Counted from the stretch's first letter, positions 1-64,000 are shown. The stretch is 64,000 bases of DNA from an uncultured Nitrososphaerota archaeon (GCA_963799845.1 CAWCYI010000004.1:1152001-1216000); one strand, 5' to 3'. Program-made: numbers and translations. The notes: generated by a model not told the origin, from the letters alone.

Positions 1-868
1 GTGGATAATCTGTCCCGAGCAATATTTTTTCGTGACCGAGGAATGAGTAGGTGGACATCAAAACGTCGGGATCGTAGCAGACAGTGTCGACCCACACATT
101 TTTCCTAAAGTAAACCGATGGCGGGCTGGATATGTTCACCCGGCACTCTGGATACGCATTGTAACCAATCTCAATCCTCCCGCGAAGATATGGAAAAACT
201 CCTCCCGTGTGTGCCACGACAATTTTCAAGTTGGGCAGCCGCTCTAAAATGCCAGAAAAGACGAGCCTCAGCAATGCTAGCGAAGTGTCAACCGTGAAAC
301 CAATTATCGGAACCAGCCGATACTCCTCCATAGCCAACGCGTTTATCGGGCTCGTGGGGTGAATGAAGAGCGGCACGTCGAGTTTCGCCGCCTTTTCGTA
401 AATAGGTATGAGCTCTTTCGAGTCGAGAGGCTTCCCATTCGCATTTGAAAACAGCATTACTCCTCGGAGACCTCGGTCTCGAACGGCCCTGTCAAGTTCA
501 TCTACAGAAGCTTCCGGGTCCTGAACGGGAAGGCTTGCAAGAGCACAGAAACGATCTGGATACTTTTCGCTAATGGCCCCAAACCCGTCGTTTGCAAGTC
601 TAGCTAGTTTGATTCCACGTCGAGCTTTTTCGCGCTCGACACCCGGAGTGGTAAGGGAAAGAACCTGCATATCGATTCCGTTCTTATCCATGGCAACCAA
701 TCGATCTTCCAACTTGATGTGCGGGCCGACGACTATGTTGTAATCTCCCGTGTATTCGATCAGGTCTCGGCCTCGCGAGTCAGTTGTTACTCTGGCGTAC
801 CCTTCACTGCTGTTAAGTTCGCGGATGTATTCTTCAGGATAAAAGTGGTTGTGAAAGTCAATGATCAA
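1..868 (-). CDS. Amidohydrolase family protein (ACMSD/aromatic-acid decarboxylase-like), runs off the window start
   Basis: Manual translation from TTG 868: MIIDFHNHFYP...MDKNGIDMQVLSLTTPG...LFIHP...HTGG...VDTV; HxH metal motif; absent from the ORF track because it is open-ended. Confidence 0.85.
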   Translation of the reverse strand, partial: MIIDFHNHFYPEEYIRELNSSEGYARVTTDSRGRDLIEYTGDYNIVVGPHIKLEDRLVAMDKNGIDMQVLSLTTPGVEREKARRGIKLARLANDGFGAISEKYPDRFCALASLPVQDPEASVDELDRAVRDRGLRGVMLFSNANGKPLDSKELIPIYEKAAKLDVPLFIHPTSPINALAMEEYRLVPIIGFTVDTSLALLRLVFSGILERLPNLKIVVAHTGGVFPYLRGRIEIGYNAYPECRVNISSPPSVYFRKNVWVDTVCYDPDVLMSTYSFLGHEKILLGTDYP

Positions 869-911
869 AGCGAGATTCGTTTACGGCCAAAGCGTAATAA
901 GATGAACTACG

Positions 912-1268
912 CTAGACCATCCGATCTTCGTAACGCTTTCCAGTGAACAATGAGCGGAGCCACATGATGGCTCGCCGATTCTCCTCATATAATTCGTTTT
1001 CAGTTCTCCAAAACCAGGTAAGCGAAGTTTGTATCTTTTGATCATCTACTGGCAGAGCGATTTCTTTTGAGGAAAAATGCGTCTGGAACCACCGCCTGCA
1101 GCGATAACAGTAGTAAAAGTTCCACTGCCCAGTGACCACCAGGAGCTTTGCGGTCTTGTTCTCAGATTTAGTTGAACAAATAATACAGGAAGTTTCGGGA
1201 TTCAGCATCGCCTCGAAACTCTGCTTTTTTACTCCATTCTTTCGCTTGAAGAAACTGGGAAGCTTCAT
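912..1268 (-). CDS. Hypothetical protein with putative Zn-ribbon
   Basis: 118-aa ORF with CIIC...CYRC pairs. Confidence 0.55.
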   Translation of the reverse strand: MKLPSFFKRKNGVKKQSFEAMLNPETSCIICSTKSENKTAKLLVVTGQWNFYYCYRCRRWFQTHFSSKEIALPVDDQKIQTSLTWFWRTENELYEENRRAIMWLRSLFTGKRYEDRMV

Positions 1269-1481
1269 TTCCGAATACTGACCGTCCTCCGAAAAAGCGC
1301 TGTCTAATGAAACAGGGAACTTGCATATACGGTTTAGTTATGCGTAGCATCGTCGTTACCGTGGAACGCGCTTCTGCTCGATGGACATATATCTCCTGCA
1401 CAAACTAGGGCCCATTTCTACGAAGAAGATGTTTTGAGAACGCATAATGCAAGAAGATTTTTTTAGATCTCGCTCATTGGG

Positions 1482-2429
1482 TTGCTTGAAGTTTGTGACG
1501 AACAGTTGTTAGAAATAGACGGTACTTCGCCAGAAAATATGCACTTCAAGTGGTCCAAGAATAACAAACCGATAGCTACAATTCAGCAGAACGAAATCGT
1601 CCGGTTTGAAATCCCCGACTGTTTTGCTAATCAGCTTTCAGAATATTCCAATCTGGAAGATTTGAAGAAAATTGATCCTGCCACGATGGACGGCGCGTGC
1701 GGTCCTCTCTGGATTGAAGGCGCTGAACCCGGAGACACCCTCGAGGTAGAAATTCAAGAAGTAAAATCGGGAAAGTGGGGCTGGTCGATGACGGAAAACT
1801 CCCTCGGACTGTTGAAAAATCGCTACCCAGACAATTTCACGGTCTGGGATCTGCGGGACGGCTTTGCAGAATCGAGATCTGGGTTCTTGAAGGGAATCCG
1901 CCTTCCGACTAAACCGTTTCTGGGAATCATGGGGGTCGCGCCAAGCGAAGGCGAATTTGGAATGCTTGCTCCTCAGGCTTTTGGCGGAAACATTGACAAC
2001 AAGCTTCTGTCCTCCGGGTCGAAGCTATATCTTCCAATTGAAACAAAAGGCGCTCTCTTCTCCGCGGCAGATCCTCACGCATCGCAGGGAGATGGAGAAT
2101 CAGGCGCGACGGGAATCGAAACGAGCGCTACCGCGACTCTGAAGTTCCGTGTTATTAAGGATAAAAGAAAGGTTCGGTACCCACGCGCGATTGTAAACGT
2201 TGAGTCGAAGAACTATTTGCTTACGATGGGAATCTCGGAAGACCTGTACAAGGCATCTCAGATCGCGATGAAAGGTATGATTGAGGAATTAGAAAGCAGG
2301 AGCATATCCGGAAGAGAGGGCTATACTCTCTGCAGCCTAGCTGGGGATTTGAGAATCTCTGAGATGGTCGACGAGCCGAATCACGTTGTTTCGATGACAA
2401 TTCCGATGGATATCATCCAGAGAAATTGA
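1482..2429 (+). CDS. Acetamidase/formamidase family protein
   Basis: GP.WIEGAEPGDTL, PFLGIMGVAP, GGNID, DPHASQGDGE motifs. Confidence 0.9.
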   Translation: MLEVCDEQLLEIDGTSPENMHFKWSKNNKPIATIQQNEIVRFEIPDCFANQLSEYSNLEDLKKIDPATMDGACGPLWIEGAEPGDTLEVEIQEVKSGKWGWSMTENSLGLLKNRYPDNFTVWDLRDGFAESRSGFLKGIRLPTKPFLGIMGVAPSEGEFGMLAPQAFGGNIDNKLLSSGSKLYLPIETKGALFSAADPHASQGDGESGATGIETSATATLKFRVIKDKRKVRYPRAIVNVESKNYLLTMGISEDLYKASQIAMKGMIEELESRSISGREGYTLCSLAGDLRISEMVDEPNHVVSMTIPMDIIQRN

Positions 2430-2525
2430 AGTCCGGTTTAGCCGCGAGCACGCAAAGGATAACCCCTTAAGCTCTGTTTTGGGCGCGAGAACGTCGATCG
2501 GGATCGAGAGATGGGGTGAAATTCG

Positions 2526-3863
2526 CTGAAAGATAATTCGGGGGATATTCTTCAAAGGCTCAGCGAGAGAATAGCCGCGAGTAACAGGATTCTCTACTAT
2601 CCACTTTTAGTCAAGAAAGCCCGTGGAAGTATGATCACGGACGTCAGTGGAAAAGAGTACCTTGATTTCAACGCGAGCTGGACGGTTGCGGGACTGGGCT
2701 ATTCGAATCCGACCGTTATTGATGCGATCAAAGAAGAGCTCGAGTCAAGCGCGGGGCTCGCAACTTGCACGTTTCCGAATGAAACCATTTTGAAGTTTGC
2801 CGACGAACTCGCCGCGATCACGCCTGGAAACTTTGCGAAAAAAGTTTGGTTCGGGCATTCGGGAAGCGATGCGTGTGGAGCGGCCTACAAACTGCTGCCT
2901 ATATCCACTAAGAGGCCCAGAGTCTTCTCATTCTATGGCGGCATGCACGGCACAGACTTGGCGGGTATCGCCATGGGAGGTCATCCCTCAACATCGAAGT
3001 ACCAAGTTCCCAGTCTCGTTTCGAAGGTCCCGTACGCATACTGCTACAGATGCCCCTACGGTCTGGAGTATCCGAGCTGCGGAGTATACTGCGCCAGCGA
3101 CTTTATCGAGGACCAGCTTTTCAAGTACATTAGTGTCCCAGATGAAACCGCCTTCATGATAGTTGAAGCGATGCAGAGTGACGGGGGTGATATTGTTCCA
3201 CCAAAAGAGTATCTAAAAAAACTCAAGCAGACGTGCGATAAATTTGGCATCCTCTTAGTCGCAGACGAAGTAAAGCTGGCACCTAGCAGGACCGGTAGAC
3301 TCTTCGCTGTCGAGAATTACGGAGTCGACCCCGATGCGGTGGCAATGGGGAAATCGATAGCTTCAGGGATGCCGGTAGGGGCGCTTGTCGCCGGTCGGGA
3401 CCTCCTAGAAGGGGCGTTCCTGGCTTCGACGTTGGCGGGGAACTCGATAGTTGCGGCAGCGGGGCTCGCAACGATAAAACTGTTGAAAGAAGAAAGCTTG
3501 CTCAAGAAGGTCGCCAAACTGGGGGACGAGCTCAAGACAAGACTGGAGGAGATGAAGGAGCGACATGAAATAATCGGAGATGTGCGCGGAAAGGGACTGT
3601 TCGTCGGAATCGAGTATGTCAAGGATGGGAAGACGAAAGAACCTGCGAGGCTGGAAACTGCCAAGATTGTTTACCGGGCTTGGCAGCTTGGTTTAATCAC
3701 CGTATTCGTCGGCCCGGATCAGAACGTCATGGAGCTGACACCGCCTCTAATCATAACCCATGAGGAAGTCGAAAAAGCAGCGGACATACTGGAGAAAGCC
3801 ATCTCGGATGTTGAGAAGGGAGTCGTTCCGGATTCTCTCGTAAAGGATTTTGCCGGATTCTGA
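2526..3863 (+). CDS. Class III aminotransferase-family PLP enzyme (possible amino-acid racemase)
   Basis: DVSGKEYLDF, SGSDA, QSDGG, DEVK, GKSIASGMP, GDVRGKGL; frame is open and homologous upstream of ATG 2631 (YPLLVKKARGS) back to CTG 2526. Confidence 0.85.
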   Translation: MKDNSGDILQRLSERIAASNRILYYPLLVKKARGSMITDVSGKEYLDFNASWTVAGLGYSNPTVIDAIKEELESSAGLATCTFPNETILKFADELAAITPGNFAKKVWFGHSGSDACGAAYKLLPISTKRPRVFSFYGGMHGTDLAGIAMGGHPSTSKYQVPSLVSKVPYAYCYRCPYGLEYPSCGVYCASDFIEDQLFKYISVPDETAFMIVEAMQSDGGDIVPPKEYLKKLKQTCDKFGILLVADEVKLAPSRTGRLFAVENYGVDPDAVAMGKSIASGMPVGALVAGRDLLEGAFLASTLAGNSIVAAAGLATIKLLKEESLLKKVAKLGDELKTRLEEMKERHEIIGDVRGKGLFVGIEYVKDGKTKEPARLETAKIVYRAWQLGLITVFVGPDQNVMELTPPLIITHEEVEKAADILEKAISDVEKGVVPDSLVKDFAGF

Positions 3864-3892
3864 TTTCCCGAGAGAAACGTAAGAGGCTCCCC

Positions 3893-5140
3893 TCAACAGA
3901 TCTTGGAGAAAAGTAAGTTTTGCTTTTCCATGGCATCTGGATCTTTTATTTGCACAGCCGTCATTATCGGAATCGGGTCAAACTTCATCCAGCTTCCTTG
4001 CTTGAGTTTTCGCGATAATCTCACTGCCCGATCGGCTTCCCACAGCAATTTCTTTGCTGTCTTTGGAGCACCTCCGTATCCTGCGTTCACAAAATTGCTG
4101 CTTTCGCTTGTAATTTGGATCGAGATAGCATTCTTTCCGTACAGGTCCATTGCCAAAGGATGGCTCTTCTCCAGTTCCATGAAACTCGCACCGCAGTCTA
4201 TCATCTTGTCCAGGCCGTTGATCCGCACACTTGAAACTAGCGCGGGATAGCGCCCTTTCCTTCTCCCCGAAAGGTGCCAGCGCGCCAATTCCTCCGGCTC
4301 GGCTTTGGGAACTAGTTGCGCACCAAGTTGATCTATCTCTCGTTCCGTAACGACAGCTCGGTATTTGGTCGTGGCTACGCAAACGTTCGTTAGAACCTTC
4401 AGCTTTACGATTTGATCTCGGACTTCAGGCCGCAGATCAGTCGCGCCAGGTTCAAGGTATCCACCCGCCGCTACCTTCGCTAGCGCCTCCTTCGCAGAAA
4501 GCCCATCTCCGACGCCGGCAAGAAATAGATTCAAACTAGAGTTATCCCTCTTGATTACAACGCCTTCGCGACGTCCAAGAATTGAATCAAGCAATGGGAC
4601 GTACTCTGACTGATCGGCCCAGACTCCCAGAGTGCAATTTAGGCTGAGAAGAGTTTTGTGGTCTGTAGCCAAAGAGAAAAGCTTGCTGCAGTACTTTCGG
4701 TTTGCCCATGCTGTCTTGTTGGCAGTTATCAGGGCACTTACTCCCATAACGTTGGAAGAAATTTTGTAACAGTCCGCTGCATCCAGATGGGTGGAATCTA
4801 TTATCATCCAATTTTTTGGCTCACTGCTTATTTCTTCCTCGATCAAACTTATCTCCTCTCGCAAAGTCCGAAAGTCAGTTAACTTCAGAGATGCAGGCAT
4901 TCTGGAATCATCTGAATTATTCTTCGAGACGTGAGATTTTGATCTTAGTATCCATTTAAGATCCGATGGATCGAGTGCCTTTCCATCATTACGTCCGAAA
5001 AGCTTAGTACTGTCCGCTATCCATCTAACTTCGAAATTCGTGGGAGGATTCGAACAAATATATTCGACGACTTTTCTTCCAACGCTTCCCAATCCCAGAA
5101 TTCCGAGTCTGGGTTGGAGCCTCTTCTGATTCGTTCGCAA
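3893..5140 (-). CDS. Divergent homoserine dehydrogenase-like NAD(P)-binding protein
   Basis: GILGLGSVG Rossmann motif, ITANK, GYLEP...D...K, GYGGAPKTA resemble homoserine dehydrogenase blocks. Confidence 0.6.
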   Translation of the reverse strand: MRTNQKRLQPRLGILGLGSVGRKVVEYICSNPPTNFEVRWIADSTKLFGRNDGKALDPSDLKWILRSKSHVSKNNSDDSRMPASLKLTDFRTLREEISLIEEEISSEPKNWMIIDSTHLDAADCYKISSNVMGVSALITANKTAWANRKYCSKLFSLATDHKTLLSLNCTLGVWADQSEYVPLLDSILGRREGVVIKRDNSSLNLFLAGVGDGLSAKEALAKVAAGGYLEPGATDLRPEVRDQIVKLKVLTNVCVATTKYRAVVTEREIDQLGAQLVPKAEPEELARWHLSGRRKGRYPALVSSVRINGLDKMIDCGASFMELEKSHPLAMDLYGKNAISIQITSESSNFVNAGYGGAPKTAKKLLWEADRAVRLSRKLKQGSWMKFDPIPIMTAVQIKDPDAMEKQNLLFSKIC

Positions 5141-5161
5141 TCAGTAGGCCTCAATGCCAAA

Positions 5162-6349
5162 TCATGCGAAAAGCAATCTCTTAATTCCGTCCGAAATAAT
5201 TTTCTCGTCGCCGTCAGCGAGATGCATTGTGTTGATCTCCAAGCTATTTTCACCATGATGGTACAGCCAGATCGAAGGATCGCCGTCTCTGAGTTTCCGG
5301 TTCAAGTTCGCGACTTCATTGGCCGTCTTCTTTTCGAACGTGACCTTTAGCCCGAGCTGGTGATAGCCGATTCCGTCGACAAGATCTTCAGGCCAGACCG
5401 AGAAACTAAGATGCTGAACATCGGAAAGGGCACCCTGCAATTTCTTAATCTTCTGGCGCGCGGGATCGATCCGATCCTTATTGTGATCCATTTTCACCCA
5501 TCTTTGCAGAGCTGCAAGCGTCCCTACGATCTCCTGCCTATCGAGCTTGTAGCCTCTGCCCACGCTTCTGTAAAATCCAGGTTTGGGGTCGTAGCTCCCA
5601 GCTTCCTGACCGATGAAACTATGCAGTGACACCGTTTCGATCAGGTCTCTTTTGCCGCAGACCCATCCAGCTGAATTTGCGCCCTGCACATATTTTGCAG
5701 CATAGCAGACGAGATCGGCTCCCATCTTGGTAAACCTGCTTAGGAGTTCGATAGGATAGGTCTGGCCCGCAGCATCGACAATGATCGGAACTCCGTGCCT
5801 CTGCCCGATTTCTATGATCTCTTCGAGCGGGATGATGTCATTTCTTGAATTGGGATAGTCTGGTACCATAAAGTGTATCGCGGCGGTCTTGTCGCTGATC
5901 GCGGATTCGAGATCTTTCGGACGCGCTCCCCACACCTCGTGTCCAACTTGAACAAATTTTCCACCGGGAACTTCCATGCTCCTATCGTACATTCCGGGCT
6001 CACCGGCATGCGCGCCCCTGAGATTTCTCTGGATTATGATTTCATTCTTCATGCCGTCAGCGTATGGAAGGCGTCTCATTTTCTCCGGATCCTTTCCAGC
6101 GATGCACGCTGCAGCCGACAAAACAAGAGCAGCAAAGGAGCCAGACGTGACATGGGCTGCCTCTGCAGAACAAATACGCGCAATGGCGTTTCCAACCTTC
6201 TCCTCGAGTTCCCAGATTCCACACCAGTTGTTCGTCGATTCCTCCATCGCATCGAGGACCTCTTTCGGAATTACTGAACCCCCGAGGCGAGTAATCGGAA
6301 ACTGCCCGTTTACTACGCGTCGAACGCCAAGATCTTTGTAAGAGCTCAT
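5162..6349 (-). CDS. SelA-like PLP-dependent enzyme (DgaE/SelA-related family)
   Basis: LGVRRVVNG...TRLGGS, VPIIVDAA, GADLVCYAAKY, GRGYKLDRQEIVG. Confidence 0.8.
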   Translation of the reverse strand: MSSYKDLGVRRVVNGQFPITRLGGSVIPKEVLDAMEESTNNWCGIWELEEKVGNAIARICSAEAAHVTSGSFAALVLSAAACIAGKDPEKMRRLPYADGMKNEIIIQRNLRGAHAGEPGMYDRSMEVPGGKFVQVGHEVWGARPKDLESAISDKTAAIHFMVPDYPNSRNDIIPLEEIIEIGQRHGVPIIVDAAGQTYPIELLSRFTKMGADLVCYAAKYVQGANSAGWVCGKRDLIETVSLHSFIGQEAGSYDPKPGFYRSVGRGYKLDRQEIVGTLAALQRWVKMDHNKDRIDPARQKIKKLQGALSDVQHLSFSVWPEDLVDGIGYHQLGLKVTFEKKTANEVANLNRKLRDGDPSIWLYHHGENSLEINTMHLADGDEKIISDGIKRLLFA

Positions 6350-6509
6350 TACTTCTCGATATCCCGCTAGAAGCGGCTCGACCCCGGCATTTTTAATGTT
6401 AAGGTGCTATCAGATTCGCGATCGTCTGCCTTACGCGACAAGTCTCCTAGTTTGACAATTAGTTCACAATATATGCAATCAGACTTGATCAAAACGTGGT
6501 TTCATAATA

Positions 6510-7340
6510 ATGAAAAGTTTGAGCTCGACAAAAGAAGGTTTTTTCGAGGACATTAACGGGAAAACTGCTATCGTTACCGGATCGACAAAAGGCATAGGGC
6601 TGGAAATCGCTAGGATCCTACTATCTTCAAAGGCCAATGTCATTGTGAATTCTCGCAACAAACAAGATGTAGAGACTACCGTTGTAAGATTACGATCCGA
6701 GCCTGAATTCAGGGGATCGGTGATCGGACTACCTGGAGATGTGGGCGTCTATGAAAAATGTGAAACGTTGGTCGAACAAACAGTCCAGCACTTTGGCAAG
6801 GTAGACGTGTTGGTGAATAATGCGGGAACTTCCATGATCAGTGACAGCCTCGAACTGCAAAAAGAAGATTGGGAAAAAACAATCAGAACCAATCTATCAG
6901 GTCCCTTCTTCATGTCCCAGGTTTGCGGCAGAGTAATGGCGAAGAACGGCGGTGGTTCGATAATCAATATCTCTTCGATATTCGGTGGGGGTGGTGTGCC
7001 TAAGAGGCTCGCGTACTGCTCCTCGAAGTTCGGACTGAACGGTCTTACCAAGACGTTGGCCACCGAATGGGCGCACTACAACATCAGAGTGAATGCTGTC
7101 TCTCCTGGTTACATCAAGACGCCCATGGATGTCGGAGATCAAACTTCAGGTGGATATTCGGCCGAGGAGATCAATCGAAGAACCCCCGCGGGGAGGTACG
7201 GGACTGCCCGCGAGGTAGCACAAGTAGTATTGTTCCTGGCTTCGGATTTCTCCTCTTACATCACGGGAGCCAATTTACGTGTGGACGGAGGGTGGCTCGC
7301 ATACGTCGGCTGGGATAAACTTCTGAATGAACTAGATTAA
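6510..7340 (+). CDS. Short-chain dehydrogenase/reductase
   Basis: TGSTKGIG, NNAG, YCSSK, VNAVSPG, DGG. Confidence 0.95.
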   Translation: MKSLSSTKEGFFEDINGKTAIVTGSTKGIGLEIARILLSSKANVIVNSRNKQDVETTVVRLRSEPEFRGSVIGLPGDVGVYEKCETLVEQTVQHFGKVDVLVNNAGTSMISDSLELQKEDWEKTIRTNLSGPFFMSQVCGRVMAKNGGGSIINISSIFGGGGVPKRLAYCSSKFGLNGLTKTLATEWAHYNIRVNAVSPGYIKTPMDVGDQTSGGYSAEEINRRTPAGRYGTAREVAQVVLFLASDFSSYITGANLRVDGGWLAYVGWDKLLNELD

Positions 7341-7432
7341 AGTTCTGAGATCGGGTGAGTTATCGCTAGAAAAAATTACGTTCTCAAAATCAAATTTTCT
7401 TGAATAGTTATCTTCCAGTTGTCGTCGGCCAT

Positions 7433-8483
7433 CTAATTACCTCCGAAATCGATAGCTTCGTCTTTTAGCGATCTTGGAATGTTAGCGAAAACGTCTGTGA
7501 TGAGGCTTTCCTCCGGAGGAGGCGAAATATTTTCCGTCGATTTGGTCGCGGCTGCAATTTCAGATTGTACTTCCTCTGCAAGCTTCTTCTCGATCTCTTG
7601 CGTCAAGATCGACATTGAATACAACTGATTCTTGAATAGCGTTATTGGATCTCTCTTTTTCCATTCTTCAACCTCCTCCTTTGTTCTGTATTTTTTCCAA
7701 TCGTCGGAAGAAGAGTGCGGGCTATAGCGATAAGTGACGCATTCCAGCAAAGTTGCTCCCTGCCCCTTCAGAGCCCGATCTCTCAGCTTCAGAAACAGCT
7801 CTCTGAACTGCAAAAAAGTCGTTACCATCGATTGTCTCTCCATGGATCCCATACGCCCTCGCTTTCATGGAAATGTTTTCGGAAGCAGTTTGTCTTTTGA
7901 GGGGAACCGATATTGCGTATTGATTGTTTTCGCAAACGAAAATACAAGGTGCCTTAAAGACGCCTGCAAAATTCAAAGCTACGTGAAATTCGCCTGACGA
8001 CGTCGCGCCATCACCAAAGTATGAAATGGCGACAATATCCTCTTTGTTCATTTTTGCCGCCATGGCGAAGCCGACCGAGATCTGTAAGTTGCTGGCTATA
8101 GGGGCAGAATTGCTGAAGATACGGTTTTCTCTGTAGGAATATAGATTTGGCAAATCTCTCCCTTTCATATCATCGGAAGCATTTCCAAAATATCGGTTTA
8201 GCAACTGTTTGACCGTAACGCCAAGCGCTAAAAGAACTCCTTGATCCCTATAATATGGGAAAATATAGTCATGTTTCGTAATGCCATAAACACTCCCGAC
8301 ATGCGTAGCCTCATGTCCGGCTGAGGAAGTGTAAGACCCGATCTTTCCTTGGTTATGCAACGCCAGAGCTTTCGAATCCAGCAGTCTCGTAAGCAGCATT
8401 AGACGATAAGCATTCAGTAAATCCTGTTTTGTGAGCCCGCTTTGTCGCAATCTCGAATTGTGCGTCTGAATATCCTCTATCAT
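7433..8483 (-). CDS. pdhA: 2-oxoacid (pyruvate/branched-chain) dehydrogenase E1 alpha subunit; apparent frameshift near 7780
   Basis: GDGATSSG...ENNQYAIS TPP motif in 7722..8483; LLECVTYR..PHSSSDD...YR...DP in 7433..7852. Confidence 0.85.
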
Positions 8484-8539
8484 TATCCAGTTATTGCAGG
8501 GGCTCTTGAATGATTACTTATATCCTTCCAATTTCAATC

Positions 8540-9871
8540 TCAAAGTAACCACTCCTCTCGTTCGACCGATCTCTTCTTGACTCCCAATTTTGATCCGCGA
8601 TAAGATACTTTTCCATAAAGTGATGCTTCGCCATCAGGACCTTCTCGGTACACACTGTCTACTATTCTTCCAAGCGCATCAGCTTTCATTATTCCGCTTC
8701 CACTGTCGCCTCCGACCACAATCAAATTTTCATGTGCGAAAACATACGGGAGATAGTCAAGTGTATTGTAGGCAATGAGTCCCGCCCACATACTACTGGG
8801 GCCAAGATTTTCAAAGTGGGGAAAGTACGATGTCAGGATCGGATAGATTTGTTTCTGATAGTAAGATGGTTCAGCGTTGTACTTTGCCATATCGAAATCG
8901 GGCAAGTTCAAGAATTCCCTATTCACTTCATCATCGCAGCCGATCCAGAATTGTTCTCCCATCTGGACCGATTTCAAGTATATCGAAGACTTTGGTAAGA
9001 TCGTAAATGGCATTATTCCATAGTTGTTGAAACCTTCGGTGGAAAGCATCTTTTGCAGTTCATTACTTGTGCTGGTGTTTATCTGGAAAATCTGTCTCTT
9101 CTTTGATTTTACATGGCCGTCCAACCCGATTGGTTCGAGGAGAACGTTATTCCAGGCGCCGCCTGCAAGAACAATTGTTTCGGCGTAAATATTTCCATCA
9201 AGGAGCCCTTTCACTTGAACCCCCGCTATTCTAGTCTCCTGCCAAACGAAGGGTTCGTCTTCAATATTCAGTTTCTTTTGTGGTTCGACAAGAAGCTTTG
9301 TCGCTCGAGTACCAAATTGGCATCGTCCTCCCATGGCAATGAATTGGTCATAGTAGAATCTCGTAAGTTTATCAGGCTCAAGTTTGCCACACTTTACGCC
9401 AAAAACAGCACCATTGATGTTTTCCAAATCCATCGCCGCCGCCCCGACATTAGATGTTTCGAAGGTAGTGGTTAGCCCTTGAATCGAATGCTCCAACTCT
9501 TCCTTTGAGTAAATCTTGAGCTCGATCCCGTTCCCGGTCATCCTATCAATGTTCTTCGCATTGAGCTTGAATTGTCGGTCGCTCATTAGCCAGAGATAGC
9601 CGATAAGCTGCAAGCCAAGATCGATCCCGATCTTTTCCTGAACGTTCAGATAATAGTCGATTGATGTATCTGCAAGAACTTGGTTATCGGGTGAGGTAAA
9701 CGTGTTCCTGAACATAGCCGCGCTCCTGCCCGTGCCGGCTTGCCCGACATCTCCGAGATTGTCGATTACCAAAATCTTCTTTGAACGATTGTTTGACAAG
9801 AGATGGTAAGCGGAGGCCATTCCCAGCACGCCTGCACCTATCACAAGAATATCAAACTGAGAATCCGTCAA
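8540..9871 (-). CDS. FAD-dependent oxidoreductase, DAO/sarcosine oxidase beta family
   Basis: VIGAGVLG, GTGRSAA, LAGGAW, WAGL, SGSGIMK. Confidence 0.88.
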   Translation of the reverse strand: MTDSQFDILVIGAGVLGMASAYHLLSNNRSKKILVIDNLGDVGQAGTGRSAAMFRNTFTSPDNQVLADTSIDYYLNVQEKIGIDLGLQLIGYLWLMSDRQFKLNAKNIDRMTGNGIELKIYSKEELEHSIQGLTTTFETSNVGAAAMDLENINGAVFGVKCGKLEPDKLTRFYYDQFIAMGGRCQFGTRATKLLVEPQKKLNIEDEPFVWQETRIAGVQVKGLLDGNIYAETIVLAGGAWNNVLLEPIGLDGHVKSKKRQIFQINTSTSNELQKMLSTEGFNNYGIMPFTILPKSSIYLKSVQMGEQFWIGCDDEVNREFLNLPDFDMAKYNAEPSYYQKQIYPILTSYFPHFENLGPSSMWAGLIAYNTLDYLPYVFAHENLIVVGGDSGSGIMKADALGRIVDSVYREGPDGEASLYGKVSYRGSKLGVKKRSVEREEWLL

Positions 9872-11046
9872 AATCTCGCCACTAGGTCTTTTTCATCAGG
9901 CGCTCGGCGTTTCTGGATAAGATTCAGCTCGGCGCTTGAGTAGCATTCGTCTTCATCCATAATTTCCCGGTTAACGAGTTCATCGAGTGCTTCAGCCAGT
10001 CCCGCCTTTGCAAGTCGGGCGGACATCCAATGCATTTCCGGCAACGCAAAACAATCTGATCCGTACACAATCTTGCTGGGCGGCGCGGTGAGCAGGATGG
10101 TCAGGAATCTCTCTTTTCCCATGGGGAGCGCAAACCCAGGAGGAAAAGGCGAAGAAATTTCAACATAGACGTTGGAAAATACTTTCGCCAGCCACGAAGC
10201 TTCCAGCGTGTACGGGTACCCACCGTGAAGCAATGCAATTTTTGTATGTCGAACCCTCTCGTCCTTGAGCAGCTCCTGTAGAAAAATTGGGTTACATCTT
10301 GCTCCCATAATATCTGTATCCCCGAGGCCTGTGTAGATTTCGAAAAATACTCCCAGCTCCTCGGCCTTGCGGATCGCTCTAACAAGAAGAGCGTTCCTTA
10401 TTCTCGGCACCATGGGTCCAAACCATGAGGTCTCGACGCGGCCGGCCTTCATTGCTCTAAACTCCTCTCCGGCAAGCTTCTCGTCGTATGGATAGACTTC
10501 CAGTCCACTCCTGTATGCTATCGCTGACTTGAAGGCGATCGCCTTTTTGTTTGCGACCAGATCGAACAGTTGTTTATCGAAATCGGAGACCAGTTCATCG
10601 AACGAACCTGAGCTCTGCAGGAGCTTACTTATTACCGGCTCTATCCTAGCGATCCGGTCTAGATCGCAAGGCACGTATTCCTTTAGCTCGTCGATCGGAA
10701 TTGAATACACTCCGTCATCAATCCAAAGCCCCTTGATGTTGACATCCTTGAAAAGCGAGCCGACATATGACCCAAAATTCTTCAGGGCCCGTTCATTCCT
10801 CGCTTCAATCAGCGCGCCAGTGCTTCTTGCGCATCCAAGAAACTTTGAGACCATTCTCAAAAACTGGGAGTAGCTTGTTTGGCTCTCAAAGCTTTCATTC
10901 ACCTCTTGTGGGACACTGGAAACGGCGGGTCCTCCGAGCGAAAAGATCTCGGCAAGCTTTGCCCTCGTCAAGCGCGGCTCGCGGGGAAAGGCGAAACAGT
11001 TGACGTCGGTTGTCTCAAGTCTCGTGAGATCGATCTTGTTTCCCAA
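9868..11046 (-). CDS. Amidohydrolase-fold protein (FluG N-terminal-like), metal ligands apparently degenerate
   Basis: FKSAIAYRSGL, TGLGD, LLHGGYPY, YGSD...PE. Confidence 0.75.
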   Translation of the reverse strand: MGNKIDLTRLETTDVNCFAFPREPRLTRAKLAEIFSLGGPAVSSVPQEVNESFESQTSYSQFLRMVSKFLGCARSTGALIEARNERALKNFGSYVGSLFKDVNIKGLWIDDGVYSIPIDELKEYVPCDLDRIARIEPVISKLLQSSGSFDELVSDFDKQLFDLVANKKAIAFKSAIAYRSGLEVYPYDEKLAGEEFRAMKAGRVETSWFGPMVPRIRNALLVRAIRKAEELGVFFEIYTGLGDTDIMGARCNPIFLQELLKDERVRHTKIALLHGGYPYTLEASWLAKVFSNVYVEISSPFPPGFALPMGKERFLTILLTAPPSKIVYGSDCFALPEMHWMSARLAKAGLAEALDELVNREIMDEDECYSSAELNLIQKRRAPDEKDLVARF

Positions 11047-11249
11047 GCCGAGCTCACTATTCCGATTACTAGTTTATACTTTTATTTGAGTGCATTGAGA
11101 TGGCTCGCAATCGAGAAGAGTTCTTTGATTAAAAGGAGTGCAGAACACTTCTTGGCGATGTGAACTAAAGTTCGGTACTTGGAATGGAAAGTATTTCGAG
11201 CGAAATGTGATAGAGCGAATTCCGATTTCATGGAATCAAGTTAGGGCGA

Positions 11250-11747
11250 CTAGATCTCGATCCAACTGTTATTTTCGTCACGAGACCAGAACCGTCCCTT
11301 CAGGCATCTGTAGAGAGAAATCTTCGAATCTCCCTTGACGACGTGGCGGTGAGCGTACCTCGCGTCATCGGTTTCGTAGTAAATCGGACTCGTTATCCCG
11401 AACCCCAAGTCGTTCAACTCGCGACCAACCGCGAGCACTTCGTCGGTATCATAGTAATTCTGGGTATAGACAATTATCATCCTGTTTGAAACATTCGGCA
11501 TGAAATTTTTCTTTGCGGTCGCTGACTTTGAGAGAAACCCTAGCCTCGAATCAACTGTAGCTTTTCTGATCTTCTCCCATGATTCGTCCAGTTGCTTAAG
11601 AGCAACATAAACGAGCCACTTGCCGATCAGGCGGGGATCGGCATTCGTATCCGAATAAGGAGGGGTTGCTTCTATCCAGTATACATCTTTAGTTTTTGAA
11701 GGCGGTCTATTGTATTCTCGGGCAACGCCGATTCCAAGGATTGGCAA
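11250..11747 (-). CDS. DUF1917/Bles03-like (eIF4E-like fold) protein
   Basis: GKWLVY...W.KI..AT...LG...K.AT...IIVYT...D.....V...L..LG pattern. Confidence 0.65.
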   Translation of the reverse strand: MPILGIGVAREYNRPPSKTKDVYWIEATPPYSDTNADPRLIGKWLVYVALKQLDESWEKIRKATVDSRLGFLSKSATAKKNFMPNVSNRMIIVYTQNYYDTDEVLAVGRELNDLGFGITSPIYYETDDARYAHRHVVKGDSKISLYRCLKGRFWSRDENNSWIEI

Positions 11748-11938
11748 TAGATCTCCACCGACTCCTGCACTAAGGTCTTAACTCAGCCGTGATGCATGGT
11801 TAAAGTTCTTTTCGTTAGGCTATTGAAATTTAAATTTTCGCTTCGGAAATCGTAGTTCAATGCAACCGGACGGAATATTCTTCCGAGCACGCACAAAATC
11901 AGTTACATTTACAAGGCCCGTCAGATAAATTCGATTCC

Positions 11939-12379
11939 ATGGTATCCGCTCGTGATCATCTCTACGACTCTTTTCTAGATCAGCTTTCCAAATTTCGCGA
12001 CGACGAATGGCACCTAGTATTGTTCGAAGGCTCACCGACCGAAAACTCGTACTCGTGGTGTGCCGACTGCGTGTTTGCCCAGGATGGAGTTAAGAAATTC
12101 AAATCAACTTACGACGGGCCTGTGTACTTTCTCCAGTTTAAAGTCGGATCAAGAGAAGAGTGGTCGTCAGACAGTCCTTTCAAAATTCGATTCCCCTACC
12201 TCACTGACCTTCCAACTGCTGTCCTGTTTCGCGGCCAGATAGATGCAATGCGGGTCATAGCGGTCGAGCAAAAAGATCTCCTCTATCTCTGCGAGCGATC
12301 TCAGGAGTATGAGCAGCAGATCAGGTCCGGCGCGTGGAGTCCGCCGAAGATCCGCAGAGTACAACTGGCCCAGAGTTGA
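11939..12379 (+). CDS. Thioredoxin-fold protein, TXNDC17/TRP14 (DUF953)-like
   Basis: SWCADC active site, VG.REEW...SPF, LPT. Confidence 0.7.
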   Translation: MVSARDHLYDSFLDQLSKFRDDEWHLVLFEGSPTENSYSWCADCVFAQDGVKKFKSTYDGPVYFLQFKVGSREEWSSDSPFKIRFPYLTDLPTAVLFRGQIDAMRVIAVEQKDLLYLCERSQEYEQQIRSGAWSPPKIRRVQLAQS

Positions 12380-12599
12380 ACAACGCTATCGGCCTACGGT
12401 ATATTCGACTTTAATATCCATCCAGAGATCTGTACCGCGGATCCATCTCTTGGCAGACTCTGGAGACCTTCAGACCCTCATCACCCTTGCTCTCGTGGTA
12501 GACGCTTTCATCATGGGCGCGATGTGGCAGCTGACTCAGCGATCCCCGGCGGAGACGAAACATCTTGAAAAGAGTTTCAGCGAGCCATTGACTCTTGCC

Positions 12600-13502
12600 C
12601 TAAACCGCGGGATAATTCTCCAGCCACCACCGCGCGATCTCGTCGCGTCGGGCAAACCACACTTTAGGAAATGACTTTGCGTACGTGATGAATTTTTGCA
12701 GAGCGACGATCCGGCCCGGCTTGCTTGAAATCCGAACGTGTGTCCCAATCGACATCATCTTCGGATTCACTTCGCCCTCGGCATAGAGGACATCAAAACT
12801 GTCCTTCAGATACTGGAAGAAGCTCTCCGAGGTGTTGAACTTTCCCATCCAGTAGTGAAAGTCGTTACAGTCAGAAGTATACGGTACAACGAGGTGCTTT
12901 TTAGATCCTACACGCACGTAATACGGGATTTCGTCGTTGTACACGTCCGAGTCATAGATGAACCCTCCTTCTTCTACAAGAAGTCGTCGAACGTTCGCTC
13001 CCGGCTCGCGGCAGTACCAGCCGACCGGTCGTGTTCCAGTGAGGCGCTCGATTGTTTCCACAGCTTTCCTAATGTCTTCCTTGGATTCTTCCTCGTTCCA
13101 CCGGAAGTTGTCGTACCAACGGTATCCGTGAGAACAGATTTCGTGGCCTCGTTTCACAATCTCTCTCGCTCCCTCGGGGTTTGCCTCAAGCGCTTCTCCG
13201 CAGGCGTAAAACGTCACTTTGATCTCTTCGCGATCAAAGAGATCAAGCATTCGCCAGATTCCTACACGACTCCCGTACTCGAATACTGATTCCAGCCCTA
13301 AATCCCGGATCGGAAGATCGATGGGAGGAAAGTCTCCGAACTGCTCGGGCATCTTGTCTCCCTTCAAGACGGAGTTTTCGGCGCCTTCTTCGAAATTCAC
13401 AACCAGTTGCACGGCAATCCGAGCGTTGTTCAGCCAGACAACCTTGGGAGGATTTTTCCCATAGCCGATGAAATCGCGTTCCAAATTTTCAGGAATTTTC
13501 AA
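12600..13502 (-). CDS. Polysaccharide deacetylase family protein (PuuE allantoinase-like)
   Basis: VNFEEGAE, EYGSRVG, HEICSHGYRW, YDSD, PKMMSIG.H. Confidence 0.88.
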   Translation of the reverse strand: MKIPENLERDFIGYGKNPPKVVWLNNARIAVQLVVNFEEGAENSVLKGDKMPEQFGDFPPIDLPIRDLGLESVFEYGSRVGIWRMLDLFDREEIKVTFYACGEALEANPEGAREIVKRGHEICSHGYRWYDNFRWNEEESKEDIRKAVETIERLTGTRPVGWYCREPGANVRRLLVEEGGFIYDSDVYNDEIPYYVRVGSKKHLVVPYTSDCNDFHYWMGKFNTSESFFQYLKDSFDVLYAEGEVNPKMMSIGTHVRISSKPGRIVALQKFITYAKSFPKVWFARRDEIARWWLENYPAV

Positions 13503-13633
13503 AATCTCTCATCTCTAAAATTTCCTGACCGGTGCAACATCATCATTCGATTGAATCCAAAGGTTACACACTTCTTCCCCAACTCTCGCAAATTTTCTTA
13601 AACATGATTAAGGTGTTGAGCAGTGGCAACATA

Positions 13634-14752
13634 TTAACGAACCATTCCCCGCGCCAAGACTGGAAGACTCTTCTTGACCCTGCCACGCCTCGCATAATAC
13701 ATCATGTCGTGAAGATTCACGCAGGTGCACACGTGGAATGGAACAAATTCGAATTTCCTTCCGATCTGGAACTCGCTTCTCGCCATTTCATCTTCGAGTC
13801 TTAACTTACCGTGCTCCTCGGAGAAGCCAGTGAATTTTGCATGCAACTTTTCGTAATTCTTCAGATTTGGATATTCAGTTTGATCATAGTCAAAGGTCTT
13901 CAGACCCCCGTCTATCACTGCGCGAGATTCTTCCGGTCTACTTATCACAGAGCAGATGACTGACAGGGCCACGTTATTCATAGAAACGAGTCCACTACGA
14001 ACGTGCTCCCAATCGTAGAAGATGTACTCCCCGGGAGTAATTTCTGTTACGTCAGGATAAGTCGCGGAAATCTTCGCGGAAGGAGTTCCTCCGACGATGA
14101 CGTTTTCAACTTCCAGCCCAGCTTTTCGGATGTTATTCTTCGCATCGGAGACCTTGCCCATAGCTTCTTCCACCTGCCGAGCCCACTCTCCCCGCGGGCC
14201 CCCGCCCACATATCCCTCGTATCCCATTATCCCTTTGAAAGCAAGACCTTTCGAGCTCGAAACCAGGGAAGCAAGTTTCCCAGCTTCGTCGGGTCGAACC
14301 CCGCAGCGGTGCATGCCGCAATCGATGTCAACTAAACAATTTAGTTCGACCCCGGAATCTTTCGCCGCATTGGATAAATTCTGTACGCCGACGCTACTAT
14401 CAACGCAGATCGACATTGCGGCTTCCTCGGAAAGCTCGGCGAACAGCTTCAGCTTCTCCGGATCTACGACTTCATTGCTGACGAAGACGTTTCTAACTCC
14501 GTTATCGACCATCACTTTGGCTTCGCTAACTTTTTGCGTGCAGATTCCAACAGCACCAAGCTCCATCTGCCGCAAAGCGAGCTCCGGAGTCTTGTGCGTC
14601 TTTGAGTGAGGTCGCAATTTGACACCCATATGCTTGCAGAAATCCGCCATGTCGAGCAGATTTTTCTCCATCTGATCTAAATCGATCACGACGGATGGCG
14701 TCCCTAGATCCCATACTGACATTCCCAGGACGGCAGGAGTTTCGAGAGTCAT
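13634..14752 (-). CDS. D-threonine aldolase/DSD1-family PLP enzyme (alanine racemase fold)
   Basis: TPSVVIDLD, LRPHSKTHK, G.HRCG, GYEG, GGTP, SEEHG, HVCTCVNLHD; ATG 14752 chosen as start. Confidence 0.88.
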   Translation of the reverse strand: MTLETPAVLGMSVWDLGTPSVVIDLDQMEKNLLDMADFCKHMGVKLRPHSKTHKTPELALRQMELGAVGICTQKVSEAKVMVDNGVRNVFVSNEVVDPEKLKLFAELSEEAAMSICVDSSVGVQNLSNAAKDSGVELNCLVDIDCGMHRCGVRPDEAGKLASLVSSSKGLAFKGIMGYEGYVGGGPRGEWARQVEEAMGKVSDAKNNIRKAGLEVENVIVGGTPSAKISATYPDVTEITPGEYIFYDWEHVRSGLVSMNNVALSVICSVISRPEESRAVIDGGLKTFDYDQTEYPNLKNYEKLHAKFTGFSEEHGKLRLEDEMARSEFQIGRKFEFVPFHVCTCVNLHDMMYYARRGRVKKSLPVLARGMVR

Positions 14753-15134
14753 TTCTTTTCGATAGATTGCGCTGGAAATGATAAATGGTTTCTGTTTTAC
14801 GCTATGCTGAAATTGACAAAACATACCTTCAAATCGACGTGATTTGGATCATCTACAATTTCAGATATTCGCAAATCTCCAACGAGGCTACAAGGGAGTA
14901 GCCCCCTTCCGGATGTTTCGCGTCCGCCTAATTTTCTATCATGCCTCCTTTACAATCCGGGAGTCTTGTAAAGATCTTCTGAGATAATTTCGAATTACAG
15001 AGTGGCCGTTAAGCCTCGATCTCCGAACTCTTCGTAAAATTCCCTTGGCCAAACTCGATTTGCCCTACATTTTATAATATCCTCGTGCAACCTCCCGAAA
15101 AGCATAATATGCACTGACAAATTTCCGGACTCTC

Positions 15135-16766
15135 GTGCAGTCACCAAAGTACTTTGTTAGAGACGCTACCGGCCTAGTTAGAGAATTCGGATCAATCGAT
15201 GTATTGCTTTTCGCATCTTGCATGGTTTTCGCGCTAGTGTACACCACGACTCAGTTTGCGTGGTTTTATGGGAATACTCAGGGAGCCAATATGCCTGGTT
15301 CGTTACTAGTGGCTGCAATACCCTTCATATTTTTGATGCTCACTTACTGGGTGATCGGGCTTGTGATGCCCCGGACCGGCTCAGATTACGTTTGGGTCAG
15401 TAGGATATTTACTCCGTCCGTTGGTTTCGTTTGGTCTCTGTTTTACATCCTGATGGTCTTTCTCGTGGGCTTCGTCGGTGAAAGCGTTTCGTTCTCCTAT
15501 GCATTTTCTATTACGCTGACGACTGGCGGGCTGATAAGCGGCTCGAGTGCATTAACAAATGCAGGCAATTTCCTTGGCTCGGGAAATGGCACTTTCCTTC
15601 TAGCCGTCGCATTAACTATTATTTTTGCAGCGTTCGCGATCTTTGGGGCTAGATTCATCAAAGGATTATTGTACGTTTCTTGGGCTGCGGCGATCGTTGG
15701 AATCGGTCTTATGTGGTATATTCTCGGGTCGGTCGGCAACGGAGCCTTCATTAGCCACTGGAACACTTTGCTCAGCAGTTTAGGAACTAGCGCGACTTAC
15801 TCCGCAGTCCAGAGTGCAGCTGCGTCCAACGGAGCACCGTCTAGTCTAACAGGATTGAGTGGAATTATTATCGCGCTTCCACTCGCGGCTCTGTTTCTTT
15901 TTGGGTCAAATAACGTCAACGCTTTTGCGGGCGAAATGAAAAACATCAAGAAAGCTATTCCAATCGCACTTTTCTTGTCATTAGCCCTTGGAATAGTCTA
16001 TTGGGCGGTTACATCTAGTTTGACTTTGAATACTATAGGGGCTAGCTGGATCCAGCAAGTGGGGTACGGCTGGAACAACGCCGCTTCCAATCCGCATGCT
16101 TATACATTGCCATTCGCGCCCTCCCAGCCGCTGTTTCTTGCTGTGGCTGCTTATCCGAACACCGCTCTGATTTATGTAATGTTCTTCACCTACCTTCTTG
16201 GTTCTATCGCTCCACTCTTTACATTCTTCTGGATACCGAGCAAGTACATTTTCGCCTGGTCTTTTGACAGAGTTGTGCCGACGAAATTCTCTGACACGTC
16301 GCAGAGATTCGGAACGCCGTACGTTTCGATCATAGGAATGGTGGTAATTGCAATCGGACTGGTAATCCCCTACGCATACTACGGTTGGTCAAGTACTTTT
16401 ACTGTGGGAAGCGTGCTCTGGGGGATTGCCCTGATCATTCCAGGACTAGCTCTAATGGTATTTCCGTTTGTCAAGAAGGATATGTTCAAGTTATCCCCTG
16501 GATTCACTTCCAAGAAGATCGGGGGACTACCCATTGTTTCAATATTTGGCGCATTGACTGCCATTGGATTCGGTTATCTGGGTTACATCGCTCTCAACAA
16601 CAGCCTTTACGGTAACGGTGCGGTCGGTGTTTTCGACACGTTCACATACGAGCTCGTTGCGGCCATCATAATCATTGGATTTGTAATCTACGCAACCTCG
16701 TACTACTATCACAAGTCCCGCGGCATGAACATCAGCATGGCTTTCACCGAGATACCGCCAGAGTAA
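15135..16766 (+). CDS. APC-family amino acid permease
   Basis: FVRDATGLVRE, MPRTGSDYVW, AGEMK, AWSFDR..P; about 12 hydrophobic segments. Confidence 0.9.
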   Translation: MQSPKYFVRDATGLVREFGSIDVLLFASCMVFALVYTTTQFAWFYGNTQGANMPGSLLVAAIPFIFLMLTYWVIGLVMPRTGSDYVWVSRIFTPSVGFVWSLFYILMVFLVGFVGESVSFSYAFSITLTTGGLISGSSALTNAGNFLGSGNGTFLLAVALTIIFAAFAIFGARFIKGLLYVSWAAAIVGIGLMWYILGSVGNGAFISHWNTLLSSLGTSATYSAVQSAAASNGAPSSLTGLSGIIIALPLAALFLFGSNNVNAFAGEMKNIKKAIPIALFLSLALGIVYWAVTSSLTLNTIGASWIQQVGYGWNNAASNPHAYTLPFAPSQPLFLAVAAYPNTALIYVMFFTYLLGSIAPLFTFFWIPSKYIFAWSFDRVVPTKFSDTSQRFGTPYVSIIGMVVIAIGLVIPYAYYGWSSTFTVGSVLWGIALIIPGLALMVFPFVKKDMFKLSPGFTSKKIGGLPIVSIFGALTAIGFGYLGYIALNNSLYGNGAVGVFDTFTYELVAAIIIIGFVIYATSYYYHKSRGMNISMAFTEIPPE

Positions 16767-16899
16767 TGTGCCGAATTGCAAATTTAATGATGTGGGCCTA
16801 ATTTGCAATAAAGTACAACTAGGAAGAACAAAAAGGAATCGACGCGGGCACTCACCGTATTAAATTCTGCCTTTCGATTTCAATGACCTTCCGGCAAGA

Positions 16900-17705
16900 T
16901 CAGACCTCAATTTTGGAAGCCAGCGACTCGCCCCATTGCGCGAACAGCCCTCCGTCGATCAAGAATGGCGTCCCGGTAATGAATGAGGATCGATCTGTGG
17001 CAAGGAACAAAACGAGCTCCGCGACTTCCTCTGGCTTGCCGATTCTACCCATCGGATAGATCTTATCGTAAGCTTTCCTCGTTCTTGCAGGATCTTTGTT
17101 CGCCCGAATTCCTTGGCCTGCATCGCCGTATCGATTGAACCAGGGCAAATGCAGTTTACCCTGATATTATATTGTGCGAGATCGAGGGCAGACGCCTTCG
17201 TGAGACCGATCACTCCGTGCTTAGAAGCGGCATATGCGGCGGACTCGAGTGCGCCGGCGACTCCGAGGCTTGAAGAAGTGTTGACGATCACCCCGCGCGT
17301 CTTCTTCAAATGAGGGACGGAATACTTTGTGCCCAAAAACGCCCCGCGAAGATTCACGGCAATTATGTGATCCCACGTTTCTGTGGGAGTTTTTTCGACC
17401 GATGTCCACTCATAGATGCCAGCGTTGTTGAAAACAACATCAAGTTTTTCGAATTCATCTAGAGCGAACCCTATCATGTTTTTGACATCGTTTTCGTTAC
17501 TGACATCAGTTTTCACGAAGCCGGATCTGCCGATCCCGAAATTCTTGGCAATCAGGTAGGATGTCTTTCTTCCTCCCTCTACGGAGACATCTGCCACAAC
17601 GACCTTCGCCCCTTCTTTTGCGAATAATAGAGCGGTGGCTCTGCCGATACCGGAGCCGGCACCTGTAACGATAGCGACTTTTCCTTCAAACTGAGGCGAG
17701 TTCAT
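16900..17705 (-). CDS. Short-chain dehydrogenase/reductase; apparent frameshift near 17105
   Basis: [17 protein letters not shown] in one frame; [12 protein letters not shown]...DGG in the 16900..17148 frame. Confidence 0.88.
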
Positions 17706-17818
17706 GACTTGGACGCATAGGAAATGCTCTTCTGTTATTGTTTTTGCGAGGTCGAATGAATCTGGCCCTGATTCTCAGAACGATTGCGACGCTACCCGAT
17801 TATCTAGAATTAATGCGC

Positions 17819-18613
17819 TCACTTTAGAGAATCAATATCGATCTTTTCAAATTCTTTCGCGAATTCTGCATAGTAATCGGCGAATTGCTCGATCAGTTTG
17901 TTTCCCGCGTCAACTAGCTTTGGCAACTCGTCCTGTTTCACGTAGGGAGGAGTTGAAAGATCAATCTCCCACGCATCCACCGGGATTGTCACAGTGCCGC
18001 CGCGAAACTTGAAGTTCGTGAATACGACCGGCGTGATCTTTTCTCCCAGAATTTTCTTTGTCGGATTTGTCCCCCACTCGCCTCTGTGGGTTACCTCCCT
18101 GAGGTCAGCATTTTCCTTGCCGTGGATCGCTACGCCTATCGACATTTCTTGCAGATAATCGGTGTCCCGTGGATAGAGACCTAGATCATTTGCGGTTGTC
18201 CACCACTCCAAAATTGCAACGAGCATTCCGAGCTTGCGAACATTGCGGCCGGCGCGGGTAAGTGCTTCGCGATTTCCGCCGTGCCCGTTAATGAAAACTA
18301 CTTTTCTGACTCCGTTCTTTCGAAGGCTTGTCAAAATGTCAGTATAGTATAGTTCGAGCACGTTGGGGCTAATTCCAATAGAACCCGGATAGTTTGCCAT
18401 CTTGTCGTCTTCACCATAGGCGACGACAGGTAGAATCAACATGCCAGTTCTCTTTCCGACCTCGTCAGCCAACCTCTCCGGGGCTGTAGCATCAATTCCG
18501 ATCGGGGTCGGACCGTGTGCGTGCAAGGTTCCGGTAGGTACTATAACGGTGTCTGATCTCTTGAATGCCTCCTCCGCCTCTTTCCAAGACATGTCGGACA
18601 GCTTGTACTTCAT
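17819..18613 (-). CDS. Creatininase/creatinine amidohydrolase family protein
   Basis: MSWKE, PTG..HAHG, D, NGHGGN. Confidence 0.85.
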   Translation of the reverse strand: MKYKLSDMSWKEAEEAFKRSDTVIVPTGTLHAHGPTPIGIDATAPERLADEVGKRTGMLILPVVAYGEDDKMANYPGSIGISPNVLELYYTDILTSLRKNGVRKVVFINGHGGNREALTRAGRNVRKLGMLVAILEWWTTANDLGLYPRDTDYLQEMSIGVAIHGKENADLREVTHRGEWGTNPTKKILGEKITPVVFTNFKFRGGTVTIPVDAWEIDLSTPPYVKQDELPKLVDAGNKLIEQFADYYAEFAKEFEKIDIDSLK

Positions 18614-18752
18614 TTAGTTCATGAGCAGTAAAAATGAGTCATTTATTCATTGTTCCTTGAAACAATCTCGGATTTCAAAAACGAAAAGTGATGATTAATT
18701 TCGGCTAAATATTCGGAGAGCTATTAATATGCCCATTATGATTTAACTGAGC

Positions 18753-19604
18753 TTGACCTTGAAGAAAGCATTCGTCTCGGTAGATATGGAAGGTCTGCCG
18801 CACATAACATCAAACGAACACATGTCTCCAGGAAAGCATCTCTACGATGAAGCTCGCTCTATCATGACCGAGTGCGTTCTGGCAATGACAGATGAGCTTC
18901 ACAAATCTGGATTCGAAAGGGTCGTAGTGGCAGACAGTCACGGCCCGAAAGTAAATCTGATACCAGAGAAAATGCAACCATTCGTTGATGTAGTGCGAGG
19001 AAATCCTCGCTCAATTTCGATGGTTGCGGGTGGTAGGGGGTGCGATGTGGCACTTTTTCTCGGATACCACGCGAAACCTGGCACGCCCTTTTCTACTTTC
19101 GATCATACAATTGATGATAGGATTATTCGAACCTTGAAGTACAATGGAGAAGAATCCAGCGAGTTTTACATGAATGCGGCGACTCTTGGAGAGCAGGGAG
19201 TTCCAATCGTCATGGTCGCAGGCGACAGTACTCTATTGGAAGATGATGTAGCTAAGTATGCTCCTTGGGCAGTACGCGTGCCTCTCAAGAAAAGTTTGGG
19301 GCGCTATGCGGGAATTTCTCCATCCATGCCAGAGTGCCTTGACGCAATTCGGAGAGGCGTAAAGGAGTCCGTCTCCGGTTTCAATGCGGGCAAAATGCAG
19401 CCTCTCAGATTAGAAAATCCCGTCGAACTGGAAATCTATTTTACAAACTCTGATTACGCTCACATTGCCTCTCACCTCCCCGGATCGAAGATGATAGGCG
19501 GCTGGGGCATAAGTTACACAGCACAGACGATGGAAGAAGCCTATCGTGTGACTCAGCTGCTTGTCTTTGCGGCAAGCGGCGTAAAATCAAGCGTTGGCGA
19601 GTGA
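18753..19604 (+). CDS. dppA: D-aminopeptidase, peptidase family M55
   Basis: SVDMEG, DSH, GYHA, HT, E..MNA, GD. Confidence 0.92.
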   Translation: MTLKKAFVSVDMEGLPHITSNEHMSPGKHLYDEARSIMTECVLAMTDELHKSGFERVVVADSHGPKVNLIPEKMQPFVDVVRGNPRSISMVAGGRGCDVALFLGYHAKPGTPFSTFDHTIDDRIIRTLKYNGEESSEFYMNAATLGEQGVPIVMVAGDSTLLEDDVAKYAPWAVRVPLKKSLGRYAGISPSMPECLDAIRRGVKESVSGFNAGKMQPLRLENPVELEIYFTNSDYAHIASHLPGSKMIGGWGISYTAQTMEEAYRVTQLLVFAASGVKSSVGE

Positions 19605-19620
19605 GAAATTTTCGCTATGA

Positions 19621-20664
19621 TCATGCTTCGATGATTGTTGGTTGTTTCACCGCTTTATTCCGGAAGCTGTCCGCAAAGTGGCAGGCGGACCAGTGTCCGG
19701 AGTATATCTCGACCAGCTCGGGTTCGGTAGTCTTACACACGTCTTCGGCATAGGGACAGCGCGGATGAAACCTGCAACCACTTGGAACCCGTACTGCGCT
19801 CGGGACCTCGCCTTTGACCTGCTCTTCTGAAGCCATTTTCTTGTCAGGGTCGGGCTGCGGTACTGATGAGATTAGTGCCAAAGTGTATGGGTGTAGCGAG
19901 CCTTCGAGAACGTCTCGCACTCTGCCGATTTCAACGATCTTTCCGCTGTACATGACAGCCATCCTTTCTGCCATGTATTTCACGACGTTTACGTTGTGGC
20001 TGATGAAAAGATAGCTCAGTTTTCTTTCTTCCTGGATTCGACGGAGCAGATTGAGGATCTGGGTCTGGATGGATGAATCAAGAGCGCTCGTGGGCTCGTC
20101 CAGAACGATGAACTGCGGATTTACAATTAGGGCACGCGCGATCGCTATCCTCTGACGCTGGCCGCCGCTAAACTCGTGGGGGAATCGCATCATGCTGTCC
20201 TCTGACAGACCCACGGATGCCAGAGTATCCTTCAAGACTACATTGATGTCAGAATCTTTTTTCGACTCCTTGAACGCGAGGAGAGGCTCCAGCACGATGT
20301 CTTTCAAACGCTGGCGGGGGTCAAGAGAAGACATCGGATTTTGGAACACGATTTGCATGTTCCGCCTTATCTTTCGCAACTCCTCGCCTTTCAGTTTTGT
20401 AATGTCCTTGCCATTGAACAATACCTGGCCGGCCGTCGGACGCTGGAGCATTAATATCGTTCGCCCGAGCGTGGTTTTGCCCGAGCCTGACTCACCGACG
20501 AGACCGAGTGTTTCGTTTCGATTGACGGCGAACGAGACGTTATCTACTGCTCTGACCCAGAGTTTTTCTCTCTGCATCACCCGATCAGTAATACCGCTGC
20601 GCACGCGGTAGTATTTCTTCAGAGCCTTTGCTTCGACAATACGCTGGTCATTCGTGACTTCCAT
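19621..20664 (-). CDS. oppF: Oligopeptide/dipeptide ABC transporter ATP-binding protein
   Basis: GESGSGKT, FSGGQRQR, DEPTSALD, C-terminal CRFHPRC. Confidence 0.93.
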   Translation of the reverse strand: MEVTNDQRIVEAKALKKYYRVRSGITDRVMQREKLWVRAVDNVSFAVNRNETLGLVGESGSGKTTLGRTILMLQRPTAGQVLFNGKDITKLKGEELRKIRRNMQIVFQNPMSSLDPRQRLKDIVLEPLLAFKESKKDSDINVVLKDTLASVGLSEDSMMRFPHEFSGGQRQRIAIARALIVNPQFIVLDEPTSALDSSIQTQILNLLRRIQEERKLSYLFISHNVNVVKYMAERMAVMYSGKIVEIGRVRDVLEGSLHPYTLALISSVPQPDPDKKMASEEQVKGEVPSAVRVPSGCRFHPRCPYAEDVCKTTEPELVEIYSGHWSACHFADSFRNKAVKQPTIIEA

Positions 20665-20673
20665 GAATAACGC

Positions 20674-21813
20674 CTAACTGGTGGACTGCGAAGTTGACGG
20701 GGATCTCAGAAAACATGCGACCTTGTGCCCGGGCCGGACCTCCTCAAGTTTTGGGAGCTCAACGCTGCATCTGTTGAACGCATACTTGCACCGTGGATGG
20801 AATTTGCACCCTTCGGGCAGGTACTTCAGGTTGGGAACGTCACCTCTTATCGCTTCCATCTTTCCCTCGTCCTTGTAGTTATGCGAGAACGATTTCAGTA
20901 GGCCTTCGGTATAGGGATGTAGACTGGAATGGAACATCTCGTGGACGCTTGCCTGTTCTACAATTTCGCCCGCATACATGACGATGACCTGATCCGCGAT
21001 CTGGGCCGCCACGGCTAAATCATGCGTGATGAAGAGAATGGACGTCCCGATCTCTTCCCGGAGCTCGCGCATAAGGAAAAGCACTTGTGCCTGGGTCGTA
21101 ACGTCGAGCGCCGAAGTCGGCTCGTCCGCTATCATGACTGCAGGTTTCTCCACGAGAGCTTCCGCTATCATAACACGCTGAGCCATCCCGCCGCTGAGCT
21201 CGTGGGGGTACTTGTCGATCACGCGTTCAGGGTCGCTGATGTGGACTCTTCTCAGGGCGTCTATCGCCTGTTCCGAGAACTTTTTTCTCCCTCCCATAGA
21301 GGCGCCAGATCCGACCATCCTTTCTCCGAGCCCCGGAGGAGCGTGGCTGCCCACAGGCCCACTGCTTTCAAAAGGCCCATGATATCCGACTCGGCGCTTT
21401 TTTCTTTTTTCTCTGATTTCGATAGCTTCATTCAATTGCTGGCCGACCGTGTATACTGGATCGAGCGAGGTCATCGGCTCCTGAAAAATCATCGATATAC
21501 CGGTACCGCGAAGCTCGACAATTTCCGATTCCTTAAGTTTCAAAATATCCTTCCCTTGAAAAACGATCTCTCCACGAGAGATTTCTGCGGGAGGTTTTTG
21601 CAGAAGTCCTATGATTGAATATCCAAGCGTGCTCTTGCCACATCCGGATTCGCCGACGATAGCTATAATCGTCGATCGTGGGACATCCAGATTGATGTTG
21701 GAAAGGGCAAGGACATCTCGGTTGAACGTTTTGTACTTGACCGCGAGGTTTCTGATGTTCAGAACGTCTTCCGAATTCTTCTGATCTACGACAGAAAGTT
21801 CTTCATTGCTCAA
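20674..21813 (-). CDS. oppD: Oligopeptide/dipeptide ABC transporter ATP-binding protein
   Basis: GESGCGKS, IFQEPMTSL, LSGGMAQR, HPYT, CKFHPRC. Confidence 0.93.
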   Translation of the reverse strand: MSNEELSVVDQKNSEDVLNIRNLAVKYKTFNRDVLALSNINLDVPRSTIIAIVGESGCGKSTLGYSIIGLLQKPPAEISRGEIVFQGKDILKLKESEIVELRGTGISMIFQEPMTSLDPVYTVGQQLNEAIEIREKRKKRRVGYHGPFESSGPVGSHAPPGLGERMVGSGASMGGRKKFSEQAIDALRRVHISDPERVIDKYPHELSGGMAQRVMIAEALVEKPAVMIADEPTSALDVTTQAQVLFLMRELREEIGTSILFITHDLAVAAQIADQVIVMYAGEIVEQASVHEMFHSSLHPYTEGLLKSFSHNYKDEGKMEAIRGDVPNLKYLPEGCKFHPRCKYAFNRCSVELPKLEEVRPGHKVACFLRSPSTSQSTS

Positions 21814-21816
21814 TGT

Positions 21817-22728
21817 CTAGCTGAACAAGCCCCTGACCCTTGGGTCTAGCGCGTCTCTCAAGCCGTCACCAAAGAGACTGAAACCGATTGCCACTATGAG
21901 GATGGTAAGTGCAGGCGCGATGGCATACCAAGGCGCGCTCCTCAGGTACTGCTCTCCCTGCGAGGACAGCAGTCCCCATTCCGGGATTGGAGGCTGTGCC
22001 CCCAGACCGATGAAACTGAGGACCGAGAAAACGAGGATTACATTCCCCAGATCAAGAGTGGCATAAACGATTAGTGTCGGCAGAATATTAGGAATGATGT
22101 GTTTTAGAATAATGTATCTGTTCTTTTGGCCCGCGGCGGTTGACGCTTCGACGAACTGCTGCGATTTCAGGGTGAGCGTTTCGCCCCTGGCGAGTCTCGT
22201 GTAGCTCGGCCACCAGACCGGTGCCAGTGCGAGGATTGTGTTAGGAATGCTGGGGCCGAGAGACGCAACGATCGCGAGTGCGAGCACGAGTCCTGGAAAA
22301 GCAAGGAAAATGTCCGTGATGCGCATAATCACTTCTTCCAGCACTCCTCCGACAAATCCAGCGAGGCCACCGATCAGCATACCTAGTACCACAGCAGATC
22401 CAACCACTGAAAACGCAACCTCGGCGTCGATTGGAAAAGCGGCGAGGATTCTAGTCAACAAGTCCCTTCCAAGGTCATCGGTGCCGAGGAGATGGTGAAG
22501 GGACGGAGGCTGCAGAATGGTGGAAGGAGAAATGGCATAGGGATTAAACGGAAGAATCGCATTGTTGGACAACCACACCGCGAGCGCGATGATTATGAAA
22601 ACAATCGAAATAACGCCGCCGATTAGAGTTATGTAACTGGAGCGAAATATCCTCCAAGAAATGATGACCTCTTGCGTGTCGAATGGCAATCTTCTCGCCC
22701 GCTTTGGAGCTTCAATGGTTTCTGTCAA
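21817..22728 (-). CDS. oppC: Oligopeptide ABC transporter permease
   Basis: HLLGTDDLGRD, EAS...G, HIIPN, GDGLRDALDP. Confidence 0.93.
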   Translation of the reverse strand: MTETIEAPKRARRLPFDTQEVIISWRIFRSSYITLIGGVISIVFIIIALAVWLSNNAILPFNPYAISPSTILQPPSLHHLLGTDDLGRDLLTRILAAFPIDAEVAFSVVGSAVVLGMLIGGLAGFVGGVLEEVIMRITDIFLAFPGLVLALAIVASLGPSIPNTILALAPVWWPSYTRLARGETLTLKSQQFVEASTAAGQKNRYIILKHIIPNILPTLIVYATLDLGNVILVFSVLSFIGLGAQPPIPEWGLLSSQGEQYLRSAPWYAIAPALTILIVAIGFSLFGDGLRDALDPRVRGLFS

Positions 22729-22735
22729 GATGAGC

Positions 22736-23746
22736 TTAGACCTTGATCCGAGGATCGATTATACCATACAGGATATCCGCTACAAGATTCGCAAAAACAA
22801 CTCCCAGCGTGAATAGAACTGTTATCCCCATGACGGAGGGAAAATCCAAGCTTTCGATTGACTGAGTTGCATAGTATCCTATGCCGGGCCACAAGAAGAT
22901 TGTCTCGATTACTATGGTTCCGCCGAGCAACGATCCAAGGAGAAGCCCCAGCACTGTCGTGGTGGGGATCATCGCATTCCTGACGGCGTGCCTCAATACG
23001 ACCGTTCTAGCTCCCAGTCCTTTCGCGTACGACGCCCTGATGAAATCCTTCCGAAATACTTCGAGCATTGAAGATCGCATGATTCTCGTAACGATCCCGA
23101 AGTATGTTAGAGCAAGTGCAGTGGCAGGCATGACTATGTGCCAGAGAGAGTCCTTGAGATCCACCCAGTTTCCCGTTATCAGGCTGTCGACGATATACAT
23201 TCCAGTATGTCTTGCTGGAGGTATCAGGCTGCTCGATAACTGACCGTTTGTTGGGAAGATGTTGAAGTAGTAACTAAAGACAAAGAGGAAAAGCAGGGCA
23301 ACGAAGAAAGGTGGAGAAGAAAAACCGGCCAGGTAAATCAGCCTGATGGAGTGGTCGATCTTTTTGTTTTGATACATCGCGGCGATTACCCCGGTAGGGA
23401 TGCCGATAATGATCGTGATTATTATTGCCGCGATCGCAGACTCGGCTGTCGCGGGAAAAAATAGTTGCAGATCGTAGAGAACTGGTCTGCCGGAGGTGGG
23501 GGAGACTCCCCAGTTACCCGTAATAAGATCTCTGAGATAGTAAACATACTGGACGTAAAGCGGATCTTTGAGGTGGAAACGGACGGCGAGCGCTGCGATC
23601 GCTTGGGGCGTGGCGTGGACACCCGCCCAAGCGCGTGCTGGATCTGGCACAGTTACCCTCGAAATGAAAAATGTGATGAAAGTGGTTCCGAGCAGGATCG
23701 GAATAATCAGTAGCAGACGCCTAACTATATAACTTGCTAGTCCCAA
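22736..23746 (-). CDS. oppB: Oligopeptide ABC transporter permease
   Basis: YIVRRLL, RSSMLEV...D...A.AKG, ETIF.WPG.G, DPRI. Confidence 0.93.
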   Translation of the reverse strand: MGLASYIVRRLLLIIPILLGTTFITFFISRVTVPDPARAWAGVHATPQAIAALAVRFHLKDPLYVQYVYYLRDLITGNWGVSPTSGRPVLYDLQLFFPATAESAIAAIIITIIIGIPTGVIAAMYQNKKIDHSIRLIYLAGFSSPPFFVALLFLFVFSYYFNIFPTNGQLSSSLIPPARHTGMYIVDSLITGNWVDLKDSLWHIVMPATALALTYFGIVTRIMRSSMLEVFRKDFIRASYAKGLGARTVVLRHAVRNAMIPTTTVLGLLLGSLLGGTIVIETIFLWPGIGYYATQSIESLDFPSVMGITVLFTLGVVFANLVADILYGIIDPRIKV

Positions 23747-23864
23747 ATCCTGGCCTCACTTTGTACTGTTTATGGAAGGCGCCCCTTTGCACTAGCGGAG
23801 GCGCTGGGGAACCTGTGTACGCAGTTGGCTCGTTTCCTAACCTATTATTTCTTGCGCGAACAGA

Positions 23865-24110
23865 TTAGGTGCCGCAAGAACCAGTCATGGTCACATTGTT
23901 GAAGTCAATACCGTTGAAGGCAGTGTTATACCACATTCCAGTTACGCAGGTGTTCCAGATGTACGGACCTATACCTGCGCCTGGATCGAAGAGATCGAGA
24001 TCCTGTCCTAACCAGATGAATCCAGCCTGTTGGACTAGATCGCTTGTGATCTGTGATATTTCCTGAGCCCTGAGAGTGGAGTTCAGCTGAGAATTGCTCT
24101 CAACGATCAG
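23865..24110 (-). pseudogene. 3' remnant (81 codons plus stop) of the interrupted ABC substrate-binding protein gene
   Basis: Reads LIVESNSQLNSTLRAQEISQITSDLVQQAGFIWLGQ...GSCGT*, in frame with ...NQTIAN of the 5' part once 24111-27541 is removed. Confidence 0.9.
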
Positions 24111-24120
24111 GTTAGCTATC
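24111..24120. repeat. Left copy of target-site duplication GTTAGCTATC (core 8-mer TTAGCTAT)
   Basis: Identical to 27542-27551. Confidence 0.92.
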
Positions 24121-24201
24121 AGACTAGACTAAATAAGAAAGACATAGAAGCATAAGCAAGAAGAGAGGCTACCCAACACACGCAACACACACACACACTC
24201 A
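24120..24201 (+). repeat. Left terminal inverted repeat (82 bp)
   Basis: CAGACTAGACTAAATAAG...GCAACACACACACACACTCA is the exact reverse complement of 27461-27542. Confidence 0.97.
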
Positions 24202-24333
24202 TTTCTTATTGAAACAAAGTGCTCTATGATTCTTGAAACAATACTCACAAACTTTAGAATTGTGAAAAGGGCAATATCTGAAATAAACTGATAATGCTCT
24301 ATTACAATCTGCGCATGTTTCCAGAGTTTGCAT
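24199..24333 (-). CDS. 44-aa Cys/His-rich putative Zn-finger (B-box/AN1-like spacing)
   Basis: MQTLETCADCNRALSVYFRYCPFHNSKVCEYCFKNHRALCFNKK*; ATG abuts the previous stop; its TGA lies in the TIR. Confidence 0.7.
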   Translation of the reverse strand: MQTLETCADCNRALSVYFRYCPFHNSKVCEYCFKNHRALCFNKK

Positions 24334-24471
24334 CTACATTCTTTCTGTATTTCTCTTTAGTTTAGAGCGCTCTCTGTCTGCCTTCAGGTCTGCTTTCAAA
24401 ATCTCTCTTTCTTGTTTAGAAAGTTCTTTTCGAATATTCCTGAATGCTTTCTTGATTTCTCTGTCTACCAT
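24334..24471 (-). CDS. 45-aa charged, coiled-coil-like hypothetical protein
   Basis: MVDREIKKAFRNIRKELSKQEREILKADLKADRERSKLKRNTERM*; tightly packed between neighbours. Confidence 0.55.
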   Translation of the reverse strand: MVDREIKKAFRNIRKELSKQEREILKADLKADRERSKLKRNTERM

Positions 24472-24475
24472 TTTC

Positions 24476-24622
24476 TCACATTCTCTCTAATGCGGTTCTA
24501 GCACTTTGAACCATATTCAAACGCTGTTTTCTCTTTCTCTCTTCCTCTTCGAGTTTCATTTTTCTTAATTTCTGTGCGTCTATTTCGTTTTCTGTTTCTT
24601 CATACTTTGCTTTATCATTCAT
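24476..24622 (-). CDS. 48-aa charged, coiled-coil-like hypothetical protein
   Basis: MNDKAKYEETENEIDAQKLRKMKLEEEERKRKQRLNMVQSARTALERM*; ATGA overlap with the upstream stop. Confidence 0.6.
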   Translation of the reverse strand: MNDKAKYEETENEIDAQKLRKMKLEEEERKRKQRLNMVQSARTALERM

Positions 24623-24816
24623 AATTTCTCAACTTTACCTCTAGATTTATCGCCATACTTTTTCTGAAATTCCTCTAAATTTTTCACTTCGAATACTTGA
24701 TGTTGCTGTTTTGTATGAGCAATTGCGTCTTTTTTCGAATTGAGATACCCTCTGCATGTTGGATAAGTGCAGTAGTAAGTTTTCTGTTTTCTATGTAGTC
24801 CTAACAATTTAATCAA
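24619..24816 (-). CDS. 65-aa C2H2 zinc-finger protein
   Basis: YYCTYPTC-x12-HTKQQH; TTGA overlap with the upstream stop. Confidence 0.75.
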   Translation of the reverse strand: MIKLLGLHRKQKTYYCTYPTCRGYLNSKKDAIAHTKQQHQVFEVKNLEEFQKKYGDKSRGKVEKL

Positions 24817-24983
24817 ACTCTGTCTTTATACCGTTCATCATAACTGATTTCCTCTTCTCTCTGAATTGCTTCCTTTTCTCTTTGTAATCGTTTTGCTCTA
24901 ATTTCTTGTTTCATTTTCTCTGCCCTTTCTCCGTGAACTTTTGTCGTTTCAAACACTTCCAAAATGTATTTTCTTAAATTCAC
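24813..24983 (-). CDS. 56-aa charged hypothetical protein
   Basis: MNLRKYILEVFETTKVHGERAEKMKQEIRAKRLQREKEAIQREEEISYDERYKDRV*; GTGA overlap with the upstream stop. Confidence 0.55.
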   Translation of the reverse strand: MNLRKYILEVFETTKVHGERAEKMKQEIRAKRLQREKEAIQREEEISYDERYKDRV

Positions 24984-25132
24984 TTCGCAGTTTTCCGTTT
25001 AGCCTTTAGGGCATAATAGCGCTGTAACTGATATTCTATGCGTTCTCTTCTATGCGTGTAGTAATACTTTGTTTGGTAGACCAAACGTTCAAGTCTATAC
25101 ACTTTATTTTCTAATTGCTTTATTCTGTCCAT
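24980..25132 (-). CDS. 50-aa basic Tyr-rich hypothetical protein
   Basis: MDRIKQLENKVYRLERLVYQTKYYYTHRRERIEYQLQRYYALKAKRKTAK*; starts 4 nt after the upstream stop. Confidence 0.6.
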   Translation of the reverse strand: MDRIKQLENKVYRLERLVYQTKYYYTHRRERIEYQLQRYYALKAKRKTAK

Positions 25133-25136
25133 AGTC

Positions 25137-25466
25137 TCAACTTGATGTTAATTTTACAAATCTGCCGTTCTTCGCCCTAGCAACGAGTATCTTTCTACCA
25201 TTTCGATTAACAGTGTCTAATCTGTAAAATGGGGAAATTCTAGGTCTAGGTCTTTCTACGATTTTTCTTTCTTTAACGCTTAGACGTTCTGGTTTTACTA
25301 GTCCCTTTTCTTTCCATTGGTCTAATTGTGCTTGAACTAGTCTATCGTTTCCATTGAAGAGATTAACAAGTTGTGATTCATCCTTTCTACCCTCTTCTCT
25401 AACAATGCGTTTTAGAAAATCGAGTGCATCCTTATAGTGAGAATGTTCAGAACGTCTATGCACCAA
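25137..25466 (-). CDS. 109-aa basic hypothetical protein, probable nucleic-acid binder
   Basis: Arg/Lys-rich, C-terminal RAKNGRFVK; in-operon spacing. Confidence 0.65.
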   Translation of the reverse strand: MVHRRSEHSHYKDALDFLKRIVREEGRKDESQLVNLFNGNDRLVQAQLDQWKEKGLVKPERLSVKERKIVERPRPRISPFYRLDTVNRNGRKILVARAKNGRFVKLTSS

Positions 25467-25468
25467 AA

Positions 25469-25768
25469 CTAATATTCACTTCTAAATTGTGCTAGAATAA
25501 TCGAGTGTCTTTGAATGCAAAAGAAACAAAGCCTAAACGGCATATTGATAACGCTCTCATAGTTAGAGCAAAATAACCATACTGTTTTTCGTATGTTACA
25601 TTCTGAGCAAAATCGACGACTTCGAGATAAGGAAATATCGAAGGTATCGCGTAGACTCCCATCTCTCACTCTAACGCTTCCATTATTGGAAACTGGCGAG
25701 TTGTAGACTAAATCCTCAAAATTCTTTGAGGAACGATCACTGTTTACGCTTTCTATCTTCGAGAGCAT
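25469..25768 (-). CDS. 99-aa protein with putative Zn-binding C-terminus
   Basis: CSEC...C...LCFFC...H. Confidence 0.65.
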   Translation of the reverse strand: MLSKIESVNSDRSSKNFEDLVYNSPVSNNGSVRVRDGSLRDTFDISLSRSRRFCSECNIRKTVWLFCSNYESVINMPFRLCFFCIQRHSIILAQFRSEY

Positions 25769-25775
25769 AATTCAT

Positions 25776-26063
25776 TCACTTCTTTTTTTCAGGAATATGA
25801 TTCCCGTTTGAATCAGTGGAAAGTTCTCCAGTTTCTAGCGGAGCAAAAGAAATATTTTCGTTTTCATCTTCGATTAATTCTCCAGAGTCAATTAGTAGTT
25901 TAATAACTTCATCTTTTACATAACGGCTCGTATGTCCTGATTTTAGAGCAAGAACCGCGATTGCCTTTCGCTTCGCACATGGAACAATCGTTTTCAAAAC
26001 TTTGAAGGCAAACTGCCTACTTTTCTTATTATCATCCATCGGGTCTATAGTGCCAAAAACCAT
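25776..26063 (-). CDS. 95-aa putative winged helix-turn-helix protein
   Basis: KAIAVLALKSGHTSRYVKDEVIKLLIDSGELIEDENENISF resembles a wHTH recognition helix plus wing. Confidence 0.55.
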   Translation of the reverse strand: MVFGTIDPMDDNKKSRQFAFKVLKTIVPCAKRKAIAVLALKSGHTSRYVKDEVIKLLIDSGELIEDENENISFAPLETGELSTDSNGNHIPEKKK

Positions 26064-26065
26064 TT

Positions 26066-26233
26066 TCAGTTCTCACTATATACTGTTCGTAAACCTACAC
26101 GTTCAGCACAACTATAGCATATTCCGATACGTTGAGAGACAATCCAACATAGTTCTAAATCCCTCACTTGATTCTTGCAGTATCCGCATTTGTAATAAGT
26201 CAGGTGATTTTCTTCATACTGAGTCTCTAACAT
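26066..26233 (-). CDS. 55-aa C4 zinc-finger protein
   Basis: MLETQYEENHLTYYKCGYCKNQVRDLELCWIVSQRIGICYSCAERVGLRTVYSEN*; first gene of the leftward operon. Confidence 0.65.
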   Translation of the reverse strand: MLETQYEENHLTYYKCGYCKNQVRDLELCWIVSQRIGICYSCAERVGLRTVYSEN

Positions 26234-26298
26234 TATTTCTTTCCCAAAAGATAGGGTTCGTAAACCCTTAACTATCGCCTTAAAGTAAAACTAACCTC
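26234..26298. promoter_or_regulatory. Divergent promoter/control region of the element with a short inverted repeat
   Basis: Only sizeable non-coding gap inside the element; AGGGTT-cgta-AACCCT at 26253-26268; AT-rich boxes. Confidence 0.5.
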
Positions 26299-26760
26299 AT
26301 GCCACTTAGTAAGGAACGAATGAAAGACTACATGAAAAAATACCGTAAGAGGAATCCTGATTATCAATTTGAAGATAAAATTGCGTCTAGAATGCGAATG
26401 AGACAACGAAGGAAGAGATTTTCAAAACTCGGAGATTCTCCAATCAGTAATACGATAACTGAGGAAAATACCCTTAGAGAAAGAGCAGACTCGCTTTCAA
26501 AGAAAATTGTGAAACATAATCCTAACCTTAATGAGAATGAATTCAAGACGGAAGAAACAATTTTAGAATTGATGAAAACCATTCAGCAATTTGATTCTGA
26601 ACCCAATTACGAATTCTTTCTTAGGTATGTTGCCGAATATTATTGGAAAATAAAAAACGCTCGCACTTTGCCAATACAAAAACTCGTTCAACAATTTGAA
26701 CCGAAATATCTGCGTGCTACAGAGAGATATTTCGAGATTTATCTTAAGGGGAGAATTTAG
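26299..26760 (+). CDS. 153-aa hypothetical protein, basic N-terminus; possible DNA-binding partner of the integrase
   Basis: MPLSKERMKDYMKKYRKRNP...RMRMRQRRKR; stop 1 nt before the integrase ATG. Confidence 0.7.
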   Translation: MPLSKERMKDYMKKYRKRNPDYQFEDKIASRMRMRQRRKRFSKLGDSPISNTITEENTLRERADSLSKKIVKHNPNLNENEFKTEETILELMKTIQQFDSEPNYEFFLRYVAEYYWKIKNARTLPIQKLVQQFEPKYLRATERYFEIYLKGRI

Positions 26761-26761
26761 T

Positions 26762-27463
26762 ATGCTCGAAGTTATCACAAAGCCGAATTCTCTTTGGGTT
26801 GCAGATTTCTGTTTTCTCACTCGAAGAATACCTAAGAAGTTTCACGATTACCGTCTATACAATAAACCGCACACTCCTAGACCTAGAGGAAATACACGAA
26901 TCAATATCGGGGAAAATGTAGTCTTTCTGCCTAAATGGTTGCGTTGGAATTACGATAGTTCTCAGTTCAATAAATGGACTAGACGAGAATTCAAACCTAA
27001 AGATAGAATCAAAGTCTATGATTCTCCAGTGGTTCTATTCGCTATTCAAGATGTGGCATCTCGTCTGATAGTGCATGCTTGTCTAAAACATGCACCAAAA
27101 GAAATTGTTTCACGGTCTTATCAGTATCCTCACTGGTTCAAATTAGACGAATGCCTTAAACAATCTCTTCAAACTCTGCCTAACTATTCTCATAAACTTC
27201 ATTTCGCTTTAGATTCAATGATTCAGAGAAAATATTCAAAGAGTGTTTTGGGTAAATGGATAGATACCTTTCCAATTACTAGCGAGAGTAAGTTTCTAAG
27301 TTCAACACTCGAAGCATTTTTCGGGAGATTACAATACGAGTTTCGAGACGATCTAACTCAAAAGAACCTAGATACTTACATCAAATTTTGGAATAATGAA
27401 AGGACAATGAAGGTTTTGAATAATAAGACCCCTTCGAGCATTTACTATTCAGATTACTATTGA
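26762..27463 (+). CDS. DDE integrase/transposase catalytic core (rve; IS3/IS481/retroviral-like)
   Basis: PNSLWVADF, FAIQDVASRLIV, FALDS, LEAFFGRLQYE, YIKFWNNER..KVL.NKTP; GGGGAG RBS 8 nt before ATG 26762; its TGA is the inner end of the right TIR. Confidence 0.85.
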   Translation: MLEVITKPNSLWVADFCFLTRRIPKKFHDYRLYNKPHTPRPRGNTRINIGENVVFLPKWLRWNYDSSQFNKWTRREFKPKDRIKVYDSPVVLFAIQDVASRLIVHACLKHAPKEIVSRSYQYPHWFKLDECLKQSLQTLPNYSHKLHFALDSMIQRKYSKSVLGKWIDTFPITSESKFLSSTLEAFFGRLQYEFRDDLTQKNLDTYIKFWNNERTMKVLNNKTPSSIYYSDYY

Positions 27464-27542
27464 GTGTGTGTGTGTGTTGCGTGTGTTGGGTAGCCTCTCT
27501 TCTTGCTTATGCTTCTATGTCTTTCTTATTTAGTCTAGTCTG
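27461..27542 (-). repeat. Right terminal inverted repeat (82 bp)
   Basis: TGAGTGTGTGTGTGTGTTGCGTGTGTTGGGTAGCC...TAGTCTAGTCTG. Confidence 0.97.
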
Positions 27543-27551
27543 TTAGCTATC
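27542..27551. repeat. Right copy of target-site duplication GTTAGCTATC
   Basis: Identical to 24111-24120. Confidence 0.92.
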
Positions 27552-28949
27552 GTTTGGTTGTGGAAGTTTCCGAATGTGTTAAACTGAGAGTCCACGATAA
27601 ATTCGTATGCACTGAAATCCGGATAATATGTCCAGTTGATCATGACCATGTACGGCGCTGTTGAATTTGCGCCGGGAGTGTCCTGAAGACCTATTAGGGC
27701 GGTGGCTGTCAGTTCCTGAGTCTGGATATTGATTCCAATAGCGCCGAGATCCTGCTTGACGATCTGTACGACCAGCGCAGCGTAAGCGCTAGTGTACCAG
27801 TCGAGGTTGATCGTCGGGAACCCCTGTCCATTCGGATATCCGGCCTGCGCCAGTAATTTCTTGGCGTTAGAAACATTGTATGGAAGATTTTGTATTGAGC
27901 TGTTGTAATAATTGAATATGCTTGGCATTGGACCTACAACTGGCTGCGCATAACCATCGTAAACAATGGACTGGATCTGCGAGATGTTTATCGCTTCAAT
28001 CATCGCCTGCCTTACGAGAGTGTTGTTGGTTGGACTTTTCAAAGAGTCAATGTTTATCCACTCAATCGAGCCAGACGTACCGGTGTTTGGTATGTAACAG
28101 GTCGTGCACGCCGATAATACGCTCTTGATGTCGTTGAACGATACGATTGCTGATTGTACTTTTCCAGTCTCCAAATCTTCGGTCCTTGTGAGCTCATCAG
28201 TCGGGTATTGAATCAAAACCTTCGGTATCTTTGCAGGTTCCAAGATCAGATTGCTGGTCATGTTCTGCCCCCAGTAGTGAGGATTTGCGATCAGGAGAGC
28301 GTATTGATTGACAACATATGTTTGAGTGATGTAAGGAGCATCCCCAACTGTGCTGCCATTTACAGACATCCATGAGTTTGGGGTGTTGAGAGCTACGCCA
28401 CCATTTTGTTGCACAACATAGGGATCAACAAATACCCAAGGTGCCGTATCGATGCTCTCCAAGAATGCCACGAATGGATTTGTCAAATGGAACTGGACTG
28501 CGGTTGAATTCACCACGGTAACACTATTGGCAGGATTCTGCATAATTTGTAGCAACGTTGAATTGGATCCTGGAGCGTTCAGAGCATTATCGAGGGAGTT
28601 AACATCTCCGGGTGTCACTCCAGAGGTATTGAAATATGTGAAGAAGATGAAATCGGCAGCCTGGTTAATGATGAGATCTCTGTAGATATTGTACCAGACA
28701 ACGTACGCGTTGAAAGGATCTCCGTTGTCGTAGTAAACGCCTGATCGCAGGTTAAAGGTGTAAGTGAGACCGTTTGCGCTCTGACTCCAGCTATCGGATA
28801 GCACTGGGATTAGGGTCGTGCAGCTGGGATTAGCGCAGAACGTCAGAGGAAGTTGGGTGTTCTGGGCTATCTCCAGACCATTGTTATCTATTGCCGCCGC
28901 CGGATCGCCGGTCGTTGGCGCGGAACCTTCATCGACGATCAGCTCTTGA

Positions 28950-29140
28950 GTCGAGGAAGATGATGAGCTGGATGATGAGGAGCTAGAGGACGAGGAGCTT
29001 GATGAAGAAGAACTAGAAGATGAAACAGGAGAAGTTGACGACGATTGAGATGTGGTTGGGGTTTGTGAGGACGAACTCGTCACAGGTGGAGCAGAACTGG
29101 AAGACGAAGTGGTTACAGGAATAGTGGTTGTAGTGGTTGA
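28950..29140 (-). repeat. Low-complexity Ser/Thr-rich linker coding region
   Basis: Poly-Ser/Thr run encoded by mixed codons. Confidence 0.8.
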
Positions 29141-29274
29141 CTTTGGAAGTGCCACATAGATACCAGCAGCAGCGATTATTATTATGACAATAACGACGAT
29201 TGCAATAACGGCCCTTGAAACGGCTCGGTTTCTATTCTTGGAAAGATTCATTGACAATCGCCCCAAGCACGGTT

Positions 29275-29282
29275 TATTTATA
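29275..29282 (-). promoter_or_regulatory. Archaeal TATA box (TATAAATA) of the substrate-binding protein gene
   Basis: About 25-30 nt upstream of ATG 29251; overlaps the IS target duplication. Confidence 0.6.
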
Positions 29283-29283
29283 C

Positions 29284-30372
29284 TAGGAGTTACGCGGTTG
29301 ACCCAAGAAGATAGATTGGGTGTGCAATGTCACTCCTTATCGCATCTCTGACGATTCTCGCCTTCGCTTCGTACCAGCTTATCCCGGTCATCAATCTGCA
29401 CAATTCTAGACGTATGAACGCCCTTATTGACATGTGGATGTGATTCAGAATGGATGTCGCCTTCCTGACCTGAGCCCTCTCAATGCCACAACACTGCTTG
29501 ACTCCTCTGTGGTACTCCTCGATTCCCCATCCTTGGTCAGAGAGTTCATCTCTCTTTTCCTCATTCATCCCAACGTCATCGGTAGCCCAGTGTTCAATGT
29601 CTCCTTTCTTGGAGGCTGTCCTGAACACCCTGACCATTCCGAATCCCATGAGATGAACCGTGGTTCCCTCAGGCGGGATCTCCACGTCCTTGATTGGTTT
29701 GTTTCCTTTTTTTCTGCCCGTTGGATTGACGAGCCTGTTCTCCTTGAGGCGGCAGAAGAAATGCCACCCGAGCTCCCTTGCGATGAGCTTCAGATTTTCC
29801 ATGCTCGAGTACCAGCTGTCAAAGAGGACGTATTTTGGTTCCATCCCTCTCTGCTTTGCAACCAACAACATGTCCTGGAAGTGATCGTTCTTGGTGAGAC
29901 CGTCTTTTGACGCATTGTAGAGTCTAAAGTCACATGGAATGAGGGCGTTACCATCGCTCCATAGTGTTGTGATGAGATTTATCCCCTTCACCACACTGTG
30001 GTGTTTTCCGCTCCAGTGGTACGTGACGTAATCCATCTTCTCCGCGTACGGTTTGTCCAGAGTTGAATCATCGACTATCAGTACTCCTCCCGCAGTAACG
30101 GCGATGATCCTCTTCGCCTCATCCCAGAGCGCTTCTGTATCCGCAGGCAGTCTCTCCAGAAGGCGGGTGAAGCTATCGTGTGCTGGCGGCGTGACTCCTG
30201 CATCATCATCAGGCTGACATCTAGCAGCTTCGGTGCAAGCGAATGATTTCTGGGATGCTATCAGGAAGTCTATGTAGTCATTGTCATCGCATTTTGGAGG
30301 GTTCATGCAGCGTCTGATGAACCAGAGAAACAATCCTGGCCAAATTCTTTTCGGCCAAATGCGTAACTCCTA
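29284..30372 (-). mobile_element. IS701-family insertion sequence (1089 bp)
   Basis: 12-bp IRs TAGGAGTTACGC (29284-29295) / GCGTAACTCCTA (30361-30372); 5-bp direct repeat TATAC at 29279-29283 and 30373-30377. Confidence 0.9.
29290..30306 (-). CDS. IS701-family DDE transposase
   Basis: HDSFTRLL, LIVDDSTLDKPY, VLFDSWY, WGIEEYHRGVKQ; ATG 30306 (MNPPKC). Confidence 0.88.
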   Translation of the reverse strand: MNPPKCDDNDYIDFLIASQKSFACTEAARCQPDDDAGVTPPAHDSFTRLLERLPADTEALWDEAKRIIAVTAGGVLIVDDSTLDKPYAEKMDYVTYHWSGKHHSVVKGINLITTLWSDGNALIPCDFRLYNASKDGLTKNDHFQDMLLVAKQRGMEPKYVLFDSWYSSMENLKLIARELGWHFFCRLKENRLVNPTGRKKGNKPIKDVEIPPEGTTVHLMGFGMVRVFRTASKKGDIEHWATDDVGMNEEKRDELSDQGWGIEEYHRGVKQCCGIERAQVRKATSILNHIHMSIRAFIRLELCRLMTGISWYEAKARIVRDAIRSDIAHPIYLLGSTA

Positions 30373-30507
30373 TATACTTTGAAGACTCAGGCACGCTCAA
30401 TATTTTGCCGCAGTAATCGTTTCGAGGATCAGAAGGATTTCACCTAAGAATTGAATTCGTCACGAGCTTTATCGACTTTGGGAAAAAGATTCTTGGTTTG
30501 TAACACA

Positions 30508-31597
30508 TCAAGCGATAGTGTACTTTACGAACTCACTTTCACACGGATTGCCATGAGCGATCCAGGCTTCCCTCTTTTCTGGATTGTAGATCATTCCATC
30601 CAGCGTCCTGCTCCAGTGAGCCTTCGTCCTCTTTTCGTTCACGTGTGCGCAGATCATGTCGGGACGGTTTTCATGGTCTCGCAGAAAGTCTTCGAGCAAT
30701 GACAGGTTCAGTCTGCCCTTGTTCTCCTCGATCAAGTTTCCCATCCTCTCGCACCTGGATTTGCTGTTTTTCATGTAAGCATCGCTTTTAGATTCCGTAA
30801 ATCCTTCAACGGGGCAAAAGATGTAGTGGTTCGCGTGATACAGGATATCGTCAGAGCGGGTGGTCTCTATCTTCTTCGGATTTGCTTCCACATTCGCAAC
30901 TCCCTTGGGGGTTCCCATCACAAAATTCAACGCGAAAGCCCTATCTGCTCTTTCGATCGCTTCAACCGCCCCATCGATGTCCTTCTGATTGAACACTTCC
31001 CTGACCACGCAGAGCATCGGAACTCCAATTTTCGGCTCGTCAAATCCAAGTGCGTTTATGCAAAGGCTCAGTCCTGCGGAATTTATCCCCATCATTGCTG
31101 GGGCCCCCGCGTAAGTGTAAATTAGGGCGTTGGGAGCATCCTTCTGGTTGACACGGGTAAGCGTGGTACAATCGCCGTCGAGCCACGGGTCTATCCCTTC
31201 GTCATTATTCTGACCGACATACGTAAGTCCGTCTGACGTCAGCTCCGTTTCGAACAGCAAATGACGTGCAGGCTTTGGCTAACTTGGGATAGAACACCTC
31301 GTTGAACGCCGCTATCAGCATGATTTCGTCCAGTTTCAAACCAGAGCCTTCCGCAACACCCTCCAGCTCCATCGCGATATCTTCGGAATAATCCCGGGTC
31401 GGCGCTATGTATTTCGAAGCCGATCTCAGAGCTTCGTCTCTCGAAGTATTGAGGTAGGTATTGTAAAAATCATAATGAGAATTTACCAGGCGCTTGACAA
31501 GTGCTGCGTGGTACGAACCGTATTGGTAGCCCCTCTCGCTCGCGCTGCCGCTTACTTCGAGGACTTTGTAGGGTTTTACGTTGAGGAGCTGGGTCAT
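30508..31597 (-). CDS. Peptidase C45 (acyl-CoA:6-APA acyltransferase-like Ntn hydrolase); apparent frameshift near 31245
   Basis: G...ERG.QYG, EL.G.AEG, ACTSFAV / GQNND, GINSAGL...N, HANH. Confidence 0.85.
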
Positions 31598-31696
31598 TGA
31601 CTTGAAGAACGGGTTTTGAATATTTACGGGTTTCCAATTTTTTACAGACTAATCCCAAGACTTAACTTCACCACTTTCTCCGAAAAATGACGCAAA

Positions 31697-32733
31697 TGGA
31701 AAAAGAAGTCAATGCGGCGAGGTTACGGTTCAAACGTTCCTCTGAAAATGGAGCAAACGCGTCTCAAGGAAATGGGCGACAATGATGTTTTCGTGGAGAT
31801 TAAGGCAGCTGGGATATGTCATTCCGAGCTGCACACGTTACACGGGCGAATGACTCCAACTTTTACGCCGATAACCTTGGGGCACGAAGCGTTAGGGGTG
31901 ATAGTTGATAAGGGCAAGAACGTATCCAATGTCAAGATCGGGGATCGGGTCGGCGTCGATTACGTGCTGAGTTGTGGTTTGTGTCGGTATTGCGTGGCAG
32001 GAAAGGATAATCTGTGCGACAACTTTTCGGTGATGGCGATCAATGCAGACGGATCGTGGGCTGAAGCCGTCGTAGTCCCATCCCGACATGTCCACAACCT
32101 CCCAGGCAATCTTGAATTTCCTGAAGGTGCGATCATGAACTGCTCCGTTTTTACGGCATATCACGCCAACAAGCTCGCGGAAGTTTCGCCGGTGACAGCG
32201 TACTTGTGTACGGTCTGGGCGGCGTCGGCATTAGCGTACTCCAGTGGGCGAAGATTTTTGGGGCGAATGAAATCGTCGCGCTTGATTTTGAAGAGGGAAA
32301 GCTCCGTCTTGCAAAAGAAAAGGGTGCAACGAAGACTTTCAGCCCCAAGAATTCCGGAGATCCGGTCAAAGAACTCAAGGAAATGACAAATGGCGGAGTC
32401 GATATTGCGTTCGAAGTTATAGGGCGCGCCGACACGACTAGGAAAACCATCGAGTGTGTAGGAAAAGGAGGCAAGGCGGTACTTGTGGGGATGTGTTTCG
32501 AGAATTGGCCGATGAATACTGTGAACGACCTGCAAGTATCCGAGATTAAAATGATGAGCCCGCAGGATCATCTGAAATCTGAAATTCCTCAGATACTGAA
32601 GTTCATTGAATCGGGGCGCTTTGATCTGAAGAACGTAGTGACCCACAGGATTTCGCTGAATGACGTAAACAGGGGTGTCGAGATTCTGGACAAAAGGATC
32701 AGCAATCCCGGAAGGATAGTGATGGAACCGTGA
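31697..32733 (+). CDS. Zn-dependent alcohol dehydrogenase (MDR); apparent frameshifts near 31727 and 32195
   Basis: GICHSE, GHE, CGLCRYC...C, then YGLGGVG in the second frame. Confidence 0.85.
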
Positions 32734-32913
32734 AATTACGGATCGAAAGGGTTCAAAGTATCAACGGGACGCAATCCACGAACTTGCTTTGAAATCCGAT
32801 TAGATCGAAAAAATCAAGTCAATCAGATATTCATAAAAATATCACAGAATTTCGAGTTTTTCGATCTTTAACAATGGACTCTAATTCCAAAGTTTCCGGG
32901 GACGAAAATTTCA

Positions 32914-33148
32914 ATGCTGAGAATTCTGAAAAGACAGAGAAGGATGAGCGTGTCCAAAGCCGCGGATTTCACCGGGTTCGAGGCTGAAAGATGCAAGTCA
33001 GCATTCGAGAACTTCTCTGGAAAGAATTTTGTTTACTTTTGAATCAGATGAATATTGGATTACTTCCGAAGGCGAGGGATATCTAGCGTACTCAAAATCT
33101 TTCAAAGATCCAGCGACAAGGATGCTCGATTCCGGCAATAGGCCCTAG
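32914..33148 (+). CDS. Possible small winged-helix protein with a frameshift in a T-run near 33040
   Basis: MLRILKRQRRMSVSKAADFTG...KNFVYF / ESDEYWITSEGEGYL. Confidence 0.35.
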
Positions 33149-33205
33149 CTCCGGGGTTTATCTCTAGCTAACGGTGTTCCGTCTGCGTTCAGCATTAGCT
33201 GGCAG

Positions 33206-35170
33206 TTATGTAATGTTCGCATCTCTGAGAATCTTCGCGAACCTCGGGTCTTGGCGAAAACTATCAAATAAGCACAAGTAGCGGAGCAGATACTGACCAA
33301 CAGTCTTTTCCCTGACGGCGATCTCTAGGTACTCGAAAAACTTGTCTGGATCGTTCAAACCCGCGTACACACAAGCGATGCTCTCACTCCCAACAAAATT
33401 TTCAGATCTAGTTTTCAATAGCTCGTTCAATATCTTCTTTGCCTCGTCGGTTTCTCCCTTTATCGCGCAAGCGTATCCCAATACTCCCATCAACCGCGAA
33501 TGACCTGGCGAGAATACCAAGCCTCTTTTCAATTCTCTTTTCGCTTCGTCCAGTCTTGAGAATTTGATGAGCCATATCGATCTCCAGAGATATAACACGA
33601 AGAACCCAGGCTCAAACTTCAGAGTATCTTCCCACTGACGCCAAGCTTCCTCATTCATTCCCGAATCGAGATACATGGAGCCGAGAACGGTTCGAATTAT
33701 TGGAGACAGAGGATCGGCCCTCAGTGCTATTTTCATCTCTTCAACCGCTTCACGTGGTCTTCCCAAACTGCTCAGGCATATAGCATACCAGTGATGGGCG
33801 GAAGCGTAGTTGGGATTAAGTGATATTGCCAACTTGTACTCTTTTTCCGCATTCACCTGGTCGTAATCATGCTCAAGAGATGACGCGAGGACGGTATGTG
33901 CTTCGACAAGATTGCGATCGATTTCGAGCGCTTTTTTCGAGTACTCTCGCGCTCTCGGGAGTACTTCCGCAGCTGGCATTTGTCCATAATCGAGTAAAAC
34001 AAGGTAGCATGCAGCTAATCCTGAGTAGGCAAGTGCAAACCTCGTGTCTTTCCCAATAGCGAGCTCGAAGAGGTGAATTGCTTCCTTAATCGCCGCGGGT
34101 GTTCGCTCATACATCTTCTGTGCCGCTTTCATGTACAACGTATATGCGTCCAAGCTTTCAGTGGCTTTGCTTTCTACTCGTTTCACTTCGTCTTTGACTA
34201 GCCTCACTTGCAAAACGTCGGCAACGCGCTTTGCGATGTCGCTCTGGATCGCAAATACATCGTCGAGCTTCCTATCATACGAATCTGACCAGACATGATT
34301 GCTCGTCCGCGCGTCTATCAACTGGGTCGTGACCCGCAGTCTATCGCCAGCCATCCGAACGCTTCCTTCCAAAACGGATCCGACCTCAAGCTCCCGGCCG
34401 ATTTCATCGATCCCTTTGTTTGCATTCTTATAACGAATAACAGATGTCCTTGCAATTACTTGCAGACCGCTGATCTTTGAAATGGTCGATATGAGCTCCT
34501 CCGTCATCCCATCGCTAAAGTATGCGTCGTTTGGATTCGGACTGATGTTGTCAAATGGGAGGACTGCGATTCTTCGTTTGTCCAATCCAGTTCTCTCCTG
34601 AGAATCCTTTCGATTTTTCTCCCATGGCAGGATTATTTTGTAGATCTCTGTGGCAAACTTGACATTCTTCAGATCTGATCGCTCTAAACGTTCAAGAGGA
34701 AGATCTGTCTTGTTGTGCACCTGATCGTAGACCTGCTCAGAAATGCAAATTCCCTCAGGATCGGCCAGCGGTTGAATTCTGGATGCGATGTTGACTGCAT
34801 CACCGAGGACATCATTTGATTTGTGTACCACGTCTCCCAGATGAATTCCAATCCTGAGCTTGATCTTCCAATCGTCTCGCGAGGATACGTTGTAATCGTG
34901 GAGAAACTCCTGGATCTCCACGGCACACCGGGTTGCATCCAGTGCACTGTCAAACTCTGCAAGGAAAGCATCGCCGATAGTTTTGATTTCGCGTCCGTTG
35001 TGTTTTGGAAAGATTGGGCGAAGAATCCTGTTGTGCCGTTCCAGAACATCCAGGGCTCGAGTTTCATCCGATTGTGTGAGCGCCGTGTATCCCACAATGT
35101 CGGTAAACATGATAGCAGCGAGCTTGCGTTCTCCTGCTCTGGCATCAGACAAAATAACGCTACCTCTCAC
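33206..35170 (-). CDS. Class III adenylate/guanylate cyclase domain + TolB-like domain + TPR repeats
   Basis: AAIMFTDIVGYT, KTIGDA, RIGIHLGDV, GDAVNIASR, IAVLPF.N...YFSDG.TEELI, TPR helices. Confidence 0.92.
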   Translation of the reverse strand: MRGSVILSDARAGERKLAAIMFTDIVGYTALTQSDETRALDVLERHNRILRPIFPKHNGREIKTIGDAFLAEFDSALDATRCAVEIQEFLHDYNVSSRDDWKIKLRIGIHLGDVVHKSNDVLGDAVNIASRIQPLADPEGICISEQVYDQVHNKTDLPLERLERSDLKNVKFATEIYKIILPWEKNRKDSQERTGLDKRRIAVLPFDNISPNPNDAYFSDGMTEELISTISKISGLQVIARTSVIRYKNANKGIDEIGRELEVGSVLEGSVRMAGDRLRVTTQLIDARTSNHVWSDSYDRKLDDVFAIQSDIAKRVADVLQVRLVKDEVKRVESKATESLDAYTLYMKAAQKMYERTPAAIKEAIHLFELAIGKDTRFALAYSGLAACYLVLLDYGQMPAAEVLPRAREYSKKALEIDRNLVEAHTVLASSLEHDYDQVNAEKEYKLAISLNPNYASAHHWYAICLSSLGRPREAVEEMKIALRADPLSPIIRTVLGSMYLDSGMNEEAWRQWEDTLKFEPGFFVLYLWRSIWLIKFSRLDEAKRELKRGLVFSPGHSRLMGVLGYACAIKGETDEAKKILNELLKTRSENFVGSESIACVYAGLNDPDKFFEYLEIAVREKTVGQYLLRYLCLFDSFRQDPRFAKILRDANIT

Positions 35171-35274
35171 TGAATTTCTCTGTGGTTTAGATAAAATCCT
35201 TTTAGTCTGTCTCTCGTCATCGGGGAAACCTTCAATACTTCAGAGCAAGGGACGATTTTCAAAGATTAAACTTC

Positions 35275-36516
35275 TTGGTGTTGGATGAACAAATGTCGCA
35301 AGGAATCAATGAAAAACTCTGGAAGAACGAGCACTGGTGGACCAGTCCCTACAACTTCGTGGAGGAGGTCAGGAGGAACTCTCATTTTGCAACATCAATC
35401 GAGCTCCACGACGTGACGCTCCGTGACGGAGAGCAGACGCCCGGAGTTGTTTTCTCCAAAGACGACAAGCTTCGAATAGCGATGAAACTGGACGAAGCGA
35501 AGGTCCAGAGAATAGAAGCTGGCATGCCGGTTGTTTCTGACGAGGACAAACAGGCGATCAAAGAGATCGTGAAGAACACCTCTTTTTCCAAGATCTTTGC
35601 ATTCTGCCGTGCCCGGAAGCAGGACATCGATGCAGCTATCGGCTGTGATGTCTCCTCCGTCATCATCGAAATTCCAGTATTGAAGGAGCGCCTCGCGGTC
35701 ATGGGGACGGCGGTCGAGAAAGCTTCCGCGGATGCAATTGGTGTAATCGAGTACGCGAAGCAGCACGGAATATTTGTGGTCTTTTTCCCGTACGACACGA
35801 CGCGGGCCGACCTCGACTCGATCAGAATTATGATGAAGGCGGGGGAATCCGCCCATGCTGATAGGCTTGCCGTCGTCGATACGATGAGCGCTTCCTCGCC
35901 TGAGGGATTTTCCTATCTCGTTAGAAAGGTCAAAGACATGGTCAGCCTCCCGCTCGAAGTTCACTGCCATAACTCGCTAAGTCTGGGCGTTGCAAATACC
36001 CTCGCGGGACTCTCCGTGGGCGCAAAGGCGGCGCACGTTTCCGTCAATGGGATCGGTGAAAGTGCGGGAAACGTGGCTCTTGAGGAGGTCGTCATGTCGC
36101 TGTTACTCCTTTACGGCATCGATTGCGGTATCGATCTCATGAAACTGCACGAAGCCTCCATTTTAGTATCCGAGCTTTCAAAAATTCCCATACCCGTCAA
36201 CAAACCCGTGCTCGGGAGGAATATTTTCAGGAGGGAGAGCGGGATCGCAGTCGAGCGATACTATAAGATGCCTGAGCTAGCAAGACAACTGGAACTGTTC
36301 GATCCGAGCTGGTTTGCCGACGAGACCGAGATTGTGCTCGGCAAGAAAAGTGGAAAGTACTCAATCATGTACCACCTGCGGAAGAAGGGAATCGAAGCAA
36401 GCGAAGAGCAGGTCAATGAGATGCTTGCGAAGGTCAAACAAAAATCGATGGAGAAAAAGAACCTGGTAACGGACGAGGAATTCGATGAAATTGTTTCGGC
36501 GGTACTGAAAAATTAG
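35275..36516 (+). CDS. Homocitrate/isopropylmalate synthase family (DRE-TIM) protein
   Basis: DVTLRDGEQTPG, IEAG.P, HCHN, NGIGE.AGN..LEE, P.NKP..G, LGKKSG. Confidence 0.88.
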   Translation: MVLDEQMSQGINEKLWKNEHWWTSPYNFVEEVRRNSHFATSIELHDVTLRDGEQTPGVVFSKDDKLRIAMKLDEAKVQRIEAGMPVVSDEDKQAIKEIVKNTSFSKIFAFCRARKQDIDAAIGCDVSSVIIEIPVLKERLAVMGTAVEKASADAIGVIEYAKQHGIFVVFFPYDTTRADLDSIRIMMKAGESAHADRLAVVDTMSASSPEGFSYLVRKVKDMVSLPLEVHCHNSLSLGVANTLAGLSVGAKAAHVSVNGIGESAGNVALEEVVMSLLLLYGIDCGIDLMKLHEASILVSELSKIPIPVNKPVLGRNIFRRESGIAVERYYKMPELARQLELFDPSWFADETEIVLGKKSGKYSIMYHLRKKGIEASEEQVNEMLAKVKQKSMEKKNLVTDEEFDEIVSAVLKN

Positions 36517-36532
36517 GGCATAGTGTGATTAG

Positions 36533-37699
36533 TTGCAGATCAAAAGTGTAGAATCGCACGTTGTTCACTCTCAGGACACGACTAAAGGTATGCAGCATGA
36601 GCCAAATGTTGGAGGCCATTCTGGTTACTTTGTTCTAGTCCACATAAAGACAGATGAAGAGGTTGATGGATGGGGCGAGTGCGCGACAGGAAGCGACTTT
36701 GGAGAGGCCGCCTTTGCCGCAAGGGCCATAATCGAGAAAGGATTTGCCAGAAGATTAATCGACAAAGATCCGCTTGAGTACAGAAAGTTATGGGAAGTGC
36801 TCTACGCTTCAACCGAGAATTATGGACGTAGAGATCTGGGTGTCCTGGCACTGAGCGGGGTAGATACTGCCCTGGTAGATGTTGCCGCAAAAAAGTATGA
36901 AGTCCCGGCGTGTGTGTTGTTAGGTGGTCGATACAATGAAGAAGTTCCGCTTTACGCGAGTCTCCTCTTTGACATGGACGACCCAGTTGGGACTGCTGTG
37001 AAGGGAAAAAAATACCTCAGCGAGAATTACGCCGGGATAAAGTTTGGCTGGGGCATGGTTCCGTCAAAACCATTTGGCAAGAATCTCAAGGCTGACGAAG
37101 CAATGGTAAAAACGATCCGTGAGACTTTAGGCTATGATATCAAGCTCATGATAGATGTGGGAAGGTACGTCAACCTGTCTTCGTCGCAGGTGCTGAAAAT
37201 GGCGAGCGCTTTTGAGAAATATGACATCACTTGGCTCGAGGAACCACTGCCGAGGGACGACATTGATGGGTATCGAGTGATCTCTCGCAGGTCGCCGATT
37301 CCGATTGCAGCCGGCGAAGGTTACCGAACGATGCATGATTTTAGGCGGTCAATTACGAGGGGGGAAGTCAATCTGTTGCAACCCGACGTTAGCAAAGCCG
37401 GTGGTCTCTCAGAGACGAAAAGGATAGTGGAGATGGCACATGATTTTAACGTCCCGTGGGTTCCGCACAACTGGAGCACTGCTTTGAACTCGGCGGCAAC
37501 ACTTCACCTTGTGGCTTCCTCAATTGATGCATACCTGATGGAGTTTAAGCAGGAGCTGAATCCTCTAATTCAAGAGATCGCGAAACGTGGGGAAGAAATA
37601 TTTTCAGTCCGTGGTGGAAAAATGCGTGTGCCATCCGGCCTAGGATTGGGAATTGAAATCGATGAAGATGCTGTTGCGAAGTACGAAGTATCCCGGTAA
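36533..37699 (+). CDS. Mandelate racemase/muconate lactonizing enzyme family protein
   Basis: G.GE, SGVDTAL.D, WLEEP, AAGE, QPDVSKAGG, PH.W. Confidence 0.9.
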   Translation: MQIKSVESHVVHSQDTTKGMQHEPNVGGHSGYFVLVHIKTDEEVDGWGECATGSDFGEAAFAARAIIEKGFARRLIDKDPLEYRKLWEVLYASTENYGRRDLGVLALSGVDTALVDVAAKKYEVPACVLLGGRYNEEVPLYASLLFDMDDPVGTAVKGKKYLSENYAGIKFGWGMVPSKPFGKNLKADEAMVKTIRETLGYDIKLMIDVGRYVNLSSSQVLKMASAFEKYDITWLEEPLPRDDIDGYRVISRRSPIPIAAGEGYRTMHDFRRSITRGEVNLLQPDVSKAGGLSETKRIVEMAHDFNVPWVPHNWSTALNSAATLHLVASSIDAYLMEFKQELNPLIQEIAKRGEEIFSVRGGKMRVPSGLGLGIEIDEDAVAKYEVSR

Positions 37700-37737
37700 A
37701 CTGTGAGATCTGTCTTGTTCTTTAATCGTAATTTGGT

Positions 37738-38733
37738 CTAACTGCTCTTCACGTGCGGAATGACCTTCTCCATCAGGGTCTGCATGCTGACGTTGGGATT
37801 TCGGCCTTCGTCGGCGAAAACAATGTAATTTAGATCTGCCTCTACGAGATTCTGTAAGGGCTCGATGAGATCCTCTGCCCTGGAAACGAGATGATGGTGT
37901 GAGATTATCAATTCATTTGGGGCGCGTGAACCAAGCTCTTGAATTTTCCTTGGATCCATTTCGTTCCTAGCCGCATCAATTAGACCCATCGCGGCCGCAC
38001 CATTTTTCATCATTCGGACCAGCCGTTCGACATCTCCGATCGCGAACTCGAACGTTCCGATCTTGAGAGCCTTTGAAGGGTCTCGGCCGGTTTTTCGCAT
38101 CGCCCTTTCAAATTCGGGAATTATTTCGTTCTTGATCTTCGCGGGGTCGCTGACCGTCGTAATCAGGTGATCCCCAAGCGCACCCGCAATTCGTGCCGCA
38201 TATTTTCCTCGTGCAGACACAATGATTGGAATTTTTCGAGATGATCTAGTATACAAGAACACTTTCTGAACCTTGAAGTATTTACCATCCCAGTCGAAAT
38301 AATCCTCAGAATCCCAGAGTTTTCTTATGAGTTCTAGTCCCTCCTTCATACGTTCTCCCCTCTCTTTCCACTCAGGCCACCTTCCCATGAACCTGTACTC
38401 ACTCATTGCCTGTCCTGTTCCAACTCCCAACTGGAATCTGCCGGGAAACATGTTGTCTAGAGTTGCCGCGTTCTGAGCAATTATCAAGGGATGATACCTC
38501 CCTCCTATTGGAATCGTCACGCTGGGGCCTATCTTAATCTCGCTTGTTCTTGCTAATGCGACCCCGAGCCAGGGCCAAACCGCAGGAGCCTGCGCGTCGG
38601 TGTGAAACCAAGGCAAAAAGTGATCACCCATCCACACGGAATCGTAACCAAGTTTCTCGGCAACCTGTGCGGACTCGACATGTTCCATCGGCTGGAACCA
38701 TCCACCGTCAAGATCGAAACCAAACTTGAGCAT
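37738..38733 (-). CDS. LLM-class F420-dependent oxidoreductase (Fgd/Adf-like)
   Basis: DHFLPWFHT, RYHPLIIAQ..ATL..MFPGRF.LGVGTG. Confidence 0.85.
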   Translation of the reverse strand: MLKFGFDLDGGWFQPMEHVESAQVAEKLGYDSVWMGDHFLPWFHTDAQAPAVWPWLGVALARTSEIKIGPSVTIPIGGRYHPLIIAQNAATLDNMFPGRFQLGVGTGQAMSEYRFMGRWPEWKERGERMKEGLELIRKLWDSEDYFDWDGKYFKVQKVFLYTRSSRKIPIIVSARGKYAARIAGALGDHLITTVSDPAKIKNEIIPEFERAMRKTGRDPSKALKIGTFEFAIGDVERLVRMMKNGAAAMGLIDAARNEMDPRKIQELGSRAPNELIISHHHLVSRAEDLIEPLQNLVEADLNYIVFADEGRNPNVSMQTLMEKVIPHVKSS

Positions 38734-38907
38734 TTTGATCCGTCCTAATTGTCGAGCAGGGTAATCGTTGATCTAATAAAATTAATCGTGAATGAGCAAA
38801 GTCAAAAGTCCACAACCAGTATTTTTCAAAGATTGTCCGGTTGCATAATTAGAAGAATGTAAGAAAGCAAGGGAGCCCAGAGGGCTCCAAGTTACGTCAA
38901 TGGAGAG

Positions 38908-40818
38908 CTAAGGACTATTGGAACTTGTTGATGGGGCTGGTGGGGTGCTAGTTGTTGCTTTTGGTTTCCTTCTCATTAACAAAGCAACTGCCACAACGAT
39001 GATTATGATTACGATCACTATCCCCGCGATTAATGTGGAGCTGGTTGTCGTGGACGTCGACGAGGAAGAGCTCGCAACTTGGGTTGTTGATTGAGAGACA
39101 GAAGTCGTTAATGGACTGCTGGACGAGATTGCTGTCGTTATTCCGCTAGTAGTTGGAGTTACGGCCGTGAAGAAGTTCTCAGCCATCGTTGGAAAATAAA
39201 ACGTCTGATAATTCAGGGCGTTTGTGAGAGCAGGTTGGTAGCCGCTGAATGCCTGCGTGTTATACGCAACATATTGGGGTAACACTACTATTGTACTGAT
39301 TATCGAAAAGTTTGCAAGGATGAATTCGGATTGTTTGAGTTCTTGCAGACTCGAAGTCGCGTTGACATCGTGCAACGCAGTCTGGAATATAGTGTGCCAT
39401 GTTGTGTAGGTGGATGTATTTTTCCATTGAAGTGGCAGATTTACTGGATTTCGCATCCATTTGTAAGGAGATGGAAAATAGGCTTGATTCGACAGTATCA
39501 TTTGGTAGACGCCCGTGCTGAATATATCATTTGTATCCGTTGTGTAATCGACTATCTTTGAATTCGCTTGCAGTCCAATACTTTCCATCGAATTTACTAT
39601 CATTTGATCAGCTCTTACGAAATTCGGGTCATTATTCGGGGCCTCGACATTTACGGTCGGGACAGTCCCATTCGGAAGCTGCCATTTTCCAGCAGAATTT
39701 AGAGTCAACCCTGCTTCTTTCAGAAGTGTCATCGCTTGGCTGGTACTGTAATTGAACTCGGGAGCGCTTGAACCTGGCCAATATTCAGGTACAGCTTGGG
39801 GTAAAAGGGCGAGAGAGTTCCCAATGTTAGTCTGGTTATTGTAAAGCTGCGAATCGATTTGGTACTTTGGTATCAGCGTCATTAGCGCCTGTCTGAAGAA
39901 GGTGTTGTTAAACGGAAATCCGGTAGGTTCAATGTACGCGTACATCTGATTAATGCTGGGAATTTGATCGACTTTGAGGAACGAAGTCGTGTTCAGGGCA
40001 CCCTGGTCGCTTGCAGTAATTACGGCCACATCAACAGAGCCAGCAGCTAGCGCGTTAACGAGGGGTTGATCTTGAGTAAAGAATTGCAGGGTAATCGTAG
40101 AAACTTTCGGAGAAGAACCATTCCAGCTAGGCGAGGACGGATTGGGAACTAGGGTCATCGAATTTCCGGTTCCAGTGTAGTTTGATGGAATGTAAGCGGT
40201 ATCGCCCGGGCCGCCGAGTATCGAGGTTGTTCCAAGAATATTGTTACCAGTAAATTGTTTGTAATAATGCCAAGGATAAATCTGGTACAGCCAAGTCAGG
40301 TACAAAAATAATGGATCGGGAGCTGCGGTTTGTAGCATTATCGCGGTTGAGTTTACAATCGTGATATTGCTGACAGTCCCCTGTACATTACCCCAGACAT
40401 CGACCGCTGATAGATTTGCATATGGTCCGGTTGTCAGGTAGATGCCGTAAGAATAAGCCAGGTCACTTGAGTTTATTGGAACGCCGTCAGACCACTTCAT
40501 ACTTGGCGATCTCAAATTAATAATCCATTGTGTATCGTTAGATCCAGCTACAGGAGTTGGGATATCACATAGATCAGGATGAGGAGTCCCAGAAATTCCG
40601 TAAGTGTAACAATACAAATACGGTATCTGAGTAATCGTGTTGTCGCCGCCCCAACTTGTTGCTGTTTGAAGCCACGTAGTTGGTGGATTTGTGGGCACGC
40701 CAACAACTAGATTGCTCGTTGATTGAACAGACGAAACAGGAATCGCCGAAACGATCGAAAACATAACGGACATTGCAAACAAGAAGATCAGCGGGATAAG
40801 TCTCAGGTTGGAATTCAT
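38908..40818 (-). CDS. Family 5 ABC substrate-binding protein with C-terminal Ser/Thr linker and TM anchor
   Basis: Signal peptide, KWSDG.P...D, PFNN..FRQAL, C-terminal hydrophobic helix followed by RRK. Confidence 0.88.
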   Translation of the reverse strand: MNSNLRLIPLIFLFAMSVMFSIVSAIPVSSVQSTSNLVVGVPTNPPTTWLQTATSWGGDNTITQIPYLYCYTYGISGTPHPDLCDIPTPVAGSNDTQWIINLRSPSMKWSDGVPINSSDLAYSYGIYLTTGPYANLSAVDVWGNVQGTVSNITIVNSTAIMLQTAAPDPLFLYLTWLYQIYPWHYYKQFTGNNILGTTSILGGPGDTAYIPSNYTGTGNSMTLVPNPSSPSWNGSSPKVSTITLQFFTQDQPLVNALAAGSVDVAVITASDQGALNTTSFLKVDQIPSINQMYAYIEPTGFPFNNTFFRQALMTLIPKYQIDSQLYNNQTNIGNSLALLPQAVPEYWPGSSAPEFNYSTSQAMTLLKEAGLTLNSAGKWQLPNGTVPTVNVEAPNNDPNFVRADQMIVNSMESIGLQANSKIVDYTTDTNDIFSTGVYQMILSNQAYFPSPYKWMRNPVNLPLQWKNTSTYTTWHTIFQTALHDVNATSSLQELKQSEFILANFSIISTIVVLPQYVAYNTQAFSGYQPALTNALNYQTFYFPTMAENFFTAVTPTTSGITTAISSSSPLTTSVSQSTTQVASSSSSTSTTTSSTLIAGIVIVIIIIVVAVALLMRRKPKATTSTPPAPSTSSNSP

Positions 40819-40942
40819 TGATACGATACCCGCTAAGGAAGGTATTATTATGTTTATGTTTTATGCTGATTTAGGCGTAAGTCTTCAGTTTGTCCAAATT
40901 CGATGTCGAATCACAGATTTCACAAAATGGGTTCTTTTGGAA

Positions 40943-41941
40943 TCAACCGGTGCCTCTGACAAAACAGGAAACAGAGCGTTCAGGTTTTGCTATTTCAAGT
41001 CTGGGTCTTGAATCAGCGCATTTTTCAATCGCGAGGGGACACCTGTTGTAGAATTTGCAACCCTGGAGATTCGGTTTGACCTCTCTTGTCTTATCCTGGT
41101 TCGTGATCCATGACTGATCTCCCTTTAGTTTGGGAGCCGACCTTAGAAGAAGTTCTGTGTAGGGATGAAGTGGGAAATTGATTACACCCTGCACTGGTCC
41201 AAGTTCTACTATTTCTCCTCTGTACATCACTGCGATTCTGTCGCTGATGTATTGAGCAACGGCCAGATCGTGCGTTATGAACAATACTGTGAGCCGAAAG
41301 TTCTTGTTCAGGTTAACGATCAGATCAAGGATACCTGCCCTGAGACTCACGTCCAGCATTGAGACCGGCTCGTCCGCAACCAAAACCTGCGGCCCGACGA
41401 CAAGCGCTCGGGCTATCGCCAGTCGCTGCCGCTGACCCCCGCTGAGCTGCGTCGGATATTTTCCTTCCAGTTCCTCGCTGTTGAGACCGACCCGCCCCAG
41501 AGCTTCCGCGATTTTTTCCATTACGCTTGCTTCATCTTTTGCGATCCCAAATTTCTTTACCGGGACCGACAAGGTGTCGTGGATTGTAGCAAGCGGGTTG
41601 AACGTGCTGTAAGGGTCTTGAAAGATCATTTGAGTCATCTTCCAGAGGTCTCGCAGGCTCCTTCTGTCAAACTTTTGTTCCTGACCGTTTACCACGATTC
41701 TGCCAGAAGTTGGCCTCTCCAGACCCAAAATAGTCCTCCCGAGCGTGGTCTTTCCGCTTCCGCTCTCTCCAACTAGAGAGAGAATCTCCCCCCGTCGAAG
41801 GTTTAGACTGACCCCGTCCACCGCCTTTACGAGTTTCGTTCCGTAGTCTACCAGTCCGGCACTAGAGCTCGCTCTAAAATGCACTCTAAGGTCTTCAATC
41901 TCGATTATTGGTTCATTTTTTTCTAGCTCCTGCTGCATCAT
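40943..41941 (-). CDS. oppF: Oligopeptide ABC transporter ATP-binding protein
   Basis: GESGSGKT, LSGGQRQR, DEPVSMLD. Confidence 0.92.
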   Translation of the reverse strand: MMQQELEKNEPIIEIEDLRVHFRASSSAGLVDYGTKLVKAVDGVSLNLRRGEILSLVGESGSGKTTLGRTILGLERPTSGRIVVNGQEQKFDRRSLRDLWKMTQMIFQDPYSTFNPLATIHDTLSVPVKKFGIAKDEASVMEKIAEALGRVGLNSEELEGKYPTQLSGGQRQRLAIARALVVGPQVLVADEPVSMLDVSLRAGILDLIVNLNKNFRLTVLFITHDLAVAQYISDRIAVMYRGEIVELGPVQGVINFPLHPYTELLLRSAPKLKGDQSWITNQDKTREVKPNLQGCKFYNRCPLAIEKCADSRPRLEIAKPERSVSCFVRGTG

Positions 41942-41965
41942 GAAAATATCATCCCCATCAGCCGA

Positions 41966-42952
41966 TTACTTTTCTCTCAGCCAGCAACTCGCCCACGTTT
42001 TGTTGACGGCAATCAGCGGCGGCTCAAGAGCCTTGCATTTTTCGAAGGCGTAGGAGCAGCGGGGGCTAAAACGGCAACCCGCGATTTGCTGGGACAAGTT
42101 AGGCGGATATCCCGGAATGCCTTTGATCTTTTGCTGGCCTTCTCCAACCTCTGGGACTGCGTTCAGTAGTGCTTCTGTGTAGGGATGCATTGGATTGTCG
42201 AATATCTCAAGAGTCGGCCCCACTTCAGCGATCTTTCCGGCGTACATAACCGCTATCCGATCGGTCATCCCAGACATTATCGAAATATCATGGCTGATCA
42301 GTATTATAGTCAGTCCTAAGCGTTGCTGGAGGTCTTTCAAAGTTCTCAGGATACCCGCCTGAACGACAACATCGAGAGCAGTCGTCGGCTCGTCAGCGAT
42401 AAGGACAGTTGGATCTAAGCTCAAGGCGAGTGCAATAACTACCCTCTGGCGCATCCCGCCACTCAGCTGATGTGGATAGGACCTCGCTCTTGAGGGATCT
42501 ATGTTAACCAGTTCTAGCAACTGGCGAGCCTTCGTCCTTGCCTCTCCTGGGCTTACTTTCTTATGTTGTCTTATGGTCTCGGCTATTTGTGATTCTATTG
42601 TTTTGACCGGATCTAAAGCATTCATCGCAGACTGGAATACCATGGACACCTTTTCCCATCGATATCGCCTCAGAGCCTCTTTTTCTAGCGAAATCACATT
42701 TATCGATTCGAGCTCAATGTCGCCCGAAATAATTCGAGCATTTATTGGGAGCATTCTGATCAAAGCAAATGCCAGCGTGCTCTTCCCACAACCTGACTCG
42801 CCGACAATTCCGAAGATCTCTCCCCTTTTTACCGATACATCGATCCCCTCGAGTGCTCGCAATTCTCCTTTCGCAGTATTGTACGCAACCGTAAGATCTC
42901 GTATTTCGAGGAACGGCTCTTGCGTGGGATTTTGGGATTGTAATTCTGTCAT
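41966..42952 (-). CDS. oppD: Oligopeptide ABC transporter ATP-binding protein
   Basis: GESGCGKS, LSGGMRQR, DEPTTALD; ATG 42952 overlaps the upstream stop. Confidence 0.92.
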   Translation of the reverse strand: MTELQSQNPTQEPFLEIRDLTVAYNTAKGELRALEGIDVSVKRGEIFGIVGESGCGKSTLAFALIRMLPINARIISGDIELESINVISLEKEALRRYRWEKVSMVFQSAMNALDPVKTIESQIAETIRQHKKVSPGEARTKARQLLELVNIDPSRARSYPHQLSGGMRQRVVIALALSLDPTVLIADEPTTALDVVVQAGILRTLKDLQQRLGLTIILISHDISIMSGMTDRIAVMYAGKIAEVGPTLEIFDNPMHPYTEALLNAVPEVGEGQQKIKGIPGYPPNLSQQIAGCRFSPRCSYAFEKCKALEPPLIAVNKTWASCWLREK

Positions 42953-43806
42953 CTCGCGACTCTTCCCGCCTGCTCGGCGCCGTAGCCCAGTAGAATGAGG
43001 CCTGTGCCAAAGATAGCAATCATGAATCCAGGAGGCAAAAACCACCACCACATCCCCCGGAGTAGCGCGTTTCGACTCAGCGCAAAGTAAAGCATGATCC
43101 CCCAACTCAAATTGTTAATCGAGCCAAGCCCGATAAAATCTAGACCTGCTTCTATGACGACGGCAGTAACGGCAGAAAAAACTCCGTAAGATAAAATCAG
43201 AGACAGCTGATTCGGTAGTAGAACGGTAAACATGATCTCGAGGTCGTTCATACCGCTGAGGCGAAGTGCGTCCACAAACGGCCTGCTTTTCAGAGTGAGA
43301 GTTTGAGATCGTACGACTCTTGCGGTCACTGGCCAAGAAAGAATTCCGATTATCAATATGACAAGATAGACGCTCGACGGAAAAAGGGAAGCGACAACTA
43401 TCAATAAGGGAAGCAGCGGCAAAACAAGCACGACGTCTGTCGTTCTCATGAGGGCCTCGTCAGTTCTCCCGCCGAAGTACCCGGAGAAGAGTCCCACCAC
43501 AACCCCGAGTAATATTGAAATTGCTCCGGCGAAAAAGCCGACAAAAATCGAGCCTCTCGAAGCCCAAAGTAGCTGACTGAAAATATCCTCTCCGATATCG
43601 TCTGTGCCTAGTAGGTGGGAAGACGAGATCCCTCCATAGTGCGGGCCGACGTTCGGTTTGTTTGGGGGATAGGGTGCAATAAAGGGAGCAAATATTGCTA
43701 TCAGGACAATAGCTGCAGAAATAGAAATTCCCACCTTGCCGGGAGTGGATTTCCAGACGAGCAGGAAGCTCGTCCGAGCCTTGTCGAAGAGCGTTGGCAG
43801 TTTCAT
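42949..43806 (-). CDS. oppC: Oligopeptide ABC transporter permease
   Basis: HLLGTDDIG.D, ARVVRSQ.L, WWWFLPPG. Confidence 0.92.
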   Translation of the reverse strand: MKLPTLFDKARTSFLLVWKSTPGKVGISISAAIVLIAIFAPFIAPYPPNKPNVGPHYGGISSSHLLGTDDIGEDIFSQLLWASRGSIFVGFFAGAISILLGVVVGLFSGYFGGRTDEALMRTTDVVLVLPLLPLLIVVASLFPSSVYLVILIIGILSWPVTARVVRSQTLTLKSRPFVDALRLSGMNDLEIMFTVLLPNQLSLILSYGVFSAVTAVVIEAGLDFIGLGSINNLSWGIMLYFALSRNALLRGMWWWFLPPGFMIAIFGTGLILLGYGAEQAGRVAR

Positions 43807-43813
43807 TATTGTT

Positions 43814-44827
43814 TCAGTATTCCACTCGAGGGTCTAGGAACACGTAAGCAAAATCTGCAAGAATATTTGCGACAATTACGAGAATGGAGGAAAATAAGAA
43901 AATGCCTTCGAGCAGTGGGTAGTCGCGATGGATCGCCGCCTGTTCTATCAGGAAACCCATTCCAGGATACGAGAAAATTATCTCTACCAGATACGCCCCG
44001 GATAAGATCGCTCCGAAACTAAGCGCAAGGTTAGTCACGCTTGGAAGCAAGGCATTTCGAGCTGCATGCCCTAAAACCAGCGTTCTAGTCTTCAACCCCC
44101 GAGCCTGGGCCGCCATCATGAAATCTTCGTCAAGCACGTTAACCATTGAGTTGCGCATGACCAGCATGTAGAGGGGCAGGTTCAAAATTACCAGAGTCAA
44201 GATCGGAAGAAAAGAGTGCCCGAGGATGTCAACGATCGCTGACGGGCTCAATCCCGTGACCTGGCCGTTTGCGACAAGCGCGGGCGGAAAAACGTGATAC
44301 TTAATTGCGAAAATGTAGATCAGAATGGTAGCCAGCCAATAGCTCGGTACTCCCCACATGAAATTTGAGATTCCAAACATGAACGAATCAATTTTTGATC
44401 CCCTGTGCCACGCGAGCCACGCTCCCGCAAGGACTCCACCCGACCACGCGATTAATTGAGAAACACCGACCAGTAAGAGCGTCCAGGGGAGCGCGGCTGT
44501 AACGATAGTCCAAACCGAAAGAGGGTAGTAAGAGAACGAAACTCCGAAATTCGGAGGAAAAGACCCGAACGTTTGCCGGACGTAGATTTCAAATTGCTGC
44601 CAGAGAGGTTTGTCAATCCCGAGGATGTTGATGATTTGTTGCCGCTGTTGCGGTAGTAATTCTGAAGAGGCAAGAGCTGCCACAACATTTCCAGGTTCCA
44701 GTCGGGGAAGAATGAAATTGATAACATAGACAATGAAAAAGACCAGTACTGCGGCAAGGATTCTCCTTTTGAGATAGGAAGATCGCAGCTTTCCTCCGAG
44801 GCGATCGTTCAACCTTAGTCTATGCAT
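43814..44827 (-). CDS. oppB: Oligopeptide ABC transporter permease
   Basis: YLKRRI, MRNSM..VL.ED....A.ARGL, EIIFSYPG.G, LDPRV. Confidence 0.92.
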   Translation of the reverse strand: MHRLRLNDRLGGKLRSSYLKRRILAAVLVFFIVYVINFILPRLEPGNVVAALASSELLPQQRQQIINILGIDKPLWQQFEIYVRQTFGSFPPNFGVSFSYYPLSVWTIVTAALPWTLLLVGVSQLIAWSGGVLAGAWLAWHRGSKIDSFMFGISNFMWGVPSYWLATILIYIFAIKYHVFPPALVANGQVTGLSPSAIVDILGHSFLPILTLVILNLPLYMLVMRNSMVNVLDEDFMMAAQARGLKTRTLVLGHAARNALLPSVTNLALSFGAILSGAYLVEIIFSYPGMGFLIEQAAIHRDYPLLEGIFLFSSILVIVANILADFAYVFLDPRVEY

Positions 44828-44951
44828 AACCCGCTGTTGGCACTCGGCATCATCTGCCTTCTGTTATATGCCTTGCCGGGAAAAGTATTGTGAAAAAAGA
44901 CGCGGAGTTTAGATAAGCATAAACTCGATTTTTGAAATATCCCGAAGTGAA

Positions 44952-46063
44952 ATGCAAGATGACATTTTGAATGAACTTGGGTTCAAAAAAATAATCAATG
45001 CGGCTGGTCATTACACGGTTTTTGGAGGATCTCAACCCTCATTTCAAGTCAACCAAGTCATGGACAAAGCCTCCAATTACTGGATCGACATGAATGAGCT
45101 GCAAAAGAGCGCGGGACGTTATCTTCATTCAGTATTAGGTTGTGCGGATGGTATGGTTACGGCCGGAGCCTACTCTGCGCTAATAATAGCTACGAGAGCG
45201 GCGATGTTGAACAGAAACGTTACGAAACCCCAGGTGATTATCCAAGTACCCCACGTCACAAAGTACAGCGAAGCTTTTAGGGCAGCTGGGCCGATCTGAA
45301 GGAGATTAGAAGAATTTCGGAATCGGACTCAATTTTGAACTATGTTGACGGTTCATCGGTTGCGCTCAGCTACGTAATATCTGAGAAGGATTACGAATTC
45401 TCGCTGTCAGAGACGGTGAAAGCGGCTAAAGATGCGGGAATTCCGGTCATCGTAGACGCATCGCTTGTCGATCCGCCGATTGAGGGAATAAAGCAGGTTC
45501 TAGCCTGCGATCCTGATCTCGTGGCTGTCAGTGGAGGGAAAGGGCTTAACGGGCCAAACAATACTGGAATCTTACTGGGCAAGTCTCCGCTTCTATCAGA
45601 GGCCCGAGATCAGGGCTTCCCAAACTATGGAATTGGAAGGGGGATGAAAATAAGCAAAGAGCAAATCGCGGGCATTTTGACAGCGGTAAAGATGGCTTCC
45701 GAGATTGACGAACAGATGCTCGTCGATTCTTGGAGAGCGAACATCGACTCGATAAAGAGCCGAATAATTAACTACCCTCAAGTCAAGACTCGTGTTGAAT
45801 TTCCATGGAATCTGAACATCCCTCAGCCAATTCCGAGATTGTATCTTTACGTGGGAGAGGGGAAAGACGGCGAGCTCAAAGCAGAAAAGATTCGCGAAAA
45901 TCTGAAAAATTCAAATCCTCCAATAATTACACGTCGGCCTTCGGATTCAAATGCATCAGCAAATACGATCATCATTGAGGGGCGGTGCTTGAAGGGCGAT
46001 GATTACGATGTTCTAATTGAGAGGCTTAATTCAAACCTGGAGCTTGTTCTGAGCGGTGCATAA
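44952..46063 (+). CDS. Second SelA-like PLP-dependent enzyme; apparent frameshift near 45290
   Basis: LG.KKIINAAG..T.FGGS; IPVIVDAS, SGGKG..GP..TG, GRGMKISKEQI.G. Confidence 0.8.
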
Positions 46064-46095
46064 TTCATATGAGATAGCTAGACATTCCAAAAAAT

Positions 46096-46917
46096 TCAAG
46101 GATGTAGAATCGCTTCGCCCTGTTTTAGAACCACAAATCTAGTCTTGTCAAGAACGGCCGGATATGAGAGCCTAGCGACTCGCCCGACCTTTTCTGGATC
46201 TTCGAGGGCAACATCCCACTTGTCGAAATGATGAGGAAGAAGTATCTTCGGTCCCAAATCGATTGCAGCTTTAACAACATCCGAGGGCGAATGATACCAC
46301 GTCCTTCCCACCGGGTTTCGCCCCAAATTGATTATTGCAATGTCTATTTTGAAATTGTCTGCCAACTTGCTATACATTTCGGAGTTGTAGAGGGAATCAC
46401 CGTTGTGAAGAATGTTGATTCCTTCAAAACTTACAACGTAGGAGTTTGAGCTAGAAGCGTTGGGATCGTCGTTGGGCGCGGAGTGGATGCTAACATCGCC
46501 GAACTTGGTGCTCTGAAATTTGCTGCCATCGAGTTCCACTATTTTATCGCGAAACAAGCCCCATGAGTTCAGTCTTTCGCAAGAAGATCTCGGCCCAACG
46601 AATGTTCCCCCCTGCTTCAAAATCCACGTGGCAGAAATCTCGTCGCAGTGGTCTGTATGCTCGTGGGTAGACAGGTATGCAGTTTTAGTTTTTATTTCTG
46701 TGATATCAAAGGGCAGGAAAACATTTCGTTTCAGGTCCAGTGCAGGGGCATTCCCACTCTCCGGGAGATGTGGATCAAATCTTGCGGCGTCCAGATCAAT
46801 AAATATCGTAGGCTGATCGTGGAATTTTATCGAAAACGACGACCCTCCCAAGAACCAAAGTCTTGCAGACTTTTGTCGTGGATTATCTCGGTCAATATCT
46901 TGGTATATCAATTTCAT
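46096..46917 (-). CDS. MBL-fold metallo-hydrolase (UlaG-like)
   Basis: THEHTDHCD, HNGDS, PHHFD. Confidence 0.85.
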   Translation of the reverse strand: MKLIYQDIDRDNPRQKSARLWFLGGSSFSIKFHDQPTIFIDLDAARFDPHLPESGNAPALDLKRNVFLPFDITEIKTKTAYLSTHEHTDHCDEISATWILKQGGTFVGPRSSCERLNSWGLFRDKIVELDGSKFQSTKFGDVSIHSAPNDDPNASSSNSYVVSFEGINILHNGDSLYNSEMYSKLADNFKIDIAIINLGRNPVGRTWYHSPSDVVKAAIDLGPKILLPHHFDKWDVALEDPEKVGRVARLSYPAVLDKTRFVVLKQGEAILHP

Positions 46918-48218
46918 TATATTATCAGGTCGTTCATCGTTTTCTCGATTTCGTAATAAGAGTCTTGGGAAATCGGCGTGAAATTTGCTTCGTAGTCGAG
47001 ATTTCGATAGGATTCTGGAGTCGCGAAATATCCCAGATACCCGTTCCCATAACCTGAGATAAATGTATGTTTGTACGCCGAGTTCTTCTTCAAATTCATC
47101 CCGGTCTCGGATAGTATCTCGCCTGGAGCCCAGGTGAGGACGAATTGTTTGTCCTCTCCAAAATATACTGCCCCGAATTCCATTTCGACCGAATCTGGGA
47201 GAGTGTCCTGATTAACGTCGAGAGTTTGAACCCACATTTTCAATCCATAGAGTGCTAGTTCCAACCTGCGTTTTTCGACGAGATTCTGCGTGTTGTCTAC
47301 TATCCGGATTGACATTTCCTTCATGAGCTCCAATGTTTCCTCCCGGTCGGGGTGTGATTTGATTTTCAGTCTTACTTGCCTCGAACTTGAACTGAGAGTG
47401 AGATCGTTGAAAAACTCGTGTTCTGGTTTCGAGACAGATTCAATTATTGCCCCGCCGATTGTGTCGCCGTATTTGATTACATTCTGATACGTCCTATGTG
47501 GAGAAAACTCGTCTCCCAAAATCTGCCTGATACTCACATCGCCGCACGCACCCGTGATACAATTGGATTGATCAATATCGAGAACTTGAGAAAGCTTTCT
47601 CGATACAGCTCCCGGGAAATCGGCTGAGTAGGAGGTATTGTGCAATCCGAGTATTGTAGGATGATTTTGCTGATTGAATAGTAGACAATTTCCTCTATTC
47701 TCGTTCGTCTTTATGAAAAGGGATGAGACCGCGTTATCGATCTTCTTCGCGGGATCGTTTCTATTCGTATAAAGACCATTCAAATCTGCCGAGCTAAATG
47801 TTATTGATTTGACCCGCTTCTCATTGTTCATAGCCTGGAGCAACGACCACTGAATCGATTCTTTCAGTCTTCGCAGAAATTCCTCGATTTTTTTCTCCTG
47901 ATTTCTTTTCTTGAACCACCTCACTTGCCAGCAGTTCGTTTCTGGAGCGGTATGATCGTGGGTGGCGAGAATGATTATGTTTTTTCTCGGGATTCCATGA
48001 GACTTGGAGAATTCATTTCGAACCTCATCACAGAGATCTTTTCCAACCCCAACCACATCAACGCTTGCGATCAGAATCCGCGAGTGATGATCTGAAAGGG
48101 AAATTGACTTCACGTAAAGTCTGTCGTGGAACCCATCCATCATAGGAGGTGGATCATGGCCCCCTGCAGGCAGACCCAATGATGGATTCAGATCCGACTG
48201 ATAAATACCGATCATCAA
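46917..48218 (-). CDS. Neutral/alkaline ceramidase-like protein
   Basis: HDRL, ATHDHTAP, NR, HPT, SADFPG, GACGD, PGE, NGYLGY. Confidence 0.8.
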   Translation of the reverse strand: MMIGIYQSDLNPSLGLPAGGHDPPPMMDGFHDRLYVKSISLSDHHSRILIASVDVVGVGKDLCDEVRNEFSKSHGIPRKNIIILATHDHTAPETNCWQVRWFKKRNQEKKIEEFLRRLKESIQWSLLQAMNNEKRVKSITFSSADLNGLYTNRNDPAKKIDNAVSSLFIKTNENRGNCLLFNQQNHPTILGLHNTSYSADFPGAVSRKLSQVLDIDQSNCITGACGDVSIRQILGDEFSPHRTYQNVIKYGDTIGGAIIESVSKPEHEFFNDLTLSSSSRQVRLKIKSHPDREETLELMKEMSIRIVDNTQNLVEKRRLELALYGLKMWVQTLDVNQDTLPDSVEMEFGAVYFGEDKQFVLTWAPGEILSETGMNLKKNSAYKHTFISGYGNGYLGYFATPESYRNLDYEANFTPISQDSYYEIEKTMNDLII

Positions 48219-48267
48219 ATAGGAACGTCTAGCTCCAAATTATCGTTTGAATTGCGGATTTGAAACA

Positions 48268-48987
48268 TCATCTACAGTGAAGTCCCTCGACAGCAACCGC
48301 GCGCACCGGGAAGCCGTCGGCGCCCTTTATGTTCAATGGAAGCGTGATCAGGAACGGTCTCGTCTCGGTAATCCGGTGGAAATTCGCCATGCTTTCTATG
48401 ATGTAGATCTCCTTTCCAAGCAACAAATAGTGGATGATCGGCTTGTCTGAATCTGGCTCATTTCGTTCACGCCTTCCAGTGTCTTCCGGTATCGGGAAAT
48501 CTATTCCGACGCACCTTACCTTTTTCTCGATGAATACCTTCGCCAGATCGATGCTGATGAAGGGGGAACCTTTGAAGTATTCGCTCGTTCCGCATTTCTT
48601 GTCCCAATCGGTCCTGATCAGCACTGCGTCATCCTCCCGGATGTTGTCGATCTGCTTGTTCACTGAATCCGGAGTCACCCCCTTTCCCGATCTATTCCTC
48701 GCGTCAAGTACAATCGCGTCACCGAGGAATCTTTCGACCGGCATCTGGTCGATGGTCTTGCCTCCTTTCAGCTCGTGATAGAAGGCGTCAATATGCGCAG
48801 TGTACGGAGTGTGAGTGGGAAGGGAGATTTTTTGCATCGAGAAATTATCGGTTGCGTGAGTGAAAAGGGGAGTGATGCTGAATGCGTTGAAGACTCTATC
48901 ATATCCTTCGTCGGCATTTCGGAACGCGGCAAATTGTGCGGAGACTTTCTCATCGATTGGGAAACTCAGGTCAACTACTCGTATCAT
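48268..48987 (-). CDS. Cyclase/kynurenine formamidase family protein
   Basis: DLS, H...AHIDA..H, GID, H..LL, IIE, GADGFPVR. Confidence 0.85.
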   Translation of the reverse strand: MIRVVDLSFPIDEKVSAQFAAFRNADEGYDRVFNAFSITPLFTHATDNFSMQKISLPTHTPYTAHIDAFYHELKGGKTIDQMPVERFLGDAIVLDARNRSGKGVTPDSVNKQIDNIREDDAVLIRTDWDKKCGTSEYFKGSPFISIDLAKVFIEKKVRCVGIDFPIPEDTGRRERNEPDSDKPIIHYLLLGKEIYIIESMANFHRITETRPFLITLPLNIKGADGFPVRAVAVEGLHCR

Positions 48988-49108
48988 CGGCCGAAATCCA
49001 AATTTGTCTTCAAGATTTTTTATTTATGACTTGTCGGAAAACTCCAAAATACCCAAACACTAAATAGAGTTCTCCGATTCGCATTCGAACATAGTTGCTG
49101 TAAATCAT

Positions 49109-50224
49109 ATGAGTGCTCGTGTTCTAAAAGTTGGAGTCCTCGGTGCAGGAGCCTGGACGAGAGGTGCTCACATTCCCGGATACAAAAGAGATCCGCGATT
49201 TGAAGTCGTGGCAATATGCGATACCCAGATTAATCTTGCCAGAGATACTGGGGAAGAATTCAAGATCTCGTTCGTAACCGACGATTACACCCAGGTTCTC
49301 GCCAGAAAAGACATTGATATTATAGACGTGTGCACTCCGTCGCACACTCATTTCAAACTGACAATGGATGCCCTTGCTGCGGGGAAACACGTCCTGTGCG
49401 AAAAGCCCGTGGGCTACGACTTTCACGACACCCTGATAGCTCGAGACTTCGCGAAATCCAAGGGGCTCAAGACCAAGGTGGGGTTTACTTTCAGATACAG
49501 CCCCGCGATGAGGTACATGAAGGAGTTGATAAACAGCGGATACATCGGGGTGCCGTTCATTTACAACGGCTACGAGCAAAACTCCCAGTGGATAAATCCC
49601 CAGACGCCCCTTCGACAGGTCCCAGATCCGTTCGCAGATCAGTCGAAGATCCAGACATCTTCTCTTGAGGGGTACGGGGCTCCAATCATAGACTTAGGGC
49701 ACTGGTTCATTGGGTCAGATCTGAAGCGAGTTGTAGGCACGATGCGCAATTTCATCCCCGAACGGGTGGTCAGGCAGACCGGTAAGATGATGAGGATTAA
49801 CCTGGACGATGGCGACATATTCATCGGCGAGTTTGCAAACGGGGCTCTCTGTTCTATTCAAACATCTTTTGTGACCGTTGGCAATTATCCGGGTCTGGAG
49901 GCTCGAGTCTACGGCAGCGAGGGGGCGCTGATCTGCCGCCTAGTGGAAGAATTTGGTATCTGCGAAACCCTGAAGGGCGCAAAGCCCGACTCGGTCGAGT
50001 TTAAAGACATCGAGGTACCCCAGCGGCTGTATCCGCCTGGTGGCTCGTCCAGAGAATCGTGGCGTACTCTATTTTACGCAAACCTTGTCTCAAGCTTTGC
50101 AGACGAGATTTTGGGCAACAAAGAACCCGAAGGGGACTTTGGCGACTCTGCCTGGGTCTCGGAAGTCATCAACGCCGTCGAAAAGTCGTTCTGGGAAAAA
50201 CGCTGGGTAAATTTACCTCTTTAG
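49109..50224 (+). CDS. Gfo/Idh/MocA family oxidoreductase
   Basis: GVLGAG, CTP...H, GKHVLCEKP, GF..RY.P. Confidence 0.92.
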   Translation: MSARVLKVGVLGAGAWTRGAHIPGYKRDPRFEVVAICDTQINLARDTGEEFKISFVTDDYTQVLARKDIDIIDVCTPSHTHFKLTMDALAAGKHVLCEKPVGYDFHDTLIARDFAKSKGLKTKVGFTFRYSPAMRYMKELINSGYIGVPFIYNGYEQNSQWINPQTPLRQVPDPFADQSKIQTSSLEGYGAPIIDLGHWFIGSDLKRVVGTMRNFIPERVVRQTGKMMRINLDDGDIFIGEFANGALCSIQTSFVTVGNYPGLEARVYGSEGALICRLVEEFGICETLKGAKPDSVEFKDIEVPQRLYPPGGSSRESWRTLFYANLVSSFADEILGNKEPEGDFGDSAWVSEVINAVEKSFWEKRWVNLPL

Positions 50225-50231
50225 CATCGAC

Positions 50232-51894
50232 ATGACCCAGACCTCTGACTGGCTGGACGACTTTTTTCGATCATACTACAAGTTTCGTCCCGTCAATGCC
50301 ACTTTCATCGGAATGCACACGTATGACGACACTCTACCGGATTTTAGAGAAGAAGCGATCCAAGTCTTTTCCTCTGACATGAAGAGGCTCTTAGAGGATA
50401 GTTCGAAGCTCCATCCAGTAAATCGAATGGAGGGAATTGATCTTCAGCTGAGCTTCTAATTTTTTGACAACCCAGATTGAAGAACTTGGGAGCAAGCACT
50501 TCCACCGCGGAAACCCGGCGGTTTACTCTAGCGAAGCAATCTTCGGACTCATTTCTCTTTGTCTCCGAGAGTTCGCTCCAAAGCCTGATAGAATGAACTC
50601 AATGACCGAACGAATGAAGCAAATTCCAGATCTCCTTGGGACAGGCGAGTCCAACATTCGGTCGGCTCCAAAGGAGTGGGCAAACGAGGCAATCCGCCAG
50701 TGCGATGGCGCGATAATCTTTCTGAGTACGGGAGTCAGGATACTTTTGTCCGAGTGGCAAGTTCCAGTCCCGCACGGATTCATTGAACAATCTGAAATTG
50801 CCCTAAAGGCTTTTCGCAGGTACCGCGAGTACTTGTCAGTGGAGCTTTTGCTTCATCACGTCGAAGGATACGGGACGGGCAAGGCTTTCTTTGACATAAT
50901 GGTTCAGAAGGGGCACATGCTCCCCCAAATGGATGCGAGCAAGGTTTCTTCAGTTGCTAGCGAGCTGTTAGGAGATAAGAAGGATGAGCTGGGGAGCGAG
51001 ATATTAAAGATTAGATCGGATGGCGATTGGAACGCGGTTATCGCGGATCTCTCCGATAAGCACCCGGCGTTAGAAGAAATCCTGCCTTCCTGTCAGAGAT
51101 GCTGGGACGATTGCCGCAGAGTTGTGCTTGAGCGCAAAATTCTCGACTGGCCGGATTATCCTCTGATTTACAGATTCATCCCGAAATATTTTCAGGAAGC
51201 GGCTCCATATCTCTACTTCCTGTTTTATAGATCGCCTGCACCTCTGGATAACATGAAAGTGAACGACTATCTGATGACGCCGGTCGATCCTTCTCTTCCG
51301 AAGGCAGAACTGGAGCAGAAACTTCGAGCCATCAACTACTCTGTGATCAAACACAACCACGTCGTTCATCACGGCGCTGTCGGTCACCACACCCAGAATT
51401 ATTACGCCTACCAAAGCAATTCAAGGATAGGTAGGATAGCAGGAGTCGACTGCGCTTCCCGGATCGCGATGTTTTGCGGTGGAACTATGGCAGAGGGATG
51501 GGCTACATACTCTACGGCTTTGATGGACGAAGTTGGCTTCAATACTCCAGAGGAGCACATCGCTGAACTGCATTCGCAGCTGCGTCTGATTTCGCGCGCA
51601 GTTGTCGATTCTAATTTGCACTCCGGGAAATTTTCGTTCGAAGATGCGGTCAACTTTTACGTCAACGAGGTGGGAATGACCCAGAAAGCTGCGTACAATG
51701 AAGTTGTCAAGAATTCGACTTTTCCCTGCACGGGCAGCATGTATCTATTGGGTTTTGACGGGATAATGAACCTGAGAGAGGAGATGACCTTGAAGGAGGG
51801 ATCGAATTTCAACATGCAGAGATTTCACAATTCGCTCCTGAGCTTCGGTTCCGTTCCTGTTTCAATGATTAGACGGGAAATGGTAGGCAGTTAG
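50232..51894 (+). CDS. DUF885 family protein (metallopeptidase-like); apparent frameshift near 50455
   Basis: P..AT..G.H.YD..LPD; HH...GHH.Q, EGWA.Y, R.VVD..LH, FH..LL..G..P. Confidence 0.8.
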
Positions 51895-51901
51895 AATAGG
51901 C

Positions 51902-52661
51902 ATGAGCCGTGAATTAGAAGGAAAAGTAGCGATAGTCACTGGAGGCAGTTCTGGCATCGGCCGAAGCATCGCTGAATTATTCTCGTCCGAAGGAGCAAAG
52001 GTAGTGATTACTGATCTCAATGATTTGGGAGTAGCTCAAGACATTGTGAAAAACGGCGGTAGCGCAATTTTCGTAAAAACCGACGTGCGCGACGCATCGC
52101 AGGTTAAGCGATTGGTCGAGGTTTGCGTCAATGAATTTGGCACGGTCGATATCCTGGTCAACGACGCGGGCATCGAGCAAAATCGGCTAATAACCAAAAC
52201 AACCGAAGAAGAGTGGGATAAAATTATGGACACCAACCTCAAGGGAGTCTTTCTGACCTCAAAGTACGCATCGCCCTATCTGCTCAGGAGTGACGGAGGC
52301 GCGATAGTCAATATCGCTTCGCAGCTGGGTGTAGTGGCACTGCCGGGAAGATCGGCTTACTGCGCCTCCAAGGCGGGCGTAATCTTGCTCACGAAAGTGT
52401 TGGCGCTGGAATTTGCTGAAAGCAAGGTTCGTGCGAACAGCGTAAGTCCCGGGCCGATTCAGACGCCAATGCTCGATAGAACGAGCGACTTGGACGCAGA
52501 CCCCATTGAAGCTGAAGAAGGCGCTGTTGAGCCGGGTGCCGCTCGGAAGAACCGGCATGCCGGATGAAATAGCTCAAGCCGTTTTGTTTCTATCCTCGAA
52601 GCGTTCCACGTACGTCACCGGACACAATCTGGTCGTCGACGGCGGCTATGCAATAATTTGA
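51902..52661 (+). CDS. Short-chain dehydrogenase/reductase; apparent frameshift near 52515
   Basis: [13 protein letters not shown]; the alternate frame gives [13 protein letters not shown]...VVDGGYAII*. Confidence 0.88.
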
Positions 52662-52724
52662 AAATTCCTCGTCAACAATCAAACCATAATCCGGAAATTT
52701 AGGACAAAATTCGTTTGAGGTTAA

Positions 52725-53282
52725 GTGGAAATGAACGTTCTAGACGCCGCATCGACAAATGTGGCCGTGAGAGATTTCAAGCTGGAAATAATTCACGATG
52801 ATCAATTGAGAATTATTCTAGAGTCAGCGCGTCTGACGCAGAGCGCGAAAAATCTGCAGCCTTGGTATTTCATAGTAATTGAAAAGAGAAAGACACTCGA
52901 CTCTCTTGGAGATCTAATGAAAGGCGACATTGACGAAGATTTGATGAAAAAATCTCCGATGGCAGTCGCAATCGTTGGCGATACCTCGTCGGAGTTTTGG
53001 CTGTTTGACCTAGGCCGTGCCGCGCAGACCATTACGTTAGTAGCTTGGGAAATGGGAATCGGTTCGTGCATCGTGTCTGGTCCCGAACCACCTGATCGCG
53101 AAGATTATCGAAATAAAGCCGGAGAACTTCTCGGAGTACCTGGAAATCTCAAGCTCCAGGAGCTTATAGTGTTTGGATATCCAAAAGAAAACAGAAAAGT
53201 ACGTCGTAAGAATCGAAAGAAATTCAGCGAAATAGTTTTCGATGAATCATTTGGGGCACGTTCGAAATTGTCACAATCATAA
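52725..53282 (+). CDS. Nitroreductase family protein
   Basis: VRDF, SAKNLQPWYF, D.G..AQ...L.A...GIGSC, FGYP. Confidence 0.88.
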   Translation: MEMNVLDAASTNVAVRDFKLEIIHDDQLRIILESARLTQSAKNLQPWYFIVIEKRKTLDSLGDLMKGDIDEDLMKKSPMAVAIVGDTSSEFWLFDLGRAAQTITLVAWEMGIGSCIVSGPEPPDREDYRNKAGELLGVPGNLKLQELIVFGYPKENRKVRRKNRKKFSEIVFDESFGARSKLSQS

Positions 53283-53294
53283 TTTGAGATACTT

Positions 53295-54329
53295 ATGGAG
53301 GGGGCTTTGTTGGACATAATGATAACTGGCACAGGTTTTGTTGGGTCCAACGCTGCGAGGAAGTTCATTGATGAAGGTTACAGTGTAGTTGCGCTTGATC
53401 TCCACCCCCAGAGTCCAGACTACCTTGAAGGGCTCGGAGAAAAATTGAAGATCGAAAAGCGAGATGTAACTTCGTTTTCCGCTCTCGAGGAAACAGTTGA
53501 GAAAGAAAAACCCACGATTCTCGTCCACACGGCAACCTACCTAAATCCGACGGAGTCCTTCAAAGTTTTTGAGGTGAACGTGCGCGGAACTGCGATCGCA
53601 TTAGAACTCGCCAGAAAGTATGATTTGACGCTCGTTTACCTGAGCTCCGGGGCCATCTACGGGCAACTGGAAGGAAATCAGGACATTGACGAAAGCGAAA
53701 AGTTTGGTCCAGTCTTTCCGCCGCGGGAATTTGATAATGCTTCCGGAACGGGGTACTCCATGTCAAAGCGGTTGGGAGAAGAATGGGTCTCCATGTATAA
53801 AGCCCTCTACGGTATTCGAGTTTCAGCTCTGAGGCTGGGGTGGGTCTATGGGCGGGGTATCTCCGACTACCGCCTAAATTCTGGTATCTCATTATTCTTG
53901 CGGAAAGCGATGGTCGGACAGCCCTTTGTACTTCCTTACGGGGGAGACTCGTTCTGCGATTTCGCTCACGTGATTGATGTGGCGGATTCTATCTTTGAAG
54001 CTGCGACGGCAAAGAACCTCAAGAGTCTTGCATTCAACATCGTTTATGAAAGGGGATACTACATGAAAGAAGTAGTCGAGGCCGTGAAGGAAATATTTCC
54101 GGACGCGCCGTTGTCCCTAGGCGATGGACAATGGCCATCAAAAGGAGTTCCCGTCCCAAGGGGCGGCATAAGCTGGCCTTCAAACCGACACATGAGCATC
54201 AAGAGGGCGAGGGACGAGCTCGGATTTAATCCCAAGTACGACTTGCGGAAGGGCACAAGAGAATATTACGACTGGATGAAAAAGAATTGGAACATCTGCT
54301 CGCCGGAGGCGGTTCCGTTTCGTGCTTGA
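53295..54329 (+). CDS. NAD-dependent epimerase/dehydratase family protein
   Basis: TG.GFVG, SSGAIYG, YSMSK, LR...VYG, HV.D.A. Confidence 0.88.
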   Translation: MEGALLDIMITGTGFVGSNAARKFIDEGYSVVALDLHPQSPDYLEGLGEKLKIEKRDVTSFSALEETVEKEKPTILVHTATYLNPTESFKVFEVNVRGTAIALELARKYDLTLVYLSSGAIYGQLEGNQDIDESEKFGPVFPPREFDNASGTGYSMSKRLGEEWVSMYKALYGIRVSALRLGWVYGRGISDYRLNSGISLFLRKAMVGQPFVLPYGGDSFCDFAHVIDVADSIFEAATAKNLKSLAFNIVYERGYYMKEVVEAVKEIFPDAPLSLGDGQWPSKGVPVPRGGISWPSNRHMSIKRARDELGFNPKYDLRKGTREYYDWMKKNWNICSPEAVPFRA

Positions 54330-54369
54330 ACCGGTAATATTGAAATAATGACAACCTCACGCGCTTTCC

Positions 54370-55311
54370 ATGGATCGCTTAATCGACTCTGTTTCTTGGA
54401 AACAATTCAAACTACCGGCGGGTGCTACGACCGGAGAAGTAGAACTCTCAATCGGAACTATGGGGAGTGGGAAACCGGTTGGTCTTCTTGTCGCCGGTCT
54501 TCACGGAGATGAGGGCCCATGGGGCGCGTGGGCGATACGAAAATTGTTGGAGAGAGTGGATACGAGTCAGCTCCGCGGATCTCTTCGCATAGTTCCCGCC
54601 GCTAACCCTTCGGGAGTAGAAGCAGGGAAGAGAAACGCGATCCTTGATCTGATTCCTTCGGATTTGAATAGATCTTTTCCGGGCGACCCCGAAGGTCTTC
54701 ACACCGAAAGAGCGGCCGCGATACTTGCGAGGGAGGCGGTCACGGGGGCAGAAGTTGTCGTTGATGTTCATGGCGGAGGAAATTGGTGCGTGAACGCGTT
54801 TGTGGCGAGATTTCCAAAAAGTGAAGACATTGCAAACGCAGTCGGCGCGCCGTTCATCATGGATCGTCAGCCGATTCCGAACACTCTTACGGGATATGCT
54901 CACGGGCTGGGTTCGAAAGTTGTACTTCTCGAAATGGGCGGAATAGGAAGCGAGGAGGAGGCGTGGGCTAATCGTGTTTCGGAAGGGGTGGAACGTGCGC
55001 TTAATGTCGCCGGCATTATTGAAACCGGCAGAAGAGATCCTGGAACGAAATCCATCACCGTCGGGCCGTCGAAAGTGATTCGACCATCAAAAGGAGGAAT
55101 ATTCTTGCCCGTATTGAAGGAACGTGATGTTGGGACGGTGGTTGCAGGAAATACCGTAACAGGCTACCTTCTTGACCCCGTTACAATGGGTGTCGTCGAG
55201 ACTTTCCGCGCGCCTTTTCCGGAGACTGCGGTCTTATTGCTACGACCCAACTTGATTAACGTGGAAGGTGGTACTCCTCTGCAGATTGTAGCACAACCTG
55301 CAAAATCGTAG
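54370..55311 (+). CDS. Succinylglutamate desuccinylase/aspartoacylase (M14) family protein
   Basis: HGDE, ANP, DLNRSFPG, DVH, E.G. Confidence 0.88.
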   Translation: MDRLIDSVSWKQFKLPAGATTGEVELSIGTMGSGKPVGLLVAGLHGDEGPWGAWAIRKLLERVDTSQLRGSLRIVPAANPSGVEAGKRNAILDLIPSDLNRSFPGDPEGLHTERAAAILAREAVTGAEVVVDVHGGGNWCVNAFVARFPKSEDIANAVGAPFIMDRQPIPNTLTGYAHGLGSKVVLLEMGGIGSEEEAWANRVSEGVERALNVAGIIETGRRDPGTKSITVGPSKVIRPSKGGIFLPVLKERDVGTVVAGNTVTGYLLDPVTMGVVETFRAPFPETAVLLLRPNLINVEGGTPLQIVAQPAKS

Positions 55312-55359
55312 GAACAGCCTTTCTCGAGCGAATTTCTTTCTGGTCAATGTGCTGGATAT

Positions 55360-56358
55360 CTAATTCAGTGAAGGAACTACTTCCCTTGCAAACGGAAGAA
55401 TGCTGTTCAAGGTAGGATAGTCCATAAAATAGATCATGAACCTCTGGACTCCGATCTTGATATACTCCGCGAAGCGTTCGGTCACTTCCTCTACCGAGCC
55501 GAAGATGTACTCTTTTCTGATGTCCTCCAGTTTCACGGAGAAAGGCTGCTTTCCCAGGCGTTTCCTTTCCGGGCTATTTGCGATGTGGCCGTTCGTCCAG
55601 TCAACAAGCCTTTGCTGCTGTTCGGGCTTGTCGCTAATCAGAACGTACATTTCGAGTGTTTTCTCGATCTTGTCGTAGTCTGTGCCGACCGAAGAGCAAT
55701 GTTCTTTGATAACCTGAAGCTTGTGCGCGTAATCTTCCGTGGTTAATTCGTCAATGTTCCAGGCATCTGCATAACGCGCCACTGCCCTGAGCAGAAGCTT
55801 CTCGCCCTTGCCGCCAATCAGGATTTTCGGCGAAGGTTTTTGGATCGGTTTAGGCAGACAAGTCGCTTCGTTTACGCTATAGTACTTGCCTTTAAAGGTG
55901 AATCTATCGTTTGTCCACATTCCCCTGATTATCTTGACAGCTTCGACCAATCGCTGGATGCGGGCCTTTGGCACATCTTCCCATGGCAACCCGTAGGCGA
56001 GTTGTTCATAACCGTTCCACCCTGCACCTATTCCCAGATCGACCCTTCCATTAGACATGATATCCAATGTCGCTACAATTTTTGCAAGCAATGCGGGATT
56101 CCTGTGGGTCGTGCAATCGACCAGCGTTCCCAGACGCATTGTTTCAGTGACTTGGCTCAAACCGGCCAAAACAGTCCAGACTTCTAGGGTCTCCAAACTG
56201 TCGCCGGTCATCAAATGATCGGGGGCCCAAATTGACTCATAGCCCAGCCGTTCGCAAATTCTCGTAACATCCTTCATTCGTTCGAAATTTAGATTCTCAT
56301 CCCAAGCACTCGTACCTGCGTTGATCGGGAGTGCAACACCAAACTTTGTCTTCGGCAT
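55360..56358 (-). CDS. LLM-class F420-dependent oxidoreductase
   Basis: W.PDH, RNPALLAK..ATLD.MSNGR..LGIGAGW, PKP.QKP.P.ILIGG.GE. Confidence 0.9.
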   Translation of the reverse strand: MPKTKFGVALPINAGTSAWDENLNFERMKDVTRICERLGYESIWAPDHLMTGDSLETLEVWTVLAGLSQVTETMRLGTLVDCTTHRNPALLAKIVATLDIMSNGRVDLGIGAGWNGYEQLAYGLPWEDVPKARIQRLVEAVKIIRGMWTNDRFTFKGKYYSVNEATCLPKPIQKPSPKILIGGKGEKLLLRAVARYADAWNIDELTTEDYAHKLQVIKEHCSSVGTDYDKIEKTLEMYVLISDKPEQQQRLVDWTNGHIANSPERKRLGKQPFSVKLEDIRKEYIFGSVEEVTERFAEYIKIGVQRFMIYFMDYPTLNSILPFAREVVPSLN

Positions 56359-56472
56359 GCGGGAACTCGCCTGAGATTGAGTAATTATAGTTTGTTTTGT
56401 AAATCAAAATAATCTATCCCTCATAAAATTGACCAATTCGAAAGTATAATCATCAAACTAGAATGACTAAAT

Positions 56473-57493
56473 CTAAACCGCTGCCTGTTTTTTTGAATTC
56501 TGAATCTGCAGAGCGAAATGACAAGCCGCGAGATGGTCTCCAAAATATTGCTTCAATTCAGGAACCTCGGTTTTGCATCTATCGGCAACGTAAGGACATC
56601 TTGGATGGAACGTGCAACCGCTCGGTGGAACGATGATGCTGGGAGCTTCACCGATCACTTCAGTCTTCAGAAGACTTCTCTGTTCTGGATCGGGCATTGG
56701 AAAGGCGGATAACAGCGTCGATGTGTATGGATGCAGAGGATCTACTAGGACTGATTCGGTGGGGCCGAGCTCCTTCACCGACCCCGTATAGAAAACTCCC
56801 AAACGATTTGACAGATACCTTGCAACAAATATGTTGTGAGTAACCAGGATGTACGCGAGGTTCAGACTTTTTCTGCAAGTCTTTCAGGAGATTCAGTACC
56901 TGTGCCTGAACCGCGGCGTCGAGCGCGCTGGTTGGTTCGTCAAGTAGCAACAACGCTGGATTGGGGGCGATCGCCCTCGCAATGCTCACTCTCTGTTTTT
57001 GTCCGCCGCTCAACTGTGAGGGATAATTCTCCGCATACTTCCCGCCCAGTCCTACATTTTCAAGCGCGGTCTGCACTCTTTCGTTGATGACATCTGTTTC
57101 GTACTTCAAAGGTCTCAGGGGCTCTGCGACAATGTCTCTCACCTTCATCGTCGGGTTCAGCGAAGAATCGGGATCTTGAAAGATCATCTGCACCTTCCCC
57201 TTCAGGCTTCCGACTTTCTTTCCGTTTTCAAAAATGGTCTTACCATCAAGCACCATCTTTCCCTCCGTTGGCGGAGAAATCATTGCAACCGCTTTCAGAA
57301 GAGTAGTCTTGCCAGAGCCGCTTTCTCCGACAATCCCGAGCGTTTCACCTCTCAAAAGTTCAAAACTGACGTCCTGGACTATCTTGACTTTCTTGTTGCT
57401 CCGGAATTCGGATCCTGTCTTTACCTCGACCTCCTTTGACAGATTCTCGACGATGAGAACCCTGTCGTCAATAGTAGAGGACGCACTTTGCAT
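56473..57493 (-). CDS. oppF: Oligopeptide ABC transporter ATP-binding protein; apparent frameshift near 56870
   Basis: GESGSGKT, LSGGQKQR, DEPTSALD; HPYT...CTFHPRC in the second frame. Confidence 0.85.
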
Positions 57494-58545
57494 GATGATT
57501 TTCTTCTACCTTAACGTAGCGCGGTTTCTCGGTCTTGCAGATTGCACTTACCATTGGACAGCGATCTGCGAATTTGCATCCCTTTACTTCTGACCTGAGG
57601 TCTGGTACAGAGCCCGCGAGGGTCTGGAGTCTGTCCTTCATCTCGGGAGACTTTGGATAGCATTTCAAGAGACCTTGGGTATAGGGATGGAGGGGGTTCG
57701 AGAATATCTGTCCGACCGTTCCCTCTTCCACAATCTCCCCCGCGTACAACACCACGATTCGATCAGCCACCTGCGCCGCGACTCCGAGATCATGGGTGAT
57801 CAGGACTATCGACATTCTGACCTGGTCGACGAGGCTCTTCATCAACTTCAGTATCTGCGCCTGTGTTGTTACATCAAGTGCAGTGGTGGGCTCGTCGGCG
57901 ATTAGTAACGACGGATGCAGGGACAAGGCCATCAGCTATCATTACCCTCTGAATCATTCCGCCACTCAGCTGGAATGGGTAGCGCTGGGCAACGCTCTCC
58001 GGATCGGCAATTCGCACTTTCCTCAGCCACTCAAAAACTTCCTTCTTAATCATTGACTTGTCACTTTCGGCGGGTTTTTCTGGTGGTTTTGAAGTTGCGG
58101 ACTTTTGTGACTCTACATGCTTTTGATTTACTTCGAGCGTTTCCGCGAGCTGCTTGTTCACTTTCTCGATCGGATTCAGCGATGTCATTGGCTCCTGAAA
58201 GATCATTCCGATTTCAACGCCCCTGAATTTGCCCCAATCTTTCTTTTTCAAAGCAGCGAGATCCACGCTCTTGTAGAGAATCTCACCTTGAATCGACGCA
58301 GCTGCGGGTAAGAGTCCTATTATTCCAAATGCAAGTGTACTTTTTCCCGATCCAGATTCGCCGACAATTGCCACGAATTCTCCAGAGTTTACCTTGAGGT
58401 TAATGTCTTCCAGAGCGTAGACACTCCCGTGGACTGAACGGTAAATTACGGAAAGTCTTTCGATGTCCAAGATACTGGAACTCTCGGCAATTGTAGCGGA
58501 CGTGATTTGATTCCTCGACTGATTCTTCGAACCGAGTCCTTCCAA
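57468..58545 (-). CDS. oppD: Oligopeptide ABC transporter ATP-binding protein; apparent frameshift near 57935
   Basis: GESGSGKS, LSGGMIQR / DEPTTALD, HPYT, CKFADRC. Confidence 0.85.
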
Positions 58546-58585
58546 ATAATTTAAGGCTATCAGCTGATTTTACTCTTTTGTTAAT

Positions 58586-59362
58586 TCAATCTGTTTTTGT
58601 GGATTGGGTAACCATCCCAAATTGCACTCCGGATCGATAAAGCCTTATCCATTCGGAAAACAGAGGATTGGGATATCTTTTGTAAAATCTCGATGAGAGA
58701 TAGCCGGCCAGTACTGTAACGTGGAATTTTTGATCGCTGGGCACATCCGAGAATCTCATGCCTATTCTGAACCAGTCCCTAAAGTTCTGGATCGATTCTA
58801 ATGTTCTTGGGAGAAGTGAATTCCTTGATTGGTCTTTGATATGCTCCGCAACCACGTTCAGGGACATGTTCTGCGCATGCAGCCCAAGCTCGTATGCATG
58901 TAGCGCGAGCTCATTGTCCTCGTGTCTATCAAGATCTTTCCATCCGTCTAATTTCTCGGCCGCCTGCCTCGGTACAATCATCATTCCGTAAACGGAGAGT
59001 ACTTTTCCTTCGAACCTTTGGTGATAATCTTTGATTGCCAGGAGAATTTTGCCTGGATCATAAACCACGTCCATGTCGATGTTAGAAAGCAAGTAAGTTC
59101 CACTGGAGAGAAGATATGCGAGGTTTCTGCCTTTTCCCCTGGAGCATCTTTCAATTGAAATCTTTTGAACGATTTGCTTTCGTTGCAATTCTTTGAGGAA
59201 GTCAATCGAGTCATCGGTACTCTCATTATCCACAACGACCGTCTCGAACTCCTTATTCGAAAGTAAAGGCATTATGCTTGAAATTGATCTTCTGATCGAC
59301 TTTCCCGAATTGTAGTTTGTGATGCAGATGCTGCACTTTGGATTCTGACGGTCGAGCGACAC
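58586..59362 (-). CDS. Glycosyltransferase family 2
   Basis: SICITNYN, VVVDNESTD, RG.GRN, DMD, ED. Confidence 0.85.
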   Translation of the reverse strand: MSLDRQNPKCSICITNYNSGKSIRRSISSIMPLLSNKEFETVVVDNESTDDSIDFLKELQRKQIVQKISIERCSRGKGRNLAYLLSSGTYLLSNIDMDVVYDPGKILLAIKDYHQRFEGKVLSVYGMMIVPRQAAEKLDGWKDLDRHEDNELALHAYELGLHAQNMSLNVVAEHIKDQSRNSLLPRTLESIQNFRDWFRIGMRFSDVPSDQKFHVTVLAGYLSSRFYKRYPNPLFSEWIRLYRSGVQFGMVTQSTKTD

Positions 59363-59386
59363 AGTCGATAGTTCAGCCGGTGAAAA

Positions 59387-60352
59387 TCAAGTATATTGGC
59401 TTTCTACGATTCCTTCCACGTATCCCGTCACTACCGCGCGTAGGGCCTGCTTTCTCCTTCTCCCGCGGAGAACATACGCGAGCGAATTTGGGAGAACAAA
59501 TCTTAGCGATTGAAAAATAGAACGGGCGGTGAGAAGATTTTCATCTGCAAGAACGATTCTCTGGATGATGAACCAGTCACGGATCTCGTACCTGACTCTT
59601 TGAGGATCAGCAGTGCCGTGCTGGGCCCACCAACCTATTTTTCCGGGAGGTTCGACGTCGTGATAAATGAAGCACCCGGTGTAAGCATAAACTTTCCAGC
59701 CCTTTTTTTTAAACCTGAGCGCAAGGTCCATCGAGCTGTTAATCACAAGGCGTTCGTTGAACCCACCAACCTGTTCTAGAGCTGCTCTGCGGACAATCGA
59801 GGCGTTTGGTAACGCGTCTGTCGAATAATACTTTCCCTCCAGCGCTGGATTCCTTGGGAGATTGCGGCCGAGCAAGTTGAACTTTGGAGGATCTGAGAAC
59901 GGAGTTGCGTAGACCCAGACCAAGTCCGGGCGCGACTTGTAAACGACCGCAGGCATGATGGCAGCAACATCGTGCATGTCAGATATGGCGCTCAGTGTCG
60001 CCGATAGCGTATCTTTGTCGACTACGTTGTCATCGTCTATGAAAAAAACATACTCCGTCTTTGCATTTTTCCATCCGATGTTCTTTGCTTTCGAAATAAA
60101 GATGCGCTTTTGAAATGCAATCTGCTTAATCTTCAAATCGGGAAATCTACCATTCAAATCAACTAGGTTTTCCGAATCGTCGACTATTACGATAGAGTCG
60201 ATCTCAGGGATCCAATATTTTTGGATGCTCTCAAGTAAAGCCTTTAGACGATCTGGTCTGTTGTGCGTGGGAATTACGATTGTGACCAGGCCGTCTGGCA
60301 TCAATCTTGCCTTTTCGTAGATGCTAAAATGGCTTGCCATCGCTAGGATCAC
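59387..60352 (-). CDS. Glycosyltransferase family 2
   Basis: TIVIPTHNR, IVDD, AKN.G, FFIDDD, VGGF.E. Confidence 0.88.
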   Translation of the reverse strand: MILAMASHFSIYEKARLMPDGLVTIVIPTHNRPDRLKALLESIQKYWIPEIDSIVIVDDSENLVDLNGRFPDLKIKQIAFQKRIFISKAKNIGWKNAKTEYVFFIDDDNVVDKDTLSATLSAISDMHDVAAIMPAVVYKSRPDLVWVYATPFSDPPKFNLLGRNLPRNPALEGKYYSTDALPNASIVRRAALEQVGGFNERLVINSSMDLALRFKKKGWKVYAYTGCFIYHDVEPPGKIGWWAQHGTADPQRVRYEIRDWFIIQRIVLADENLLTARSIFQSLRFVLPNSLAYVLRGRRRKQALRAVVTGYVEGIVESQYT

Positions 60353-60473
60353 TGGTCAAACATGCTTGTCTGTTGGCTAGAGTTTTAACAACGCAAGAGT
60401 GCCAAAAAGATGGATTGGACCTAATGAACTCAAACGAAAGAAATTAATCTGAATTGAAAGCGCTCGCTCACTA

Positions 60474-61253
60474 ATGGTCTACGAGGATCTTGCCGGAAAG
60501 TGCATCCTGATCACTGGAGGATCTAGGGGAATCGGCCGTGAGATGGCGCGCGAATTCCATTCTCTCGGTTCAAAGGTCGCGGTTAACTACAATTCTTCTC
60601 GGAAAGAAGCTGAAGAACTGAAGAAAGAGTTAGGCTCAGGAGTGGAGATCTTCAAGGCCGATGTTTCCAAGAAGAGCGAAGTTGACAAAATGGTCGACTC
60701 AGTTGTAACCAAGTTTGGTTCAATTAACTGCCTCGTAAACAATGCAGGGATCGTTGATGGGATGAAGTTTAACCAGTTCGACGAAGGTAAATTCAACGAA
60801 CTGTGGGGTGTAAACTTCATGGGAACTGTGTACACAACGCTTGCCACGATCGAACACATGAAAAAGAGACGCTCCGGCTCGATAATCAATCTGTCCTCAA
60901 ATCTTGGAATTGGCGCCGCGAGCTCTGGGGCAACCTTCTACGGGATGACCAAGACCGCTGTAATATCCCTAACAAAGCGTCTTGCCTATGAGCTGGGAGA
61001 GTATGGAATTAGGGCAAACGCCATCGCGCCGGGCTGGATAAGAACCGACATGACGACGCGTGGACGCACTCCTGCTGAGACGAGAAAGTCTGAGAAGATA
61101 ATTCGATCAAAAAACGCTCTTCACATGATCGGAGAACCAAGACACATCGCGAAGCTGGCCCTCTTCTTGGCTTCAGACGATTCAGCCCTAATCACGGGAC
61201 AAACCATAGTGGCAGACGGCGGCAGATTTGATTACCTGTCGCACGCAGTATGA
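60474..61253 (+). CDS. Short-chain dehydrogenase/reductase
   Basis: TGGSRGIG, NNAG, YGMTK, NAIAPG, DGG. Confidence 0.93.
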   Translation: MVYEDLAGKCILITGGSRGIGREMAREFHSLGSKVAVNYNSSRKEAEELKKELGSGVEIFKADVSKKSEVDKMVDSVVTKFGSINCLVNNAGIVDGMKFNQFDEGKFNELWGVNFMGTVYTTLATIEHMKKRRSGSIINLSSNLGIGAASSGATFYGMTKTAVISLTKRLAYELGEYGIRANAIAPGWIRTDMTTRGRTPAETRKSEKIIRSKNALHMIGEPRHIAKLALFLASDDSALITGQTIVADGGRFDYLSHAV

Positions 61254-61276
61254 TGCTGATTAATCCTCTCTTACGG

Positions 61277-62584
61277 TTAGGTCGAAAACAATCCGCATCC
61301 TTCGGCATATTTGATATTCGTCCCAAAATCTCGAGACAGTTTTGCCAGAGTGTCAACAACTTTTCGGCCTGTCTGTTCGTCGGCCAGTTCGGGATTGCCG
61401 GTTTCCGATGGCAGTCGGTCTTCATTCTTCAGAGTAATCGGAAATAACTTCATTCCCGCAATCCCGTCTTCGTCAAGCTCAAAGACTGAAACCACGCTTT
61501 GATACCACCATTCAGAATAGGGACTTTCTGACGGCGGAATGATGCCTTCCCGAGCGCTGTAAAAATCGGAAGGTTTTGCTCTCGCGCCAAGATTGTAGAA
61601 GTCATACTGGTCATTGGTAACTTTCTTGACACTATTGTTGTGTGCTATGAAGTTGCCCAAACTGTAGAAGATTGGTTTATTCTTGTAGATCTCTATCCCG
61701 CGCAGTATGTGCGGTCCGTGTCCGATGAAGACGTCCGCACCCGAATCAATGCAGGTGTGTGCGACGTCATGGATTAGATCCGAGGGATACTCAAGACCTG
61801 ATGAACTTGACGTATGGGAATGAAAAGAAACTAGTACCCAGTCCGCTAGTCTTTGAGCGTCTTCCACCGATTTTGCCAAATCCAGACGATCGTCAGGATG
61901 CACGGAATGAAAAGTGCCGGTCTTTTCACCGGACTTGAAACTATGTCCGAGGAATTCAATTTCTCCGTCCTTGAGAGAACTCTTGTGCCCGGATGGCGGA
62001 TTCAGCCCCGCTTCTCGAATGACACCTGAAAGCTCTTGGATTCTTTCGTTTCGAATCACGTGGTGACTCTTTACTCGTAAGAGGTTCATGCCAGGACGCG
62101 CGGGGAAGCCCGACCCTCCGTTGCTCGCCCTTTCCCATATTGAATGCCATGAGTCCCAACAGGCGGAAATCAATGCCACTCTTCCATCAGGCGTTTCCAG
62201 ATACTTGGCCTCCCTTGCCTCGTCCAGATCACGTCCGGCTCCGGCGCACACAATCCCCGAGTCGTCCAGAGCGCGTAACGTAGACAAGAGACCCTGCGGC
62301 CCAAAGTCTGTCGCGTGCGTATTCGCCAAGGATGTCATATTGAAGCCAAACCGGCGGAGTTCATCCGCCAGTGCCGGCTCGGCATACCAAAGCGTAGCGA
62401 CGCTTGCTCCTCTCGGCATCGGGTAGGATTCGCCGTTATGAAACAGGGACTCGCAATTCGTGAATCGGACGTCGGCTCTTTGAATGATTTCGGCTATCTT
62501 CTTAGAATATTGGAATGTCGATAGATTTTTCGCGATCATGGAATCTCCAGTCGCCGAAATCGTGATCTTTCTATTATGAACCAT
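61277..62584 (-). CDS. CapA/PGA_cap family metallophosphoesterase-fold protein
   Basis: GD, N.E, LANTH..DFG, GAG, H.H, GHGPH, YSLGNF. Confidence 0.85.
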   Translation of the reverse strand: MVHNRKITISATGDSMIAKNLSTFQYSKKIAEIIQRADVRFTNCESLFHNGESYPMPRGASVATLWYAEPALADELRRFGFNMTSLANTHATDFGPQGLLSTLRALDDSGIVCAGAGRDLDEAREAKYLETPDGRVALISACWDSWHSIWERASNGGSGFPARPGMNLLRVKSHHVIRNERIQELSGVIREAGLNPPSGHKSSLKDGEIEFLGHSFKSGEKTGTFHSVHPDDRLDLAKSVEDAQRLADWVLVSFHSHTSSSSGLEYPSDLIHDVAHTCIDSGADVFIGHGPHILRGIEIYKNKPIFYSLGNFIAHNNSVKKVTNDQYDFYNLGARAKPSDFYSAREGIIPPSESPYSEWWYQSVVSVFELDEDGIAGMKLFPITLKNEDRLPSETGNPELADEQTGRKVVDTLAKLSRDFGTNIKYAEGCGLFST

Positions 62585-62658
62585 AAATAGGAACCTCCTT
62601 CAGGTAACCAACTTTACTTTCATAAAGATCGGAATTTCCTCGTGAGTTTTTTCGAGCC

Positions 62659-63433
62659 TCATTGAGCCGTATATCCGCCGTCGATTACGAGTTCGCTTCC
62701 GGTGACGAAAGAAGATTCATCGGAGGCAAGAAACAGAATGCCAGCAGCTACTTCCTCGGGCTTCCCGGCGCGTCCCATTGGGACTCTGGAAAGAACGAAA
62801 TTCTTTCTGTCAGATGATTCCTTCCTGAACGTTGAGCCTTCTGTGTCAATAGGACCTGGATGTACAGAGTTTGCCCTAATATTGTCCTTCGCATACTGCA
62901 ACGCAGTCGCTTTGGTAAAGATTCGGATCGCGCCCTTTGATGCCTGATAGGCCGGATTCTCGAATGACGCGCCGACCAGACCAAACTGGGAGGATACATT
63001 CACGATCGAGCCGCCTCCAGAAGCTCGCATGAGCGGGATGGAGGCTTTGGTGCCGAGAAATACTCCCTTTGCATTCACGCTCTGGATCTTGTCCCAGACT
63101 TCCTCGCTGAGCTCCTCGACTGTCTTCGGGGTGTCAAAGATCGCAGCGTTGTTGACCAGCACGTCGAGCCTTCCAAAACGTGAGATCACGACGTCGATGG
63201 CACGTTGCCAGTCGCTTGAGTTTGATACGTCAACTCGAAGAAAGTGGCACGACTTTGGATAAATGTCGTTGATCTCATTCTGGAGCAGCTTTCCCTTTTC
63301 TTCGAGAATATCCGCGATTACCACGCTCGCGCCCTCCTCGGCAAACAGCATGGCAGTTGAGGCGCCTATCCCCCTCAGCTCCGCCGGTGATGATTGAGAC
63401 TTTTTCAGCCAGTCTCACTTCGCTCTCTCTCAT
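62659..63433 (-). CDS. Short-chain dehydrogenase/reductase; apparent frameshift in a G-run near 63372
   Basis: RLAEKVSIITGGAEG / ...NNAA, YQASK, VHPG, DGGYTAQ. Confidence 0.87.
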
Positions 63434-63447
63434 TTCATCCATTTCAG

Positions 63448-64000
63448 TTAGCGCCCAACTTCTCTCTGGAGAGATTCTCTCAATCCGTCGCCGAGCAAGC
63501 TGAAACCCGCTGCGACGATGACTATGACGACTGCTGGAATTAGGGCAAGCCATGGTGCCCGGAAAAGGTATGTCTGGTACTGCGCCACCATGAAACCCCA
63601 GTCCGGTTGCGGGGGTCTAACTGCGAGTCCGAGATACGCCAGGCCGGAGTAGGCTAGCACGACAGTTCCGACGTCGAGAGTCGCGTAAACCAAGAGAGTT
63701 GGGATGGCTATCCTGTAAATGTGCCTAAACACGATTCGGCGCAGACTTACCCCGGATAATTTCGCAGACTCGACAAAATTTGACTGCGAGAGTTTCAACG
63801 CTTCGGACCGCGCCAGCCTCGCGTACGCGGGCCACCAGATAATCGAAAGGGCGAACATGACGTTAACCGGACTCGGACCAAGCACGATCGTGATCGCAAT
63901 ACCGAGCACTATCGCCGGAACTCCGAAGAAGATGTCAGTAACCCTCATCAGGGCTTCGTCGGCCCAGCCCGAGAGGTAACCCGCGAGAGCCCCGAAAAAG
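63448..64000 (-). CDS. oppC: Oligopeptide ABC transporter permease, 5' end outside the window
   Basis: MRVTDIF, YARLAR.E, FVESA..G, P.PDWG, GDGLR. Confidence 0.88.
   Translation of the reverse strand, partial: FFGALAGYLSGWADEALMRVTDIFFGVPAIVLGIAITIVLGPSPVNVMFALSIIWWPAYARLARSEALKLSQSNFVESAKLSGVSLRRIVFRHIYRIAIPTLLVYATLDVGTVVLAYSGLAYLGLAVRPPQPDWGFMVAQYQTYLFRAPWLALIPAVVIVIVAAGFSLLGDGLRESLQREVGR

Follow-up and report, generated by a model that had tools for sequence, protein, structure and literature searches.

A 3.4-kb thaumarchaeal DDE transposon whose leftward arm consists of ten tightly coupled micro-genes

Insertion sequences of the IS481 family are compact elements of ~1-1.5 kb with one gene, which encodes a single transposase whose N-terminal helix-turn-helix is fused to the catalytic domain. 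Unit transposons of the Tn3 and Tn7 types, and the group to which ISfinder gives the name "transporter IS" (tIS), constitute a second point of reference, and a third is offered by the accessory genes of archaeal viruses and plasmids, which typically include small zinc-finger and winged-helix proteins. One account of the IS481 family describes its members as duplicating a palindromic target, NCTAGN, and as having the stop codons of their terminal genes at the repeat edges (PMC2516522). With respect to archaea, a survey from 2019 of elements integrated in thaumarchaeal genomes reports passenger-gene transposons as undetected in this domain, and a family B polymerase as part of the described thaumarchaeal casposons (PMC6563490); no later report of archaeal passenger-gene transposons was found in the literature.

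The locus discussed here lies in a window of 64,000 nucleotides (GCA_963799845.1 CAWCYI010000004.1:1152001-1216000), the whole stretch of DNA that was analysed, and its host is a Nitrososphaerales (thaumarchaeal) archaeon from soil. A previous sequence-only reading had proposed a hidden operon of ten micro-proteins on the minus strand, in the setting of an archaeal virus or plasmid. The archaeal mobile element stands, but its carrier is an inverted-repeat transposon with a DDE (rve-type) transposase, and the micro-ORFs are an arm of this inverted-repeat-bounded transposon, not a free-standing operon. The element, designated E1, spans positions 24113-27549 (3437 bp, or 3425 bp if both outer TAGCTA hexamers are the target duplication), with a GC content of ~0.36 vs. 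~0.48 in the flanks. It is bounded by terminal inverted repeats of 89 nt each (left, 24113-24201; right, 27461-27549), the left being 99% complementary to the right arm; the outer hexamers occupy 24113-24118 and 27544-27549, and in the left repeat an AG-rich tract precedes a CA-rich one. Inward from the left repeat come ten small ORFs on the minus strand (p10 back to p1), a divergent intergenic region of 65 nt (26234-26298), genes A and B on the plus strand, and the right repeat. The inner 3 nt of the left repeat constitute the stop codon of p10, and those of the right repeat the stop codon of B. The intergenic region is the sole non-coding stretch inside E1 besides the repeats, and holds the sequence GGGTT-CGTA-AACCC (26254-26267) as well as an 11-mer, GTTCGTAAACC, also found at 26085-26095 (direct-repeat family D4). 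We presume that 26234-26298 contains both promoters and has an operator role.

E1 has split the gene for the binding protein of a peptide transporter at a TAGCTA palindrome. On its right side, the truncated host gene (27530-29266, minus strand), coding for a family 5 solute-binding protein (SBP_bac_5, E 2.4e-53), takes its final residues and stop codon from the right repeat; on its left side, the displaced 3' part of the same gene (23870-24112, minus strand) remains open, with 80 residues without a stop (LIVESNSQLNSTLRAQEISQITSDLVQQAGFIWLGQDLD...), and matches the ortholog. The empty site is found in a genome of the same genus, where the gene is uninterrupted and 81% identical, and the open frame of the ortholog has 637 aa vs. 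578 aa here. Across the site the ortholog reads ...ACG ATA GCG AAC GAG... (QTIANE), with a single TAGCGA; since it reads through with one hexamer, one hexamer copy of E1 corresponds to target DNA. TAGCTA is present at all four ends of the two known copies and, as this sequence is palindromic, duplications of 0, 2, 4 or 6 bp all fit; the outer TAGCTA hexamers are probably a target-site duplication. The second copy lies on another contig with different flanks (G000:C6:951053-955621); an IS of 1123 bp interrupts it, and its first 2647 bp contain one mismatch. Both copies are chromosomal and 99.96% identical, and thus E1 has been recently active and is not decayed. Metagenome contigs with the flank of the second copy diverge exactly at 24112/24113 and 27549/27550, and the left junction is spanned, with zero differences, by a 240-nt contig of a second study; among the contigs from four runs, which cannot show rare forms, none joins the ends of E1 or skips it. 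The same genome also harbors a diverged relative, E3, with the same layout as E1, interrupted by an IS, bounded by inverted repeats of 119 nt, and with a 10-bp palindrome and no other direct repeat at its ends.

The rightward arm encodes two proteins. Protein A (26299-26760, plus strand; 153 aa) is basic (pI 9.8), has no family match in Pfam or NCBIfam, and is presumably the DNA-binding partner of the transposase. Protein B (26762-27463, plus strand; 233 aa) comprises the catalytic core of a DDE transposase (D15, D151, E184) without an N-terminal DNA-binding domain, as 14 residues precede the first catalytic Asp. D15 and D151 are invariant in all seven aligned relatives, and position 184 is Glu in four and Asp in three of them. 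The AlphaFold model of B (pTM 0.69, from 7 sequences) presents the order strand, strand, strand, helix, strand, helix, strand, helix, which is RNase H-like, with ~65 poorly modelled residues inserted between strands 1 and 2; the triad positions fit this model, being located in strand 1, after strand 4, and in the helix after strand 5. The top PDB matches obtained with Foldseek are retroviral integrases, TnsB, Mos1 and IstA (E <=0.001 for two). Against the rve_2 profile B scores under the cut-off (E 0.007, 17.0 bits, cut-off 22), whereas the E3 transposase, which shares 38-40% identity with B, exceeds the cut-offs of both rve_3 (30.1 bits vs. 26.5) and rve_2 (25.0 vs. 22), and another relative (L018) exceeds that of rve_2 (24.9 bits vs. 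22); only the C-terminal part matches. As modelled, B is a DDE transposase of the retroviral-integrase (rve) superfamily. Its family is very rare: a word-seeded search retrieved 5 proteins among 5.8 billion, and neither 400 class-level nor 400 phylum-level genomes gave a match.

The IS481 and IS3 families carry rve-type DDE transposases, the type to which the rve_3 and rve_2 matches of the relatives of B correspond, and they provide the closest curated NCBIfam matches of B and of the E3 transposase, over the C-terminal 30-45 residues only. E1 further resembles IS481 elements in its terminal inverted repeats, in the 6-bp palindrome on both sides, and in the terminal gene stops at the repeat edges. 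E1 differs in the following respects: against the IS481 model (NF033577) E1 and E3 score 19.9 and 33.6 bits, far below the cut-off of 224; the N-terminal helix-turn-helix is absent from B, whose first catalytic Asp is residue 15; the insertion of ~65 residues separates strands 1 and 2; the repeats of E1 and E3 measure 89-119 nt vs. a few tens of nt; and E1 reaches 3.4 kb with twelve genes vs. one, in an archaeal host. B may be described as a bare catalytic core for which the small product of the gene immediately upstream would provide DNA recognition in trans, with insertion taking place at a short palindrome (here TAGCTA), probably duplicated, as in the IS481 family. This trans-acting partner would differ between relatives: at the position of A, E3 encodes an ArsR-type winged helix instead (HTH_5, E 3.9e-8), and a further relative (L017) encodes two ORFs of 75 and 71 aa, ribbon-helix-helix-like by eye and without Pfam match.

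The leftward arm occupies 24199-26233 of the minus strand, where the ORF listing yields ten ORFs of 44-109 aa separated by -4 to +7 nt, named p1 (first) to p10 (last). The operon opens with p1 (26066-26233, 55 aa), continues with p2 (25776-26063, 95 aa), p3 (25469-25768, 99 aa), p4 (25137-25466, 109 aa), p5 (24980-25132, 50 aa), p6 (24813-24983, 56 aa), p7 (24619-24816, 65 aa), p8 (24476-24622, 48 aa) and p9 (24334-24471, 45 aa), and closes with p10 (24199-24333, 44 aa), all on the minus strand; the successive junctions measure 2, 7, 2, 4, -4, -4, -4, 4 and 0 nt. The coordinates, lengths and junctions proposed beforehand were all reproduced, and six of the ten ORFs fall under 60 aa, the default lower limit of ORF lists, which fits the earlier remark that six had been missed by the ORF track. 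That such tiling goes beyond chance was also borne out: ORFs of >=40 aa chained on one strand cover 0.997 of the 2035 nt, and the opposite strand, with no ORF of at least 40 aa over the same 2035 nt, has a coverage of 0. When 2000 dinucleotide-preserving shuffles were scored on their better strand for ORFs of at least 40 aa, the mean coverage was 0.37 and the maximum 0.79, and none of them reached the observed value. When the six frames were compared with a codon model that leaves out stop codons and had been fitted to the genes of other elements, the ORF's own frame came first for p2, p4, p5, p6, p7 and p8 (6/10), and was not preferred for p1, p3, p9 and p10. The ten ORFs are real genes, at least p4, p7 and p8.

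The encoded proteins are mostly basic (pI >=9 in seven of the ten, 8.9 for p10), none is hydrophobic, and no toxin-like or membrane protein is found among them. Four (p1, p3, p7 and p10) show Cys/His spacings typical of zinc binding, the same number that had been called Zn-finger-like from the sequence. The zinc ribbon of p1 (CxxC-x19-CxxC) gives weak matches to Pfam zinc ribbons (E 0.08). In p3 a zinc-ribbon-like cluster is C-terminal (CxxC-x23-CxxC); this protein has no match in Pfam, PHROGs, NCBIfam or PADLOC, and its atlas leads all score <0.9. p7 is a C2H2 zinc finger, C-x4-C-x12-H-x4-H (C16 C21 H34 H39), and p10 contains eight Cys/His residues (C7 C10 C21 H24 C29 C32 H36 C40); the support for p10 comes only from this pattern of Cys/His residues and from the tiling. 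Among the remaining proteins, p5 is Tyr/Arg-rich and basic (pI 10.2), p6 and p8 are charged, with a composition suggesting helix, and so does that of the basic p9 (pI 10.4), whose TAG stop is in frame with, and directly abuts, the ATG of p10, and which is missing from E3. No relative of p1, p3, p5, p9 or p10 was found in any collection searched.

Conservation is clearest for p7, p8 and p4. The E3 counterpart of p7 (L015 1264-1440) is 45-47% identical (E 1e-11), with all four ligand residues invariant (pS 0.96, pN 0.32), and that of p8 (L015 1115-1267) is 56% identical (tblastn E 1e-12; pS 0.93, pN 0.28); the 4-nt overlap between both genes is also present in E3. p4 (pI 10.8) begins with a three-helix, winged-helix-like part, which a basic linker joins to a C-terminal beta-hairpin that has GRFVK at its end; its AlphaFold model is of low confidence (pLDDT 60), and a weak match to the FeoC winged helix was obtained (E 0.005). 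A profile search retrieved a metagenome protein, P0009, with 49% identity to p4 over 105 aa (E 1e-34). On comparison of sequences, p4, p7 and p8 are conserved, with orthologs 47-56% identical and with saturated synonymous sites in p7 and p8, and p2 and p6 are conserved in part. The first 37 nt of p6 share 86% DNA identity with E3, where its N-terminal 12 residues and residues 14-46 have homologous counterparts (E 1.5e-5) in two frames, with a 1-nt indel between them. p2 is winged-helix-like by eye and ends in the motif GELSTDSNGNHI followed by a Lys-rich tail; a large protein search returned p2 alone. The earlier reading had named frame-disrupting changes in homologous elements as evidence against coding: the indel of p6 in E3 is one such change, while the frames of p7 and p8 are intact in E3, and the ortholog of p4 is intact in P0009.

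We regard it as probable that the ten ORFs are real, co-transcribed and translationally coupled micro-genes which make up the leftward operon of an autonomous DNA transposon, with products that serve the element. They would be transcribed as a single unit, and their small, mostly basic products are predicted to bind nucleic acids, the proposed classes being four zinc-binding proteins, two winged-helix-like ones, and four charged ones of helix-suggesting composition. These proteins may act as regulators at the divergent control region and as architectural factors on the long, sub-structured terminal repeats.

On the other hand, the operon might be cargo directed at the host or at competing elements (anti-defence, takeover of host transcription, toxin-antitoxin or addiction functions), with A and B alone moving the element; we find this rather unlikely. 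Leftward gene sets do vary among relatives with the same transposase: E3 and L017 also bear tightly coupled small genes of different content on the minus strand, that of E3 differing partly from the ten of E1; the leftward genes of L017 include one for a protein with a DnaJ domain (E 2.4e-13) and one for a DUF7557 protein; and the relative in G004 carries an N6/N4 DNA methylase and a GHKL-type ATPase. This variation fits self-serving functions equally. The small zinc-finger and winged-helix proteins are of the kind typically encoded by the accessory genes of archaeal viruses and plasmids, and two modules recur in an unrelated Cas1-type element (see below), which suggests exchangeable gene cassettes and also speaks for cargo. 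However, p7 and p8 are conserved like the transposase or better (47-56% vs. 38-40%), with their order and 4-nt overlap kept in both elements bearing them, and p4 is 49% identical to P0009 where the presumed partner transposase (P0005, a relative of B; P0009 and P0005 are both listed from ENA, the longest contig being 8608 bp) is only 42% identical. No direct support emerged for the host-modulation, anti-defence, toxin-antitoxin or DNA-packaging roles that had been suggested previously: the ten proteins gave nothing significant in PHROGs (best E 0.043), no match in NCBIfam (0/10), and none better than E 0.01 in PADLOC (two weak p4 matches, E 0.017 and 0.033), these collections including no library for anti-defence proteins, and the lack of toxin-like or membrane proteins points in the same direction. 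Compared with unit transposons and tIS, E1 shares the single pair of repeats around a transposase and other genes, and the variability of gene sets; it differs in that none of the ten proteins encoded by its extra genes (44-109 aa) has a recognisable adaptive function, and in that three of these proteins are conserved in a core-like manner.

A second element of the same genome, E4 (G000:C4:233599-238771), brings casposons into the comparison. E4 has perfect inverted repeats of 127 nt, a 13-bp target duplication and a Cas1 gene (PF01867, E 1.7e-44), and lacks a polymerase gene. It has two short modules in common with E1: the C-terminal hairpin of p4, where the last 34 aa align with a family of proteins from the Cas1 element (77% probability in hhalign, E 2e-5), and the 12-residue C-terminal motif of p2, matched at 10/12 residues by a 115-aa protein of E4 with different synonymous codons at 4 of the 10 identical residues. 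Both modules keep the same relative gene order, and both elements have the same divergent two-operon layout. Like casposons, E1 resides in a thaumarchaeal host and is bounded by long terminal inverted repeats, and it shares with the Cas1-bearing E4 the modules and layout just described; unlike them, its enzyme is of the DDE type, and its target duplication is <=6 bp vs. 13 bp in E4. Family B polymerase is absent from both E1 and E4, a further difference from the described casposons. E1 itself was rejected as a casposon, its integrase being rve-like and none of the three Cas1 loci of the genome lying within it.

These likenesses lend some appeal to a further explanation, by which E1 would be an integrated minimal episome or satellite whose micro-operon represents the core genome (for regulation, recruitment of replication or hijack of a helper virus), and whose integration module, DDE or Cas1, would be interchangeable. 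E4, with its Cas1, repeats, target duplication and missing polymerase gene, and the modules that it shares with E1 in order and layout are consistent with this, as are the very high coding density and the virus-like style of the proteins. Indeed, E1 resembles the small-gene strings of archaeal viruses and plasmids in its tiny zinc-ribbon, C2H2, winged-helix and charged, probably helical proteins, in its 4-nt overlaps, and in the lack of family matches. Yet Pfam and PHROGs revealed no gene for capsid, packaging or replication in E1, and, different from those strings, it moves by inverted repeats and a DDE transposase. The virus profile searches advised by the sequence-only reading gave no relatives with the queries used (B, p7 and p8 against IMG/VR; B against phage and plasmid records). 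Besides, the contigs of the four runs, to which rare forms are invisible, include none that joins the ends of E1 or skips it, the segments shared with E4 are short (34 and 12 residues), and both copies of E1 are chromosomal. We judge an integrated episome or satellite, as opposed to an IS-like transposon, distinctly improbable.

That the small ORFs are not genes, arising instead as chance frames in AT-rich DNA or as fragments of decayed larger genes, is hardly credible, in spite of the five ORFs without homolog, the four disfavoured by the codon model and the frame-shifted p6 homolog of E3, against the unmatched tiling in the 2000 shuffles, the empty opposite strand, the persistence of p4, p7 and p8 as separate ORFs with the same boundaries despite saturated synonymous sites, the paired CxxC at zinc-ribbon spacing in p1 and p3, and the recent activity seen in two copies 99.96% identical.

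With the leftward arm read as an operon serving its own transposon, p4, p7 and p8 would represent a conserved core, and the remaining micro-genes a variable set. E1 is a previously undescribed 3.4-kb element.

The micro-ORFs belong to E1, a compact and recently mobile element of 3437 bp (24113-27549) in which inverted repeats enclose the catalytic core of a DDE enzyme and a densely packed leftward operon. With a GC content of about 0.36 it stands out from flanks of about 0.48, and it is bounded by two 89-nt inverted repeats (24113-24201 and 27461-27549) that are 99% complementary. A rightward pair of genes, A (26299-26760, plus strand, a 153-aa basic ORF) and B (plus strand, ATG at 26762, a 233-aa DDE transposase), diverges from the ten minus-strand ORFs p1 to p10, and p10 and B each end in a stop codon formed by the innermost three bases of the adjoining repeat. 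The sole non-coding DNA inside the repeats is a stretch of 65 nt (26234-26298), containing GGGTT-N4-AACCC and a repeated GTTCGTAAACC; no Rfam match was found in 23900-27800 at E up to 0.1.

The sequence-only reading had proposed ten coupled ORFs tiled beyond chance, four of them resembling zinc fingers, and both points held. The ORF listing recovers all ten consecutively on the minus strand of 24199-26233, from p1 (26066-26233) to p10 (24199-24333), with lengths of 55, 95, 99, 109, 50, 56, 65, 48, 45 and 44 aa and junctions of 2, 7, 2, 4, -4, -4, -4, 4 and 0 nt in the same order; the opposite strand has no ORF of at least 40 aa. The chain covers 0.997 of the 2035 nt, a value reached by none of 2000 dinucleotide-preserving shuffles (mean 0.37, maximum 0.79, the better strand being taken). 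Zinc-ligand spacings occur in p1 and p3 (paired CxxC), p7 (C2H2) and p10 (eight Cys/His). The isoelectric point is at least 9 in seven of the proteins and 8.9 in p10, none is hydrophobic, and six of the genes are shorter than common ORF length cut-offs.

The reality of these genes was graded in three tiers, namely homologs with purifying selection, partial homology, and no relative found. The first tier includes p8 and p7, which are 56 and 47% identical (tblastn E 1e-12 and 1e-11) to two ORFs adjoining the left repeat of E3, a diverged relative of the element in the same genome. With synonymous sites saturated in both comparisons, pS and pN are 0.93 and 0.28 for p8, and 0.96 and 0.32 for p7, the transposase pair giving 0.74 and 0.43. 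In p7, all four zinc ligands are invariant. Also in this tier, p4 is 49% identical across 105 residues (E 1e-34) to the metagenome protein P0009, which is among the six proteins, two of them from the own genome, found by a p4-family profile among 1.84 billion representatives. P0009 and P0005, a metagenome relative of the transposase, are both listed at ENA with a longest contig of 8608 bp, which suggests that a single contig carries both. At least three genes of the leftward operon are under purifying selection.

The second tier comprises p6 and p2. The first 12 residues and residues 14-46 of p6 are homologous to E3 (E 1.5e-5), where the homolog occupies two frames with a 1-nt indel between them. 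Intact frames across homologous elements, which the same reading expected of real genes, were seen only in part: p7 and p8 retain their 4-nt overlap in E3 with pN far below pS, and p6 is broken by the indel. The first 37 nt of p6 (24947-24983; positions 1688-1724 of the E3 locus, L015) are 86% identical between E1 and E3 though synonymous sites elsewhere are saturated; the indel follows directly, and both E3 frames are open (96 and 59 aa). This conservation could reflect a cis element or a recent exchange. For p2, the C-terminal GELSTDSNGNHI shares 10 of 12 residues with a protein of E4, a Cas1-bearing element of the same genome, and different synonymous codons are used at four of the ten identical residues. 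The third tier holds p1, p3, p5, p9 and p10, for which no relative appeared in the searches made. A codon model trained solely on the genes of other elements, with stop codons excluded and six frames compared, prefers the annotated frame for six of the ten ORFs (p2 and p4-p8), about 1.7 being expected by chance, and does not for p1, p3, p9 and p10. A version that scored stop codons favored all 12 ORFs and was discarded as biased.

None of the ten proteins has a significant match in Pfam, PHROGs, NCBIfam or PADLOC, the best being p4 to a FeoC-type winged helix (E 0.005), and the predicted structure of p4 has a mean pLDDT of 60 and a pTM of 0.28. A large word-seeded search with p4 and p2 returned each query alone, a weak result because the method requires shared 5-residue words and missed P0009. 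The ESM Atlas gave only leads below 0.9 for p4 and p3, which were not used, and the predicted complex of p7 with p8 (score 0.00, no support) counts neither way.

As regards the enzyme, membership of B in the rve superfamily is supported. B itself matches rve_2 weakly (17 bits; cut-off 22), and relatives pass the cut-offs, the E3 transposase with 30.1 bits to rve_3 and 25.0 bits to rve_2 and that of locus L018 with 24.9 bits to rve_2. In an AlphaFold model built on seven sequences (pTM 0.69), residues 21-84 are unmodelled and the structural elements follow the RNase H-like order; the model's top Foldseek matches in the PDB are retroviral integrases, TnsB, Mos1 and IstA. The transposase profile had no meaningful match among PDB sequences. 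D15 and D151 are invariant in all seven sequences, and position 184 is E in four and D in three. Since the first Asp already lies at residue 15, B lacks a DNA-binding domain of its own. The best NCBIfam matches, IS481 and IS3, cover only the last 30-45 residues far below the cut-offs, and membership of the IS481 family fails on score, domain architecture and size. The gene directly upstream of the transposase varies: A in E1, an ArsR-type winged-helix gene in E3, and two small ORFs in locus L017, ribbon-helix-helix-like by eye only and with no Pfam match. A programmed frameshift fusing A and B is unlikely, as the relative frames differ among relatives (B is in frame +1 with respect to A in E1 and E3, and +2 in L017); B has its own ATG, one base past the stop codon of A.

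E1 interrupts a family-5 solute-binding protein gene (27530-29266, minus strand; SBP_bac_5, E 2.4e-53), whose last residues and stop codon are supplied by the right repeat; leftwards from 24110, the rest of the gene is still open over 80 codons or more. The same-genus ortholog is 81% identical, with an open frame of 637 aa against 578 aa in the window, and reads across the site ...CAG ACG ATA GCG AAC GAG... (QTIANE), where the window flanks encode QT-[IAN...] and ...LIVES. It follows that the uninterrupted site had one TAGCTA-like hexamer and that the occupied site has one per end. TAGCTA begins all four ends of E1 and E2, the near-identical second copy in the same genome; its palindromic nature leaves duplications of 6, 4, 2 and 0 bp equally compatible with these ends. 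A 6-bp duplication is favored, given that IS481-family elements are described in PMC2516522 as duplicating the palindrome NCTAGN. The ends of E3 carry a 10-bp palindrome, GTTTATAAAC, other direct repeats being absent. Metagenome contigs with the E2 flank part from the window exactly at 24112/24113 and 27549/27550, and a 240-nt contig from another study crosses the left junction with no differences. Contigs of four runs, in which rare forms are invisible, gave no joint skipping E1 or joining its ends, and no empty-site paralog for E1, E2 or E3 was found in the own genome. Linkage of integration to tRNA genes is ruled out, there being none in the window.

The region around the disrupted gene is an insertion hot spot. 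Just upstream of it lies a 347-aa DDE_5 / DDE_Tnp_1 (IS4-like) transposase gene (29290-30333, minus strand). Past its N-terminal membrane segment, the binding protein itself (27530-29266) has a long stretch rich in Ser and Thr, with about 25 Ser in a row, and a 312-aa protein of E4 is likewise Ser/Thr-rich.

In the own genome (9 contigs, 4.6 Mb), E2 (C6:951053-955621) has a single mismatch to E1 in the first 2647 bp and is split by an IS630-like element of 1123 bp (C6:951852-952974), which sits exactly between A and B with a 3-bp duplication. This insertion sequence has 18 genome copies, of which 16 are full-length and 100% identical, one is truncated at a contig end and one is 99.9% identical. 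The two copies of the element differ by 6 bp (GTGTGT) in the (CA)n tract at the inner repeat end (27461-27480 and the matching E2 arm), and repeat positions 7-8 differ among the four ends (TC, AC, AC, AG), the remainder being identical. E3 (C6:111998-117575) has 119-nt inverted repeats, a transposase 40% identical to B and a leftward operon of small ORFs in tight coupling, which is broken by an IS3-like element with a 112-aa orfA and a 331-aa orfB (L015 ~2740-4000). The repeats of E1, E3 and L018 have an AG-rich then CA-rich organization in common despite their diverged sequence.

The transposase family is rare. A word-seeded search of 5.8 billion proteins found five members; among 61 related genomes a match occurred in three, the own genome, G004 and G007, the G007 copy with stops; and 400 further class-level and 400 further phylum-level genomes gave none. 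Since many assemblies are fragmented, the repeats may be absent from related genomes. The search of genome contigs yielded one locus, with the same ORFs as in a same-genus genome, and a metagenome scan placed the family on two short contigs. The affiliation with archaeal viruses and plasmids proposed from the style of the gene string did not find support, as IMG/VR, phage records and plasmid records contained no transposase relative, and scanning IMG/VR with the p7 and p8 alignments gave none of these proteins either. The G004 relative (L016 2090-6438) has genes for an N6/N4 DNA methylase, a GHKL-type ATPase protein (790 aa) and a winged-helix protein (339 aa), and an IS110-like insertion interrupts its transposase. 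In L017, the minus strand of 1-607 encodes a DUF7557 protein and one with a DnaJ domain (E 2.4e-13).

Weak tblastn matches of p4 led to E4 (C4:233599-238771; L019 1100-6272), a low-GC element of 5173 bp whose inverted repeats (127 nt) are perfect and whose target duplication, CCCACCATTTTTA, is 13 bp long. It has genes for Cas1 (PF01867, E 1.7e-44) and a winged-helix protein of TrmB type and, leftward, a string of small genes with zinc ribbons among them; no ORF is of polymerase size. The thaumarchaeal casposons described in section 11 of PMC6563490 encode a family B polymerase, and E4 looks like a casposon without PolB. Its 109-aa protein shares with p4 a C-terminal hairpin (...RxGKxVxVxxxKxGRFVK); profile-profile comparison of p4 and P0009 with five E4-type proteins gave a probability of 77% (E 2e-5, 34 columns), and the p2-like and p4-like genes have the same relative order in E1 and E4. 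A search of 21 related genomes found the p4 family nowhere but in the own genome, which has four loci. These common modules hint at gene exchange between mechanistically different transposon types. Beside E4, a low-GC remnant (C4:~238772-241200; L019 ~6273-8700) has a p4-like gene 74% identical to that of E4 and a 301-aa membrane protein, and may be a tandem or decayed second element. Further Cas1 loci lie at C4:202687-203541 and C6:1748317-1748640, one 35% identical to the E4 Cas1 and the other partial with a TGA.

As the most likely mechanism we propose that A, or its analog in relatives, would bind the repeats and recruit B, and that the 65-nt intergenic region, with its GGGTT-N4-AACCC motif and GTTCGTAAACC copies, may contain an operator as well as both promoters. 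Regulatory or architectural roles at the repeats or the divergent region would fall to the small basic proteins of zinc-finger, winged-helix and probably helical type, p4, p7 and p8 being the putative core and the rest of the operon variable. The main rival takes the micro-proteins as cargo acting on the host or on competitors, and the variable gene content of the relatives fits this reading, with the DnaJ-domain and DUF7557 proteins of L017 and the methylase and GHKL-type ATPase of the G004 relative. In a bolder alternative, a minimal, episome-like element whose integrases are interchangeable would have the operon as its core genome. A further proposal, which we regard as rather unlikely, is that the operon might not be cargo and would instead form the conserved core shared by a new class of minute archaeal mobile elements. 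These would retain two divergent operons of tiny DNA-binding proteins and exchange their integration enzyme, and the modules in common would act on the long terminal repeats or on a host factor that both types use. The swapped enzymes would be the bare DDE core of E1 and E3 and, in E4, which has no polymerase, Cas1, and the candidate shared modules the GRFVK hairpin of p4 and the GEL-TD-NGNHI tail of p2.

Among known kinds, IS481- and IS3-type elements are nearest to E1 in enzyme and palindromic target, unit transposons with passengers in architecture, casposons through the modules shared with E4, and archaeal virus and plasmid gene strings in protein style. PMC6563490 reported that no passenger-carrying transposon had yet been seen in archaea, and full-text literature searches yielded no later description of an element like E1. 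Were the conserved-core proposal true, casposon-like and DDE transposons would be linked through a common accessory gene pool, and archaea would have their first transposon family in which a multi-gene accessory set is conserved. E1 is a compact, recently active element of twelve genes, with a stripped-down DDE core, a putative trans-acting DNA-binding partner and micro-proteins that show at least partial conservation. Genes of 44-65 aa in dense strings can thus be real, their recovery is possible through inverted repeats and copy comparison, and as new small transposition-control factors p4, p7 and p8 make tractable candidates.
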